This document shows positions 1-64,000 of a stretch of DNA of 64,000 nt, one piece after another. The notes below the pieces were generated by a model, which worked only from the letters and a program-made list of their open reading frames with translations, had not been told where the DNA came from and made no database searches. The translations under genes were made by a program, and so were the position numbers. Source of the stretch: Phoronis australis (taxonomy: Eukaryota > Animalia > Phoronida); contig NMRA01000014.1 of assembly GCA_002633005.1 (NCBI GenBank), positions 397,898-461,897 on the forward strand, read 5' to 3'. Positions within the stretch are counted from its first letter, which is position 1, and every line of letters begins with the position of its first letter.

Positions 1-2036
1 CCGTCACCATCCCCAAGCATTGATCCTTCAAAGTGATAATGTTCGTACTATACGTAGAAACAAGGGCTAAATGTTCAACCTCTTGCCGACAAGACATATT
101 ATCTTGGAAATGCGGTTGAATTTCTTTCGTCTAATCCACGTTTTACAATAGATGCCAAAGTATAGGTACACACTGGATTGCCATCATTGCATAATGGGTG
201 ACCACGTAGTCTCCGGGCATGAAAAGAATTCTCTCCTGGCGTGATAAGTTTTCTGACGCAATAAATCCTGATTGTCAATTGTTTTTGATTCTACAGAGAT
301 TTCAATTCCTGAATAGAAAATGTGTGTTCTGAACTTTTCCGCTTCAGCTTTCCATTCAGCTAACTATTGCACATCACCGTGTTTTTACTATCCCGTGGCG
401 TCTCCACTGCCGGCAACGAATCACTTCTGGTACAACCTTCCGTAAATGACGTTCGTATTTTGCACATTTCTTCGGGGTAACAGTTTTCCAAGAGCTATAT
501 GATCAACGGACAAGTTTCTGTTTGGTATTCGGTTTTATTTTCTTTTTCAGGTAGTCCTTGAGCTCATGCTCTGAATGTTTTGAAAACGCAACTCTTTCTT
601 TACGCAGATACGTTTTCTGCCCGTGGCACCGACTCGGTGAATTCATCAACCAAAATATTTTTTTGAAAATGCCGTCAAAAGTGCACTTTTTTAAAACACC
701 ATAGTCGTCAGTGTAAAAAAGCGAAATGAACAAATTTGTAAACACTGCTCAAAGCACTTTTGTGGACATATGGAAACGCCAACGTCTTTGTCTTACAACG
801 CTGCATGTGCTTGGCATTTCTGATAAAGCGTTCTCATAATGGAAACTTTTTTAAGACTGAGCACCATTTCAAAAAATTGTATTTTTTCTTACAGCTGAGC
901 ACAAAAGAATTATTTTGTGATTTAAGGAATGAAACGGAACCAAATCTCGAGTGGTGACTGATTAGAATTGGCAAAACTCGGGGAGGGGTGGTGTTACAAG
1001 CCAAGCAAAGCACTTCTCATTCATCGTCACTTACTACCTGCGGTGGCCAGATCATACGCTATAAATATCACCAGACGCTTTGCTTCTCAAAAGTGCACCT
1101 TGATGTATTTTCTATCATTTTTTGCCATCGCAATCGCTTTACCAAAGATTCATGCACATATGCCGCTTAGAGACAACACCTCTTCACCACGTATTCACAT
1201 CTTCCCGTTCACAATTGTTTTATTTTACATAATTTGTCAATATGTTGTTGACAGAAAGTGTTTATTTTTGGAACAACGTGAACGACCAACTGATAGGGGC
1301 CTACGTGTACACGTAACTAGCCCAGATTTTAACGTCACCGATACATGAAAACAGAATGCGCAAAGCTACAATTGGCTGTAACCTCAACAGTGGTCATTCC
1401 GTGTTTGATGTCACCGTCATAGTTCGTGGAAATCGTAACCATAGTATGATTTCGAAGTTAGAGCCGTAGAAGTCCATGGGTTTAGGGCATACTGGACCGT
1501 GAATTTCGCCGGGTCAATACTATGAAAATTAAATCCCCGGAGTGAGAACTCTTCGCGGTGTAACAACTCACTCACTAATCCTTCATCATGGGCGCGTGAT
1601 AGGAGACCATTGAATAACTTAAAACACGCAAAAACGATGCAGTTTGGCGTTACACAAACAAAATCAATTGTGGGCGAAGACTGCGAAAAACAGCCGCGTT
1701 TACAAAATGACTATACAGCGTTGTATTGACCGGGAAGCAACCGATTTAATACAATTTGTTAACGTTAGGAGTCAAATTAAAGATCAAATGTAAAGAAAAC
1801 TTTCACGTTTTTCATCCAAAACTTGTTGCATTGTCCATAATCCAATGTTTACTAATGCCGCTTGCCTTCAACCTTCGAAGTAGTGGTGTTACACAACCGA
1901 CGTGAACTCATGTAACCGAGACAGCAAAACTAGGTTAAGTTATTTGACCCTGTGCTAAGACGAATATGCATCGACACGCAAAGTGGTATGAGCCTGACAA
2001 CCTATTACGCAACTGCTACTCTAGCCTAACAAAAGC

Positions 2037-2233
2037 AGCCGACCAGCTGGTCGTCTGATGGCCGGTCGGCTAAAGGGTCGGCTGAAGGGTCGGCTGTGGG
2101 GTCGCCTTATGAGTCGGCACTGCGGGCGGCTGCCGGTCGGCTAATTTTTAGCCGACCGGTCGGCTAATTTGCCGACCGGTCGACGGCCGGTCGTCGACCA
2201 ATTTCCGACCGGTCGGCCAAAAATTCGTGATGT
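2037..2233. repeat. GC-rich cluster of GCCGACCGGTCGGC palindromic units, probable transposon subterminal region
   Basis: More than ten direct and inverted GTCGGC/GCCGAC units ending in CGTGATGTG. Confidence 0.6.
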
Positions 2234-3007
2234 GTGCTGTATCTCATTCACACGCTTACCATTCACAACACAGGGTGGGGGGGAACAAACAACAATGAAA
2301 CAAAAAAGTTCAGTTCCATATGATTGTCAATGAAGCTAAAGAAAGTGTGTCTGGGTTCGGGTCATTTGTCTGACAAAAATGTCACAGGTCGTAACTGTTT
2401 ACATGTCTTCTCAGGAATTATTTCAAATCAATACTGAAACAATTTGTTCTTCACGGCCAGCTGCTACCTAATCTCCTAAATCAATTCAGATGATATACAG
2501 TCCAGCCTTTTCTCCACGACTTATTCCACAAAAGGTACCAAAAAGTCGCCATACATTTACAACAAAACATATTTTTTCAAGAATTTCGAAAAAGACTGAG
2601 CCGAGCACACGTGTCTCGGTATCTGGGTTATCTCCATTTGACCTTTTTGATACAAGTCATATAAAACGTTTAGTTACCATAACCTTCTATGGGGTGCGAT
2701 TTAAACATTGCAAAGTGTGTAGCACGATCATGCAAGTTACGGAAAAAAATAGTGTTTTGTGAGTAAACTTGCGACCTTATACAAGCATACACTAGAAAAT
2801 GGTTGCCACATGAGATTGGATGGCAAGGTTAGAATGTTAATTTAAAGGAGAAAATTCATCATTGCTGTTCTAAAAACTCAGACTTGGTCTTATTTTCAGT
2901 GCTACTAATTCAGTTTTTTTTGGCGGAGCCTGTTAGCTCATAATTTGTACTAAAAGACACTTTAATAGTGTCTCCAGATTTTCAATAGTTTCTGACTTGC
3001 AACATAC

Positions 3008-3173
3008 CTTTGGAGATGGCTAGTTCCTGTAACAGAGCCATGTACTCCAGTCGCTTGGGGTGTTCTGGGTTGTAGAGTGTGTAAGCATATGACACCAGTG
3101 CTGCAGTGTAGGAATCCAGAGTGGGCATTGGTTGAATATCCAAGCAGGAAATGGCACTGGTCACAGTTTCAGA
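3008..3173 (-). CDS. A2M: A2M-like exon 25 (...AISCL...[12 protein letters not shown]...)
   Basis: YTxALxxYAxxL helix motif; TAG/GTATG; last exon recognisable in the window. Confidence 0.92.
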
Positions 3174-6100
3174 CTACGAAAGGTAGATAAATATTATGTT
3201 AAAACAGAAAATGTTGTGAAGGCCAGATTCCAATACCAGTATGTAATGCATAACACACGATGTATTTAGTAATAAAATAAAAGAGACGTTTTCATTAATT
3301 TTGTTCCCAATGTGTTAATGCATTATTCAAAAATGGATTGAGCAGTGACTGAAAATGTTTAACGGAGAAGGACTATGTTATCATGACCTCAGCGACTGGG
3401 TTTTCCAAAAGACTGCTGAGAAATACACTATAGAAACAAATTGTGCCCAGAAACACACCATAATAAACGTTTGTGCCCAGAAACAAACAATTATTAACCA
3501 TTGTGCCCAAAAAGGAGTGTCCAGAAAGGAATCATAATTTGTTTGTGAAAAGCATCATGTTTCATTAATTTTGCATGTTTATGATATTATGTTAGTGATC
3601 CTCCCTGAAAATTACAATCCCACCTACTCCACGACATATCATATGCAAACCAGATCATTCAACTATTTTTAAAAACTTACGCTGGCGGGGAGCCCAGCTT
3701 CCAACATGGCAACCAGCACGTATGCTGTAAGTGCAGACTGGCTTCCCCCACTGATTCCACCTTGCATGTATTTACTGAGCACACGGCCCACTGACGGGAA
3801 GCAACCATTCTCCAGCTGATGTCCGATGAACCATGATATACTCTTGTTCAGCACCACTTCGTCGATGAAAATGAATGGTTTGGCCTGAAAATGGCAGACA
3901 GTAGCACAACGTGTAACCAAATTACTGAGTATGGAAGGAAAATTCTTGAAGAAAACAATATGGTGGACAGTCATCAGAGATTGGAGGGCCTTCAAGTGCC
4001 CATTTTTGTGAGCGACAGGTTTTATTTTTCCACGTAAATAATGCATCTCAAAAACAGCAAAAATGGCCACTAGGTGGTGCAAAATACCTCGATTCCATCC
4101 AAAAACGAGAGGATAGTGTCATCTCACCACAAAATGCCCAGATTCAAAATTTTATGAAAACCCAATGAGGACCTTTGAAAATATAGAAGAAAACGTAAAA
4201 CTAAAATTGCTACCAGGGTGCACACCTATAGTTAGATCCATTCGAAAATCGTCGTCGTCCGACGTCAACATCATATAAACACACTTCTTTAATTTAGTAA
4301 AGATCCTGCAAATGGTTTAGGAGATACGGCCATGGGAGAAAAAAAAACGAAACTGCCACTAAGAGGCGCCACAGTAATCGAAGTCATCAGAAAATCATCG
4401 TCACCAGTCCACTTCAGAGTAAAAACATACATGCCAATTTTCACAATTATCCTGAAAGCGGTTTGGTTGATAGAGGGGTGGACGCCGAAATACAGACGCA
4501 AAAACACTAAATATGGCCACTAGGGGGCGCAAACTCTACATCAAATCCATCTGAAAATGGAAAGATAGCGTCACCTAACAGAAGCCTGTACACCAAATTT
4601 CATGAAAATACATTGAGGGCCTTTGAAGATAAACACGTAAAAAAATAAAATTGCCACTAGGTGGCACAACAGTAGTCAGATCTGTCCGTAAGTCGTCGTC
4701 GTCATCATTATATAAATGCACTCACTAAATTTAGTAAAGTTTTAGGAGATATAGCCATAGGCTAAAAAAAACAAAACTGCCACTAGGAGGCGCCACAGTA
4801 GTCAGAAGTCGTCGGAAAATCATCGTCAACCTTGCTCTTCATAGTAGGAACTAACATGCCAATTTTCACCGATAATCACGCTTAGAGCGGTTTGGTTGAT
4901 AGCGGGGTGGACGCTAAAAAACAGACTCGAAAACAGTAAAAATGGCCACTAGGTGGCACAAACTACATCGAATCCATCCGAAAACGAGAGGATATTTTCG
5001 TCTCACTAATACTTGCCTATATATCAAATTTTATGAAAATATGTTTAGGACCTTTGAAGATACCGAGGTAAACGTAAAAAACTAAAATTGCCACTACGGG
5101 CACACCAGTAGTCGTATCCATCTGAAACTTCGCTCATGCCGTCTCATCCATGAAAGCAACACGGGTAAAATTTCATGAACATAAGTCAACTGGTTTTGGA
5201 GATAGAGCAGCGGACGCCGGATGCCAGACGAACGCCGCCCGGACGGACGGACGGACAGAGATGACGGCATAATGCATCCACATATAAAAATGTGGACGCA
5301 CAAAAAGAATGCAAAGGTTTTGCTGATCTTGCAAGGAAAGTTTTCCAATATGGCTTGGTCTTTCAGAACAGACACAGCGCACTTGTCAAAAGGTTTGTAT
5401 TGAACCTATCCCGTACAGACAGAGATCTTCTCTCTCAACACTGAGGAATCCAAATTTCTTCGAACACATGAAAACTGCGAATCGAAGACTAATAAAAATT
5501 GATCTTTGTTAAAAGCATGTTGCCAGGAAGCACATGCTACATACATGTACCAGTCATCGAAGACATTAGTCTTCGGGAACTACATGTATCTATTCACGAA
5601 ACGGGTAGCATCACATCGGCAAGAAATAAATATTGTCACTAATTTCCGAAAGTCTCTAATACAGTAAAACATGTTCGCCTTATTTTTAGGAAGAATTATT
5701 TAATTAATCATAATTGGTGTATTTGAAGTCAAAATAACCCACCGATACTGAACCCTTGTGCACCCTTACAGTCCCCCCCCGAATCTCCTGGAAAATAACT
5801 GGCGACTCACCGAGACAATTCTCTAAATGTTTTTTAGCATATGAGACCAACAAGTGCTAAATAAAACACGACCTGCTTTACTGCTTGTGTTAATTTCTTT
5901 AGATACAGTGCACACCTAGATCGTTACATTGCATTTACTCTGGCAAATGAATTCTGATGACACGCACGCACTCGGTCACTCACACAATACGAAGACGAAC
6001 TTCAAAACAAACCTCACGTGACAACAACATGTGTTACAGGGTACGATCTAGCGCAGATTTGGACTTAATAATTTTTTATGCAGTTAATCCTAACTCGACA

Positions 6101-9100
6101 GGAACTTAAAAATCTTAGGGACGCTATTTTGAAAACTTAGGGAGGACTTCGGGTAATTTGTTGAGGTGAAACTGTATTTTCATTCAAGAATTCAAGTTGC
6201 TCTATAGACGATCGCGAGGCAGCGACGCATCAATCGGCTAGTTTTTGCCCTGGGATTTCAGCATTATTTTCTGAAAAATGGTCGTAATTATACAACGAAG
6301 CTTGATAGCAATGCACCACAATTATATAGAAAGTCTGTCATAGGTTACAGATACGTCACAAAGCGTAAATTTTATGAATCCTAGCTTAAGATTTCACCTG
6401 TTTCGCAGACCGGGTTTTAACCGGCTCAGGCTATAATAAGCGCCCCCTTCCTGAAACATATTTTTCTAAGCGCTCTGGGTGCTTATTGGGGCAAATATGG
6501 TACGTCTTTTTCTGCCCTTGTAATATTCAACGTAACCACTCATGTTCACATCGATTGAAATTCATAATTACACTCAACACATAGATGCTGTTGCTATATA
6601 TACTTCATCAACACATGGAATTCTATATTTGCCCATAATTAAACTTATGAGCATGCCACGGCAAAGCCAACCAATGATCACTTCCTGTAACAGTATCATG
6701 TGACCTGGACTAACCTGGGCGAAACATTTGACGACGAAAGCAGTCAACCACATACTTCCAGAGTCATCACTCATGCCAAATGCACTGTAGGAACCATCAG
6801 GGTGTTTGTAGGTCAACTCACGCTGGTAACCTGAAGGGATGGAGTAGTCCACAAAATGCATTCAATAAACAGGAAATAAAGTTAGGCTAACAAACCAATA
6901 AACTTTGGCAAGAGTTTTGCCCAAGTTCGAGGGAGTTATGTCTACTATAGCTGATAAGCAAATTTGCAGCAAGTTCTTACTATGCAATGTCCAGAAAAAC
7001 TGTCAAAAAATTTCTGCCACAGTGACTATACTTTGACCAACACGCACATACTACATACTCCATAATAAGGAGAGTACTCGATAGTGAAAACAAGACAGTA
7101 AACTACGCCCCTTACTAGATTATGTATTTCGCCACAGTTTAGTCATTACTAGTATGACTTCTCACCTGATCTCATATATTCCTTAGCTTTACCCTCGATT
7201 ATCTCACTAGAAAGGCCTGTATTCTGCAGATACTGCAAGACAAAGATGTTGGGTGCAAAGCCGACCATGTTCTGCTCACCACATCCATATGGCATGCGCA
7301 GCAGGTTGTCTAGATTGGAGAGGGCTGGGCCCATAATGTCACCTAAGAAATGACAAGTGAGTGACAGGTGTGAGTCAAATGAAGCATTAGGGATATTACC
7401 AAGAATGTTATTTACGAACAAAATGTATCTCAGTGAAACTAGTGAACTTGACGCATTTGTTGGATAATTTCAAAAACTGGGGGAAACTGGCATATGCACC
7501 ATCACTCAGATTCGGAAAAACTGTTAGTAAGAAATGAGAAAGTAGCGATGACTAATTTTACAAATATTTTGTTGGACATTGAAATACAACTATTAACTCC
7601 GAAACATAAAACATGACCCAACTGCTCATATTTTCAACTGAGACCATTTCATGAATGTAATAAGCACCTGAAGACAATCTAGTACTGAGCGAAGACAGTA
7701 ACACCATGTTACAGGCTGGTCCAACTCACTTGATACTCTGCACTCATGAATTCAGTTAGACAGCTCAAACATACCAATGACTGTCACAGAGCCCCGTGCC
7801 GATCCATTGACAACATTAGAAGGTAGAGGGAGGTCAATTTCCTTGAAGTCAGACGTGTCCTCACCATCTGCGACAGTTAATACTATTTATTTAAACAAGT
7901 CAAGAGATGAACGATACAAAAGTAGCAAAACTATTTACAGCAACTGATATAAAGGCGATAGTAAGTGAATAGAATTCTGGTTTGACATTACACTAAAATT
8001 GAGACATTGAAAAAAAAGAGTGCAGGAGGTCTGGTGTCATTTGCAGAGCATCAAACATGCGCAGGTCTCATGGTTGGGCCTGTTGCACCAAACACCTGAA
8101 CTAAGAACACAAATGCCCCGTTATAGATCAACAGGTGCTTCGTGAAGGAAGTTTTCAAGTTAGTCAGTCTCCTTAAGAAAACCCGGCGACAGACGTTCCA
8201 CTTGCTGCAATGCACAATTTGGTGTAGGCATGTAACAGTGCCAACCAGTAGGTTGCTCCTTAGCCTATAAAAAGCTGAGCAAGACTCCACCACGTGTTTA
8301 AGGGTTTCAACTTCAACACTACACTTGGGACACACTGCGCGACCCCATACGCCCAATAACATATCTGTGTCAGGCTAGGTTACAGTGGTCTATCAAAATG
8401 CGAATGACTGTCTTATGCCCAATCTACCAACATGCCATAAGCATTCCCACTAAATAAGATTGCCCCAAACCCCGCCGATCAGGGAAAACGGTGGGGTTTG
8501 GCCGATTGAACTAGACCGTATTTATCCACCTTGGCTGTGTCGCGCTCAGCTCACGATCAAAGGGATCCTGCCAAGCTGCTCTATTCATCGAGTCACTAGC
8601 GAGGATAATTGGCTCCGCTCATGCGGATACCTTCAGCTGATTACAATCTAGCCTAGATGACTGTACCTTTATAGAGAGCATTTTACGTAGTTTTGAGAGT
8701 AATATTTGAAAAGAGAAAAAAAATGTTGGTACAACTTTGAATTTTTCAAATCGGCCCAGAATATGTGTGTTGCAACACTCACAATTACTTTCATTCGGCG
8801 AGCACGAATACAAAAATATAGGACCCAAGTTATAATAATATAGAACTACTCTGTATTTTACTTAGATTTTGGAACACATGCATTGCAATATTCAAAATAC
8901 AACTTTATTATACCTCTTGCAAGCTGTAAAACGACTTTGTTCAATTTCATTGTGCTCATTCCATTGTCATCCGTCAAGTCGGAAATTTCCCATTTCCCCC
9001 TCAAGAACATTTAAAAAAAATTCCCCTCATCAAGTCAAATAATTGCCCTCTGAATAATAAAAAATCCCCTTGTGGTTTTAAACTCAATCCTAAAAATATT

Positions 9101-12100
9101 GTGCTAAAACCCACTGATTTTAATCACGAGGCCTCCAGACCCCGGAGACGTCACAAACTGGTGCCAAATAGACTGGTTACTCTTTCATATTGAAAACACA
9201 AAACTAAAAGACAACTTCCCTTTGTTTGTGGCTCATTGGAACTAAAAGAAGTCCTACAAGAGAAAAAATGTGGAAACACAAGCAACGGAGCATAGAAACA
9301 CACAGGAACTAGAAAATGTTTTTGCTGAATAACTTGCAGTGCACTCCTCTCAGAAGCTAAAGCACACCACATTTAACAGCTAGCAAAACAGGATTACTCA
9401 CTAGTTAATTATATATAGATGCAGAGACTGGCCAAAAGTGAGATATATCAAATAAACACAAAAGAACAGCAACACGGAGCGTTGAAATGCGCCCACCAAT
9501 GCCGCGCAAATGGTGTGCATCTAGGGTTGTTCGTTTCATAAAAATAGCCACCCCGACACTAGTTGGCGCAAAAACGTCCAATTCATCTGAAAACGGAAAC
9601 ATGCTATAGCTTCATTCATAGACAGCTATTTACCAAATTTCATAAAAATTTGTCAAGGAACTTCAGAGAAACAAAGGAAAACAGAAAAAAATAAAATTTC
9701 CACTATGGGGCACAGCGTTCATTGTATCCGTCAGAAAGACGACATTGTCTGTTGTTAGCTTCCTATAAATATAATTACTACATTTGATAAAGATCCTGCA
9801 GTGTGCTCAGGAGATGCAGCTATGGGTGAAAAACAAACAAAACTACCACTAGGAGGCGCCACAGTCGAATTCGTTATTGTCAACCCTCCTTTTCACACTG
9901 AGAACATTATGCCTATTTTCAAAAACATCCTTAGAAAGGTTTGGTTGATCGAGGGGTCAGGATGCCAAAAACAGACTTGAAAACAGGAAAAATACCACTA
10001 GGTGGCGCAAAGCACCTCAATTCCATCCGAAAACGGGAGGATAGCATCACCTCACCAACAGGTGCCTATATTTCAAATTTTCTAAAAATCCACTGAGGAC
10101 CTTTGAAGATAAGGGCCACACTGGGGGTCAGATCCGTCTGAAAGTTGTTGTCATCTGTTGTCATCATCATATAAATACACTTGCCGAATTCAGCAAAGAT
10201 CCTGCTAACAGTTTAGGAGATACATCTATGGGTGCAAAAAACAGAACTGCCACTAGGAGGTGCCACAGTATTCGAAGTCATCAGAAAATCGTCAGATTCG
10301 AATACATGCCAATTTTCACAATCGTCCTTAGAGCAGTTTGGTTGATAGAGGGGTGAACGCCAAAAAACAGGCTCCAAAACAGGAAAAATGGCCACCAGGT
10401 GGCGCAAACTATGTCAAATCCATCTGAAAACCGGAGGACACGTGATCTCACTAATAAATACCTATATGTCAAATTTTATGAAAATGCATTGAGGACCTTT
10501 AAAGATACAGAGGTAAGCGTAAAAAACTATTTGCCACTAGGGGGCACACCAGTAATTGAATCTGTCCCATCCATAAAAAGAACATATGTGCCAAACTTCA
10601 CGAATGTACATCAAAGGTTTTGGAAAAAGAGGAGAGGATGCCAGACAGACAGATGCCGGACGGAGATGACGGCATAATGCGTCCAGATATGTTGGCGCAT
10701 AAAAAAACGCCTCGAAAATTCTGGTTAGAAGGTACACGCATCTTTCCCCTCATGAACAACCATAACAATGACATATCAAAGAGCGACACTGACCCAACTC
10801 TGTCACTGAATGGGATAACAACCTAGTGACTGAGGTTAAAGATTATAATCTCCCAACACCCAACTTTCTACACTAATAACTTATTCTTGTGTCAGACTGA
10901 GGGAGGAATGAGAACCTGTTTTATTGCCAGGAAATAGGTTGGTTAAATAACCATCTTCTAAGGACAATATAATATAGTAGCTAACAACAGTTTCGAGTTA
11001 AATGTTTACCTTTCTCTGGACAGAAGAAGGAGCTAAATGTGTACTCTTGAGGAAGGCCCTCGGGTTCTACCAACATAGGGCGAATAACAGCATCGGTCAG
11101 ACCAGTCAGGATGCTCATTGGTCTACGGCCACAAACTGTTTGGTTAGCTGCAGTACGAGCCTGAACAAAAATAAAAGAAATTTAATCAACGGTTTTCTTG
11201 CAAATGACACACAATTGGTAATAAAAATAGAATTACAATTGATGATAGAGAATTAAAATATTTTTCTCAGTTTCACATTAAAACAACATCAGCACCAAAA
11301 ATCTGATTAAAGTCTTAGCAATCACCATGTAATCAAACGTATTTGAGAGAAGAAAAAACTGAGTTACTTACAGCAACTGTGATGTTAACATTGCCAAGTT
11401 TCATGGGAATAATACGGAACTTGTGTGTCATCGTTTCTTGCCCGCAGACACAAAGGTCAACTGAGTTAACCTTGTTCAGTCTGTGGTAGCCTCCATCTGG
11501 ACTCCTCTTCAGGCGCAGATTAATCTACACAACGTTATCAAAATGTAAAGTGACATAGTTTTTGTTATTACCTGGTATCATACAGAGACACTCAATGAAC
11601 TTGAACCATTACTTCCACAATTTGTTCATACATCACTTACATCATACACAAGACCATATTCACATGACTACTCCTGTCTTTCAAACATGCTCATGAAACA
11701 ATGATGAAAAAAAGTTGATATAAACGGCAGTGATTGTGATGGATTAGGTATACCTAATTACAGGTTACCTATCCAGGATAACCTGTACACTAACAATGAG
11801 TCACCGGGTTTTTTAACTTACCGCCAGACATTCATCCAGATAGTTAAAAACAGATATCAACACAGGCACCTTCTCTCCACGAATGACCGAGTATGGCAGG
11901 TTGAAGGAAGCAAAGAAAGGTTTGAAAGCCTTGAGGGTGGTGATGGGTGCTACACCCAGTCCCACGGTAGGGTTGGTGCAGAAAGCACTCCCAACCCACT
12001 CAGTGATGGTATCAGGAACTTTCTTGGGCACTGCAAGCTCACCGCTCGCGCTGGAAATGACGAGGTTCATGATAACTAACTTAAAAGATAGATTTACAAA

Positions 12101-15100
12101 TTAGCGAAAGCAGCTTAATGCGGCAGGCCTTAACTTCGGAAATTATGTAAAACATTGATTCTATGTTAAATATGTCTACATGTAGCCAGAATTCTTCATT
12201 ACTGTTCAAACAACCAATATCACCAAACTTTACCAGACTGCACAGTGAAGTGGCCATTTACATAGCGTGAAATTTGCACCGCATACTTTAAGTTAAACTT
12301 TGTTCAACATGTAACATGTAATTTTCAAGTGAAATTGCGAGTATCCTGGGCCTAGATGCTCTATTAAACAATAAATAAAATTAAATGAATCTCAAAAATT
12401 AACTGATAAAACGGGTATAGTTGAAGAAACTTCCATCACAATGCACCAATGCACAACATGCAGACACGACACTTCCAAGACACTTTTGCACTTAGCTCCA
12501 TGTTTGCCAATATTGGAACTCATGCAATAATGGCAATTAAGATGGAATTGTCAGCAAGGATGAACACAAACAAGCTACTCAACAGAAAATTGCAATTTTG
12601 TTACATTTTTGATGAAGTACAGAATCAGTAAAATGAGGGCAGAGCCAGTCCAGCTCATTATCTTCAGTTGCAAAGATGAACTCGCACGTTGTGAGAATAA
12701 GTTTAGTGTGACAGCGGGCCTTAATTATGATACTTCTTGTCTGAAAAAGGTTATAAGTAATGTGATATCTGTCTACCTTAAATTAAGTTGAGTTTGACAT
12801 AGCTACATTTCTTCTTTCAAACGTAATTCTTTTTTCATCGTGTTAACGCTTAATTTCTATATTGTTTTTGTTGACACACCTAACTGTCAGAAGACGGATA
12901 GGAGGGGGTGACAACACCTTCATTTATTGATCTAAAATACAAGTAAACAATGTATTAAGAGGTTTGACACAGTTGACCAAAAAATTGCAAAGCAGCCATT
13001 GTTTTATGATTCTGACTAAACTAACAGATAAAATATTTGAATCTGACTTTATTTCAAATATCTCATTTTGTTTGACTTTATGTACTTAGAAATAAAACAA
13101 CAATAATGGCTTCGATTTATTTCTATACATATATATTCTAATTTTCGTCAAAGAGTCGTATTCTTCAGAGGATCTGCATCACCTCATTTAGTTTCAGAAT
13201 TATTTTTCATAAAATGTATAGCTTTGGCCAAAAGGTGCATTTGTTTAGGAGGATGCACTGGAAGAACTAATTTGGTGGCTTGTCCTTTTTTTTGGAAAAT
13301 TCGCAGTAGGTTAAATACAAAATATGAAAATTCAACGATAAATTGAAGCAGATCGAACCTCTTTAAACACAAATAAAACAAATACACAGCACCAAGGTGA
13401 TTCTTCGTTGGGTGTAACAAACATAAGGCGTAACAAATACAGAATAGAAATGGCAAGAAAAGACAAGTGATAGAAAAGAGCAGTTACCCAACAGGAAGTA
13501 AGGACCACAACCAAGATTCTGGAAAGTAGTGTCGCAGCTCAGAGGGAGGTTTGGAGGTCAGTGGTGGGGGGTAATCCTCAGAGAAAAAGGGAGGTCCTTT
13601 TTCAAGCAGGAGGGGAAAGTCACTCATGGGTGAAGAAAAGTCCTCTGAAAGAGTTAAGCACACATACCATGCAAGAGATAGAAACATAAGATGCGAAGCA
13701 GTTTCAGCAAGTCTTTCTGAGACAGTGTGAATATGTATACTTTGACTTTGTTCTCAAAATCTGCTTTAAAGAGACCTCTTGGTGAGAATAAGTCATTTTT
13801 AATTTGCAATAGTGCAAATTTGAACACATTAGCTGCGCAATTGCAGTTGAAAGCACTGCTGCTGAGCTACCTCTGACGTGTGAAATAGTTGAGTACTTTA
13901 AATGTATGTAAAAGGTAAGCACCGGAATTGACTTTAGTCAATGTCTGGCAGACAATGGTTAGAATTGCATATTTGTAATAAAATCACAAAAACTGAAAAC
14001 TTTTTTTTGTTTTGACACAAGACTAACACATGCAAAATTGAAACCAAAATGAGTTTTGGATCCAACTCATAATGTCCTTTTTAATAAATCGAACAAGAGC
14101 AACAAGGAGTGTTGAAATGCACCCAAGATAAACTGCAAATGGTGTGCTTCCATGGGTGTTTGTTGGAATAATTAAAATGGCCATTGGAAGATGTACAACG
14201 TGTCAAACCCAACTGAATTGAGAAGGTGGCATCTTCTCTGTAAAATACAACTATTCACCAAATTTCATTTAAATAAGCCAAGGAACTCTTAAGATATAGA
14301 GGGAAACGTAACAAACAATTGGCCCAAGGGGGAGACAGCTACAGTCCAATTGGTCTAAAACTAATCTTCATCAATGTCTGTAGAAGCCCATTTGCCAAAT
14401 TTCGCAAAGATCCTTCAAAGGGTTTAAGAGATATGGCTGTAGATCCAAAAAAGCAAATTTGACCCTAAGGGGCGCCAGAATAGTCAATAATCAACATCAT
14501 TCAGGCTCTTTGCATCAGAAATACAACCGTCAATTTTCCCAATCGTCCATTGCTTGGTTTGGCAGACAGAGAGGCAGACGTCAAAAACATATTAAGCAGA
14601 ATTTTTTTAAATAGCCACCAGGTGCAGCAGAAAACATCAAACCTGTCCAAAAATGGGAAGGTGTCATTGTCCCCTTGATAGAAACCTATTTGCCGAACTT
14701 CATGAAAATACATTCACGAAACACTCAAGATAGAGAGGTAAACATAAAAAAGGTAAAAAAGTTTGCTACTAGTGAGGCACAGTGGTATTTGGATTAGTTT
14801 GACATTTGTTACCATTTGTCGCCGGCTCCATACGAACACACCTTTCAAACTTCAAAACACAAAATCACCACTAGGGGCGACACAATAGTCGGACCCATTC
14901 GAAAGTCAACTTCAGTCATGGCTTTCTGAACAAGAAGACATCAGATTCTGTAAATTCTCATAATGCTCGTTAAGCGGTTAGCAGATAGGGAGGATGGACA
15001 CCAAGAACAGATGCAACAATACCAAAAATCAAATCTGTCTGAAAATGGGAAGGCATTGTCGTCTTCTTAATAAACCTATTTGCTGAACTTAATGAAAATA

Positions 15101-15916
15101 CATTACTGCAAAAAACGTTTTGTCCTTAGGGGGACAGTGATATTTGAATCAGGTCGACACTTGTTGCTGTTTGTCGCAGCACCATAGGAATACATCTTTC
15201 AAATTTCATAAAATTCCTTTAACGCGTTTAAATATTCAACCGGACAAAAATATGCACTAGGGGGCGACCCCGGCACAGTAGTTGAACTCATCCGAAAGTC
15301 AACTTCAGTCACGATCTCCTCATTGTGACCACATCTGTAATTCTCATAATGATCTTTTAAGCAGTATGGCAGATAGGCATGTTGACGAAAGGAAACAAAA
15401 ATGGCCATCAGATTGCGCAGAAAACATCAAATTTGTCCCAAAATGGGAAGGTATTACCGTCTACTTAATAGAAATCTATTCCCCATATTTCATAAAAACA
15501 CACTAATATTGATACCCGAAGAAACGTAAAAACAGTACTTTACCACTAGGGGGATCAGTGGATCAGTTTGAAACTTGGTACAGTGTGTCAACGGTTCCAT
15601 AGGAAAAATCTTTCAAATTTCACAAAGCTCCTTCAAAGGGTTAAGGAGATTTGGCCGCAGATTAAAAAATGCCACTAAATGGTGACACAATGGATGTACT
15701 CCTCTGAAAGTCAATGTCAGACATGGCCTTCTCATTACCAACATATCTGTAAATCTTTATAGTGATCAGTATGTCAGATAGAGTGGCAGACAACAGAAAA
15801 CAGACGCAAAAATAACAAAAATGTCCAAAAGGTGGCGAAAAAATCATCGCCTGTCTCTTAAATCCATTGTTTCAGGACTTAAACAACTGAGGCTGTGTAG
15901 ATGTTGTGTGTGTGGT

Positions 15917-15978
<62 letters not shown>

Positions 15979-18900
15979 TTCTTGATGAATACAACAGCCA
16001 CGATCTCTGCAACAGAAAATCTAAACATGTTGGAAGCATGCGAACGCCAATGAACGTGCCAAAAGGTCATGATGGCTGACGTCCTCTGTAGAGCAAACGG
16101 GCAACGAACTTGCAGTTCTATTATCTATATGCACAACTGTCATGTACCCACTGTGTTACCTACCAACTGACTTAACCCAGTTTAATAGCTATTTGTTGTT
16201 AATCTAATAATTTGAAGCAGTACAGACAGAAAATGAGTGATGGTGATGCTTGTTTTAAGTGGTGAATACTTTAATAAATAGGTCGCGAGGCCATTCAATT
16301 GTGTTGCATTAGTGCTGTCACACAATGTAACACCACACATTTAAACCAGATCAAGAAAACATTGGTCAACGAAAGAAGGCGTGTAAATTGAGATGTAATA
16401 TACCACTTTCAGGAAAATGTATGAATGTTCAACAACACAAATATTTTAACAACACAACAATCACACTTCAGAAAGACAAGCTGCTTGGCAACATTCACGT
16501 GTCAGAGAAATAAGTGACAAGAGTAGAAAAACACACAAGGAAACCAAGTAGGCCTATTGCAGCAGTCCTAGTCTTTGTCAGTTGATCATTAAATGGCACT
16601 AAGCAGCATATAGAACGAAGATAGAGTAGCATAAGCTGAAAGCAAACTGATAACATTGGCAAGGAGAGCTATATCTCAGCCACATACCCTACGACTTCCA
16701 GGTCCCACAGCCAGGTTTCAGGAAAATAAGAGCGGAGGTTTACTGAGGAGGCCTTTGGACTTGCTGTATTCGCCACAGAATCAACAACATCAGCATCCTC
16801 AACTGCAACAGCCATAGGCTCAGGTTGCTCAACACCAGGCTGACCTAAGACAGGCAAGACTCAACGACTACAATACACTGAATATCTTCAGAGTAGTCAG
16901 TCCTCCTTCCTTTCCAACCAAACAAGCATTCTATGCTTTTATTTCTCATGATCACAATTCTTGTCTTATGAAAATCTCTTCTAATGCACAGCGATTCCGT
17001 TCTTAACTCAGGTATCTTTGATCACAAATTTTTCATTTTGTAAGTAAAATAGGTGACTTCAGAACAGCTTTGAAATAATTAACAGTTTGCTATTACTTGA
17101 GACCAAGGTCCACAAGTTAGCTTGTCAAGGCTCAATGCACGTCATTTTGTGCAAGCGCATAGCATGGTTTTAAGGAATAACGAACTCTTAGTTCAATGAC
17201 AACCCAAAATTCACTTCTCATCTAAGTAAAGAACAAGTTGAGATCAACATAATGGTGATTGTAGTTTAAATCATGCTTGCTTCTAGAACAAGAAATGCAC
17301 TTATAACCAGATTTCTTCACTGATGAACCTCAGTACAGACAGTTTTGGTTGAAACGTAAAACTCTATGCTGCTACTGCTCTACACAAGGGGGTGAAAAAC
17401 CATGATTCATGAGACTGTCAAGTGCGAAAGTCTGACAGGAAATGCATCTTGTGACATCAGTTCACAATGAAGACAGGAAGACTAGCTACTGAGATGATTT
17501 TGATAAAACTAGTGTGCACTACTTCTATCTTGGGAACCTTGTGGCTGGAGGAATGATTGAACTTGTTGTAGTTTGAAGTTGATAGAGAATGAAGAAGCAG
17601 TACGCTTTGTGCCAAGTAGATGTTCCTTGAATTCACAAAATGTTCATTTCTTCACTGTCCCATGTGCACTTAACGAAATTAATGTAACGATCCTGACAAA
17701 GACTGGGTGAGCTGATGCCGAGGCCAGTATTATTATTATTACCCAACATGATGTAAATCCCACAGCCACGTTTCCGGAAAGTAAGATCGTAGATTCACCC
17801 CAGGAGCTCCGGCTCCAGTAACGGTCTTCAAGTTTACGCCATCGACGCCTGGCATGCCCCAAATAACACAAACAATGTTAAGTCAAAAATCTTATAAAAC
17901 ATAACAGTGCTAACAGCAGTTCTCTGAGAACATTTTAATAATGTTTAGATGATCAGTCTTCAGTAAAAAAACTACCTATAAATGAAAATCTGTACCTAGT
18001 TACATGGCAATTATTTCATTCAGTATTTTTTTTTTATTCTCTGAAAAAACGATGCTTGGCTCGTCAGAGGACTTCAGAAACAACTGTACAAGATATAATT
18101 GTGTACCATAGGTCATGTGTCATGACCAACATATGACCCAAATGAAGACTGAAGACTAACAATTTGTATTGATACTGTACAACATCTCTTGTGTCAATTT
18201 GCCCAGCCAACATATGGAGCCGAAACTTCCCAGAAAATAACCAGCAAAGAGAAAGTCAAATCACACTTGTTCCCCAAATCCTGTAGGAAAAGGCTGCTTT
18301 GTTTAGGACTGGCTATCTGGTGTCACATGACCATGTAATCTATTTGTCTTAATGAAGTCATTCACACACTTAGATCGCCTGGGATGCACGTAAAACAGAG
18401 CACGGAGACCTCAATATATGGTCATTTGGTATCAACTTTGAGTCAAGTAGAGCCATTTGTATAAATGCTCAATTGAGTTTAGTAAGCAATGTGCCTTTTA
18501 ATGATAGGGTACGGCAGAAGCAAAATTGTATGGAGCATTACACAACAATCCACAGCAACAAAGAGAGTCACATAAGCAAAATAGTCGAATTGCATAGTAA
18601 ATAAGCAATAGGTAAAAACACACAGTCATGCAAGCAAACACCAGATAGCACTCTGGACAATAGCTTTTTTAAAGTTTGGTTAACCCAAGATTGTTTGGAC
18701 ATTTTTTGCAGTGGCATACAGCCAGTGTGACAAGAGATGAGTGGACAACTAAATACATGTCCCACTAAAACAGTGTCAGTTTCGTTAATCAATTCACAAA
18801 GGTCAATAGTCACCAAGTCTGTGCAAAACTACCAATAATCTAGTGATAACTGACATTAGATTACTACAGTATTGCTAACAACACATTTTGGCATGTAAGC

Positions 18901-21900
18901 TATGGATTATTTCTGGACAAACAACCTGCAACAACATGATTGATCGAGAGTTCTTCCTGTACATACCTCTATGAAAATCGGGTCAAGGAAAAAAATTTGA
19001 CCAATCAGATCACTGACAGCTGCATATGCAATGCCCACATGATACCAATCTGCCAACATTTGTGTGTTAATTCACCATTTGTGTGCAATCAACTTTAAAT
19101 AGTATCATTATGAGGTAATTTGCGGTGTTCAAAAACCGATGTAACATTTGGTGCTATTGCTAGAGAGCACCAATGCAGACTTCATGACCAAGGACCAAGA
19201 AACTGTCCAGTGTCTGTGGGTTAACTGAATTTGTACAGAGATGCGACAGGCAAGCCTTTATCCAATAAAGCACTGGGACTCCTACCCAATAATGTTGAGC
19301 TCCCAAAGCCAGGTTTCCGGGAAATACGACCTTAGATTGGTAACAGGGGCAACGCTCTCGTCGACGACATTAAAAACTCTTGACCTACCCCGCTGTGGAC
19401 CTTATACAAGCAAGATAACAAGTTAATTGTTATCACTGATTAAAAATCACGGTTTGACACAGTCCAATATAAAAAGATTATATTCAAAAAGATTCAAGTT
19501 TTCTCTAACTTTGTAATTCCGGTACTTTGTTTCAAGTAAACTGACAACCATTTTAGAGCACCTATACCTATTTGTACTGACCTCTTGCATAGGGCATTAT
19601 TGTGAAGCGCCTACATGGACGGGTCTGCAAAGTTAGGTCTGTCATCACAACCTGTCCTTCCTCCTGTAACATTATGGTTAAGATTACCATTAGAGAAATA
19701 TATCTTTTTCATTAATACATTGCGAACAATTTGTCCCGTCAGCACGCCATCTTTTTGGCCACATCATGTGACCTAATAAATATAAGTACGAAAAGATTTC
19801 TGCCCCAACCGGATGGCGTTTTGCCAGGACAAATTGTTCATTACTATTACAGGTAACCTGTCCAATAGTAAACACAGGGTGCTCATCAAATTGCTCCGCA
19901 TATTGAAATGTGCGACACTAAACAACCATGCCCAACATTTTCCATAGTGTAAGCAAAAAGACAGTAGTCACCAAAGGAGGATATGCTGTTGGCAGCTCAC
20001 TTAATCAAGCTAATCTAACCCACAGAATTTATGAAGTACCTCAAAAGCCTGTAACGAGTCATAGTAGTTGGACTGGTCAGGGAACCATATGGATCTTTTC
20101 AGTCGCATAGGTGACTCATCTTCGTCAGCATCTTGGACGGACTCACCACCATCAGAATCGTCCTCACCTTCACCATTGCCAATCTCAGCACTGACATTAT
20201 CATCTTCTGGTTCTTCAGAGACACCCTCTGGTCTATTGTCGACAGGAACTAGTCGTGGCCGGTTGGGGGTGAAAGGTACTGGTCCTGGCCTCTCTGGCTC
20301 TAAAGGAATATATTAAAACCAACATTTAATGAGTGGAACTAAACAATGCATAACTGGATTTGTCTTGAGGACTTGACAGGAACCTCACAGGTCTCACCCT
20401 TCACTGGCTTATCTACGCTAATTTGATAAGGCTTTGTACAGTCAAGCGTTGCGGGTCATAAAAGAGATAATGATACATACAGCTGATGCAACAAGCAGAA
20501 CTATAACTCTTATTTATCGGTGCATACTCACAGGAGAAATTAATGATTCAACTCTTTCATACCACATTATCAGCTTGACATGGCCAATACAACCGTTAAT
20601 TAACCCACGCATTTAGTTATTCAATACGCGTTGAATAACATTTTGGCGGGAACCTGAGGCTGGTTTCGAACCTGCTTCACCCGATTTTCGAGATGTCGAC
20701 TTAACTGCTAACGTCATCGAAAGTGAAAATAGAACACTTAAATGAGGACGTGCAATATTGACATGTTCAACAAACGGCATTGTACGGACATTTAGACACT
20801 ATGAAAAATAAGACGCACAATTTCAATAAAAAAGTATTTTTAATTCAGTAAAATTTATCTGTCACTTTCTCTCAGTTGTAAATTATCGATCTCCAGTTTG
20901 AGTTCGGGCAACGTATAGTCAGGATCTTTTGACTTGGACATTATTCCAGTGGTAACCTTCTTTAGCACACGAAATTTTCACGGTGAAGCTTAACATGACA
21001 AGATGTGTAGTAAGCTAGACTAGTTGCTTAAAACTTATTTTACAGATTCGCTTTATTTTTTAATCTATTTTGTTTAAATTTTCAAGGGGTCAGGTATACC
21101 CTGGAAGGCCCCATATTGTAATATTGCAACACAACATTTGATAATCTATAATTAACCCCCCCCAATCACATTCCATTGGTTATTGGTTGTGTACCCTCCA
21201 AGGCCCCATTGTTGCAGTAATGCTACACTGTGAGGGACCTCTCTTGACAAATGAGCTATTTGAATTAGAAATTAAAGATGTCTGCCGCCACATTGTAAGC
21301 TGTCCTCTGAGCAAAAGGCAAAGACATTCTCTACTTAGTCCAGGTAAATTCATTATTTCAATGTAATGGACTCAAACCATCAAATATCATGTAGTTTACT
21401 GGGGTAAACCTTATGTTGAATAGTGTTTTGTTACCTAAGTGTGCTTGTCCTGAAAAACCATGTTGCATATTTGCAACACTGGGCTCTGTCAGTGTCATCA
21501 CCAAGCCAACACTCGTGCTATAGTATTCCGCCTGACCCTAGGTAGGGTTAATGCTCACTTATGCTAATTTTTTTTAACAAAAGCGCAGTAGTTTGTTTTT
21601 CCTTTTGAGCAGTATATTTATTCTTCTTAACAGAACGTCAGTTTGAATTGTTAGATTTTAATTTTTGTTTATTTGAAATAAACAATTTGCTTTTTTGTCG
21701 TCTCTGACATCACATTCAACATCATGATCGTATATGATCTCAGCCAGCGTCTTTATGAACTTATGTTATTTTTCAAGATTTTTACTTCGAAACACATGTA
21801 ATGTAGTACCATAATTGAATGGTCAATCGATTTCCTGATTAATTTTCAGATTCAAAACGACAAGGAAAACCCTTGAGTTGGGTAATAAGTCACATTTGTT

Positions 21901-24900
21901 AGATGGAGATGAGAGGGACTTGGAGGGCTTAGTTAGTGATGATGATGATGAAGGTTGCCCAGCAACATGCTGGCGATGACAAAAGCTCTGACAGTGACGA
22001 TGAACCACTATTAGTATTCGAGCCAATCGTATCCATGGGTGCAGTCTCAAAAATAAGGAGGTTCATTTAATTGAAGAAAAAGTTGATATCAACAAAAACA
22101 TCTGCGTTGCGCTCTAGTATGACAACTGTCATTTCACCTTTGGTGCCAGTCCAACTGATAATGTCAGAATATGGGACAAGAGCTCTAGGGCCCATTTCTA
22201 AATTCCAAGGCCATTTTGTGTGCAGCCAGTGCAATACATTTATGGATGGTGTCGACCTGTTGGATGCTCTGTCAGCAAAGTACAAGTACGGCATGACATC
22301 TCGAAGCAGGTGTCTGTACCTTCTTTGGCACATTATATCCGTTGTTGTTGTCAATGCCTGGCTGTTGTACCAAAAATTTGTGCTCTTCAAAGCCCGAAGA
22401 TGAGCTCATGAAGCTGAGAACTTTTCAAGCCCAGATTGAGACATCACTGTGTCAAGCTCAAAAGCGAGGCCGGCCATCGTTGGATGAAGTTAAGTCGCCA
22501 AAGCCTACACCAGCAAAGAAGACAAGAAAAGCAGTTGTTCCGCATGATGCCAGCTACAATAATGTTGGTCGCAGACCCATAAAAGTTGCTAAATAGGTTT
22601 TTGCAAGTACTGGGTTGATGACATACTGAAAGTGCGTGTAAGAAATGCTTCACTTCACAAAAAAACTTTTCGACTGTATCACATTTAGTTTTTTACGACT
22701 AAAGTTTAGATGCAACAGACAGTGTGAATCACTGGCCCATAAAGATCTTTCAACACATTGTGTTGACTTCAATGCAGGAATAGTATGAGAACTAACTTAA
22801 CTTAATTATTAGTATATTTTACTAGTGTAACAAACTTAGTAATCTGAAACTGAGCAGAAGGAAATGCTGATAATTAGATTAATTGTAATATAAAAAAGTG
22901 TTTGATGTGATGTTGTTTTGTAGTGAATGATTTTCACAAATAAATGTCTAGTAGATAAACATGGGACATTTGCTACTATCCGGAGCTCCCATTGTTGAAA
23001 AATTGCAACATTGTATAAAATGAGGTCGCTGAGTGCAATTTTTCTAGTGACCTATCTTCTAGTAATATTGAGCTCAAAAATTTTAAGTAGTTTGAACATC
23101 TGGGCCTTCTGGGGTGGTTTAAGTAAAAACATTAAGAACCACTCAGCGTTTCGTAAAAGGTCACGACCTCCGACCCCGGGCCTCTGACACAGAAAGTAGG
23201 TACAAAAGCCGAGGGCTGTCGAGAAAGGTAGATAGATTCATCGCAATGTTTATCAATCAGAATGTGGTATAAATACATTATNAAAGGTTTCGTTAAAATC
23301 GACCGAGGGGTTATTTTGCTATGAATGTACCTTTCTTAAAAATGGAATTTTTACTTAAAAAAGGTTTATACGTAAAAATAATAATGACAAATAAATACAA
23401 AAAGTATATTTATATTTCCTGATCTTTGCTCTTTCAGAAAATATATACTTTTACTAGTTGACAAAGCTTAGTTTTTTTGATATACGAGTTAGAACAGAGG
23501 CCACTAAATAAGGTTTGAAATAACCTTAAGTAAAAACATTAAGAACCACTCAGCGTTTCGTAAAAGGTCACGACCTCCGACCCCGGGCCTCTGACACAGA
23601 AAGTAGGTACAAAAGCCGAGGGCTGTCGAGAAACGTAGATAGATTCATCGCAATGTTTATCAATCAGAATGTGGTATAAATACATTATTACATGTTCTCA
23701 GTCATTATTTGGTAGACAATTCTTCAAAAACCAACTCGGGCTCTAGATTACAAGGGATAACCAATACGCCATGTAGTAATATCAACCATCTGACTATCCA
23801 CTTGTTTTGGGAGACTTAATTCTCATACCTGTGTGCTCAATGATGATGCGCAATTTTTAGAGCTGTGTTCACAATAATCAACAATAAAAGTGGAGAGCAA
23901 ATATGTACCCCTTGTACTTTTTTCCAGTTGTAATTTTGAAACGCCTAATATTTCAGATGCGAGCAAAATAAAAAATACATGGCCATTCTCACTTTCAGTA
24001 ATGGAAACACTAACTACTCACTACATTGCAAAAACAAACAAAACTGCCACTAAGAAGCGCCACACTAGTCAAAGTCGTCAGAAGGTCATCGTCAGTCGCC
24101 CTCTTCATAGTTACAACATATATGTCAATTTTCAAAATCATCCCTATAGCAGTTTGGTTGACAGAATGGCAGACCCCAAAAAATAGACTCAAAAACAGTA
24201 AAAATGGCCACTAGGGGGCGCAAAGTAAAGTACCTCGAATCCGTCCGAAAACAGGAGGATGGCAACATCTCAGTAATAGATGCCTAACTGACAAAGCTTA
24301 TGAAAATCTGTTGAGGACCTTCAAAGATACAGAGGTAATTAGCGTAAAAAACTAAAATTGCCACTAGGGGGCACACCAGTAGTCGGAGAGATTCGAAGTC
24401 AGAGAGATTCGAAATTCGTCATCATCCGTTGTCAGCTTGATAGGAACACATCCGCCAAATCTCATCAAGATCCTGTGAAGGGTTTAGGAGATACAGCTGC
24501 AGACGCCAGACGCCCAGAAAGAGATGACAGCAATATGCGACAACATAATAAATATGTCGGCGCATAAAAATGTAAACACGCAAGTCATATTTCTTCAGAC
24601 AGCTCTTAACATCGATTCATCAGCTTCACGGGTAATAAAATGTAATTGGCCGAATAGATCTGTGGTTTGCTGTTGAGCCAAGACTGTCCTGAGTTGCCTA
24701 ATGTGCCTACTCTGGACTGTCCCTCACAATGATTTAATGTTATGCCATCAAATCAATCTGAACACAACAGCCTTGCTCAAGTACATGAATCATGAGGCAG
24801 TATAGCCATTGACTTTAAGGTTTATGAAAATCACGAAAAAGTCTGGACATGACTTAATGTCATGCACTGGAATAGGTAACGTGCAGTCATTGACCTAAAG

Positions 24901-27900
24901 CTGAAGCTTACATTCAAATACCTGAAAAGAACCCAATGAAACTTGACTGCTCTCTTGTCTTTGGGGAAAGGAGCTGACGTCTTCTGATAAAGATTATTTT
25001 CAAGTGAATGGAAAATCCTCCTTATAATCCTAAATCTAGCTTGTCTTTTGACAAAAGACTGGTTTGTGGGAGCTTTAGTTCATACTTACCAATCGGTGGT
25101 AATGTGGGCTTGGGCAGTTTAGCAAGCTGTTTATCGCAGTAGTCATTATAGTCGTTGCTCCACCTACTGCCGATATTGTACTGCTTTAGCTGTTCGAAGA
25201 TACGAGCTATTGTCAGCTGGTTGCTACTGCGCAGGATATGAACACTCTTGTCAACAACACCGACAGCACACAGAGAGTCAGGGCTAGCCTTCAGACGAAA
25301 GGTGGTATCACCACCAGGGTGCGCTGTTTGCTCACCCAAGCTCATGTCAACCTGCAGGAACACGTGATGAGATGTATTATCTTATACATTCCACTACGAG
25401 CGGTGTTAAATTCAGATCACGTAATTATTTATTTTAGTCCAGGCAAAAGGGTAATTTTAGTCCAGAAAAAGAGGGTGTGCCCCTTTTGAGAAATCCCCAG
25501 AAGCATTGCACAGTTTACTTGAAGCTGGTAAATGCACGAGTGCATGCATGCAATTTCTATTGTGACAGTTTACCTTGTTTGCCAGGCACTTCTCCACAGT
25601 AAGCTCAGTTGAGTCAGCCACAACTTCGCCATCAGGACGGGTGTAATACACAACTAGGCGGGACAGCGGTGCCATCTCAGAGGTTACACGGAAACGAAGC
25701 TTGACACTGCTAACGTGAGGCGGCAGGGTAATGTTGGCATTGGTGTCCTCAATGAAGAAATATGGAACTGAAATACAAGAAAAAAATAATAAAACCAGCA
25801 CCAACAACAGAATGAAAATACAAAATTATTCATTAAATAACAACAGCAAGATCAAAATTAATGAACAAAAAGGAACACAACACCTTACAACAGAAGGCAT
25901 TGATATAAGCCAACTGTGTGAATAGTTTTCCTCCCAATATATTTTGAATGTTCTTAAACAGAACTACTCCTCAACTCACAGATAACATCACGTCTATGAC
26001 GGCCAAGCACTGATGCAGTGTGCGGCACAATGGTTTCTTCCACAGCAGGTTGACGAGGGTCTTTCTCATTCTCCTGGGACACGGTGTCAGGGGAACTTGG
26101 CTGTCTATAGTCATGGTGTATGAAACGGTGGTGCTTGTGGCCACTGTGCACAATATTACCACGTGACATCACCTGCAAAGTATGTAGGAGTGGCATCAGG
26201 ACACAGAAGAACAGGAGCTCAGAATTCACAATGAGCAACTAGTGAGACTATGGTCCAGCCTGCTTTCTACAAGCCACATGCAACACAGTCCAAGAAAAAC
26301 TCCCAACACTGGTGAACAGGTCTATTCTCGATCTGTTCATGAAACCAATGATTCGTTCTTCTTTACCAATGTGGAGAATCTCTAGAGCCTCTCGATTTGT
26401 ATTGCCAATTTTCTTTGAGGTTTATAAAATTCGTTTACTGTGTTGAGCTGTTAAGTGTGAAACAGTGCAAAGTGACACAGTGCAGGGTCATCATTATCAA
26501 GCACACATTTACACTCACAACTTGAGTCCTGGCAACACAGCATTAGTTTGAGACAAGAATGTGGAGTGCACAAAATGGGGCAAGTACTTGCAAATTTAGA
26601 TTACGTTTGAAATTTTTTTGGACATGTCATGATTACAATACATTCTGAACTAAAAGGCAAAGCAATTCAGTCAGTAGATATGGCGTGGAAACAATCAGCC
26701 TTAAATACCCCATTGCGCAAACACACGCGACATGGTTGTTTCTACATTGAAACAGTTTTGCAATACACAGATGGTATGGGACAAGATGGTCAGGATAGAG
26801 TTCCTCTACCTCAGAAAATGGATATAAATTTGACACCACAGTCATTGTGTCAACTTGCATTTACTACACAGATGCTTACACCTCATCAATTCTTTCTGGG
26901 TCAACAAACAATTATTGAACTAACAATTTCAGGTATTGCAACACCAAGCCCACAATATTTCAAATGACACTCATGCTCTAAAAAGAACACAGATCCTACC
27001 TCATAGTTGAACTTGAAGTCTGTGTTTGCCTCGGTCGTGTACGCAACAGTGATCTCAACCTCCTCATCACAAAGGAGAGTACGGTGCAGTGGATTCACCT
27101 GCAGGAAGCTTCCTGAGGGTGAAAACCACTGCTTGACATGGTGGTTGCCAGTGGGCATGTACATGCGCAGGTAGTAGGGGTCATCTTCGGTGTATGTGTA
27201 ATTGTACTCTACAGCTCTGGCCTAGAATAGCAGACATGGCACAGTCATTGGATCAAAGCATTTAGTGATTACAGCCAATCAAAACACAGGTAGGATATTG
27301 AATGAGACCGTTCTCTGAAAAGAAGAGTGCAGACATTATCCTTATTCTCAACAAAATCAAACAAATCTGGAAGGGATTAAGACAAAAGTTAGGCAAAAAT
27401 AGCAAGTTAGGTTCTGACTCATTTTGAAACCTTTGCCTCACAACTGGCATAAGGTAATGCTGGGTAAAAAAGATCCCCATCTGTTGAAAATATCTGAAGA
27501 AAGGCAGAATGCTATTGTCATTAGAGATCCTATTTGCCAAATTTCATGAACATCCATCACCTTGGTACTTACTAGATATTTAGGCACACACAAAGAAAAT
27601 CATAGGTGGAGTGAGGGAACACTGACAGTAGCCAGACTAGCCTCTGACTCCATGACAGCGCTTTCCCGCTCAGTGACTTTACCAGATGTAGAAGGATGTG
27701 AGCGTGTGATAACATCTAGCTTTTTTGTTAACTGCCAAGCACAGCCTTTTGCCTGGTATGACAACACACAGGCCAATTATCTACCAGGCTTATTACAGAC
27801 CAGGCGTGAACACAGCCAAACCCAGAGCAAATTGGTAGGTTCGGGAAGAATAGATTGTGGTAACTTCGGTTGTAGTTGGGCAATTTTGGCCATTCAAAAA

Positions 27901-30900
27901 CTAAACATGATCACCATAATGATGAAGATTTCAGTAATGCAATTGGTTTCTGTCCAAATAGGTTATAACCCAACTTTTACTTTGAACAGCAAAGCTCAGT
28001 CAGGCTAGATATAATCTTATTGGAGATTAGAGCAATTATGGAATAAAAGAGAGCTGGCCCTCCAACCATAAATGCCAGAATGGAGTTAATCAGTCGTGTA
28101 AGATATTGGCTACATGGGTCATATTCCCAACTTGTAGTTGGGCTATAGAACCAAACACCTTGGGAGCAACGGGAAAACAAAATGCAATATGACACATACC
28201 TTCCTGAACACATAAAATCAATTCCAATGAATATCCATTCGAAACACTTGGTATATACTAATGCACAGACAAAAAACAAACTTCTGGGTTTATCCAACTT
28301 GGAGTGTTCCATAATTCTAATCCCCAGAGACCCGTTTAGTCTCTCCTAGGTAGATATGGGATGGGTCCTCCATGTGAGAGAGCTGGTAGATCACACATGA
28401 CTTCTTGTTGTTGGGAGTGGGATCCTTGAGGACTGGACAATCCACCATGAACTGAGATTACAAAAAAACAGCTCTCCCAGATTATAACCCATTTCTATAT
28501 CTGGGTCAACAAAACGCACATAATCCATTCGTTGAAAAATATTCTTAAATGACGATGAAGACGTTCAAATAAAAACTTCACAAACTTACTATTTTATCGC
28601 ATCATAAAAGATGTCTGAGCACAAAGAGAATATTAGTGGTAACCACTGTAAGCATAATTTTTTCCTGCTGCTCCTTGAAGCATGGTACAAAATTGGGATA
28701 TATGTTGTCACATCAGCCAAAAGACTGCACTCGGCTGTTAACAAAGGAGCCAGATGTTATCAGACCTTCACAACTAGCATAAGTCAGGGAAAGTCACTGG
28801 ACAGAAGAACACCCTAATGTGACAGGGGTGTTGGTGGATACAACACTGGACCCTTGCAAGACACCAGAGGGAGATGATGACATAATGTGCCCACACATAT
28901 AACTTTACTTATATTGGTGCGAAAAAGCTGAGTGGAATGGCTGTCAAACTAACAAGTGTTTAGCAAGTGTATCTTGCTTTTGTACCTCGCTTATACTGAA
29001 CATCTCAAGAATTTGCTCAGTTTGCCTCAACTTCTGGTAACTTACGCGAATACTGTACGAGTTGTCCAAAATCTGCTTGAATGATGGTACCGAATACACA
29101 AACTCGCCATTCTTGTCTGTTTCATAATACTGCTGAAACACCTCACCAGACTTGTAGTTATCCACCTTGATTTCAATGATCTGCCTAGGAGCGGGCTCAC
29201 CACCAGGAGTTGTAACGATGGCCTGAAATGAAGCATGGTAAAACTAGCCCCACATGCCATCAATATGCAAATGAACAAGAAAGCGTGCACTGTTTACCCT
29301 AGAGAACCCAGCGATTTCCTCAGTACAGGCGCCATCACAGATTGAAATGAACTAGTTGCTATTCATGGGCTTGGCTAAATGTGTATTGACTGAGATAATT
29401 GCGGTCATATACCCACATGTCTGTTAGTAAGAGGTTTAAAGTTAAAATACAGACACTAAATTGGGCAGTCGACCAACAGGACTTTTTCTTAAAATTGAAA
29501 AGTAAACATTAAAGGCGAAGGCAACCTTTTTCCATGTCATTTTGAGCTAAAATAAGGTTGGTTGGTTATCCTAGACATATTTTTCACTTAATTACAGCTT
29601 TTCGTAATTTTATTAATTACTCGTCCGCTTTTCCGGAAGTGACGTTTTAGGAGGCAAGCGCTTCCCGCCACTTGGTTTTGCGTTGAGCTTACTGTGCGAA
29701 TCTGTTCTATTCTACTTTTGTTTTGTGCTATTTTTCACCAATTGTCGCCACCACTTTCCATCGGCGAGTATTCTGCGGCAAGATAGGTTAGTAGAGAACT
29801 CAACTGCGTTGGATTTAGGGATTGTTTAGTGTGTTGTAAGCTGAAAATGGCTGGAGTCGGTGACCCGTATCACAGTGACAGTAGTGTGAGTGACGGAGAC
29901 CTTGTTCACAGCAGTGGTGACGAGGAATTTTTTCACGGACATTCAGTGGGTGGGTACATGTTTGAGCCCGAGTACAACGAGGCAGAGTACACACAGGCAC
30001 AGGCAGCTGTTGAGAGAAACGAGGCGGCTACTGAAGACAGACGTGGTGACACATCTTGGTGCAAATGCACTGTGTGCGTTGTTATGCCTACCTCAATTGA
30101 ATGCTTGTGCTGTTCCGAGTTCCACATCAATTATCTTTTTGGTCTCTTCCTCCATTAGAGTGTATGTGGTATACTTGGCGGACCGCCCTGGTGAGTCAGA
30201 CAAGTTCTCCTTCTCCATGAATTCCGCCACCAACTCGAGATGTTGTGACATGTATGCGTCATTGACAACTGGTATTAAATAGGAATTCTGAATGTTGTTG
30301 AATGTTGTTTTCGAAAAAAAACTTGACTTTTCCAAAGTCCATCATTGTCTTCACCGACTGAAACGTGTTTCCAGTGAAGAGCACACCACTGGACATGGTT
30401 AAGTGGACCTCCGGCATACCACGGACAGAGGAACAACTGTCCCACTTGCCAGAGTGTCCCGTGACACACTCCCACTGGATGGTGACCTGAGCACCCAAAC
30501 TGCTTACATTGTGTCGTGTGACTCCCTCGCCACACACCTGGCACCTTCTAAATAGCTCCAACACTTTAGACAAGTCCACAATAAACTTATCAAAGTTTGG
30601 CTCACCGATCTGTTCACTGGACGACGAACTGTCCTCTTCACTGGGTGTCGAACTGGGCCTGTAATCACTCCCACTACTCAATATCGCTGCAGGGCTGCTT
30701 AGAGGCTCTGGGCTGGAGAAAACAGCACAGGGCGAATCACTACTGGTTCCAGGAATTGCACGCTCTGGGGTACGTTCGGAGGCACGGGTGACAGTAGATG
30801 AAGTGCCTCCACTGGCTCCAGTCACTGTACTGGCCACAGCTCGCGAGGCTTCTCGCTTCAAAAACGCACTTCTCGGGGGTGGCGACGGGGCACTGCCGGG

Positions 30901-33900
30901 AATCAACACAGACGGAATGGCATCCTTCTTCAAGCGTTGTTTCGCGGGGACCTTCATCAGTTCAGCGTACAAATCCCTTTCGTAATCGGACGGCAGAAAG
31001 TGCTTGCCACACACACGGTAATTCTCCACTGCTTTGTACGTTGCGTGGACGGGTAACGCTGCGTTCTTCACACGAACAAGCCAAGTACGGCGAAGTGTGT
31101 CATCCATCGGAAAGCGATGCAAAGGCACTCCCAAAGCGCGCGTGAGCCGATAATTACTACATCCCGGTACGCAACAACAGTGTGGCATGTTGACTGACTA
31201 GTAAATGAAAGCGAACGACGACGGAACTTAACACAACCGAGGTAGAACAATGACTGACTCGGCAGCTCTCACAGTCAGACTATGTGAAAAGAAATTGGCG
31301 GGAAGCGCTTGCCTCCTAAAACGTCACTTCCGGAAAAGCGGACGAACAATTAATAAAATTACGAAAAGCTGTAATTAAGTGAAAAATATGTCTAGGATAA
31401 CCAACCAACCTTATTTTAGCTCAAAATGACATGGAAAAAGGTTGCCTTCGCCTTTAACATTATAAGAGAAATTAGCGAATAGGATCTCTTTAGCAGCTCG
31501 GCTAAGCCACAACTGTGGCCTAGGCATTGGGGAAACAAAGCCTCAAATTTTTGCATAGAATTTGCCTTATGCATAGCTGCAACCCTAAAACACAGATGTG
31601 AATGTACGTGATATATAATAGTTTTTAAACACTCTTGCCAATTTATTTTGCTATGGCAATGATTTAGAATTTAGAAACGATGAATGCAAAAAAGGCATGC
31701 TGCCTAGCAATATAGACTTTTGTCAAACAAATATGAAGAAAGGACACTATGGGGAGTGGTCAATAGGTAAAGTCAGTGGTAAAAAACGTACCTTTCCATA
31801 GAAATTGAGGCCTGGTTTGAAACCTTTAGGAGAATTTGTACTCAGGTCAATTTGTAAACGCTCATGGACGAAAGGACAGGACTCATCTGTAGCATTCTGT
31901 CGAAGACCTTAGAGTACAGAGAAAATACAGAAAGTAGCTTCGTGTTCAGCTATAATCATGGCAACAGAAAGCACTAGCGCCAAATCTCCCATGGTAATGA
32001 ATACTATTGACATGTAATAGAACCATTCATTTTCTAGAATATATCCTTGCAGTTGTACAAATTGCCTGCACAATCATTACGTACCATTTTCCTGGAGTGC
32101 AAAAATCAAGAAATTTCCACTATTACAATTTAATCTAGAATCCCGCTTTACTGATCTTTATAATGTGTTTTGGTCGAGATAGAGCGGACCGAAAATCTTC
32201 CCCTCATTTTCCAGTCAAAAATCCTGAGTAAACCACATGCCTTTATTTGGTCAGTAACATGTGATTTCACGCTAATACACATTAGCTGATGGCGTTAAGG
32301 AAAGAGTTGCCTAACCAAACAACAGTTCCAACTTTGTTGACAGAGTCAAGAACCTGATAGTTCCTGTAGGACACAAGTTCCATATGATGTTAGTGCTCTT
32401 TTCACTAGTGTCTCCATAGAGAAGGCCCTCACCATTGTACGCAAGAGGCTAACTGATGACCCCACCCTCAGTCTACGCACTAAGTTGTCTTTTGAGCTAG
32501 TTCACCAGCTATAGAGTTTTTGCCTTCATACTACATATTTCATATGCAACAACAGATTCTACCAGCAATGCCACGGAGCTGCCATGGGATCTCTAGTGTC
32601 TCCCATAATAGCTGACATATACATGGGGGAGTTTGAACAGACTGCATTTTGGCCAAGGCGTCCAGTCCCCCATCCATCTGGCTTAGGCATGTGGACGACA
32701 CTTTTGTTATGCTCCCGGAAAATGATATCTCCACTTTTACTGATCTCATTTACAGCATTGACAACTGTATTCAATTCACCAAGGAGCCAGAATCCAACAG
32801 AATCTTAACTTTCTTGGATCTATGAGTACATGTCACTGATAATGGTTCCATCAAAATTATGATTTACAGGAAACCGTCACACACGGACCAATACCTTCAG
32901 TTTTCATCCAACCACCCTTTAACACAGAAACATTCTGTCTTAATTTAGCAACGAAATTTGATAGCAATGCAACACAGTTCTGCAGAGCGACTGTCATAGG
33001 CAACAGATACGTCATAGAGCGTAAATTTGATGAACCTAGCTTCCGATCTGACTTGTTTCAGAGATCAAGCTTCAACCGCCTTAGGCTAGAACAAGTGCCC
33101 CCTCCCCCTAAAACGATTTTTTTCTAAACGCCCAGGACGCTTATTAGGGCAAATAAGGGAATACAGCTTTGCACCAAGACTTGGTGTTGCACCAATGTAT
33201 TTTTTGTTGCACGAACGGATTGTTGCCAATTTTTGCTCGTTTCATAACCTATAAGGATGGCCAAAATGAAAATGTTGCTATTTGAAATTTATTGTTTGCA
33301 TAATCCAGAAAATCAAAGGTCGATTTTTTAAAACGCTATAGGCGAAAGACTAGCAGAGGATGCTCACTGTTTCAAAATTGCCCTGCAGGTATTACTATGT
33401 CATGCAGCATTATTTAACTGGTCTTGGCTAATTATCATTTTATGGCCTGGTCATCCATTCAGCCAAAAGTAGTTCCATAGATGGCTTATCAGCCAATTAT
33501 TCACACATGCTGACTCACAATAGAGGCCTGATAAGAGTGAAGGTGGATTAATGCAGTGTTCCCACAGTTTCTTATGGTAGTGGATGTGTTCAGGACATGT
33601 TTTCAGGTTCCAGCTGTTTGGACAACCCCAGTCACCCTCCCGGGGATTCCCATATGAGCCCATATTAAAATGTATGTTAAATAATTGAACAAAAAATGCT
33701 AAAGGTCAAGATTTTGATCAATTTTAATATTACTTGAAATGAAATGAACAATTAAATGTGTTTCCTCGATTTTCCACGTATATTGCACTAAATTAAACGG
33801 CCAGTCATCGCCGATTCCAATACAAGCCAAATTTGTTGTAACGATGTCCTAAACTCCGATTGGTGCAAGTGCCATCTCATTTTTTTGGCACTAAAAGGGG

Positions 33901-36900
33901 GCTACTGTATTGTAAAAGCCATACTTAATTAACGACGGGGATATGCTACGACACCGTTTGTTGATATTTTTCATCAATACACGTATTTTAGATAAAAATA
34001 GTCATTTTGGTACCATATTAGGCCTTTAAAATTGGGTCAAAGCCTCAGATTTGCACTCTTTGTGTTCGATTTCAAATATTCTATATATTTTTCAATATGA
34101 ATATTTGAAAAATAATGTGAATTTCTGGTTGTAGAATGGCTGCACAAGTCTGATGAGTTGTTTGCACACTTCCTAGTTTATCTTGCGTTACATTTGATGA
34201 AATATTACATACAAAAATATGATATTACCTGCTGTTGCCTCTGTGACTGTGGCCGTGATCTTCAGTTTAGCCGAGTAAGCCAAGTGATAGTTAGTGTTTC
34301 GGAGGCCAATCTCTTCCGATGGAACACTGAACTTTTTACAGCCTTTGATCTGAAAAAGACATTCAGAAGAAATCCCCACATCAGTTCTCGTTTGATAGCA
34401 AACTAGAAATAATTTCTAATATGACCAAACAAAATGTTGTGACCAACTTCTCATGCTATGAACATTCCCACTAAATAAAATTGGTTCTAACCCCGGTGTT
34501 TAAGGTAAACGGCGGGGTATGGAAAATTGAACTAGACCGTATTTATCCACCTTGGCTGAGACGCGCTCGGCTCATGCTCAAAGGGATGCCGCCAAGCTGC
34601 TCTATTCATCGAGTCACGAGCGAGGATAATTGACTTCGCTCATGCGGATATGATCAGCTGATTACAGTCTAGCCTAACAACTGTACTTTTTATGGAGAGA
34701 ATTTTACGTAGTTTTTACTGTNNNNNNNNNNNNNNNNNNNNNNNNNNNNNNNNNNNNNNNNNNNNNNNNNNNNNNNNNNNNNNNNNNNNNNNNNNNNNNN
34801 NNNNNNNNNNNNNNNNNNNNNNNNNNNNNNNNNNNNNNNNNNNNNNNNNNNNNNNNNNNNNNNNNNNNNNNNNNNNNNNNNNNNNNNNNNNNNNNNNNNN
34901 NNNNNNNNNNNNNNNNNNNNNNNNNNNNNNNNNNNNNNNNNNNNNNNNNNNNNNNNNNNNNNNNNNNNNNNNNNNNNNNNNNNNNNNNNNNNNNNNNNNN
35001 NNNNNNNNNNNNNNNNNNNNNNNNNNNNNNNNNNNNNNNNNNNNNNNNNNNNNNNNNNNNNNNNNNNNNNNNNNNNNNNNNNNNNNNNNNNNNNNNNNNN
35101 NNNNNNNNNNNNNNNNNNNNNNNNNNNNNNNNNNNNNNNNNNNNNNNNNNNNNNNNNNNNNNNNNNNNNNNNNNNNNNNNNNNNNNNNNNNNNNNNNNNN
35201 NNNNNNNNNNNNNNNNNNNNNNTTTACCCGTTTGGGAAACCGGCTTTCAACTGCCGTAGGCTACAATAAGAATCCCCTCCCCGTGAAATGATTTTTTCTA
35301 AGCGTTTATTAGAGCCAATACAGTATACAGCTTTCCACCAAGGCTAGATGATACTACGACACTATTCTTTGTTGCATTAGTAACTGGTCTTGGCTAATAT
35401 TATCATTTTATGGCCTGGTCATCCATTCAGCCAAAAGTAGTTCCAGAGGTGGCTTATCAGCCAATTATTCACGCATGCTGACTCACAATAGAAGCCTGAT
35501 AAGAGTGAAGGTGGATAAATGCAGTGTTCCTACAGTTTCTTGTTTTAGTGGATGTGTTCACCACATGTTAACAGAAGGAAGTATAAATCATTGAGAGTTG
35601 CAAAGATACAGTGTGGGATTTTAAAGGAAGCCAGTCAATCAACTCACATCAACATTGTTGTTAATACCCACCACTATGTGCAATACTTGCTTACCTTTCA
35701 AAGGTTTCCAATCATTGTCATTTATATTAAATAATGATCAAGCAGAGGTTTGCAGATGCATGTAAAATGATTACTCGGTGTCCAATTGTAGTATCTTGGA
35801 CAGTGCAAGGCCTAGTATACTCATTGGATAAAACCATTCCTCAATGTGCAAGTGCATCACCTTGATCTCACATTGTTTTCAGGATATAGTCTAGAGAAGA
35901 GGCTTTTTACCCTTGTGTTATTGACCTATCATGTCTCACCTCCATGAACTTTTACTGTTCTTGTACCTTTGAGAATGAGGAGTGCACTTTGAAACACATT
36001 AGAAAAATGAAGATGTGCACTATTTGGCTATTCATCAAATGTTTGACTGAACAGGTCTTTTGGTACGAAATGAGATTGTGGATTAAATGACTGCGTTTAA
36101 CGAGGACACAATTCAAGATCCCATTGTTAAATTATTATTTTTCCCTTTCGATCCACAAATAGCGAAAGGTGCCGTGTGACTTGTACTTATTCATTATTAC
36201 TAGCGATCATTTTTACTAGCGATCAATTTTCCTAGCGATCATTTATACTAGCGATCATTATTACTAGCGATCATTTTTACTAGCGATCAATTTTCCTAGC
36301 GATCATTTATACTAGCGATCATTATTACTAGCGATCATTTTTACTAGCCATCAATTTTACTAGCGATCAATTTTCCTAGCGATCATTTATACTAGCGATC
36401 ATTATTACTAGCGATCATTTTTACTAGTGATCCTTATGTGCCCACATATTTATATGTGGACGCATTATGCCGTCATCTCTGTCCGGGCGGCGTCTGTCCG
36501 GCGTCCGCTGCTCTATCTCCAAAACCCTTTGACATACGTTGATGAAATTTGGCACATATGTTCCATTCATAAATGGGACAGCATGAGCGAACTTTCGGAC
36601 AGATCAGACCACCAGTGTGCCCCTAGTGGCAATTTTAGTTTTTTACGCTTATCTTTGTATCTTCAAAAGTCCTGAACAGCTTTTCATGAAATATGGTATG
36701 TAGGCACCTATTAGTGAGATGACGCTATCCTCCCGTTTTCGGATGGATTCGACATAGTTTGTGCCACCTAGTGGCCATTTTTGCTGTTTTCGAGTCTGTT
36801 TTTTTGCGTCCACGCCTCTATCAACCAAACCGCTCAAAGGATGATTGTGAAAATTGGCATGTGTGTGCTTACTATGAAGAGGACAATTGACGATGATTTT

Positions 36901-39900
36901 CCAACAATTTCGACTACTGTGGCACCTTCTAGTGGCTGTTTTGTATTTTTTTTGAACCTATGGCTGTATCTCTTAAACCGTTCGCAGGATCTTTACGAAA
37001 TTTTGTAAGTATATTTATCTGATGTTGCTCTTGTTTTTATTAGCGATCATTTTTACTAGCGATCATTTTGACCAGCGATCATTTCTACTAGCGATTTTTG
37101 CGTGGCGGTGAAGTTTCCCTGACACGATTAGGTGTGTGGTGGTAAATTTGAGTATGATTTACGAGTGGCGGGGCCAAAAAGGAGTGTGGCGGGCCACCCA
37201 GAAGTTTACATGCAGGGGAAACCCTGCACACACAAACATTATGTACATGTGCATGCCTGAAAACGGATAGACAGACGTAAATGATAGCGTGCTACGCTCA
37301 TATGTATGATCACAAACATGAAAGCAGCCAAGGGGCAAAAATTGGGGAAATTGAGAAGGGAATCAATAATGAGCCGAAGAGGGTGAATACCTTTGTCACC
37401 CACAAACAAATACATTGATCCACTACAGACCACTAATCTCACCTTTTCCAACATCAAGCTGCATGGTCTTGTCTCTTTCTTGTTTCCATACCAGTAAGAG
37501 TTGTGCTGGGCTACACACAGAGCTATAACAAGATCCCCAGACACGGGCTCTCCATATGTGTACCTAGAGGGAAACAGGCAGTCACCAAAATAAAACTGCA
37601 TTCTAACAAAAAACTAACTTTTGTTGCAGATTCAAAGGTTATCCACTTGGTTTCCATTGCCTCCTGACTCCTGTTTCAAGAGATTTGAATACATAGCTTG
37701 AAATGGGTTGGTCTCCACAACCAATATGGTTGGAGACAATGTGGTGCCAGGTGGAGTTATTAACTGGGAATTTTGTAAGAGGGAGAAACACTCCAAATTA
37801 AAGATAGGCCCATGAATTCTGGTTTATCAGCTGTAAATCACAGTACATCAGCATGGGATCTGATTTGCAGCTGCAGTGCTCACAGAGTCTGGCTAGAGGA
37901 GAAGACCAGCAGTGCATTAACTCTGGTCACAGCATTTGTAAGATGTAATTAAAGAGAGAATACATGCTCATCACTACTTTGACTGTACCCCCCAAGTCAT
38001 AGCAAAGTTCTTTGAAACCCTTTAGCCGACTGTGTGGCCATGTTCCTTTTTGTCCCAGTATGGTAAAATTGGTTCAGCTTGGGCAAGAATAACTTCGAAG
38101 GCATTAATGTATCATTAGTTACCAAATGTTGACGAATAAAGTAAACTGCAAACCATAAGAGCAACAAAGCAAAACTTACACGAAATTTCAGTTCAAAAAT
38201 TCATTTGGCAAAATAAATTAAATTTCCCACTATACTGAAGAAGACTGTGCATGAGGCAAATCTTTCTTTGTGTTTATAGTAAAGACTTGAGGCATCCTTC
38301 AACAGAAAAATGTTCTCATACTCACTTAGCACAAACTTCAAAGTCAATAGTATCCGCATCAATTGGCAGGTGTGAAGGTGGTTTGATGGTCACCGAGAAT
38401 TTAGGCAGAACTGTAAAATAAAAGAGGTGTAAAGTGCACCCTGGGGTTTGCTGTACTTAAGATTCAGAAATTTGAACTTACGTTGAGAATAGTTGTAGAA
38501 CTGAAGTGGGAACATTAGATCAAATTTGATGAAACAAACCTCTGGACTGCATCTCATAATGCAAGTCACCTGTGTGTTTGACCAGATGACAAAAGTTTTG
38601 GCAAGATATCACCATACATTACAAGTTTTATTTGCATGTATTTGGCACTACAAAATCTCCCTCTGTGTAAAACATTGCATGACAATTACTTAATATCAAT
38701 CCAGTCCACTGTTCAGGATTTCTGTGATATTGTCTTTGGCATTTATAACTGGCAGGCCAATTATTTACCACAGAGTTATTGCATATACCAGAGATCTGGA
38801 TGAAAATCCAGGTATTTGTGCTAACTTCCATTGTACTTCTTTCAAACATAACCTTGAATGAGGAATTCAACTTTCAAAAGGCAAACAATATGAAAATTCA
38901 CAACTGATGTGTCAATTTATTTCAGCCAGTGCTTTATTGCTGCGAAACCATCCTTAAGGTTATCTCAAACCTTAATCACAAAAATGGCCGTTTTTACCAT
39001 ACTTCACATATACAACGTAGCAAAATAACTTTTCTCACATGAATTGGAATGTGTTACGTTAACGATATAGATGAATCACATGGGTGAATCACAAAGCAGT
39101 GCAAAGTAGAAATCCATGTGCCTTACATTTTAATACCAACAACCAAACAATGCCCGAATCCTGTGAAGGTGACAAGGTTATGATTCACAAATCAAGTGTC
39201 ACAACTGTACGTAATCCCTGTCGGAAGGACATGCAACAAACGTCTTAAACGGACCCATCTTTGGCGGCAGATTCCATATCCCCATTCATTCTAACGAAAA
39301 CCAACCCCCACTCAAGAAACCAAACGGTGAAAATGACGTGGTGTCAATTTTAGTACTCACTCGGCTCACAAGGGAAGCCCTGCTGACTGTTACTAATAAA
39401 CATTTGCTAAGTTTTAATATTATAACTTCAAACAGCAGTAAGATTCTAGCTTGAACATTTGTAACAAAAGCTAAATGCAATTTACAATTGTTATTACAAT
39501 TGCTAAGTTTAAAATAAAATTATCAACAAAAAGTAACTGGGTTCACATTGCGCAAGAGTGTTTCTACAAAAACCACGCCATGTGGTTGAAAGTTTTAGAC
39601 TCACTGTAGATTCCACCTTTGAAATAATTTAACTTCAGGCATACGAAACCCAACTTATAAAATTAAACCGTTATAGTGATAATTAGGTACATTACACACT
39701 GCAAATTCAGTTGACATTACAAGTTTGAAATAGCTCAAACGGTAATACCATTTCAAAAACTAGTTTTCACCAAATAATTAATCTGGAACATTTGAGATTT
39801 TGCCAATTTGGAATGTTAACCGCTTTTTATAAGCTTTGGCAAATCGACTTAATTTCAACACAAGTTCTCGAAAGCTGCTCAGTGAATTTCACTGAAACTT

Positions 39901-42900
39901 TCCAATTTTAATATTTATTTACCAACCTCAAAAACGCAGTTAAGATTTTCCTTTTAAGTATTTGCTTACTGCAAGATAGACGAGCAAAATTGGAATTTTT
40001 TACAAAAACATCTTACGTTTTGCAAGTTAATTTGACTTACAGCAAAAGCAAAATTAAATGAGTAATTGAAGTTCTAACAGTGGCTCTGACGTTAATCATG
40101 ACATTTTCATTTAAAAAGGATTTTATTAAACAGGGCTTGGAATAACCCATGACAAAAAAGAGGAAAATTTTCACTGCCTTCAAATACACATTGCAATCTC
40201 CATACCTCAACAGATCGAATGTAAACAATCATTATCATCACAAGATGTCCTGTAACTGATGTCATGTTGGCAAAATGCATTCATCTTAAGCAGTACCTGA
40301 CATCGATTTCAGCAGAAATAATGGATGCAATTAGATGCAACAAAAGATATTTTTTTTAAATTAAAATGATAAAGATAATGATGCAAAATTTGCAGTGTGA
40401 GTGACAGAAGCTTATATTCTTGATTTGCTGCAGGAAGACTTATAAAATTATTTTCAGTGCTTATAATTGCGATACAAAATTATTAAAACATTTTGAAAAT
40501 TAATCCAGAGATTACGCGGAAAGCCTGAAATACATACACATTTAATTCCAATGCAAATGGGAAAAAGTCAAGACAAAAACTATCAGCATGGAAAAATGAA
40601 AGAAAAAAAACAACATACTTTAAACTGTAGAATACATCAATCACAATCCTAAGTTGGCCAAACTTTTCAGTTTCAAACAGTAATTACAGGAGTTAATTGT
40701 TCTAAGCCACTTTGAAATAACTACAAAGACACTCAATATAGGCTAGCAGAATTTGTAAACAATGGCTTAGACCAATCAGATCATTCAGAACCTGTCACGT
40801 GACCAATTCTCTCTTGAACTAAAAAACTCCAGTCAGTCAAAATAAGACCTCCAAGTCTTGATTAAAATCTACCGACATGTTATTTTGCGATGAATGTACC
40901 TTTCTTACATTTGCCTTAAAAAGGTGGTAAAAATGGTGCAGGTGGCCCAATGCCTTTTGCGGTACATCAGGCGTGTTTAGGCCACAAGCTGGGCCCATTA
41001 CACTAGTCACTTGGTTATGACTCATGGGAACATGACATCATCGGATTCCTCATGGGTGAAATCTTCCAATCTTCTTGTTTGTTTCAGAAAGACAGAAATA
41101 CTATTATGAACTTAACAATGTTAACCAGGCAGGTTATGTGTCCCTCAAATGCAGAATAGTGAATGTTGGCCAAGACCCTTTTGTCCACCTGACATCACAC
41201 GCATGCTGGCACCTCCAGTGTAGCAGTGTAGGTCATAAGAACTCGTAAACCGAGTTAAAACTGATTTAGCCTATTACGGACGTTACTTAGTAGCGTCAGA
41301 CGAGTCACAGACAGTAGAGTTGGATAATTCTATGTATCGTGACTTTCGCCAATCCTCAAAATTTAAGAATTAAGAATGTAGGTGTGATATAGTGTTACAT
41401 GGTGAATTCTGAGGTTGCGGTATGATAAATAATTTTACTTATTACGGCATTTTCCCGTTGCTTCCAACTTGTTCGATTCTATAGCTCAACAACAAGTTGG
41501 GAAGTTTACCCCTGTAGCCAATATCCTCCATGACTGATTAACTCCATTCTGGCATTTATGGATGGAGGGCCAGCTCTCTTTTGTTCGATAATTGCTGCTC
41601 TGATCTCCAATAGGATCTTATCTACCCTGACTGCGCTGTGCTGTTGAAGTTAAAATACAACACATTTGAACATAAACCAATAGCATTTCTGAAATCTTCG
41701 TCAAATGGTGATCATGTTTAGTTTTTGAATCGTCAAAATCGGCCAACTGCAACCGAAGTTAGAACAATCTATTCTTTCCGAATACACAAATTCACTCTGA
41801 GTTCCACTGAGTTCACAGCATGATCTGTATTAAGCCTGGTAGATAATTGGCCTGCTTGTTGTCATAACAGACAAAAAAGAGTGTGCCTGGCAGTTAACAA
41901 AGAAGGTAGATGTTATCACACGCTCAGAACCCCCTACATCTGGTAAAGTCACTGAAGGGGGGGAAAACCGCTGTCATGTCACTTGATTGTCTGGCCACCT
42001 TACAAGTATGCAGAGCTTGTATTTAGGTTTCAACTTCTCATGATTTACTGCAGTGATAAGACATAGGTCTGCACTTTGTGAGTGGAATGTGGCCTAGCAT
42101 TCGGATATTTTTTCTTTAAAATTTTGAAAGTCATGTCGACCAAAATGGTATGTACTTGTTCAAAATCGACTCTCATTTGCAAAAGATTTGCCTAAATATC
42201 TGTAAATAAGTCCATTCAAGAACAGCACTGTCTGGCCTGGCATACAAACTTATGGGTGTAGAGCATCTTTGATACAAATGGTGTCATCATCCCCAGTGGA
42301 GTTACTAGTCGTGTAAACAAACTGCAGGCTCTACACAAGGACAGGCTACCAGTGCGAAGTCTCGTAACCTCCAACGAAGTCTCATAACCTCCACCGGGGT
42401 ATGCCAGCATGCGTGTGACATCAGGTGGACAAAAGGGTCTTGGCCAACATTCACTATTCTGTGCATGAAGTAGTAGATTGTAGGCAGGGCAAATCTCCAG
42501 CAGATGTTGAGGAGTCTCGGCATCACAATGAACATGCCATGTGGAATGTGATGTTACCATGCCCAGCTAGGTTGCAGTGTCCAGTAATAACTTGGACCAG
42601 CTGCATTACAGCAAGCCTATCTAAACATAACAGTCTTTTTGAACCTTTCGGTTCAATAGGGCTTGGAAAAAGTTGCTTGGTTTGTCTGCAGGCAGAGAGC
42701 TTTCTCTATGCATCCACCAACAGTTTACACACCCACTGTCTTACTTTTGCTCTACAGCACCTACAGGCAACTGGTATGCAAGGTTCTGATACAAAACAGG
42801 GTGCACTTGCTCCTTCTTTTACAAGTTTGTCAACAGCTTCGTTCCCGTCAATGCCAGGTGGTAATATAACAATAACAGTAATAATAATGGCACATAAATT

Positions 42901-45900
42901 CAAAACATATTCACAATCTCTGATATTTTTTCTATCATAATTCAAAATATATATTCTTAGTAGTTGGCATAGCCTGTTTCTTATATAAGAGGTAGACTGG
43001 AGGTCACTAAATAAAGTTGACATAACCTTAATTTCCCAACTGCCCAATCCCACACAACTGGACCTTTGATTGACTTCCTGATAAAAAGCAGTCTTAATGA
43101 TAGCAAGAATTGTAGGAATTAATTGACAACGTAATTAATTGAAAAGAGCCACATTTCTAATAAATTCCAAAGCCAAAGAATTATTACGTGACACCATGCA
43201 CTTGTAAGGTCACAACAAGGAAACATAAGGAAAAAGGATTGAAAAGTTCTCGGAACCAGAACATTAGCTACAATATTACAAAATTGTTTCATGACCAAGA
43301 ACCAATGTCAACTTATAACAGACAGGAGTGATTCATTTCCTTCCAAAGGAAAATCAATTCCAATGCTTAACTGAAAGAGGAACTGGCATTCCTGAATGCA
43401 ACTGTACTGTGAAATGGATTTTTAATGTATCTTCTTAAATTCAAAAGAGCTACAATAAAAAGATGAAAACATGATAGGATCAAGTGTCCAAAGACAAGCT
43501 CTCAATCCAAGCTCTGAAGCCACAGTTAAACACACATCCTCAGCCACAGTTGTTTATGTTGTGGTTTTATTGTGTGGTTTATGGCTTGTTACACAAGGAG
43601 GTGGCCATTTAAACAAAGTCTAGCTCCAAACTGTTAGAATTAAACAGTTCTGCAGTCTAACCTTGCAACTCTTCTATGTCTTACCATTTAGAAGACATTC
43701 TTATGCTGTTCCGAAGCTAAAAAGAAACAACTTTTTCCAAGTTATCACCAACTTGAATTAGTTTTTACACTTTCCATTGCTAACACTTTCTACTAGTGAA
43801 AAGGTCAAAGAAAATCCCAATTTTATTTCCTTGCTCCGATCTCAGATATAGTCAATCTGAGCTCCGATCAATGAGCTAAATACAGAGTATCTAGCTCATT
43901 GCTCTGATGATGACAAAGGTAGTTCCAAATAAACAACCCCAGGAAAATAAATATTACATAACACTTGCATCTGTTGAAACAGCAGACCATATGTAGCTGC
44001 TTTTATGTTTTTAAGAAGTCAGCCAGCACAAATCTCTGTTACAATAGTCATTTAAGCAATTTGTTAAAGAGGGACTTTGGGATACAGTTAGATGGGTACG
44101 CAGGCAAAAACTTCATGTTTCTTCTACTGTTTCTATGAAGAAGTTGACAAATGTAGTTTTCATCCAGTTTCGCCAAAATATGATGAAAATGCAAAAAGAA
44201 ACTAGAAACCTTAATTCACTGATTTTTTACGAAAGCATATTTTTGCCATTTTTTCCTTTTGCCGAAAACCAGGACAACCCACAGATTTTTGAGGAAACAG
44301 AAAGAAACACAGACTGAATAAAGTAGAGTTGGTGGGCACACACTGACAACAGTAGTTGCCCAAAGGTTTTTCTAACACCCAACCAAGAATCCACAACAAT
44401 GTGCTGTGAGACAACATGGTGCTCATTTTCACAGACAGATTGAATTAGTGAGACATGTGGCTTCCAAATTGGCCAAGTGAATTTAAACAGGGTGTAAATG
44501 GCAGAATATTGAATTTCCCACCGCCCTCCCACTGAACTCCTAGGCATTTAACACAGCATAGAAATTAGCCAGTAAATTTTCACAAAATTCAATAATCGAC
44601 TATTGGGTTTCCCAAGGCCTTCCTATTACTACAAACTTAACAAAACAGAAATGCTGGCATTGGTCGAGGTGGGGGTGTGGGTGAAGATGTAATGCTGAGA
44701 TGAGGAGTGGGTGAAGATGTAATGTGGACCTCACAAAACTGGTGTTTACTATACCAGACTGTTGAGTCTCTGGCAAACCAGATGAAATGTGATACTGGCA
44801 ATCAGACCACTGGCAGTGAACATAAACAAGCACAGTGTTCAGTTGAACTCTCTACCATGACTTACATAATGTATCTAAAAGGGCTTCTAGTCAAAAATTG
44901 ACAACAGAATTTATTCAAACTCAGACCTTTCTCACTTGCTCCCTGGCCAATTGGTTTCTCATTTTTCAAAAAGTTATTGGTCTTACTTTCAGCTTCTTTC
45001 CCACAAGAGAATATCTTGGTATTCAATGATCCTTCTAACAACTGCTGTCACAGGTAGGAAATTTTGGAATAAACAGCAGTCCTCTGTAAGCCATTGAATA
45101 TTATTTTTACACAAGGGGTCATCCACAGGACATTGGCCGACTTTCAAGGAATACTCCATACAAAACAGGTACCAGTACAAATAAACAACTTTCAATTTTC
45201 AAAACAAATGACAGTGTTGTTCTATATCAGGCAGGGTGATTCATTCCCACCAAGCAGGTGATGATGTCATCCACTTGCTGGGAATGAATGAGAAATAAAA
45301 GATGTGTTGAAATTAACCCAAATATCAATGTGGTAAACTATCCATGTACACAAATCAGTAACATTGTTCTGTAATCCATATGTTGCTGCTCTGAAGAAAC
45401 CTCTGTTCTGACATCAATAGTATCTGAGCTAGAAATAATTTTCCAGATGATGAACAAATTGACATGACTTGCAAATAAAATTTACCCTCAAGGGGCATTT
45501 TGTGTTGTTGAGCTCTCAATGTTGAATTCTTAACCCAAGTGCTGTGGGGTTTAAAATATTACCACGCTCATCTGATCTTCAGCTGAAGTGTTGCTCACAA
45601 CTCAAGTCCCAAGATGTGAGTGCAAACACAAGTATTTTCGAATTCGCAGTCAACTACAATCAAAATGTCTTGATGGTTTCCATATTCTGGATGGTAACAG
45701 AACTGTGAGGCAAAAGAATATTATGGGATCAATGCACTCACCATAGCACCACAGATGGTGTGCTTCTGTGGGTGTTTTAGTATCATAAACATAGCCATTA
45801 GATGGCATAGAATGCGTCAAACCCATACCAATTCAGAAGATGGCATCGTTTCTAAAAAAATAACTATTTGCCGAATTTCATAAAAGGAACTCCTAAGATA

Positions 45901-48900
45901 TAGAGGCAAACATAAAAAACAGTTGACACTAGTGGGCACAGCTACAGTCCGATTAGTCTGAAGTTCGTCGTTATCTGTTGCCATCTCTAAAGAAGCTCAT
46001 CTGCCAAATTTCGCAAAGATCCTTTAAGGGTTCAGGAGATACAGCCACAGATAAAAAAACAAAAAAGTTGACCTTAAGGAGCGCCAGAATAGTCAAAGAC
46101 ATTATAAAATCAATATCAGCCAGGGTCTTCCCATCTGGAACACAATCATTAATTTTCATATCCGTCCTTTGAGTGGTTTAGCAGATAGAGGCACACCTCA
46201 AAAACATGCACGGAAATTTTTAAATGGCCACCAGATGGCACATAAAACAGCAAATCTGTCCAAAATGGCAAAGCTCATTAATTGAAGCCTACTTGCCAAA
46301 TTTCACGAAAATATTCGTGAACTCTGAAGATACAGAGTTAAAAGTAAAAAATATTTTGCTACTAGGGGGGCACAGTGGCATTTGGGTTAGTTCGACATTT
46401 GTTATCGTTTGTCGTCGGCTCCTGAGATGCAAAAAATCACAACAAGGGGGCATCACCGTTGTTAGAACCGTCCGAAAGTCAACTTCAGTCATGGCCTACT
46501 CAACAGGAACACGTCTGCCAATTCTCAGTATGGCAGATAGGATGCCAGAAAAAGGATGCAAAATTAACAGAAATGGCCGCCAGGTAGCGCAACATACATC
46601 AAATCTGTCTGAAAATGGGAAGACGTTGTTGTCTCCTAAATAAAAACCTATTTGCTGAATTTCATGAAAATACATTACTGAAATTGAACATACACAGACA
46701 CTAGGGAGCACAGTGGTATCTGGATCAGACCGACACTCATTACTGCTTGTCGACAGCTCTGTAGGATTATATCTTTCAAATTTTACAAAGCTTCTCCAAA
46801 GGTTTAAGGAAATTCGGCTGCAGACGCAAACAAAAAAAATCACAACTAGGAGGTGACATAGTAGTCGGACAAGCACAGAGGTCAATGTCAGTTGTGGCCT
46901 TCTCATCAGCAACACATTCCTAACTTTTTGTACCACAGAGAGGCGGATGCCAGAAAATTGATGCAAAAATAACAATGCCCACAAGGTGGTGTAAAATTCC
47001 TTGAATCTGTATAAAAATGAAATGGCATCATTGCCTCCATATTTAAAACCTATTTGTCGAATTTCATGAAATTTCTTCAAGGAACTCCAAGGATAAAGAG
47101 GCAAACGTAAAAGAAATGCTAACATTGCCACTAGGGGGCACAGCAGTATTCTGATTGGTGCGAAACTCGTCATTCCCTGTTATCAACCACACAGTAACAC
47201 ATCTTTGAAATTTCAATAACATTTTGGAAGGGGTTAAGGAGATACAGCCGTGGGCGCCGGATGCCCAAACAGAGATGTCGGCAATATGCACCCACATTTT
47301 AATATGTGGGCGCGTAAAAACCCTAGAAAGACATAAGTTTTGAAAAATTTCTTTCTTAAAAATAAATAGAGCATTAAAAAGAGAACAGTGTTTTGGATGT
47401 GACAAAATATTTCAACACGGAAATTAGTCGCAAGCACGAGCACTCATGAGAGTAAATGAGCCAAGCCGATGTTTCAACCTTTTGTCATTTTACAGGGTTT
47501 CTTTCCCTTAATGAGTATGAACCATGTCCAAGTCCTGTGAATGAGCACACTCCTAGACCACCAACTCACCGTACTCCTTCACTTCAAACGTTTGCTCCTC
47601 AGTTCGACCCTCAATGACGGCACTGATCTTCCACACACCCTGCACTGGCTCCTCAGATAACTTCATCTGCAGGCTGCTCAGCCCCTGTTGGTTAGGGACA
47701 TCCAACCACTGGGCGATACGTGACCCTACAGAATCTTCCAACCACACCTTTTCAACCTGGGAAAAGAGAAAACACATGGATTAAGTTTTTTATGTTTGTA
47801 CATTAGCAAGAGTATCAAACTTTTGAACTTTAGCATCTGACTACTACAGCATGTCTCAAGTTGGACTCACTCACACAATGAGGGATTTTATTCATGTTCA
47901 AACTGTCCAGCATTGCATAAAACTGATTCTTTCTAGTGAATTCACTTTCATCCAGATTGAGATACAATCAGCGGGCAACAAAATATAAAATATCCAATAA
48001 AAATGGTATTTTTGACACCAGAGATTGTCATGAATGGGTGTTTTCGAACATCAGGGGATGAATTAGGGAACTGATTCAACTACTTACATAATAACAACAG
48101 TATCCCCTGATCCCTACCTTTAGTAAGAGAACAACTATTTCACGATGTTTAGATGAAATTTGAAAGTACCTGAAGTTGAAGACTTACATTGGAAAGCAGG
48201 GGTTTCAAGTCGGGTGTCGTCGAAAGTATTCTGAATTTGACTGAAAACAGCAAGACACATTCTGTGATCAACAAGCTTCATAATACCATCAGTACATCAA
48301 TGGGTAGACCAAAGTCAGATAACCAAAACAGAGAACAATTTGGAAATTGAACAAATATTCTGAAAAATCAGAACAGTGAATTAAAGATTACCAGTAATTT
48401 TTTTATCACCTTATTCTATGCCAATATTAAGTTTTCTACTTGTCACTGAACATACTATAGTTACATAACTCTATATCTTCAAACAACTAAGATAAAAAAA
48501 CTCTGGTTCATTAGTAAACTTCTGAAACATGAACAGTGTTTGGCTGGCTGTTCATGAAAACAAGGATACTAACTGATGTGTTCACCACAATGCCACCAGG
48601 ATGTAGCTGTTGAGTCAAAGGTCAGACAGACATGCTAGATCTGACATACAGGTCAAATGAAGGAGCATGTTGATAGCTTTCGCTAACATAAACAAAAACA
48701 TGTAAATTTGACTTTTACTGACACACTTGTACAGATTTTTGTTTAGAAATCTTCTGGATAATGTTGTCATTTCCCTAGTCATTTCCGGGGAAAATGTTCG
48801 CACAACTTGGACAAAAGAAACTTACTTTAACAACAATTGTCAATATTTTAACTCCTAAATCACAACGAACATAAAAATCCAACATGGGGATTTTACCTGT

Positions 48901-51900
48901 TTGCCCAGGTTTGTAAATAGGTTTATCTGTCTGTATGAAGGTTAAGAAGGTATTTTGCTGGATTGAGACTGTTCTTGTGTCATTGAACACATAACTCTCG
49001 TCAGCAGTGTTCCCTTTCAATGAGATCTTGGCTCGGTGATGACTAATAGCTGGCAGGTTCAAGTGCACACAACGACTTTTACCTGTGAAATATAAAAACG
49101 GAAAATTTGCTCAAAAACACCACAACATTTTTGATGACAATTATTACATTAGACAACCAGGCTATCCATTGGCATCTTGTAGTTGGACAATGCTTCTCTA
49201 CATCAACCACGAAAACTAGTGTCACCATCAGCAGGGCCTAATCATTAAACAACTGCTATTCACATACCATCTTTGAAGGTGAAGCTGTAGTTGTCTTCTG
49301 TCTCTCCAGCAGTAATTTTGATTTCTAAATTTACATCTTGAGTGACTTCATGAAGCTTCAAGCAAACCTTTTCTTGAGCTCCTGACTGTAAAACTTTTGG
49401 AGCTGTGAAGAGGAATCCGCTGAAATAAAAATGCAATAAGACGTTAACATCGAAATTTACATTTTCTGTGTTGTAAATGTTTTACCAAAAACGCTAATCT
49501 CTGATTCAGATGAAATGTAACATGAATTGCCCGTGCAGGACTAACTACTGCAAAATAAAAGTTTGGACAAAGTTTGGAAACCCGCAAGTTGTCACCTGGT
49601 GTATGGGCGCTGTGCTACAAACAGAACAACAGAGTATCACCGAAACGCATCAAGAGGACACCCCAAGGCTCAGGGTACTGCTACAGAGAATATTTAGCAG
49701 CTATTTTTGGTAATTAATTAACATACTTAAATATTTCTCAAGACTGCCATTGTATACACATTTCATATTCCAGATTCTGACCCGCGTATGTCGCTTGAAC
49801 CTTTGAGCTGGAAACAGAATCGGCCAGAAATAATCCAGTTCAGTGAACTGCAAATGCAAATTCATTGCATTGGCCATTAGGAATGGGCGAGAGGTTTCAA
49901 GCATTCAGCTGCACTGAACTTTTCTTAAAATTCCAAATAAATTCATGATCTTTGTAAGTGCACCCACTCAAAGACAGAAAAAACAATACAACCATACATG
50001 TATGTGAGCGCATAAAGAGTAGCACCGGTGAAAAGCAGACTTTAAGGATAATATGCGTCTCCTTAAAAAGGTTATGCTGCACTAAAAAAATACCACTGTT
50101 ACAATGAGCTATTATATACTCTAACTAATAGGCCTCACAGGAAGTGTTCCTATCCTAGGGTGCTATTTAACCTTTCAGACCTCAACACCCACACCTTAAC
50201 TTGAGATGATCTAAAACAACACCTCAACAATCAACAGTGAAGTAGTATGTGGTACCAGTAAAGATAAAGCAATAAAATCAAGACCATTGAGACATGAAGT
50301 AAAAGGCTTAGCATTTATAGTCACATAGACAATGTAAAGAATCAACACAAAAATACATTTTCACTACCTTTGCAGTTCCCTTATGAGAATAGGCTATTCC
50401 CATTCACTACACTACACTACAAAAAACGAAATAATCCATAACACTCCATTCACCACCTACTTTCTCGCTAGCACATTCGCCAGTAGCAAAATACGTTAGA
50501 AAGGTGTACGGTTACACATGTCACTTCTGATGACAGATTAAGCAGTCCTTGAACTGCTGACGTTTTTTACTAGCACTTTTTAACCAAATCACTACTTACT
50601 ATGTTACTTCAAAGGAGACATATGTACAGGGGTAAGAGACCATTGTTGAATTGTGTCAGAGAATTAATCTTTAAAGCTAATGAGTTGATGAGCAAACAAA
50701 ATAACTGCAGGTGAAAACATTAAGCTTGGCCAGTATGTATCCCAGTATCTACTGGTCAACAGGGCTGTTTCTGAGGCAGACTGATCTAAGGTACTATTGC
50801 ATGAAGTATTTAGCAACTGCAGCATTAATAAGTAGCTTAATCCATAGTGCTCAAGAACACACTGGCTAAATTAAATTGATATGGTGAATTGGTAATTATT
50901 AAAATTGATTGGTTTCTGAAATTGAATTCCTTACAAAAAGTTAAATAGAGGTTGAAGTTTTACCAGAACAAAATAAAATACAATAAATATTAGCTTAACA
51001 CAGATGGGTAAGGTTTAGGGTTTGAACATGACAGTTAGCAATGGACTAGAATGACATCTGGACTGGCCTGCATTTACAAATCACTGTCATCTGGAGATGA
51101 AACTTGATGGAAGTAATTTCAAGGGGGTCAACAATTGGTCAGAAGTGGTTTTGAAGTCTGACCAATTGTTGATTCCCCCTTTGAATAGCCTCCATTATAG
51201 ACAGCTAGACTATCTGGTTACAATGATAAGGGTCTCACCACTACAACCTGGCAGCATTTTGCCACTCACTGGTGATCCATTAGTAAAAGAACAATTAATA
51301 AATCTGCATTTCCATGACAACCATTTCTGCAAAGACAGGGAACTTGTTCATGCCCTTAGTTGTGAGGTGTTTTGACAAGGATATTTTAAAGTCACTACAT
51401 TTCCTCCAGAGATGAACAAAAAAGCTTGGTATCAGTCAAGAATCATTTGCTTTAAGTCCCACCAAGACTATGACCTCTTTACAGCTATTATGAAACTTTA
51501 AAAGTAGGGTTCCCTGAAAATGTTAAGAGATGCCCAGTGCTCCAGCTTGACAAAAAAGAGTGCAAAAATCAAGTTAAAGCATATTTTTGTACATCATACA
51601 TCAAAACAAATCACCTTTGATGTGAATACAAAATTCATTAAGTCGCGTGTCTTTACATTCTCTAACAATTGCAAAAAAAATTAAGTGCGGTCCTCATAAA
51701 AATATAAATTGCGATTATTGCCAGAGGTTGTTACAATGCAAATTAAAAGGCCGTTTAATCTGAAATTAAGCTGCCACAAGAGTTAATACGCCAAACTCCT
51801 CCAAACTCCAGTCTAGAGGAAAACAACTGTAGCCATATTGGTGCCCAAATTATCCTAATGATTATTTTGCCCCTCCAACTGCATTTTGACTGTGTTTTGT

Positions 51901-53525
51901 TGATTGCAAAACAATCTCTTTTCCTGGAATCACTTCCAGTGATAACTCAGTTCTTAAATCAAACAGCCTCAACTGATGAATGGGCCATGATTATGTAATC
52001 GAACCAGTAACATCAGGGCTGTTTGCTTTCATTAGGAATCCATACCCTGGGCATGCCTTGTTTGCTTTTCAAATGGGCAGTAAAGCTGGTGACCCTGGAA
52101 GTGGGCTGTTAACACAAAGTCCTGTTAGCACACAGTCAACAATTTACAGATCCACATGGCTTCATTTTTGGCTCATCTGGGGTGGAGGGTCAACAATGTG
52201 CCACAAACCATTCTCAGCCCTGGTGCAAATGCACAAAAATATAGCGTAACAAATGGTGTGCATACACATGTCTCTATTCAAGACACTTTACAAGGGGACA
52301 GATTTCCCCATACAAATTTATGTAGGCCTAACTCAAAACTTGACAGAAAAACTTACAACATAGAATAGTATCTCAAGATACATTTCTGTCATACTAAGAG
52401 CCCAAAACAGGAAACAGGTGATGTTAGGTGGTTTCATACTATGACCATCAAAGAACACTTGACAGATCACCTGGGATAGGCATCAGGTGGCCCATACAAT
52501 CATAGTAGGCCAACTCTTGTCCTGAAGGTGGATTGTTCGAACTATTCATACTTGGTAAACTTGCCCTAACTACATATCATGTTGTATCAAGGTACAGACT
52601 TAGTAAAAGCTGCTAATTAAATTTGTTTGATTGCCCTTGGGGTTTCTGATTCACATGTTACCACTTTAATTAAGCTAAGTCTGCTAGATAACTTTTGAAA
52701 AAGGCACAATATCATGCAGTCAACTCAAAGGGCACAGGTCCCAACATGGTCAAGAATATACCTGAGTAAAAATCATAGAAAAACGTGAATTTCAAAACAT
52801 TTTTTCTGAAACAATTAATGTATTAACAAAGACTCCTTGAACGGTGATTTTTCCACGGTCCAAACAAGCAGAGAGCCCGTAAAATGAACGTGTATCTTGA
52901 CTTTCCAGCAACACACATAAACTAAATTGTTGTGTACCACCGGGTGGGGAACACACCGGGAACACACCTGGACTGTCATTCCGCATTTTACAAAGCCAGG
53001 ACTATTAGACTAAGTAACTGTCTTGCTGAAATTCAGCACGATCGAGGCCGACAAAAATTGATGAACATGCGGTCTGGAATTGGTGGGATTAGGACACAAA
53101 TTCAGAACTCTGCAGGGTAAATTAACGGTCGGATAGGCCTAGCCACAGGCGTCCTCAGCTTCTGATCGACCCCAATAATAGTCTAGTACACTATGGACGA
53201 TCAGAAGCTGAGGACGCCTTTTAGTTTGGGTCTAACCACCCAACGTGTCTGAACTTTGAGAACCAGTTTTCTCCACTGAAGAAAGGACATCAAACTGGTT
53301 CTCAAAATATGGGCACGTTATTATTGTCCAGATTTCGTCAGTGGGACAAACAACAAGTAGCCCCTGTTAATACTAGTTCAGTACTGGCCAGTCAGATTAT
53401 ACGCCTACCACGCAAACGATTCCAGCTAGCACACTAGCAACTGCATGCGAACCCCATACTCACCTTTTAGCATAAACTGTACTAAGCAAAAGAACGCATG
53501 ACGTTAAAAATGCAGTAAGATGCAT
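3008..53525 (-). CDS. A2M: Alpha-2-macroglobulin-like thioester-containing protein gene (multi-exon, 3' part beyond left edge of window)
   Basis: 24 constitutive exons plus 4 alternative exons splice in frame via GT-AG with matching phases (3877 nt using exon 17A). Motifs in A2M order: signal peptide, [94 protein letters not shown]. Symbol is family-level. Confidence 0.95.
3681..3884 (-). CDS. A2M: A2M-like exon 24 (AKPFIFID...[16 protein letters not shown]...[13 protein letters not shown])
   Basis: Thioester-domain motifs; CAG/GTAAG; 204 nt. Confidence 0.95.
4040..5308 (+). mobile_element. Helentron/HINE-like non-autonomous repeat with internal ~145 bp tandem units, copy 1
   Basis: Recurrent CCACTAG(G/A)(G/T)GGC units, (GGAC)n microsatellite at ~5240, terminal hairpin ATGCATCCACAT..ATGTGGACGCA. 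Family assignment is by architecture. Confidence 0.65.
6715..6830 (-). CDS. A2M: A2M-like exon 23 ([19 protein letters not shown]...[12 protein letters not shown])
   Basis: Thioester-domain motifs; CAG/GTTAG. Confidence 0.96.
7166..7342 (-). CDS. A2M: A2M-like exon 22 with thioester motif GCGEQ (7272-7286)
   Basis: GDIMG...[20 protein letters not shown], the canonical A2M thioester site. Confidence 0.97.
7775..7867 (-). CDS. A2M: A2M-like exon 21 (...[20 protein letters not shown])
   Basis: LPxNVVxGSAR motif; CAG/GTATG; 93 nt. Confidence 0.92.
8100..8400 (-). mobile_element. Non-LTR retrotransposon C-terminal zinc knuckle remnant
   Basis: CPKC...[17 protein letters not shown], a CCHC-type motif. 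Confidence 0.55.
8440..8695. repeat. Dispersed repeat with a direct copy at ~34460-34720
   Basis: ATTGAACTAGACCGTATTTATCCACCTTGGCTG...GCCAAGCTGCTCTATTCATCGAGTCAC shared by both sites. Confidence 0.8.
9461..10708 (+). mobile_element. HINE-like repeat, copy 2
   Basis: Starts AACAGCAACACGGAGCGTTGAAATGCGCCC, same units, ends GATGACGGCATAATGCGTCC..GGCGCATAA. Confidence 0.65.
11010..11160 (-). CDS. A2M: A2M-like exon 20 (...[26 protein letters not shown])
   Basis: LVEPEG motif; TTCAG/GTAAAC. Confidence 0.92.
11372..11524 (-). CDS. A2M: A2M-like exon 19 (...LCVCGQE...LGNVNITVA)
   Basis: CVC and LGxVNITV motifs of MG7; TAG/GTAAGT. Confidence 0.92.
11822..12050 (-). CDS. A2M: A2M-like exon 18 (...VPDTITEW...[16 protein letters not shown]...VFNYL)
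   Basis: Highly conserved motifs; phase-2 acceptor compatible with any single exon 17. Confidence 0.95.
13488..13644 (-). CDS. A2M: Alternative bait exon 17D ([53 protein letters not shown])
   Basis: TTTCAG acceptor, GG|GTAAC donor, 157 nt, phase 1 to 2. Confidence 0.87.
14091..15850 (+). mobile_element. HINE-like repeat, copy 3 (diverged), between bait exons 17C and 17D
   Basis: Starts AACAAGAGCAACAAGGAGTGTTGAAATGCACCC; diverged CCACTAGGGG units; similar to the 45750-47318 copy. Confidence 0.6.
15905..15977. repeat. (GT)n microsatellite
   Basis: Direct reading. Confidence 0.95.
16688..16844 (-). CDS. A2M: Alternative bait exon 17C ([53 protein letters not shown])
   Basis: TCTTAG acceptor, GG|GTATGT donor, 157 nt, phase 1 to 2. 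Confidence 0.9.
17743..17848 (-). CDS. A2M: Alternative bait exon 17B ([36 protein letters not shown])
   Basis: CAG acceptor, GG|GTAAT donor, 106 nt, phase 1 to 2, YFPETWLW. The ORF track shows a different frame here. Confidence 0.85.
19286..19400 (-). CDS. A2M: Alternative bait exon 17A ([39 protein letters not shown])
   Basis: AAG acceptor, GG|GTAGG donor, 115 nt, phase 1 to 2, YFPETWLW. Confidence 0.88.
19582..19663 (-). CDS. A2M: A2M-like exon 16 ([27 protein letters not shown]), constant start of bait region
   Basis: TDLxLxTRPC motif seen in invertebrate A2Ms; TTACAG/GTCAGT; ends phase 1. Confidence 0.9.
20040..20299 (-). CDS. A2M: A2M-like exon 15, Pro-rich then acidic linker ending RLKR-SIWFP...DSLQAFE
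   Basis: TTTAG/GTAC boundaries, 260 nt open in the phase needed; DSxxAFE motif precedes the bait-proximal exon. Not called in the ORF track on this strand. Confidence 0.88.
21096..23122 (+). mobile_element. Decayed piggyBac-like transposon
   Basis: Fragments MDGVDLLD and [15 protein letters not shown] plus degenerate C-terminal Cys-rich remnant at ~22230-22660; imperfect terminal inverted sequences CCCTGGAAGGCCC / GGGCCTTCTGGGG with TTAA at right. Confidence 0.7.
24030..24570 (+). mobile_element. HINE-like repeat, copy 4 (3' portion)
   Basis: Three CCACTA units and the terminal GATGACAGCAATATGCGACA..TGTCGGCGCATAA hairpin. Confidence 0.65.
25090..25351 (-). CDS. A2M: A2M-like exon 14 (...[15 protein letters not shown]...)
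   Basis: SLC..VDKSV motif of MG6; CAG/GTAAGT; 262 nt. Confidence 0.93.
25574..25767 (-). CDS. A2M: A2M-like exon 13 (...[22 protein letters not shown]...CLANK)
   Basis: Conserved MG5 motif; CAG/GTAAAC; 194 nt. Confidence 0.93.
25980..26172 (-). CDS. A2M: A2M-like exon 12 ([11 protein letters not shown]... with insert ending RHRR)
   Basis: VMSRGxI motif; CAG/GTGAGT; 193 nt. Confidence 0.88.
27000..27221 (-). CDS. A2M: A2M-like exon 11 (...[11 protein letters not shown]...FKFNYE)
   Basis: SPSxSFL motif; TAG/GTAGG; 222 nt. Confidence 0.9.
27650..28115. repeat. Dispersed repeat with an inverted copy at ~41510-41980
   Basis: CAGTGACTTTACCAGATGTAG and ATAAATGCCAGAATGGAGTTAATCAGTC occur here and as reverse complements at 41510-41980. 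Confidence 0.8.
29046..29222 (-). CDS. A2M: A2M-like exon 10 ([12 protein letters not shown]...ETDKNGEF...)
   Basis: MG4 TDxNG motif; CAG/GTAAG; 177 nt. Confidence 0.9.
29847..30125 (+). pseudogene. Truncated KolX-like accessory protein (P2X7 ballast-like Cys-rich domain)
   Basis: YMFEP...[21 protein letters not shown] motif, convergent with the transposase and cut at the internal deletion. Confidence 0.8.
30120..31188 (-). pseudogene. Truncated THAP-domain Kolobok transposase
   Basis: N-terminal THAP ([26 protein letters not shown]), CxxC...CxxGH zinc motif, frameshift near 30320 into [15 protein letters not shown]; the rest of the catalytic region is missing. Confidence 0.85.
31792..31907 (-). 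CDS. A2M: A2M-like exon 9 (...[11 protein letters not shown])
   Basis: FKPGLxFxGK motif; AAG/GTACG; 116 nt. Confidence 0.88.
32340..32940 (+). mobile_element. Penelope-like retroelement reverse transcriptase remnant
   Basis: Frameshifted [57 protein letters not shown]. Confidence 0.8.
34229..34349 (-). CDS. A2M: A2M-like exon 8 (IKGCKKFSV...[13 protein letters not shown])
   Basis: GC..F and AxVTE..G pattern of MG3; phases fit both neighbours. Confidence 0.88.
34722..35222. other. Assembly gap
   Basis: Run of N. Confidence 1.
36195..37095. repeat. 16-17 bp minisatellite (TAGCGATCATTTTTAC), split by a HINE-like insertion
   Basis: About 14 units at ~36195-36428 and about 4 more at ~37040-37095. 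Confidence 0.9.
36432..37035 (-). mobile_element. HINE-like repeat, copy 5, inserted in a minisatellite
   Basis: Reverse-complement copy with both termini visible (AACAAGAGCAAC start; ATGTGGGCACATAA end). Confidence 0.7.
37443..37563 (-). CDS. A2M: A2M-like exon 7 ([16 protein letters not shown]...)
   Basis: YTYGxPV motif; TAG/GTGAG; 121 nt. Confidence 0.92.
38326..38410 (-). CDS. A2M: A2M-like exon 6 ([12 protein letters not shown]...FEVCAK)
   Basis: Completes EYVLPKF; CAG/GTGAGT; 85 nt. Confidence 0.92.
42220..42860 (-). mobile_element. Decayed non-LTR retrotransposon 3' region (RNase H end and zinc knuckle)
   Basis: [15 protein letters not shown] (RNase H C-terminal motif), [20 protein letters not shown]. 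Confidence 0.65.
45750..47318 (+). mobile_element. HINE-like repeat, copy 6 (diverged)
   Basis: Same unit motifs; ends ATGCACCCACAT..ATGTGGGCGCGTAA. Confidence 0.6.
47570..47756 (-). CDS. A2M: A2M-like exon 5 ([17 protein letters not shown]...FEVKEY)
   Basis: MG2 motifs RIAQW, LSEEP, GVWKI, FEVKEY; GTGAGT donor. Confidence 0.93.
48188..48240 (-). CDS. A2M: A2M-like exon 4 ([18 protein letters not shown])
   Basis: TTTTCAG/GTAAGT, 53 nt, expected VKFR continuation. Confidence 0.9.
48897..49082 (-). CDS. A2M: A2M-like exon 3 (...[14 protein letters not shown])
   Basis: Conserved [10 protein letters not shown] motif; CAG/GT boundaries; 186 nt. Confidence 0.93.
49268..49419 (-). CDS. A2M: A2M-like exon 2 ([25 protein letters not shown]..., MG1)
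   Basis: TTTCAG acceptor, GTATG donor, 152 nt, phase 2 to 1; typical A2M N-terminus. Confidence 0.9.
53464..53525 (-). CDS. A2M: A2M-like exon 1, signal peptide [20 protein letters not shown]
   Basis: ACAATG start context, hydrophobic leader ending VYA, donor GTGAGT, phase 2 matching exon 2, TATAAA about 90 bp upstream. Confidence 0.85.
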
Positions 53526-53579
53526 TGTTGGTGGCAAGTTGCTGTCACACAATTGCCAATCTGTCGTGCACCCTCGTCT

Positions 53580-53640
53580 AACACTCAGTGCACGAGCTAC
53601 ACTTCATTCTTAGTTTATAGCACTAAAGGTCAACCAAAGC
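53580..53640 (-). promoter_or_regulatory. Putative core promoter of the A2M-like gene
   Basis: TATAAA on minus strand at 53614-53619, ~90 bp upstream of the ATG; adjacent TGACCT nuclear-receptor-type half site. Confidence 0.5.
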
Positions 53641-55624
53641 GCGTTTTGTGTATCTACGCGAAGAAGTTGGTGGAAGATCCTAGGTAATTCAAAATTACAG
53701 AGTTTAATGAGATGTTGTATATTAAAAAAGCTTTTCATATCAATTTTAAATATATCCGCAGTTTTTTTTTAGAATATTAGGGCAAAACTCTCAGCACAAC
53801 GTAGTTTTCCATGTTTTGAGACCTTGAGATGGTGTGTAGGAATATGTTTAACTTGACCTTTGTTGACGTCACCATGTCGTGGGAGTAAATATACAAAACG
53901 TAAATAACTAAATATCCTGTTCAAAGTGATCGTCCCGCAAAGCATTATTGCGATATGCCGTGGTGAATATGTTCGAATCAAATTAGCTCTACTTGTTCTA
54001 TTGTCCGTAGCAGTGAGCGCCTGGTACGATTTAGCTTTCTATGAAATGAGACGGAAGGCCTAGTCATCAGCACGGGTGATAAGGTTATTCGGCGAAACTA
54101 AACCGGGATAACGTTTCGGTTGATGGTTGCATAAACGCGGGGTTCCTGCCAGTTTGCACTTGGTAGCATATTTAACTTATAACAGCACAATGCTTGTTTA
54201 AACATAATTAAATTGTTTGCCATGTTTAGGGATTGTGATTGTCGTTCAATGGGAATTCGTGACTCAGCCTGTCGTATAGCGAAGTCGAGGAAAACTTGTG
54301 ATCGTGACTCAAGTTCTAACACCGTCCGCCTGGTTTATGAACATATCGACAAAGTTCGAAAAACACAAGTTTGGGGCCAACGATCCATGTCTGTAGGTTG
54401 GAATTAATTAAAAGCTGCAATTATTCCAGGTTGGCCAGAACACGAAAATAGAATTATTCCTCATTTCTCATCATAAAAATTTTTCATAGTACCGTGATAA
54501 GATTTGCAAAACTGAACACCGAAACCATCAATGACCCAACAAAACGCTTCTATGTTACGGTGTCGGGGGTTTGGCAACCCTGAAATCGCGAATACGAAAG
54601 GGGGCAAATCTCCTACGCAGTGCCCTTTTTGTGCGAAATTCTGTCTCGTTAAGGAGTATCATCGTGAGATCAGCCGAGTATGGAGAGCCTGATTCGATTT
54701 TCGCTTTTAGCTAACGAAACATACAAGTGAAATGCATGCAGCTTTTAAGCCTCCTGTCAATGAGGAACGGTCCTAAATCTTTTTCTATCAGTTTATTAGC
54801 GGGTAAACGACCTACTTAAAGAAACGCATTTTGGTATTATTGCTGCATGGATGGAATAGATTTTTGAAGTTATTAGCTTTGACTAGAGCCACTAGAAAGC
54901 AGCAGAAACTGCGGTGTTTTTGTGATGCCATCGCTGCCGTTGTCCCTCAGTCATGTGGAGACGATTTAAACCTGGTGTTTTTTACCTGGCCATTGACAGA
55001 TTGGGGCCTTTACAGCGATCCTGTCAACAGCGCATTAGACTGCAACTGTAGGCTCATGATCTCCGCTCGCAGTTAACCCCTTTATAATCCCATTACTAAC
55101 CGTTACTTCATGGCTCAAGCATTTTAATTGACGGACCCGAGTTAGGCGAAGAAGACGTATACATTTATAAACAGAATGTTTCGCGTCAAAAAGAATCGTT
55201 ACCATTAATCGCGCGGAAAACTGAATCTAGCAAGGGTCCCGGAATATTCTCACGACCCGATTACTTAGGAGAATGCAAGGACCATTTGGGAGATTTCTAT
55301 GTATGCCTATAAAGAATCATGATTTGTTTGGATGATTCAGTAACATACAAAAATCGGTTTAATTTGAATTTTATTCGTCTTATTCGCCAAGCCTGATGCA
55401 GGATAATAGAAAGAGCCCGAGAAAAGGCTTCGCGTCTCTGCAAGGTACACAATTTCTAGCATGAATTTCAATTATTTAGTCTTAGCAAAACCTCAGTTCA
55501 GTTGTTTGCCTCTGACTATACACTATGAGTCCCACTCTTGTCACTTTAAGTTGCGCTTAGTAAGTAGGAACGACTTGTGTAGATGCATGACTATTTGTAA
55601 TATGAATGCCTAAATAAACTACTT

Positions 55625-55672
55625 ATCTATATATCAATCAATCAATCTATCTATCTATCTATCTATCTATCT
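55625..55672. repeat. (ATCA)n/(ATCT)n microsatellite
   Basis: Direct reading. Confidence 0.9.
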
Positions 55673-57039
55673 CATTACTTATACATCTACATGTGTGGCT
55701 GACTATTTTAATAGTATTAAAATACTGAGTTGAACAGTTGAAACAATTACTCAGAATACTGTTCTATAATCCAGTCTGCCTTAACTTGTCGATATAACAA
55801 AATTAGACTGTAAACATGCAGCAACAGCAGGTATTTATTTACAAGCACAATTACAGCACTTACTAGTGCGCAAAACGCCAAGTTCGAACTTTTGTTGTCT
55901 TTGGCCCATCCTACCGTCTTTAGACGACAGGACTGCGGATGTTCAAATTACCGAAAGGATAAACGTTGGCGTTTACAAAGTAATTTACAGATCTTCGGAC
56001 AGTCACGGAAGTTTCAGCAACCGACAAAATGTCGTCAGCAACCTAAGAATATGTTATTCCCTGTAGTCTGCACGAGTCATGTTTAACAGCAATTACGTAA
56101 CGGAAATTGTATCAGTTATATAAAGTTAATAACGAGTAGGAAGCTGGCGACTATGCAGTAACACACGGCTGCCCACGACAAAGGGCTCTACTGTCAAAGA
56201 TGGACAGTGGAGGACTTCTCGTCATCATTCATGTCGGAAAAGAAGAGTGTAACAAACTGATCTCAAACCATCGTCATAATAAAGTGTTTGATTCTAAGTT
56301 TACCACCAATTAACTGGTGTTTGCCAGTGTCCCAGTCAATGACAGTGATATGAAGCTTGAAGTTTTGAAGATGTCTTCTAATCCTACCACACGTCATGAT
56401 GGTAGTTTGACACTTTACTACTTTGCAATGCCATGGTTGATCAATTTAGATGTAGTCTGATCACGGCCGGTATGAAAGAGTTTGAAATATATTTTGTATT
56501 GTTGACGGTTCTAAGTAGTGAAAGAAAAAAATGTTTCATTAACATAACCAGGTTTCACCAGAATACATTTTGTAACAGTGGTTTTTCATTCAGTGATACT
56601 AGGACACGATCACATTTTGGGGTTGACATACACACGGGCTTACATCAGGTAAGCGGAACTTAAAGTAACGTCTGCACCCAATCTACAACGTCTCTAACTA
56701 AGTGATTATCTTATACGCAGTGCCTCTGGAGACCAATGACCAACGTATTCTCCATCAGGTATATGAGGTATGTTCCGACACAAAATCCTTCCTCCTAAGA
56801 AACCGGTATAATACCGGTCAAAGAGATTAATATTACTAGTACATGTAGCTCATTGATACCAGTACTCAAGGCTGTTCGGGAAGGTCGCAACATATAGTAG
56901 TCTCAGAAAAGTCTTCAAATGAATCTTAATTCAGTTGACTTAAAAGCCAAAAATGTATATGAACACCAAAGAGTTATAACTGGTATAATACCCTTTGTAT
57001 GAATTGGAGATATTGATTATGGGAAAATGTTTTTTTTCA

Positions 57040-58232
57040 AAGTCGGCTTATGAGCACACACTCTTCGGTGGGGCTCTTACATCTAGCCTACAGTCAACGA
57101 AATAAAGGAAATTCAAAAAGTGGAAATGGCAACTGAGGTTCTTTAGATCACAGAATTTTTGTCTCAGTGAACCTTTTATTCTGAATGAGGACTTTATGCA
57201 TCTAATAGTCTATTTAAGATGTCAAACGTGTGGGAAAAGATAACACCCAATAGAATTTTTCTGAGCATAGACAAAGCAAAATCAATCCACACATCAATGA
57301 ATTATAACGAATGTAATTCATCGATACATTTGCGGGAAAGTATTTTCAAATTGTCAGCTTACATGAGTACCTGCTCCTATTTAGTAATGGGACTATACCT
57401 AGCTTACAGTCAACGTGCCCATTTCTTTGCAAAGTTCTTAGACCACAATTTTAGAATATAGTGAATGCGCAGGCTGAAGGGAAAGAAAGTAACGCAAAGT
57501 TGTTCTTGGGACAGACAATTCGTCTCCCAACGACTCACTCGTAGACTACAAGAGTGTGATTCTCCCATTAGAAATAAAAAAGAAAACTGGCAGATAAAGG
57601 GCTACAGAGGCAATTCTTCAAGGCCTGGCAAAGTTAGACAAAAGTTAGTTAATACAAAAATGGAAATGGCAACTGTGGTTCATTTGACCACACAATTTGT
57701 ATCTGAGCGAGCCTTTATCTGGCTAAAATATCGTACAACTAATATACACTTAATTAAGATGTCGAACTTGTGAAAAAGATAGCAGAATACCTGAGAGTAT
57801 ATGTGCGAAAGGCATTGGGGTTAATATGTGGGCTGATGTTCGAACATTGTGATTATCAGTCTTGCAGAATGTCTAGTAATCGGGGCCCCCGGCTTCATGA
57901 AGTGTGTCTTTCAAAAATCACCTTATATGAGCACATGCACGCGAAACCTAGCCTACGATCAACAATCCCATGTCCTTGCAATCTTTTGAGCACACGACTT
58001 TAGAATATAGTGAATGTCCACACTGAAATTAAGCAAATTAAGAAGGAAATAACGCACAGCGGTTCTTAGGACACACAATTCGTCTCCCAACAACTCACTC
58101 GTAGACTACAAGAGTGTTATTTTGTCGCTTTGATTCTCCCATTAGGAATAAACAAGAAAAATGGCAGATAAAGGGCTACAGAGGCAATTCTTCAAGGCAT
58201 GGCAAAGTTAGACAAAAGTTAGTTAATACAAA
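57040..58232. repeat. Diverged tandem duplication, period ~540-560 bp
   Basis: ACAATTCGTCTCCCAA..ACTCACTCGTAGACTACAAGAGTG at ~57515 and ~58075; GGAAATGGCAACTG at ~57122 and ~57662. Confidence 0.8.
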
Positions 58233-58730
58233 ACAGTGGCGGATCTAGGATATCACAAGGGGGGCCAACATTTTCTCCGGCTGTAAGCATTTGCGCAAAC
58301 CACGACTGTAGATGCGCACAGCACCGAATGGGCGGAGGTCGGGAGGGGGGTTTTCCTCTAAAAATCAAGCATTTTCCTTGATTTCTGATGTATTATCCTA
58401 GAAAAAAAGGGAAAACGGAGAACGTGTCACACAGGAAAAATTGCGAGTTTCATAGACTTGTACTCACGATCTGGCTGATAGGACGCGCGTGCTTTACCAA
58501 TACACAACCACGACTTCACTAATATAATATTAGTAATAAGCAGAAACTAAGAGACCTACTTGTTTATGGTCCACCTACTTCTTTTTGTAATGCTTATTAC
58601 ACGTTTTATATTTTGTGCAATCGGTACTTAACAAATTTGTTGTATTTAAAATAGTCTTCAAATGCCCAAAAGACCAAATCTGTTATTCGTGTTGGCAATA
58701 ATGACGGGATTGCTTTGGAAATCGCCTTAA

Positions 58731-59848
58731 AAGGGAACTGTATTTTATTCTGAATAAATTCTGGATAGTTTTCTATGAATTGTTGATTAATTTCACAAAT
58801 AATTCAACACCAAAAATTAAACTTATGTTCTCTAACGAAGCTCAAAAAATTACCGGCTTGGAGCGCTGCTTAGTCTCGTGACGTATTTGGCGGGGGCAAA
58901 GTCACTGTCCTGTGTTAGCGTGCAATCAAGTAGCGTTTTTTATATTGTCGGAATAAGAAATTTTAGTGTGAAATTTCGGGTCACAAGGGATACCTGTTTG
59001 AGCCGAGGCAACACAAAGTGATACCTAGTCATCGTCATCGTCAGACGAAAATTTGCCGGTGTAACTGGTGTCAGTGACTGTGCCGAGGGCAATNNNNNNN
59101 NNNNNNNNNNNNNNNNNNNNNNNNNNNNNNNNNNNNNNNNNNNNNNNNNNNNNNNNNNNNNNNNNNNNNNNNNNNNNNNNNNNNNNNNNNNNNNNNNNNN
59201 NNNNNNNNNNNNNNNNNNNNNNNNNNNNNNNNNNNNNNNNNNNNNNNNNNNNNNNNNNNNNNNNNNNNNNNNNNNNNNNNNNNNNNNNNNNNNNNNNNNN
59301 NNNNNNNNNNNNNNNNNNNNNNNNNNNNNNNNNNNNNNNNNNNNNNNNNNNNNNNNNNNNNNNNNNNNNNNNNNNNNNNNNNNNNNNNNNNNNNNNNNNN
59401 NNNNNNNNNNNNNNNNNNNNNNNNNNNNNNNNNNNNNNNNNNNNNNNNNNNNNNNNNNNNNNNNNNNNNNNNNNNNNNNNNNNNNNNNNNNNNNNNNNNN
59501 NNNNNNNNNNNNNNNNNNNNNNNNNNNNNNNNNNNNNNNNNNNNNNNNNNNNNNNNNNNNNNNNNNNNNNNNNNNNNNNNNNNNNNNNNNNNNNNNNNNN
59601 NNNNNNNNNNNNNNNNNNNNNNNNNNNNNNNNNNNNAAATATGACATAAGCAATGAATGTGCAAAGCAGCCGATACCCCGCCGTTCACGTCACTGACACA
59701 TCAGCCAATCAGCGATCGCTTTCAGAATTCAGTGTTTTGACCATGAATACGAATTGGCTTTTGTTTGGCACGCAAGTCAGGCAAATGTGAGTTTTATTTG
59801 TATGTTAGAACCGATGAACTGCAACATTATTTTGACTACAGTCCCCTT
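58731..59848. mobile_element. Possible Kolobok-type non-autonomous element spanning an assembly gap
   Basis: TTAA-AAGGGAACTGTA left and TACAGTCCCCTT-TTAA right; the interior includes the N gap. Confidence 0.4.
59094..59637. other. Assembly gap
   Basis: Run of N. Confidence 1.
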
Positions 59849-60819
59849 TTAAGTTAAGGTTTGACAAAGAGAGAATTAATGGAGTTTCTGCGTGATTCAC
59901 TTAGGCTTCGATTATAATTCACATCTTACCAGCAGCTTCTGTTTTTTCATCGTCACTAAGGTTCCATTTTCTTTAAAAAATGAAGTAAATTTTCTCCATT
60001 GCACAGTGGAGCAGACGACGGAAACGGAGTCGTAGTGCGCAGCGCCACTGCCGGTCGCCTGGATATCGCGGGAGAACCTACACTTAGCCATAGTTCCGTT
60101 ACGAATGCGCCGTGTTCCGAATTTGACACTTGAAATTGGATCTGAGCCCCCCCCCAACACTAAAACTGCACACATTTAAATATTTTTTCATCCGTATCAT
60201 TTTAATTACCGGGGCAAATTAATAAACTCAACCTTTTCTTATGCTTTTGCTGTTTTATTTTTTGCGGCAGCCAATGGGGGGGGGGGCAACTGTGGTTCCT
60301 TAGACCGCACAATTTGTAGCTGAGCGAACCTAAGGGCGGCCGTTTATGCAAAAAAATCAAAATATGTATTCAATTCCATTTAATGAACTCGATGCCAACT
60401 GTATGGCAATTCAATCCTATTTTGTGTATTCAATGCTAGTACATCAATTCAATCTACATTCGTCGATTCCATATCGTGAACTCAATGCTGTTTTGTATAT
60501 TCTATCCTGTTTACTGACTTCAATGCTGTTTAGTCGATTCTGTTTCGTCTATCCTAGCGGCCTATGGGTGAAACCAGGAGGAGATAACCAGTCCTGGTTA
60601 TCTCTTCCTGGTGAAACTAATAACTTCATAAATTCTATCCTGTCTTGAATTCAATCCTATTTTTGTTAGCCTATAGACGAAACCAATGTGTCGCATGCGT
60701 TTGAGCTCCCGCCTTTGTCTTTGCGTAAATTCTGCTGTCAAAAGCGAAGCAAGAATTGTTTCTGACAATGTCACAGAGAGAACTGCTGTCAAATATCGTT
60801 GGTCTTTTGACCGATGCAG

Positions 60820-61481
60820 TTGGCCAGCTAATAATGTTATTCTGGACGGTGAAGAGATTGAAAATGTCTCAGAATTTACTTATCTGGGGAGTGTCGTTAG
60901 CACAAGTGGGGGAACTGAAGAGGACATTAAAACACGCATCAAGAAAGCTCGTCAGGCACGCGCTATGCTAAAGCCTGTATGGCGTTCAAAGATCTACTCA
61001 CTAGTCAAGTCAAAGTTAAGAATCCTCAACTCTAATGTGATGTCTGTTCTTCTTTACGGTTCAAAGACGTGTAGACTTACAAAAACATTGGTCAACTGTA
61101 AATAGATGCCTGTGACAAATCTTGCAGATTAAATGGTAGGATGAAGAGATTTGGCGAAAAACTGGGCATGAGACTCAGATAAAGTGGCGAAAATGGAAGT
61201 GGGTGGGGAACACCCTCAGAAAAGCTGACAAAAGCATCACAAAACAAGCCCTGTCCTGGAACCCGCGGGGAAGTCGTCGACGAGGCAGACCAGTCCAAAC
61301 GTGGAGGAGGACAATGGAAGCCGAACTCCGTGAAACCGGATACAACATCAAAGATACTATAAAATCTTTGACAGCACGTAGCAAATGAGACAGGTGGCGA
61401 ACAACAGGATTCGATGGCGTTCGGTCACAGAGGCCCTATCCACCACGGGGTAGCAAGGGTTTTAAGTCAAGTAAGTCAAGT
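60820..61481 (+). mobile_element. 5'-truncated RTE-clade LINE, 3' end
   Basis: IENVSEFTYLGS..DIKTRIKKA..VLLYGS and WKWVGNTLRK..ALSWNP.G.RRRGRP..TWRR, followed by an AAGTC/AAGT repeat tail. Confidence 0.85.
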
Positions 61482-62533
61482 TGACCAGCTGTAAAATGCT
61501 AGTAACCAGCCTAATACACAATCCCCGACCCAGCGGATTCTGGCCGCTACTTCGGCACTTTGGGACACTACGACGACAAACTTAGCGTCAACTGATGCGA
61601 GACCCATCAGTGTCTCCGGCTCCACCGTTGTTTCAGGCACTGCAGTTGCACCTGGCAACCACAGGCGCTTGAGTTTATATGTTCCTCAATCACGACTGAC
61701 GACACTAACTGGGTGTCTTCGCTAAGTTAAAGTATAAGTGTCATTCTCCGCCTACTCAAAAACGCACATTATTAGGTCCACGCTGCCTTGGGTATTCATG
61801 AAGCGCTTCAGTTTCAGGAGCGAAACGAAAACAGGCACGTGTAATCATAGACTACAGACGAGTATCTATGGCGTCATGCATAGACTACAGACGAGTATCT
61901 ATGGCGTCATGTACTACATGTATAGATAATTTCAAAGTTTTAAACCGAAACTCTCGATTGTCCCGGAAAAGACTTGAGTTTGGTCAACTGAGAGACATCG
62001 AAATATTTCGTAAACAACATCCCTGTGTTTGCGTTGTTTTATGTTGATTTTTCTAAATTTATACTTTGTGATTACTCTGGTTATTTACCCACAACCCAAC
62101 TGATTCGAAGTTTTATGTCCGTGACACAAAATTGCTACTCCTTAAATAATCTTCATCAGTTGGTAAAACTTCATTTTCATTTGTTGTTAAGGATTTATCA
62201 GTAATTCGAGTCCGGCTGAAGTTTGACAACCGGTACTTCATGTACGTAGTTCCTTGCGTAATATTCAGTAAACATATCACTCGCTGGCCGCATTACCATG
62301 TAAGGGATGGACGATTACGTTATACATCATCGGTCACAAGCTGAAAAATCGAAGCGTTGAGGATTTTCGGGCAGGTTTATTCGCAGCTGTCTTCCAAAAC
62401 TTGGTTGGGGAGAAACCCAGATGACACATGGGTATCTTTTGCCTCCAGAGCCCTCAGCATCTCCGGCAGCCCTAATTAGTAGTGAGGGGCACCTTCGGTT
62501 GCGCGCCCGTCCGTTGGGCAGATGGGGACTTAA

Positions 62534-63359
62534 AGGAGAATGCCACCCAAAAAACAACCTATTTTGTATCAATTTAGATCGAGTAGTTCTACTGCGGTTG
62601 CGTTACCTGACACCTGACGGCTGACGGAGGTGTTGAAATTATCCAATGATGTACCGGTAATTGGTTTCACACGCAGTCTGTTCAGCAGTTCAGAGCACGG
62701 GTCAGTGGTGTCAGCTTATCGTTTGAATTCATCGTTTAACACCAATAAATCATCAAACTTCGATGTAAAACCCTTAAAAATACACCGAATTCTTATAAAA
62801 ACGTGCTGTTTTATTTCGCTGTTACGGATTTACTGGTATTAGGACAAACCGTAGCCTACAAAGTTCAGCAGGTCAATTTACCAAGATCCGTAGTAGAGAG
62901 AGTAGGAGTTTGGGGTCTGTTCGGAGATAAATTCGAAGTATTCTACCGTGAAACAGGAGAACCTAGATCAGTATTGTTTATACTTGTGATTTTTTTAGTT
63001 CTAAACACACAAAACGCTTGTTATCCCGGCCAGTGGCTCGGAACCCGATCAGGCCCGTCGCGGCCTCCAACAGCATACCTTTCATTCTTCACTACCGCGA
63101 GTCACTTCTTAAGCATTTCGGGCTCTCGAGGTAGTCGAAAAAACGATATACCCTCTTTCTTCGCAGCTTCATAGTTCGGACAAGCGAGAACCGATGCACC
63201 CCAAATAGCGGCATTCACTCTGCAGACGAACCACTGACGTCTCTGCGTCGCTTCTCACCTTCCTCACAGGTTAACCCGACACCTCTCGGCAAGGTAAGGT
63301 GTGGATATAGACCGATTAAAACGATCAAAAAGACTAAATAAATCGGGTGGCATTCTCCT
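62534..63359 (-). mobile_element. Non-autonomous Kolobok-like element with decayed THAP domain
   Basis: 15 bp TIR AGGAGAATGCCACCC, TTAA left and TAAA right; minus strand reads SVLACPNY..KEGISFF/RLPREPEMLKK*LAVVKN through a frameshift and stop. Confidence 0.65.
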
Positions 63360-64000
63360 TAAAGTTTACTTCATTTGGGGGCATGTCGATTGAGAGAAGC
63401 AGTGTCAGAAAGGAAATCTGCAGGAAGATTCCATCGGGTGTTGAATGGTGTTGATGAATTTTAATCTATAGCGTATCAGTCGACAACTGCTGTTTTCTGT
63501 TGACAATGTGGAAGAGTGAAACTTCGGATTCCGAACTTTACTGAAGAGCCACCTGATGAAGCAGCACGGTGCCACCTTCAGATATTGAAAACATTCTGCA
63601 TATGACGGATATTTCGACTCATCATGTTGCTCAATGAATGAAAATGGCGCGAAAAAGTAAAACATGTGCAAATAATTCGAGATGCAGAAGACACTACGAA
63701 CGTGAGTCGCCACGAGTCACGTAAATTCGCACAATCAAGGCAAATAATACGTAATTCAATGTTTACGATATGAAGAATTATGTTCATTCGATAGGTAAGC
63801 GATAAAACAAATGCTCAATTCACTTGCGTCTTCTGACAGAACGTTGAAATATAGCAAACCGTCTCACGGATCTTTCTGCGGAGCAGTGGTTCAGAGCCAG
63901 AAAAATAGCGGATGACGCTTAACGCGAACAAAAAAGTCACAGATGTAAAATTAGGCCTACTTCAATTTTCGCTGGGCATAATAGAAATATAGCGTATGAT

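Follow-up and report, generated by a model that had tools for sequence, protein, structure and literature searches.

In human alpha-2-macroglobulin (A2M), according to passages of PMC8267569, a 39-residue bait starts after the linker cysteine; its sequence, length and site position determine cleavage as well as the range of proteases inhibited and the degree of inhibition, and a single site added to an inert bait is enough to make the protein inhibitory. In the plug-in-channel model, as set out in parts of PMC9352918, the residues just past the bait, R732 and F735 above all, run through a channel and keep the native state until cleavage. Alternatively spliced versions of this region are described for several invertebrates. 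In the portions of Duval et al. (2020, PMC7016707) and its supplement drawn on here, the A2M of the snail Biomphalaria glabrata (BgA2M) carries its FPETW exon in two alternative copies, 91 and 133 nt long, which are followed by an exon of 229 nt; the table column was assigned to BgA2M by its A/B/C variants. The exon-22 cassette of TEP2 from the same snail consists of twelve tandem mutually exclusive exons over 30 kb, eleven of which have lengths of 1 mod 3, the twelfth being listed as 231 but measuring 232 by its coordinates (Table S4). Variants of the FPETW exon of both snail genes occur in transcriptomes, and the same portions cite Drosophila Tep2 (five isoforms), Chlamys farreri TEP (six mutually exclusive exons) and Fenneropenaeus A2M-2 (six variants). 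In the relevant passages of PMC12846816, which hold no isoform comparison, a bacterial protease cuts in the bait of Drosophila Tep2 and Tep4, while sections of PMC7962413 report bait-region splice variants for the A2Ms of the ticks Ornithodoros, Ixodes, Rhipicephalus, Haemaphysalis and Amblyomma. The first-pass annotation of the locus treated below had pointed to bait or variable-region splicing in Drosophila Tep2, tick A2M and scallop TEP, and these cases are indeed so cited in the parts of PMC7016707 and PMC7962413 used.

We analysed a gene of this family in a 64,000-nucleotide stretch of the phoronid Phoronis australis (contig NMRA01000014.1, positions 397,898 to 461,897), hereafter the window, whose own numbering is used throughout. 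The single A2M gene in the window was modelled by hand as 25 exons on the minus strand (3008..53525), and it continues past the low end of the window. All exon ends of the model are AG/GT, and with any single cassette exon it reads through 1289-1306 codons with no stop, beginning with what resembles a signal peptide. The thioester motif GCGEQ is intact in exon 22 (7166..7342, minus strand), and Pfam A2M_BRD, A2M and TED_complement scored above cut-off on single exons (5 of the 10 exons scanned), which places the gene among thioester proteins of the A2M superfamily with MG, bait and TED domains. None of the four cassette exons, all of which were scanned, matched a Pfam family.

Several features argue for the A2M subfamily. 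In a FastTree analysis of the C-terminal part (31 rows), the gene fell outside the CD109/TEP clade (99) and grouped with invertebrate A2Ms (support 92 and 90), with weak support for its exact position. Its nearest named matches are A2Ms, and an unstructured bait, with no anaphylatoxin or LDLa domain, lies between the linker Cys and RxxFPETW. The catalytic-His position after the thioester is occupied by Ser here, by His in oyster CD109 and by Asn in opossum A2M; since the nemertean A2M has His, absence of the catalytic His is a non-strict A2M feature. Judged from these sequence features, the gene is of the A2M subfamily, and protease trapping is its predicted function. Searches with single exons returned distant relatives: exon 14 found three distant proteins and exon 24 two, exon 18 matched at no more than 72% identity, and cassette exon A gave weak matches among solved structures to C5, A2M, A2ML1, C4, CD109 and C3 (best E 0.009).

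The bait lies between two constant parts, all on the minus strand. Exon 15 (20040..20299) encodes an acidic linker with the last residues YYDSLQAFE, exon 16 (19582..19663) encodes the conserved Cys (TRPC) with the first ten bait residues and ends in phase 1, and exon 18 (11822..12050; 229 nt; Pfam PF00207, E 1e-22) starts in phase 2. Between exons 16 and 18 lie cassette exons A (19286..19400, 115 nt), B (17743..17848, 106 nt) and C (16688..16844, 157 nt), as well as the candidate exon D (13488..13644, 157 nt), which is recognized by its open frame, intact splice sites and motif. All four have AG/GT ends and lengths of 1 mod 3, and their acceptor pyrimidine counts (11, 8, 10 and 11 for A-D) fall within the span of 8-14 seen in 23 constitutive exons. 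A six-frame scan of the 64 kb found exactly four matches to FPE(T/S)W, all on the minus strand within 13488-19400. With a weight matrix made from the four 3' modules, no fifth or decayed copy was found in the window, the next site scoring 4.4 against 65-78 for the four copies, which were the matrix's own training set. Among the proteins of relatives that we fetched, 253 of 355 contain FPE(T/S)W, in single copy in 249; the other four are two long tandem fusions and two gene models of Nucella with three adjacent modules, which probably represent a chained cassette. The coordinates, lengths and phases given in the first-pass annotation were thus reproduced, its view that the motif normally occurs once per A2M agrees with these counts, and its reading of the four as tandemly duplicated exons at an A2M bait is borne out by their shared phases and 3' motif and by a bait location that fits human A2M.

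This arrangement resembles that of BgA2M, as described in the portions available, in the duplicated FPETW exon, in lengths of 1 mod 3 and the same phases, in a next exon of 229 nt, and in the lengths of two later exons (93 and 177 nt). The snail gene differs in having two copies and an optional upstream piece, whereas four copies and no such piece were seen here, and the 17 codons compared are too short to settle the orthology of the copies. In snail TEP2, to judge from the same portions, every copy likewise ends in the same motif and in the same phase; it belongs, however, to an insect-type TEP and has twelve copies, in contrast to the four in this A2M. Drosophila Tep2, C. farreri TEP and Fenneropenaeus A2M-2 share with this locus an alternatively spliced bait or bait-like region, a likeness drawn from their cited descriptions, the former two being TEP-class genes, unlike the A2M studied here.

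Reading frame sets a strict limit on cassette use. Only 4 of the 16 possible inclusion patterns are open, namely the four single inclusions; skipping all exons, or taking any of the six doubles, the four triples or the quadruple, introduces stop codons in every case. The earlier claims that inclusion of 0, 2 or 3 exons shifts the frame and that only one exon per mRNA is productive therefore hold, as does the claim that all four together run into a TAA in C, which is followed by a second stop at the C/D joint. In the mechanism that we propose, only single-copy transcripts keep the frame, which would give one bait version per full-length protein, while transcripts with no copy or with several carry premature stops and would presumably be degraded. 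Because the intron falls after the motif, each copy needs its own LRxYFPE(T/S)WLW, and the 3' 17 codons are therefore conserved while the 5' part is free to diverge. Indeed, 10-15 of the last 17 residues are identical between copies, which are 49-71% identical over these 51 nt and unrelated elsewhere; the variable parts (17-34 residues) align no better than chance, as between 290 and 813 of 1000 shuffles reach an equal score. Among shared degenerate codons, D included, 41 of 61 differ synonymously between copies, and with the motif retained the duplications are therefore old and the motif has been kept in all four.

We consider it probable that the locus holds a four-exon, single-inclusion A2M cassette, three exons of which are joined to exon 16 in RNA, and that it encodes four secreted traps, likely identical outside the second half of the bait and likely different in the proteases that trigger them or in the efficiency of triggering. 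The bait is composed of the ten constant residues of exon 16 and the cassette part, giving about 30, 27, 44 and 44 residues for A-D. Exon A contributes a basic part with 3 Arg among 20 variable residues, B a short part in which Gly, Ala and Val make up 10 of 17 residues, C a long, acidic part rich also in Ala and Val with F/Y/W/L at 0 of 34 variable residues, and D a long, Pro-rich part whose 34 variable residues include 9 Pro and 9 F/Y/L. The Arg and Phe matching human R732 and F735 are kept in the LRxYFPE(T/S)WLW of all four copies, and would plug the channel, keeping the trap native for as long as its bait is uncut. A different cassette exon may then confer a different protease range or trigger efficiency, and an immune role of the bait isoforms is conceivable.

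An alternative, which we regard as unlikely although it is the strongest of those considered, accepts the cassette and holds that the protease range of the isoforms is similar, the constant half serving as bait and the variable half adjusting bait length (about 27, 30, 44 and 44 residues), trigger efficiency, folding or the binding of a non-protease ligand. The ten constant residues already include Arg, Phe, Tyr and Met, and so hold sites for trypsin-like and chymotrypsin-like enzymes. Because the constant residues offer them, common proteases may cut all four isoforms alike, and for the same reason isoform-specific protease capture is something that we infer. In human A2M, moreover, bait length and site position alter native yield and inhibition efficiency (parts of PMC8267569 and PMC9352918). 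Against this, the variable parts contrast strongly in their share of basic, acidic, aromatic and proline residues, beyond the needs of length tuning, and the one added site that suffices for inhibition in the inert human bait (in the passages of PMC8267569) speaks for an effect of sequence.

The RNA evidence comes from three raw-read runs with the same species label, about 19% of each being read, and one contig set. The stretch compared was 16000-23270, so that exons D and 18 lie outside it; much of the read depth over it comes from repeats and was disregarded, and a joint was listed when at least three reads in one run supported it. The few exon differences between reads and window suggest the same species. 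The joint of exons 15 and 16 was found in 12, 21 and 17 reads of the three runs (50 in total) and in one contig. Exon 16 was joined directly to A in 2, 7 and 1 reads (10 in total) and in one contig, to B in 1, 3 and 4 reads (8 in total), and to C in 5, 9 and 3 reads (17 in total). These three joints, present in all three runs, thus account for 35 reads against 50 at the 15-16 joint; the 15 reads left over are not creditable to D, because unspliced sense-strand reads occur in the cassette introns. Differences in exon choice between runs were not significant (35 reads, permutation p 0.30). An extra exon that visual inspection suggested near 16085 or 18280 was discarded, as no joint was listed at either place and depth is almost nil at 16000-16242.

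The same data bear on whether the copies are exclusive at the splicing step itself. Conceivably, multiple inclusion or transcript ends within the cassette are frequent, the resulting RNAs being degraded or giving truncated N-terminal proteins, and exclusivity holds only among full-length proteins. Sense-strand intron reads would fit, as would one contig that comprises exons 15, 16 and A and then runs on through the A donor into the intron up to 19200; past the donors of A, B and D, read-through meets a stop at once. Nor did a coarse intron scan of this single species reveal docking/selector pairing of the Dscam type, shuffled sequences doing as well as the best shared duplex in 26 of 30 and 3 of 12 cases. 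However, a slowly spliced pre-mRNA would equally give intron reads, 17 reads bypass A and B together and another 8 bypass A, and none of the three joints A-B, A-C and B-C was listed at the threshold of three reads per run and the low depth of 10 and 8 reads into A and B. Minor double inclusion could still occur, since listing needs three reads in one run. We thus consider frequent non-exclusive splicing rather improbable, and it would change the mechanism of exclusion while leaving the set of full-length isoforms unchanged. The junction counts proposed in the first-pass annotation, as run from the exon 16 donor at 19582 to A-C, accordingly show more than one exon in use and no listed joint between them. 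Its claim of at least four isoforms stands in part: A, B and C are joined to exon 16 in RNA, while use of D is presumed from the exon itself.

Exon D could be a silent or rarely used copy, leaving a cassette of three. It is the most divergent copy, with 10-11 of 17 residues identical to the others and FPESW in place of FPETW, and the RNA stretch compared ends short of it. Yet its frame is open, its splice sites are good and its phase is right, and the motif is intact amid synonymous differences at shared degenerate codons (7 of 8 against A, 3 of 9 against B and 7 of 9 against C), a state unlikely for a long-dead exon. On this pattern D looks selected, its motif conserved despite many synonymous changes, and a three-exon cassette seems to us quite improbable. 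An assembly artefact or chance motif matches, to which the gaps in the window and one duplicated stretch adjoining a single N at 23282 might point, is ruled out for A-C by their RNA joints to one exon 16, and with copies so divergent over 51 nt and unrelated beyond is of negligible probability overall.

Returning to the four-exon cassette, we compared it with other ways of varying the bait. Tick A2Ms share with it splice variation of the bait in an A2M, but small segments are freely combined between constant exon-16-like and constant FPETW parts, which makes their system combinatorial and not frame-exclusive; each tick isoform has one FPETW tail (11, 15 and 14 isoforms examined among those listed). 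Predicted proteins of ticks, horseshoe crab and chiton likewise vary in short middle bait segments and keep one FPETW part, among the isoforms listed (up to 15 per cluster). In A2M of the nemertean Tubulanus polymorphus, five RefSeq isoforms (X1-X5) swap one bait segment; this system, as read from protein sequences, differs in that the swap affects the exon 16 counterpart, which forms the bait's first half, and leaves the FPETW part unchanged. Such comparison of sequences suggests that the bait has been diversified repeatedly and independently across lineages. Only tentatively would we go further and suppose that exon choice is regulated and switches the trap between four different protease ranges (basic, small-aliphatic, acidic and proline-rich), and that the A2M bait is a convergent hotspot. 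Animal lineages would then have expanded different exons of this gene independently of one another: snails and the present species the second bait exon, the nemertean the first, and ticks and chiton free mini-exons.

The design of the cassette is already published for snail A2M and TEP2, and this locus is a further example. It matters for annotation, given that assembly-based prediction caught only 1 of the 12 snail TEP2 variants, as stated in the part of PMC7016707 used. The four predicted forms, identical except for 34-51 residues, also constitute a natural bait-swap series. In the literature searched, with subscription journals outside it, we found descriptive reports and no isoform-by-isoform test of protease specificity for such a cassette; the locus could therefore be used to probe a long-repeated assumption.

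The cassette introns carried RNA signal, with sense-strand reads of the RNA run X3 reaching a depth of up to about 5 across window positions 17944–19285, and an RNA contig also continued past the donor of cassette exon A in this interval. Intron read-through would place a stop codon immediately after exons A, B and D. The intron reads and the contig extension beyond the A donor may reflect either slow splicing or truncated transcripts. The intron between A and B (17849–19285) and that between D and constant exon 18 (12051–13487) are equal in length, at 1437 nt each. However, comparison of the two sequences revealed no similarity, and the equal lengths are regarded as a coincidence.

Several introns also contain a dispersed repeat family with a period of roughly 400 nt, as computed for 14200–15800, and further members were recognized by eye at 4050–5300, 9550–10700, 24040–24560 and 45800–47300. 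A (TG)36 microsatellite lies at 15905–15977. Within 23100–23685, about 160 nt are present twice, flanking a single N at 23282, which is likely an assembly overlap or a repeat. Intron 9 of the alpha-2-macroglobulin (A2M) gene harbors an element (29509–31457) with terminal inverted repeats of 191 nt, 93% alike, and a 309-aa ORF (31188–30259) with a THAP domain (E 4e-15); the element is probably a DNA transposon derivative. A fragment reading WLRHVDDTF, spotted by eye at 32300–32800 (+), resembles a retroelement reverse transcriptase.

Among the constant exons, exon 12 (25980–26172) encodes an RHRR motif and exon 15 (20040–20299) an RLKR motif, which we take to be possible furin-type processing sites. 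Comparable RxKR/RxRR motifs occur upstream of the bait in another compared protein, P0002, and in the nemertean protein.

Finally, the Nucella lapillus TEP gene models P0113 and P0200 each contain three FPETW modules side by side; gene prediction has probably strung the exons of a cassette together here. In the nemertean Tubulanus polymorphus, the A2M isoforms P0123, P0011, P0124, P0122 and P0125 exchange the first bait half in five versions. On protein comparison, this pattern mirrors the Phoronis cassette, since the first half varies in the nemertean, whereas the second half varies here.

Follow-up and report, generated by a model that had tools for sequence, protein, structure and literature searches.

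An alpha-2-macroglobulin gene with four alternative bait exons

The 64-kb stretch of Phoronis australis DNA analysed here (hereafter the window) carries an invertebrate alpha-2-macroglobulin (A2M) gene on its minus strand, and the region under study is the bait of the encoded protein (Table 1). With cassette 17C included, the 24-exon model comprises 1281 codons without a stop and is collinear with three A2M homologs. Matches to PF07703 and PF00207 indicate an MG scaffold that carries a linker-bait insert in MG6 and lacks an anaphylatoxin domain. The bait lies between the conserved Cys and an R-x-x-F-P plug, and the plug residues agree with those described in PMC9352918 and PMC9156758. The closest homolog of the constant C-terminal part has 56% identity; a search for relatives with exon 14 returned a single distant match and none that was close. 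A scan of the window for exon 1, with a simple filter for an ATG followed by hydrophobic residues, gave no candidate.

Table 1. Exons of the A2M gene and their positions in the window.
Feature	Position	Strand	Remarks
A2M gene model within window	3008..49419	(-)	24 exons; traced down to 3008
Exon 15, constant	20040..20299	(-)	Pro-rich and acidic linker insertion; C-terminal end is an RLKR furin-type motif
Exon 16, constant	19582..19663	(-)	End of linker, conserved Cys of TRPC and first 10 bait residues; RNA joint to exon 15
Cassette exon 17A	19286..19400	(-)	115 nt; bait of 30 residues
Cassette exon 17B	17743..17848	(-)	106 nt; bait of 27 residues
Cassette exon 17C	16688..16844	(-)	157 nt; bait of 44 residues
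Cassette exon 17D	13488..13644	(-)	157 nt; bait of 44 residues
Exon 18, constant	11822..12050	(-)	Pfam PF00207 (A2M)
Thioester exon	7166..7342	(-)	GCGEQ intact; Pfam PF07678 above cut-off
Thioester-domain exon	3681..3884	(-)	Ser at catalytic position; His there in CD109/iTEP homologs

Family placement draws on the catalytic position and on a tree. Ser or Asn occupies that position in protostome and vertebrate A2M, and His in C3 and in most iTEP/CD109 proteins; the window protein has Ser, which PMC7016707 gives as typical of protostome A2M. This criterion is not strict, as His is present in some A2M-labelled homologs. In an IQ-TREE quick search of 50 rows, none of them from C3 or Priapulus, the four iTEP/CD109 rows formed a 99% branch that excluded the window protein, which fell among the spiralian A2Ms.

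Splicing of the cassette array

Exons 17A to 17D stand in tandem between constant exons 16 and 18. All four have AG/GT ends, are entered in phase 1 and left in phase 2, and share at their 3' end a conserved R-x-Y-F-P-E-[TS]-W-L-W tail, of which a search of the 64-kb window found no fifth copy. Raw reads from three libraries of the same species joined exon 16 to A, B, C and D in 10, 8, 17 and 8 reads, respectively, and the joint to A was also present in one contig. The joint from C to exon 18 was covered by 19 reads; among the best 15 of 19 joint rows there were none from A, B or D to exon 18. Four reads, with two starts and all from one library, joined C to D out of frame, which we attribute to leaky splicing. 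The four single-cassette forms keep an open reading frame, and the form that skips the array and all 11 multi-cassette forms run into a stop. These results show that exon 16 is spliced to all four cassettes and that every other combination is incompatible with the reading frame. As to how one cassette is selected, the list of inverted repeats in the window was unremarkable for docking-site/selector pairing, which some arrays possess, and the best shared RNA duplex, sought in the window introns alone, was no better than shuffles (5/12 and 11/60 equally good).

Chemistry of the variable parts

A preliminary description of this DNA had characterized the 5' parts of the cassettes as unalignable and their 3' motif as conserved. 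Both points are borne out: none of the 6 pairs of variable parts aligned better than shuffles (p 0.25-0.84), and the tail is in all four. The residues that it had listed for each cassette are likewise present. Arg makes up 3 of the 20 variable residues of 17A, at +14, +16 and +18 after the Cys, and is absent from the 85 residues of the other three. The variable part of 17B (17 residues) has 12 A/V/G/T and one Lys, and that of 17C is Ala/Val-rich and acidic (D/E, 6/34). Among the 34 variable residues of 17D are 10 F/Y/W/L/M and 9 Pro, with three P-x-x-hydrophobic motifs.

From these compositions it had been proposed that the cassettes form a four-way complementary set, with 17C as the glutamyl and 17B as the elastase isoform, and this does not hold. 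The four variable parts do differ in composition (6-class G = 40.1 with a permutation p of 0.001; p = 0.003 in a 20-residue test). The heterogeneity is nevertheless gone once 17D is left out (G = 8.6, p = 0.72), whereas dropping A, B or C instead leaves p at or below 0.003. Measured against quartets of unrelated baits, the set is more heterogeneous (0.036 and 0.006), but A, B and C alone are not (0.74). The p values for single classes (Arg in 17A, 0.006; A/V/G/T in 17B, 0.0014; F/Y/W/L/M in 17D, 0.0006) are post hoc, the residue classes having been taken from the earlier claim itself. Cut sites in the bait of this protein are predictions from simple P1 rules, which are general knowledge, and by these rules the glutamyl and elastase assignments fail because 17C is matched in acidity by 17D and carries three times as many elastase-type sites as 17B. 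D/E again make up 6/34 in 17D (17C versus the rest, p = 0.34), Glu sites without a following Pro number three in 17D and two in 17C, and A/V/I sites number 12 in 17C, 5 in 17A and 4 in 17B. Each cassette has at least one basic, one F/Y/W/L/M and one D/E site. Only 17A, with its three extra Arg, and 17D, with its aromatic, Leu and Pro residues, stand out.

The segment shared by all isoforms

Exon 16 supplies RRF and YAR, as had been described, and its ten bait residues include three Arg together with Phe, Tyr, Met, Ile and Ala. Exon 16 accordingly provides every isoform with Arg, Phe/Tyr and Ala/Ile, to which each cassette adds one D/E or more. Arg, in 17A, is the sole P1 residue unique to one cassette; D/E, A/V/I and F/Y/L/M are common to several. 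The idea of one P1 class per isoform, absent from the others, is contradicted by this overlap and by the three Arg that exon 16 gives to all. The proposed contrast with a single promiscuous bait is weak in its turn, as 35 of 36 single homolog baits contain all four P1 classes.

Published work on human proteins bears on how such a segment could behave. Which proteases an A2M traps is set by its bait sequence; one Arg placed in a human A2M bait that is blank elsewhere yields 60-80% of the trypsin inhibition of the wild type, and MMP2 inhibition runs from about 40% to 100% according to where the site lies (PMC8267569). In A2ML1, a TEV site at bait residues 700-706 (+6 to +12) leads to conformational change and conjugation (PMC9156758), and the constant Arg+10 of the window bait falls within this productive range. 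Arg697 of A2ML1 (+3) goes uncut though inside the bait (PMC9156758), so the RR that all isoforms share at +1/+2 may be silent. In solved relatives the bait is disordered. A constant part with R/K and F/Y/W/L/M sites is present in all 15 cassette sets examined, and among 40 homolog baits 37 have an aromatic residue at +4 to +11 and 36 have R/K at +1 to +10. These conserved early residues could mark an anchor with a structural role instead of a cut site.

Shielding of this segment is what a strict or near-strict partition of proteases among the isoforms would depend on: cuts would then fall in the cassette and each isoform would be class-selective. The inaccessible Arg697 of A2ML1 (PMC9156758) and a possible structural role of the early aromatic/basic motif are in line with it, and the Arg residues of 17A at +14 to +18 match the best-working engineered human sites, 703/704 (PMC8267569). 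A contrast of basic with acidic or hydrophobic cassettes is seen again in records of nemerteans, chitons, amphioxus and ticks, and the sets of Tubulanus (0.010) and Dermacentor (0.004) exceed the null of unrelated baits. We nonetheless think a partition of this kind quite unlikely. It requires exon 16 to be shielded in the way that one early Arg of A2ML1 is, and that same protein has a productive site at +6 to +12; moreover, the cassettes overlap even when taken alone, with 17D equal to 17C in acidity, 17C above 17B in A/V/I, and A, B and C indistinguishable by class. A broader version, which we hold to be unlikely, is that the basic/aromatic bait start of invertebrate A2Ms is a shielded anchor and that the cassettes are a selected palette (Arg-rich, acidic or Arg-free, aromatic/Pro-rich) whose exon positions differ among the lineages in which it arose: ticks, nemerteans, chitons, bivalves, amphioxus and Phoronis australis. 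If it were true, each isoform would be a class-selective natural trap, switchable by tissue or infection.

Overlapping protease spectra as the favoured explanation

We regard it as probable, from the analysis as a whole, that the four isoforms trap sets of proteases that overlap, at efficiencies that differ between isoforms, and do not take one class each. Since predicted cut sites lie in a segment common to all four, and only one variant is clearly different in chemistry, the variants likely tilt, and do not divide, the protease catch. In the mechanism that we envisage, the mRNA would carry the constant beginning of the bait followed by one of the four alternative continuations, and cleavage at any accessible point of the bait would release the R-x-Y-F-P plug and let the molecule collapse on the protease, as family biochemistry indicates. 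Exon 16 would give every isoform a baseline against trypsin-, chymotrypsin- and thermolysin-like enzymes. 17A would add capture of Arg-specific enzymes and 17D of chymotrypsin-like and MMP-type enzymes; 17D, which places Glu-Asp directly behind the constant Arg+10, may also damp that shared site. 17B and 17C would both be small-residue baits, set apart mainly by length (27 versus 44) and acidity. Taken together, the four cassettes would widen the range, with neither a four-way partition nor a glutamyl-specific isoform. Of the earlier proposal of isoform-specific spectra, the part that stays plausible concerns 17A, with its added Arg, and 17D, with its aromatic/Leu residues and P-x-x-hydrophobic motifs; the mapping of classes fails for B and C.

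The cassettes might instead be largely neutral, with duplicated exons retained for their plug tail, disordered 5' parts that drift, and isoforms that act alike since cleavage hits the common segment first. Gly-Ser can substitute for the entire human bait, A, B and C are no more different than unrelated baits, and cassettes evolve faster than the scaffold (61-83% versus 94-97% identity). Of 15 cassette sets, the window's among them, only 4 are more heterogeneous than unrelated baits at 0.05 and the other 11 are not, so a loose linker may simply be drifting. Yet all four cassettes are spliced at similar levels, 17D stands out even from unrelated baits, and in human A2M extra sites bring extra targets. 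Orthologous cassettes also retain their character across species, both in Mytilus (64-83% identity versus 14-40% between paralogous cassettes) and in Branchiostoma (61-80% versus 7-35%). Neutrality seems to us an improbable account.

A further possibility is that the cassettes tune bait length and site position, for trap stability or access of large proteases, or that they are deployed by tissue or challenge against endogenous cascade proteases. The baits do fall into two length groups, 27-30 and 44, native folding and inhibition depend on bait length and position, and regulation by tissue or pathogen is reported for variants of scallop TEP and shrimp A2M (cited in PMC7016707). The joint counts of the isoforms were unequal across the three libraries (permutation p = 0.024), but on 43 reads from undescribed samples. 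Such tuning is compatible with overlapping spectra, and it leaves the Arg cluster of 17A and the aromatic load of 17D unaccounted for; as an explanation in its own right we think it very doubtful.

A wider protease range through bait splicing is a long-standing assumption for invertebrate A2Ms. In the literature searched, with subscription journals mostly outside its coverage, we found no isoform-by-protease measurement for spliced A2M baits. The Phoronis gene offers a clean four-way natural experiment, with one scaffold and four expressed baits, two of them sharply different in chemistry, and these are directly testable in a published engineered-A2M system (PMC8267569). A positive test would make the assumption a measured fact on splicing-based immune diversity. 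The sequence finding itself adds one further lineage to a known pattern.

Comparison with known systems

Human A2M and A2ML1 resemble the window protein in the thioester and in the order of Cys, bait and plug, and they are the best PDB matches for exon 18; it is from this likeness that we infer the trapping mechanism. They differ in having a single bait per gene and Asn or His, not Ser, at the catalytic position (PMC8267569, PMC9352918, PMC9156758).

For the A2Ms of ticks, shrimp and snails, bait splicing has already been put forward as a means to widen the protease range. Tick baits, as reviewed in PMC5438962, are likewise diversified by splicing, with seven variants in IrAM of Ixodes ricinus and four in TAM of Ornithodoros moubata, and this is said to enlarge the spectrum of targeted proteases. 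Related tick records also have cassettes of distinct chemistry, but these are short, optional, placed in mid-bait and combinable, whereas those of Phoronis are probably mutually exclusive, and each contains the plug motif. For the snail Biomphalaria glabrata, PMC7016707 reports three bait variants of BgA2M through alternative exons 17-18, compared with four cassettes in Phoronis, a different lineage. It also reports, for BgTEP2, 12 mutually exclusive exons in tandem whose C-terminal part is conserved; BgTEP2 is an iTEP, unlike the Phoronis A2M.

The Phoronis layout also occurs in annotated A2M isoform sets of the mussel Mytilus (4 cassettes), the periwinkle Littorina (3), the limpet Patella (2) and the amphioxus Branchiostoma (2 x 2), in which about 8-16 residues past TRPC are followed by alternatives that run through R..FPETW to the next Gly. 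Branchiostoma also swaps its equivalent of exon 16, and Tubulanus swaps that first part only, in five variants.

Gene model

The window contains most of an alpha-2-macroglobulin (A2M) gene on the minus strand, modelled as 24 exons that are stop-free over 1281 codons with 17C, one of four alternative cassette exons (17A-D) encoding part of the protease bait. Exon order is collinear with three A2M homologs, the exon translations matched Pfam A2M_BRD, A2M and TED_complement above cut-offs, and the thioester motif GCGEQ is intact, with Ser at the catalytic position, as is reported to be usual in protostome A2M (PMC7016707). In a quick tree (50 rows, without C3, one row dropped for short overlap) the protein was placed among spiralian A2Ms, adjoining bryozoan and nemertean records, and four iTEP/CD109 rows formed a 99% branch without it; its closest record shares 56% identity over the compared part. 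The exon numbers of the preliminary description (16, 17A-D) fit this model if one unfound first exon is counted.

Two furin-type motifs were seen, in exons 12 and 15; because homologs carry basic clusters at comparable places, they suggest a multi-chain mature protein. Transposon-like elements lie in and near the gene: the THAP/P2RX7_C ORF pair is likely a DNA transposon inserted in its intron, and the broken ORFs, presumably akin to a piggyBac-type transposase, gave no Pfam match in the one frame scanned.

Features of the A2M gene and its surroundings (window positions)
Feature	Position	Remarks
A2M gene	49419-3008 (-)	24 exons
Exon 16	19663-19582 (-)	constant; first 10 bait residues
17A	19400-19286 (-)	cassette
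17B	17848-17743 (-)	cassette
17C	16844-16688 (-)	cassette
17D	13644-13488 (-)	cassette
Exon 18	12050-11822 (-)	constant
Exon 12	26172-25980	ends in RHRR; better GTGAGT donor 12 nt beyond modelled donor
Exon 15	20299-20040	RLKR after long acidic insertion
Contig, run X1	19200-19400	from 17A through its donor into intron, to 19200
C-D intron repeats	14000-15900; 15904-15986	dispersed-repeat copies and GT microsatellite fill intron
Inverted repeat	19724-19839	intron 15; 35-nt arms
Head-to-head ORFs	29787-31197	THAP (E 4e-15) and P2RX7_C (at cut-off); intron between exons at 31907 and 29222
Broken ORFs	22067-22596	piggyBac-type transposase-like
Retroelement-like fragment	60677-61435	DUF6451 (E 4e-9); upstream of gene

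Splicing of the cassettes

All four cassettes have AG/GT ends and are entered in phase 1 and left in phase 2. The frame is open in each of the four single inclusions, and stops occur in the skip form and in all 11 multiple inclusions; there is no fifth copy within the window. RNA evidence came from three stranded libraries that carry the species label of the window; roughly 18-19% of every library was read. With splice ends, phases and RNA joints from exon 16 for all four exons, the cassette structure proposed earlier is confirmed, and it is expressed.

The C-18 joint was covered by 7/5/7 reads in the three libraries, and none of A-18, B-18 or D-18 appears among the 15 of 19 joints listed. An out-of-frame C-D joint has 4 reads (2 starts) in one library, and the contig that runs past the 17A donor may stem from intron retention, from pre-mRNA or from a short transcript that stops after 17A. 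These three observations speak against a tidy splicing picture. The C-D intron repeats, the GT microsatellite and the inverted repeat all draw reads from elsewhere.

Isoform counts were unequal among libraries (permutation p = 0.024, 43 reads), a weak indication of a between-library difference in isoform use. That the cassettes tune the protein through such expression, or through bait length, is the least probable of the readings we weighed.

Bait length, exon 16 joints and predicted cleavage sites (constant+variable where divided)
	A	B	C	D
Bait length (residues)	30	27	44	44
Exon 16 joint, reads in three libraries	2/7/1	1/3/4	5/9/3	6/2/0
R/K sites	3+3	3+1	3+1	3+1
F/Y/W/L/M sites	2+1	2+1	2+1	2+8
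A/V/I sites	2+5	2+4	2+12	2+0
Glu sites	1	0	2	3
D/E sites	2	1	5	6

Composition of the baits

Bait limits follow the definition used for human A2M: each bait begins just behind the conserved Cys and stops four residues ahead of the plug Arg. Its first 10 residues are constant. The variable parts are indeed unalignable (6 of 6 pairs, p 0.25-0.84) and heterogeneous in composition (six classes, G = 40.1, p = 0.001; 20 residues, p = 0.003); without 17D the value is p = 0.72. Among quartets of unrelated A2M baits, 3.6% matched the heterogeneity of all four cassettes (36 of 45 baits parsed), as did 0.6% when 40 of 40 mostly invertebrate baits were used, and 74% of draws matched that of A, B and C alone. 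We regard neutrality of the cassette variation as unlikely.

Cleavage sites were called by simple, generally known P1 rules, excluding sites before Pro. The preliminary description had held the four baits to be chemically complementary and suggested that each isoform is aimed at a different protease class. At the level of sequence this is half right: by site counts, 17A (Arg) stands out, as does 17D, which is aromatic/Leu/Pro-rich with three P-x-x-hydrophobic motifs; the proposal fails for 17C as a glutamyl bait (two Glu sites vs three in 17D) and for 17B as an elastase bait (four variable A/V/I sites vs 12 in 17C and five in 17A). Predicted sites of all four P1 classes occur in every isoform, and likewise in 35 of 36 single homolog baits. 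A strict partition of protease classes among isoforms is quite improbable in our judgement, and protease spectra that are graded and overlapping are the most likely reading.

The shared segment

In human A2M, Gly-Ser replacement of the bait is reported to abolish cleavage, a single Arg to bring back 60-80% of trypsin inhibition, and MMP2 inhibition to range from about 40% to the wild-type level with site position (PMC8267569). The R-x-x-F plug reportedly leaves its channel after any bait break (PMC9352918); the conserved cassette tail is this plug, which accounts for its conservation. For A2ML1, Arg697, the third bait residue, is described as uncut and a TEV site at 700-706 as productive (PMC9156758). 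Mapped by position onto A2ML1, the shared RR at +1/+2 (counted after the conserved Cys) may be silent as a cleavage site, and Tyr+8 and Arg+10 would fall in the productive zone. Splicing sets what comes after Arg+10: isoforms A-C have Gly there, and D has Glu-Asp. Because acidic residues just after Arg slow trypsin, 17D may be the weakest trypsin bait.

Cassette sets in other animals

Isoforms of other animals were taken from database gene models rather than reads. Those of Mytilus (four cassettes), Littorina (three), Patella (two) and one further record set (three) share the layout of the window gene, as does Branchiostoma, but with two cassette pairs. These independent amphioxus pairs (2 x 2 combinations) are kept across three species (records P0203, P0205, P0209 and cluster members) and seem well suited to dN/dS analysis. 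In Tubulanus the swapped part is the first half of the bait, with five variants, and in the window gene it is the second part. The five Tubulanus variants (P0012, P0123-P0126) are basic, acidic and hydrophobic; outside ticks, no set shows a clearer contrast in chemistry. In chiton and tick records the middle is swapped.

We tested 15 hand-picked cassette sets, which are not independent (two from Mytilus, four from Branchiostoma and two from ticks among them) and which leave out Pomacea, Haliotis, Ixodes, Haemaphysalis, D. silvarum and a B. belcheri hybrid. At the 0.05 level, four of these sets were more heterogeneous than unrelated baits, namely those of the window, Tubulanus and Dermacentor and a single B. 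floridae pair. Basic and aromatic/Leu/Met sites are retained in the constant part in all 15. Positions +4 to +11 include an aromatic residue in 37 of 40 baits, and the final eight positions do so in 3 of 40. Since orthologous cassettes are recognisable between species at 61-83% identity, against 94-97% for the scaffold (paralogous cassettes, 7-40%), the cassettes are retained yet fast-evolving, their chemistry distinct in some lineages and not as a rule.

The literature searched, which covers few subscription journals, yielded no paper measuring protease spectra per isoform, and PMC12939704 and PMC2685406 contributed nothing on bait splicing; seven tick IrAM bait variants are reported to widen the spectrum of targeted proteases (PMC5438962). 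The window gene is a further case of an already known bait-cassette arrangement.
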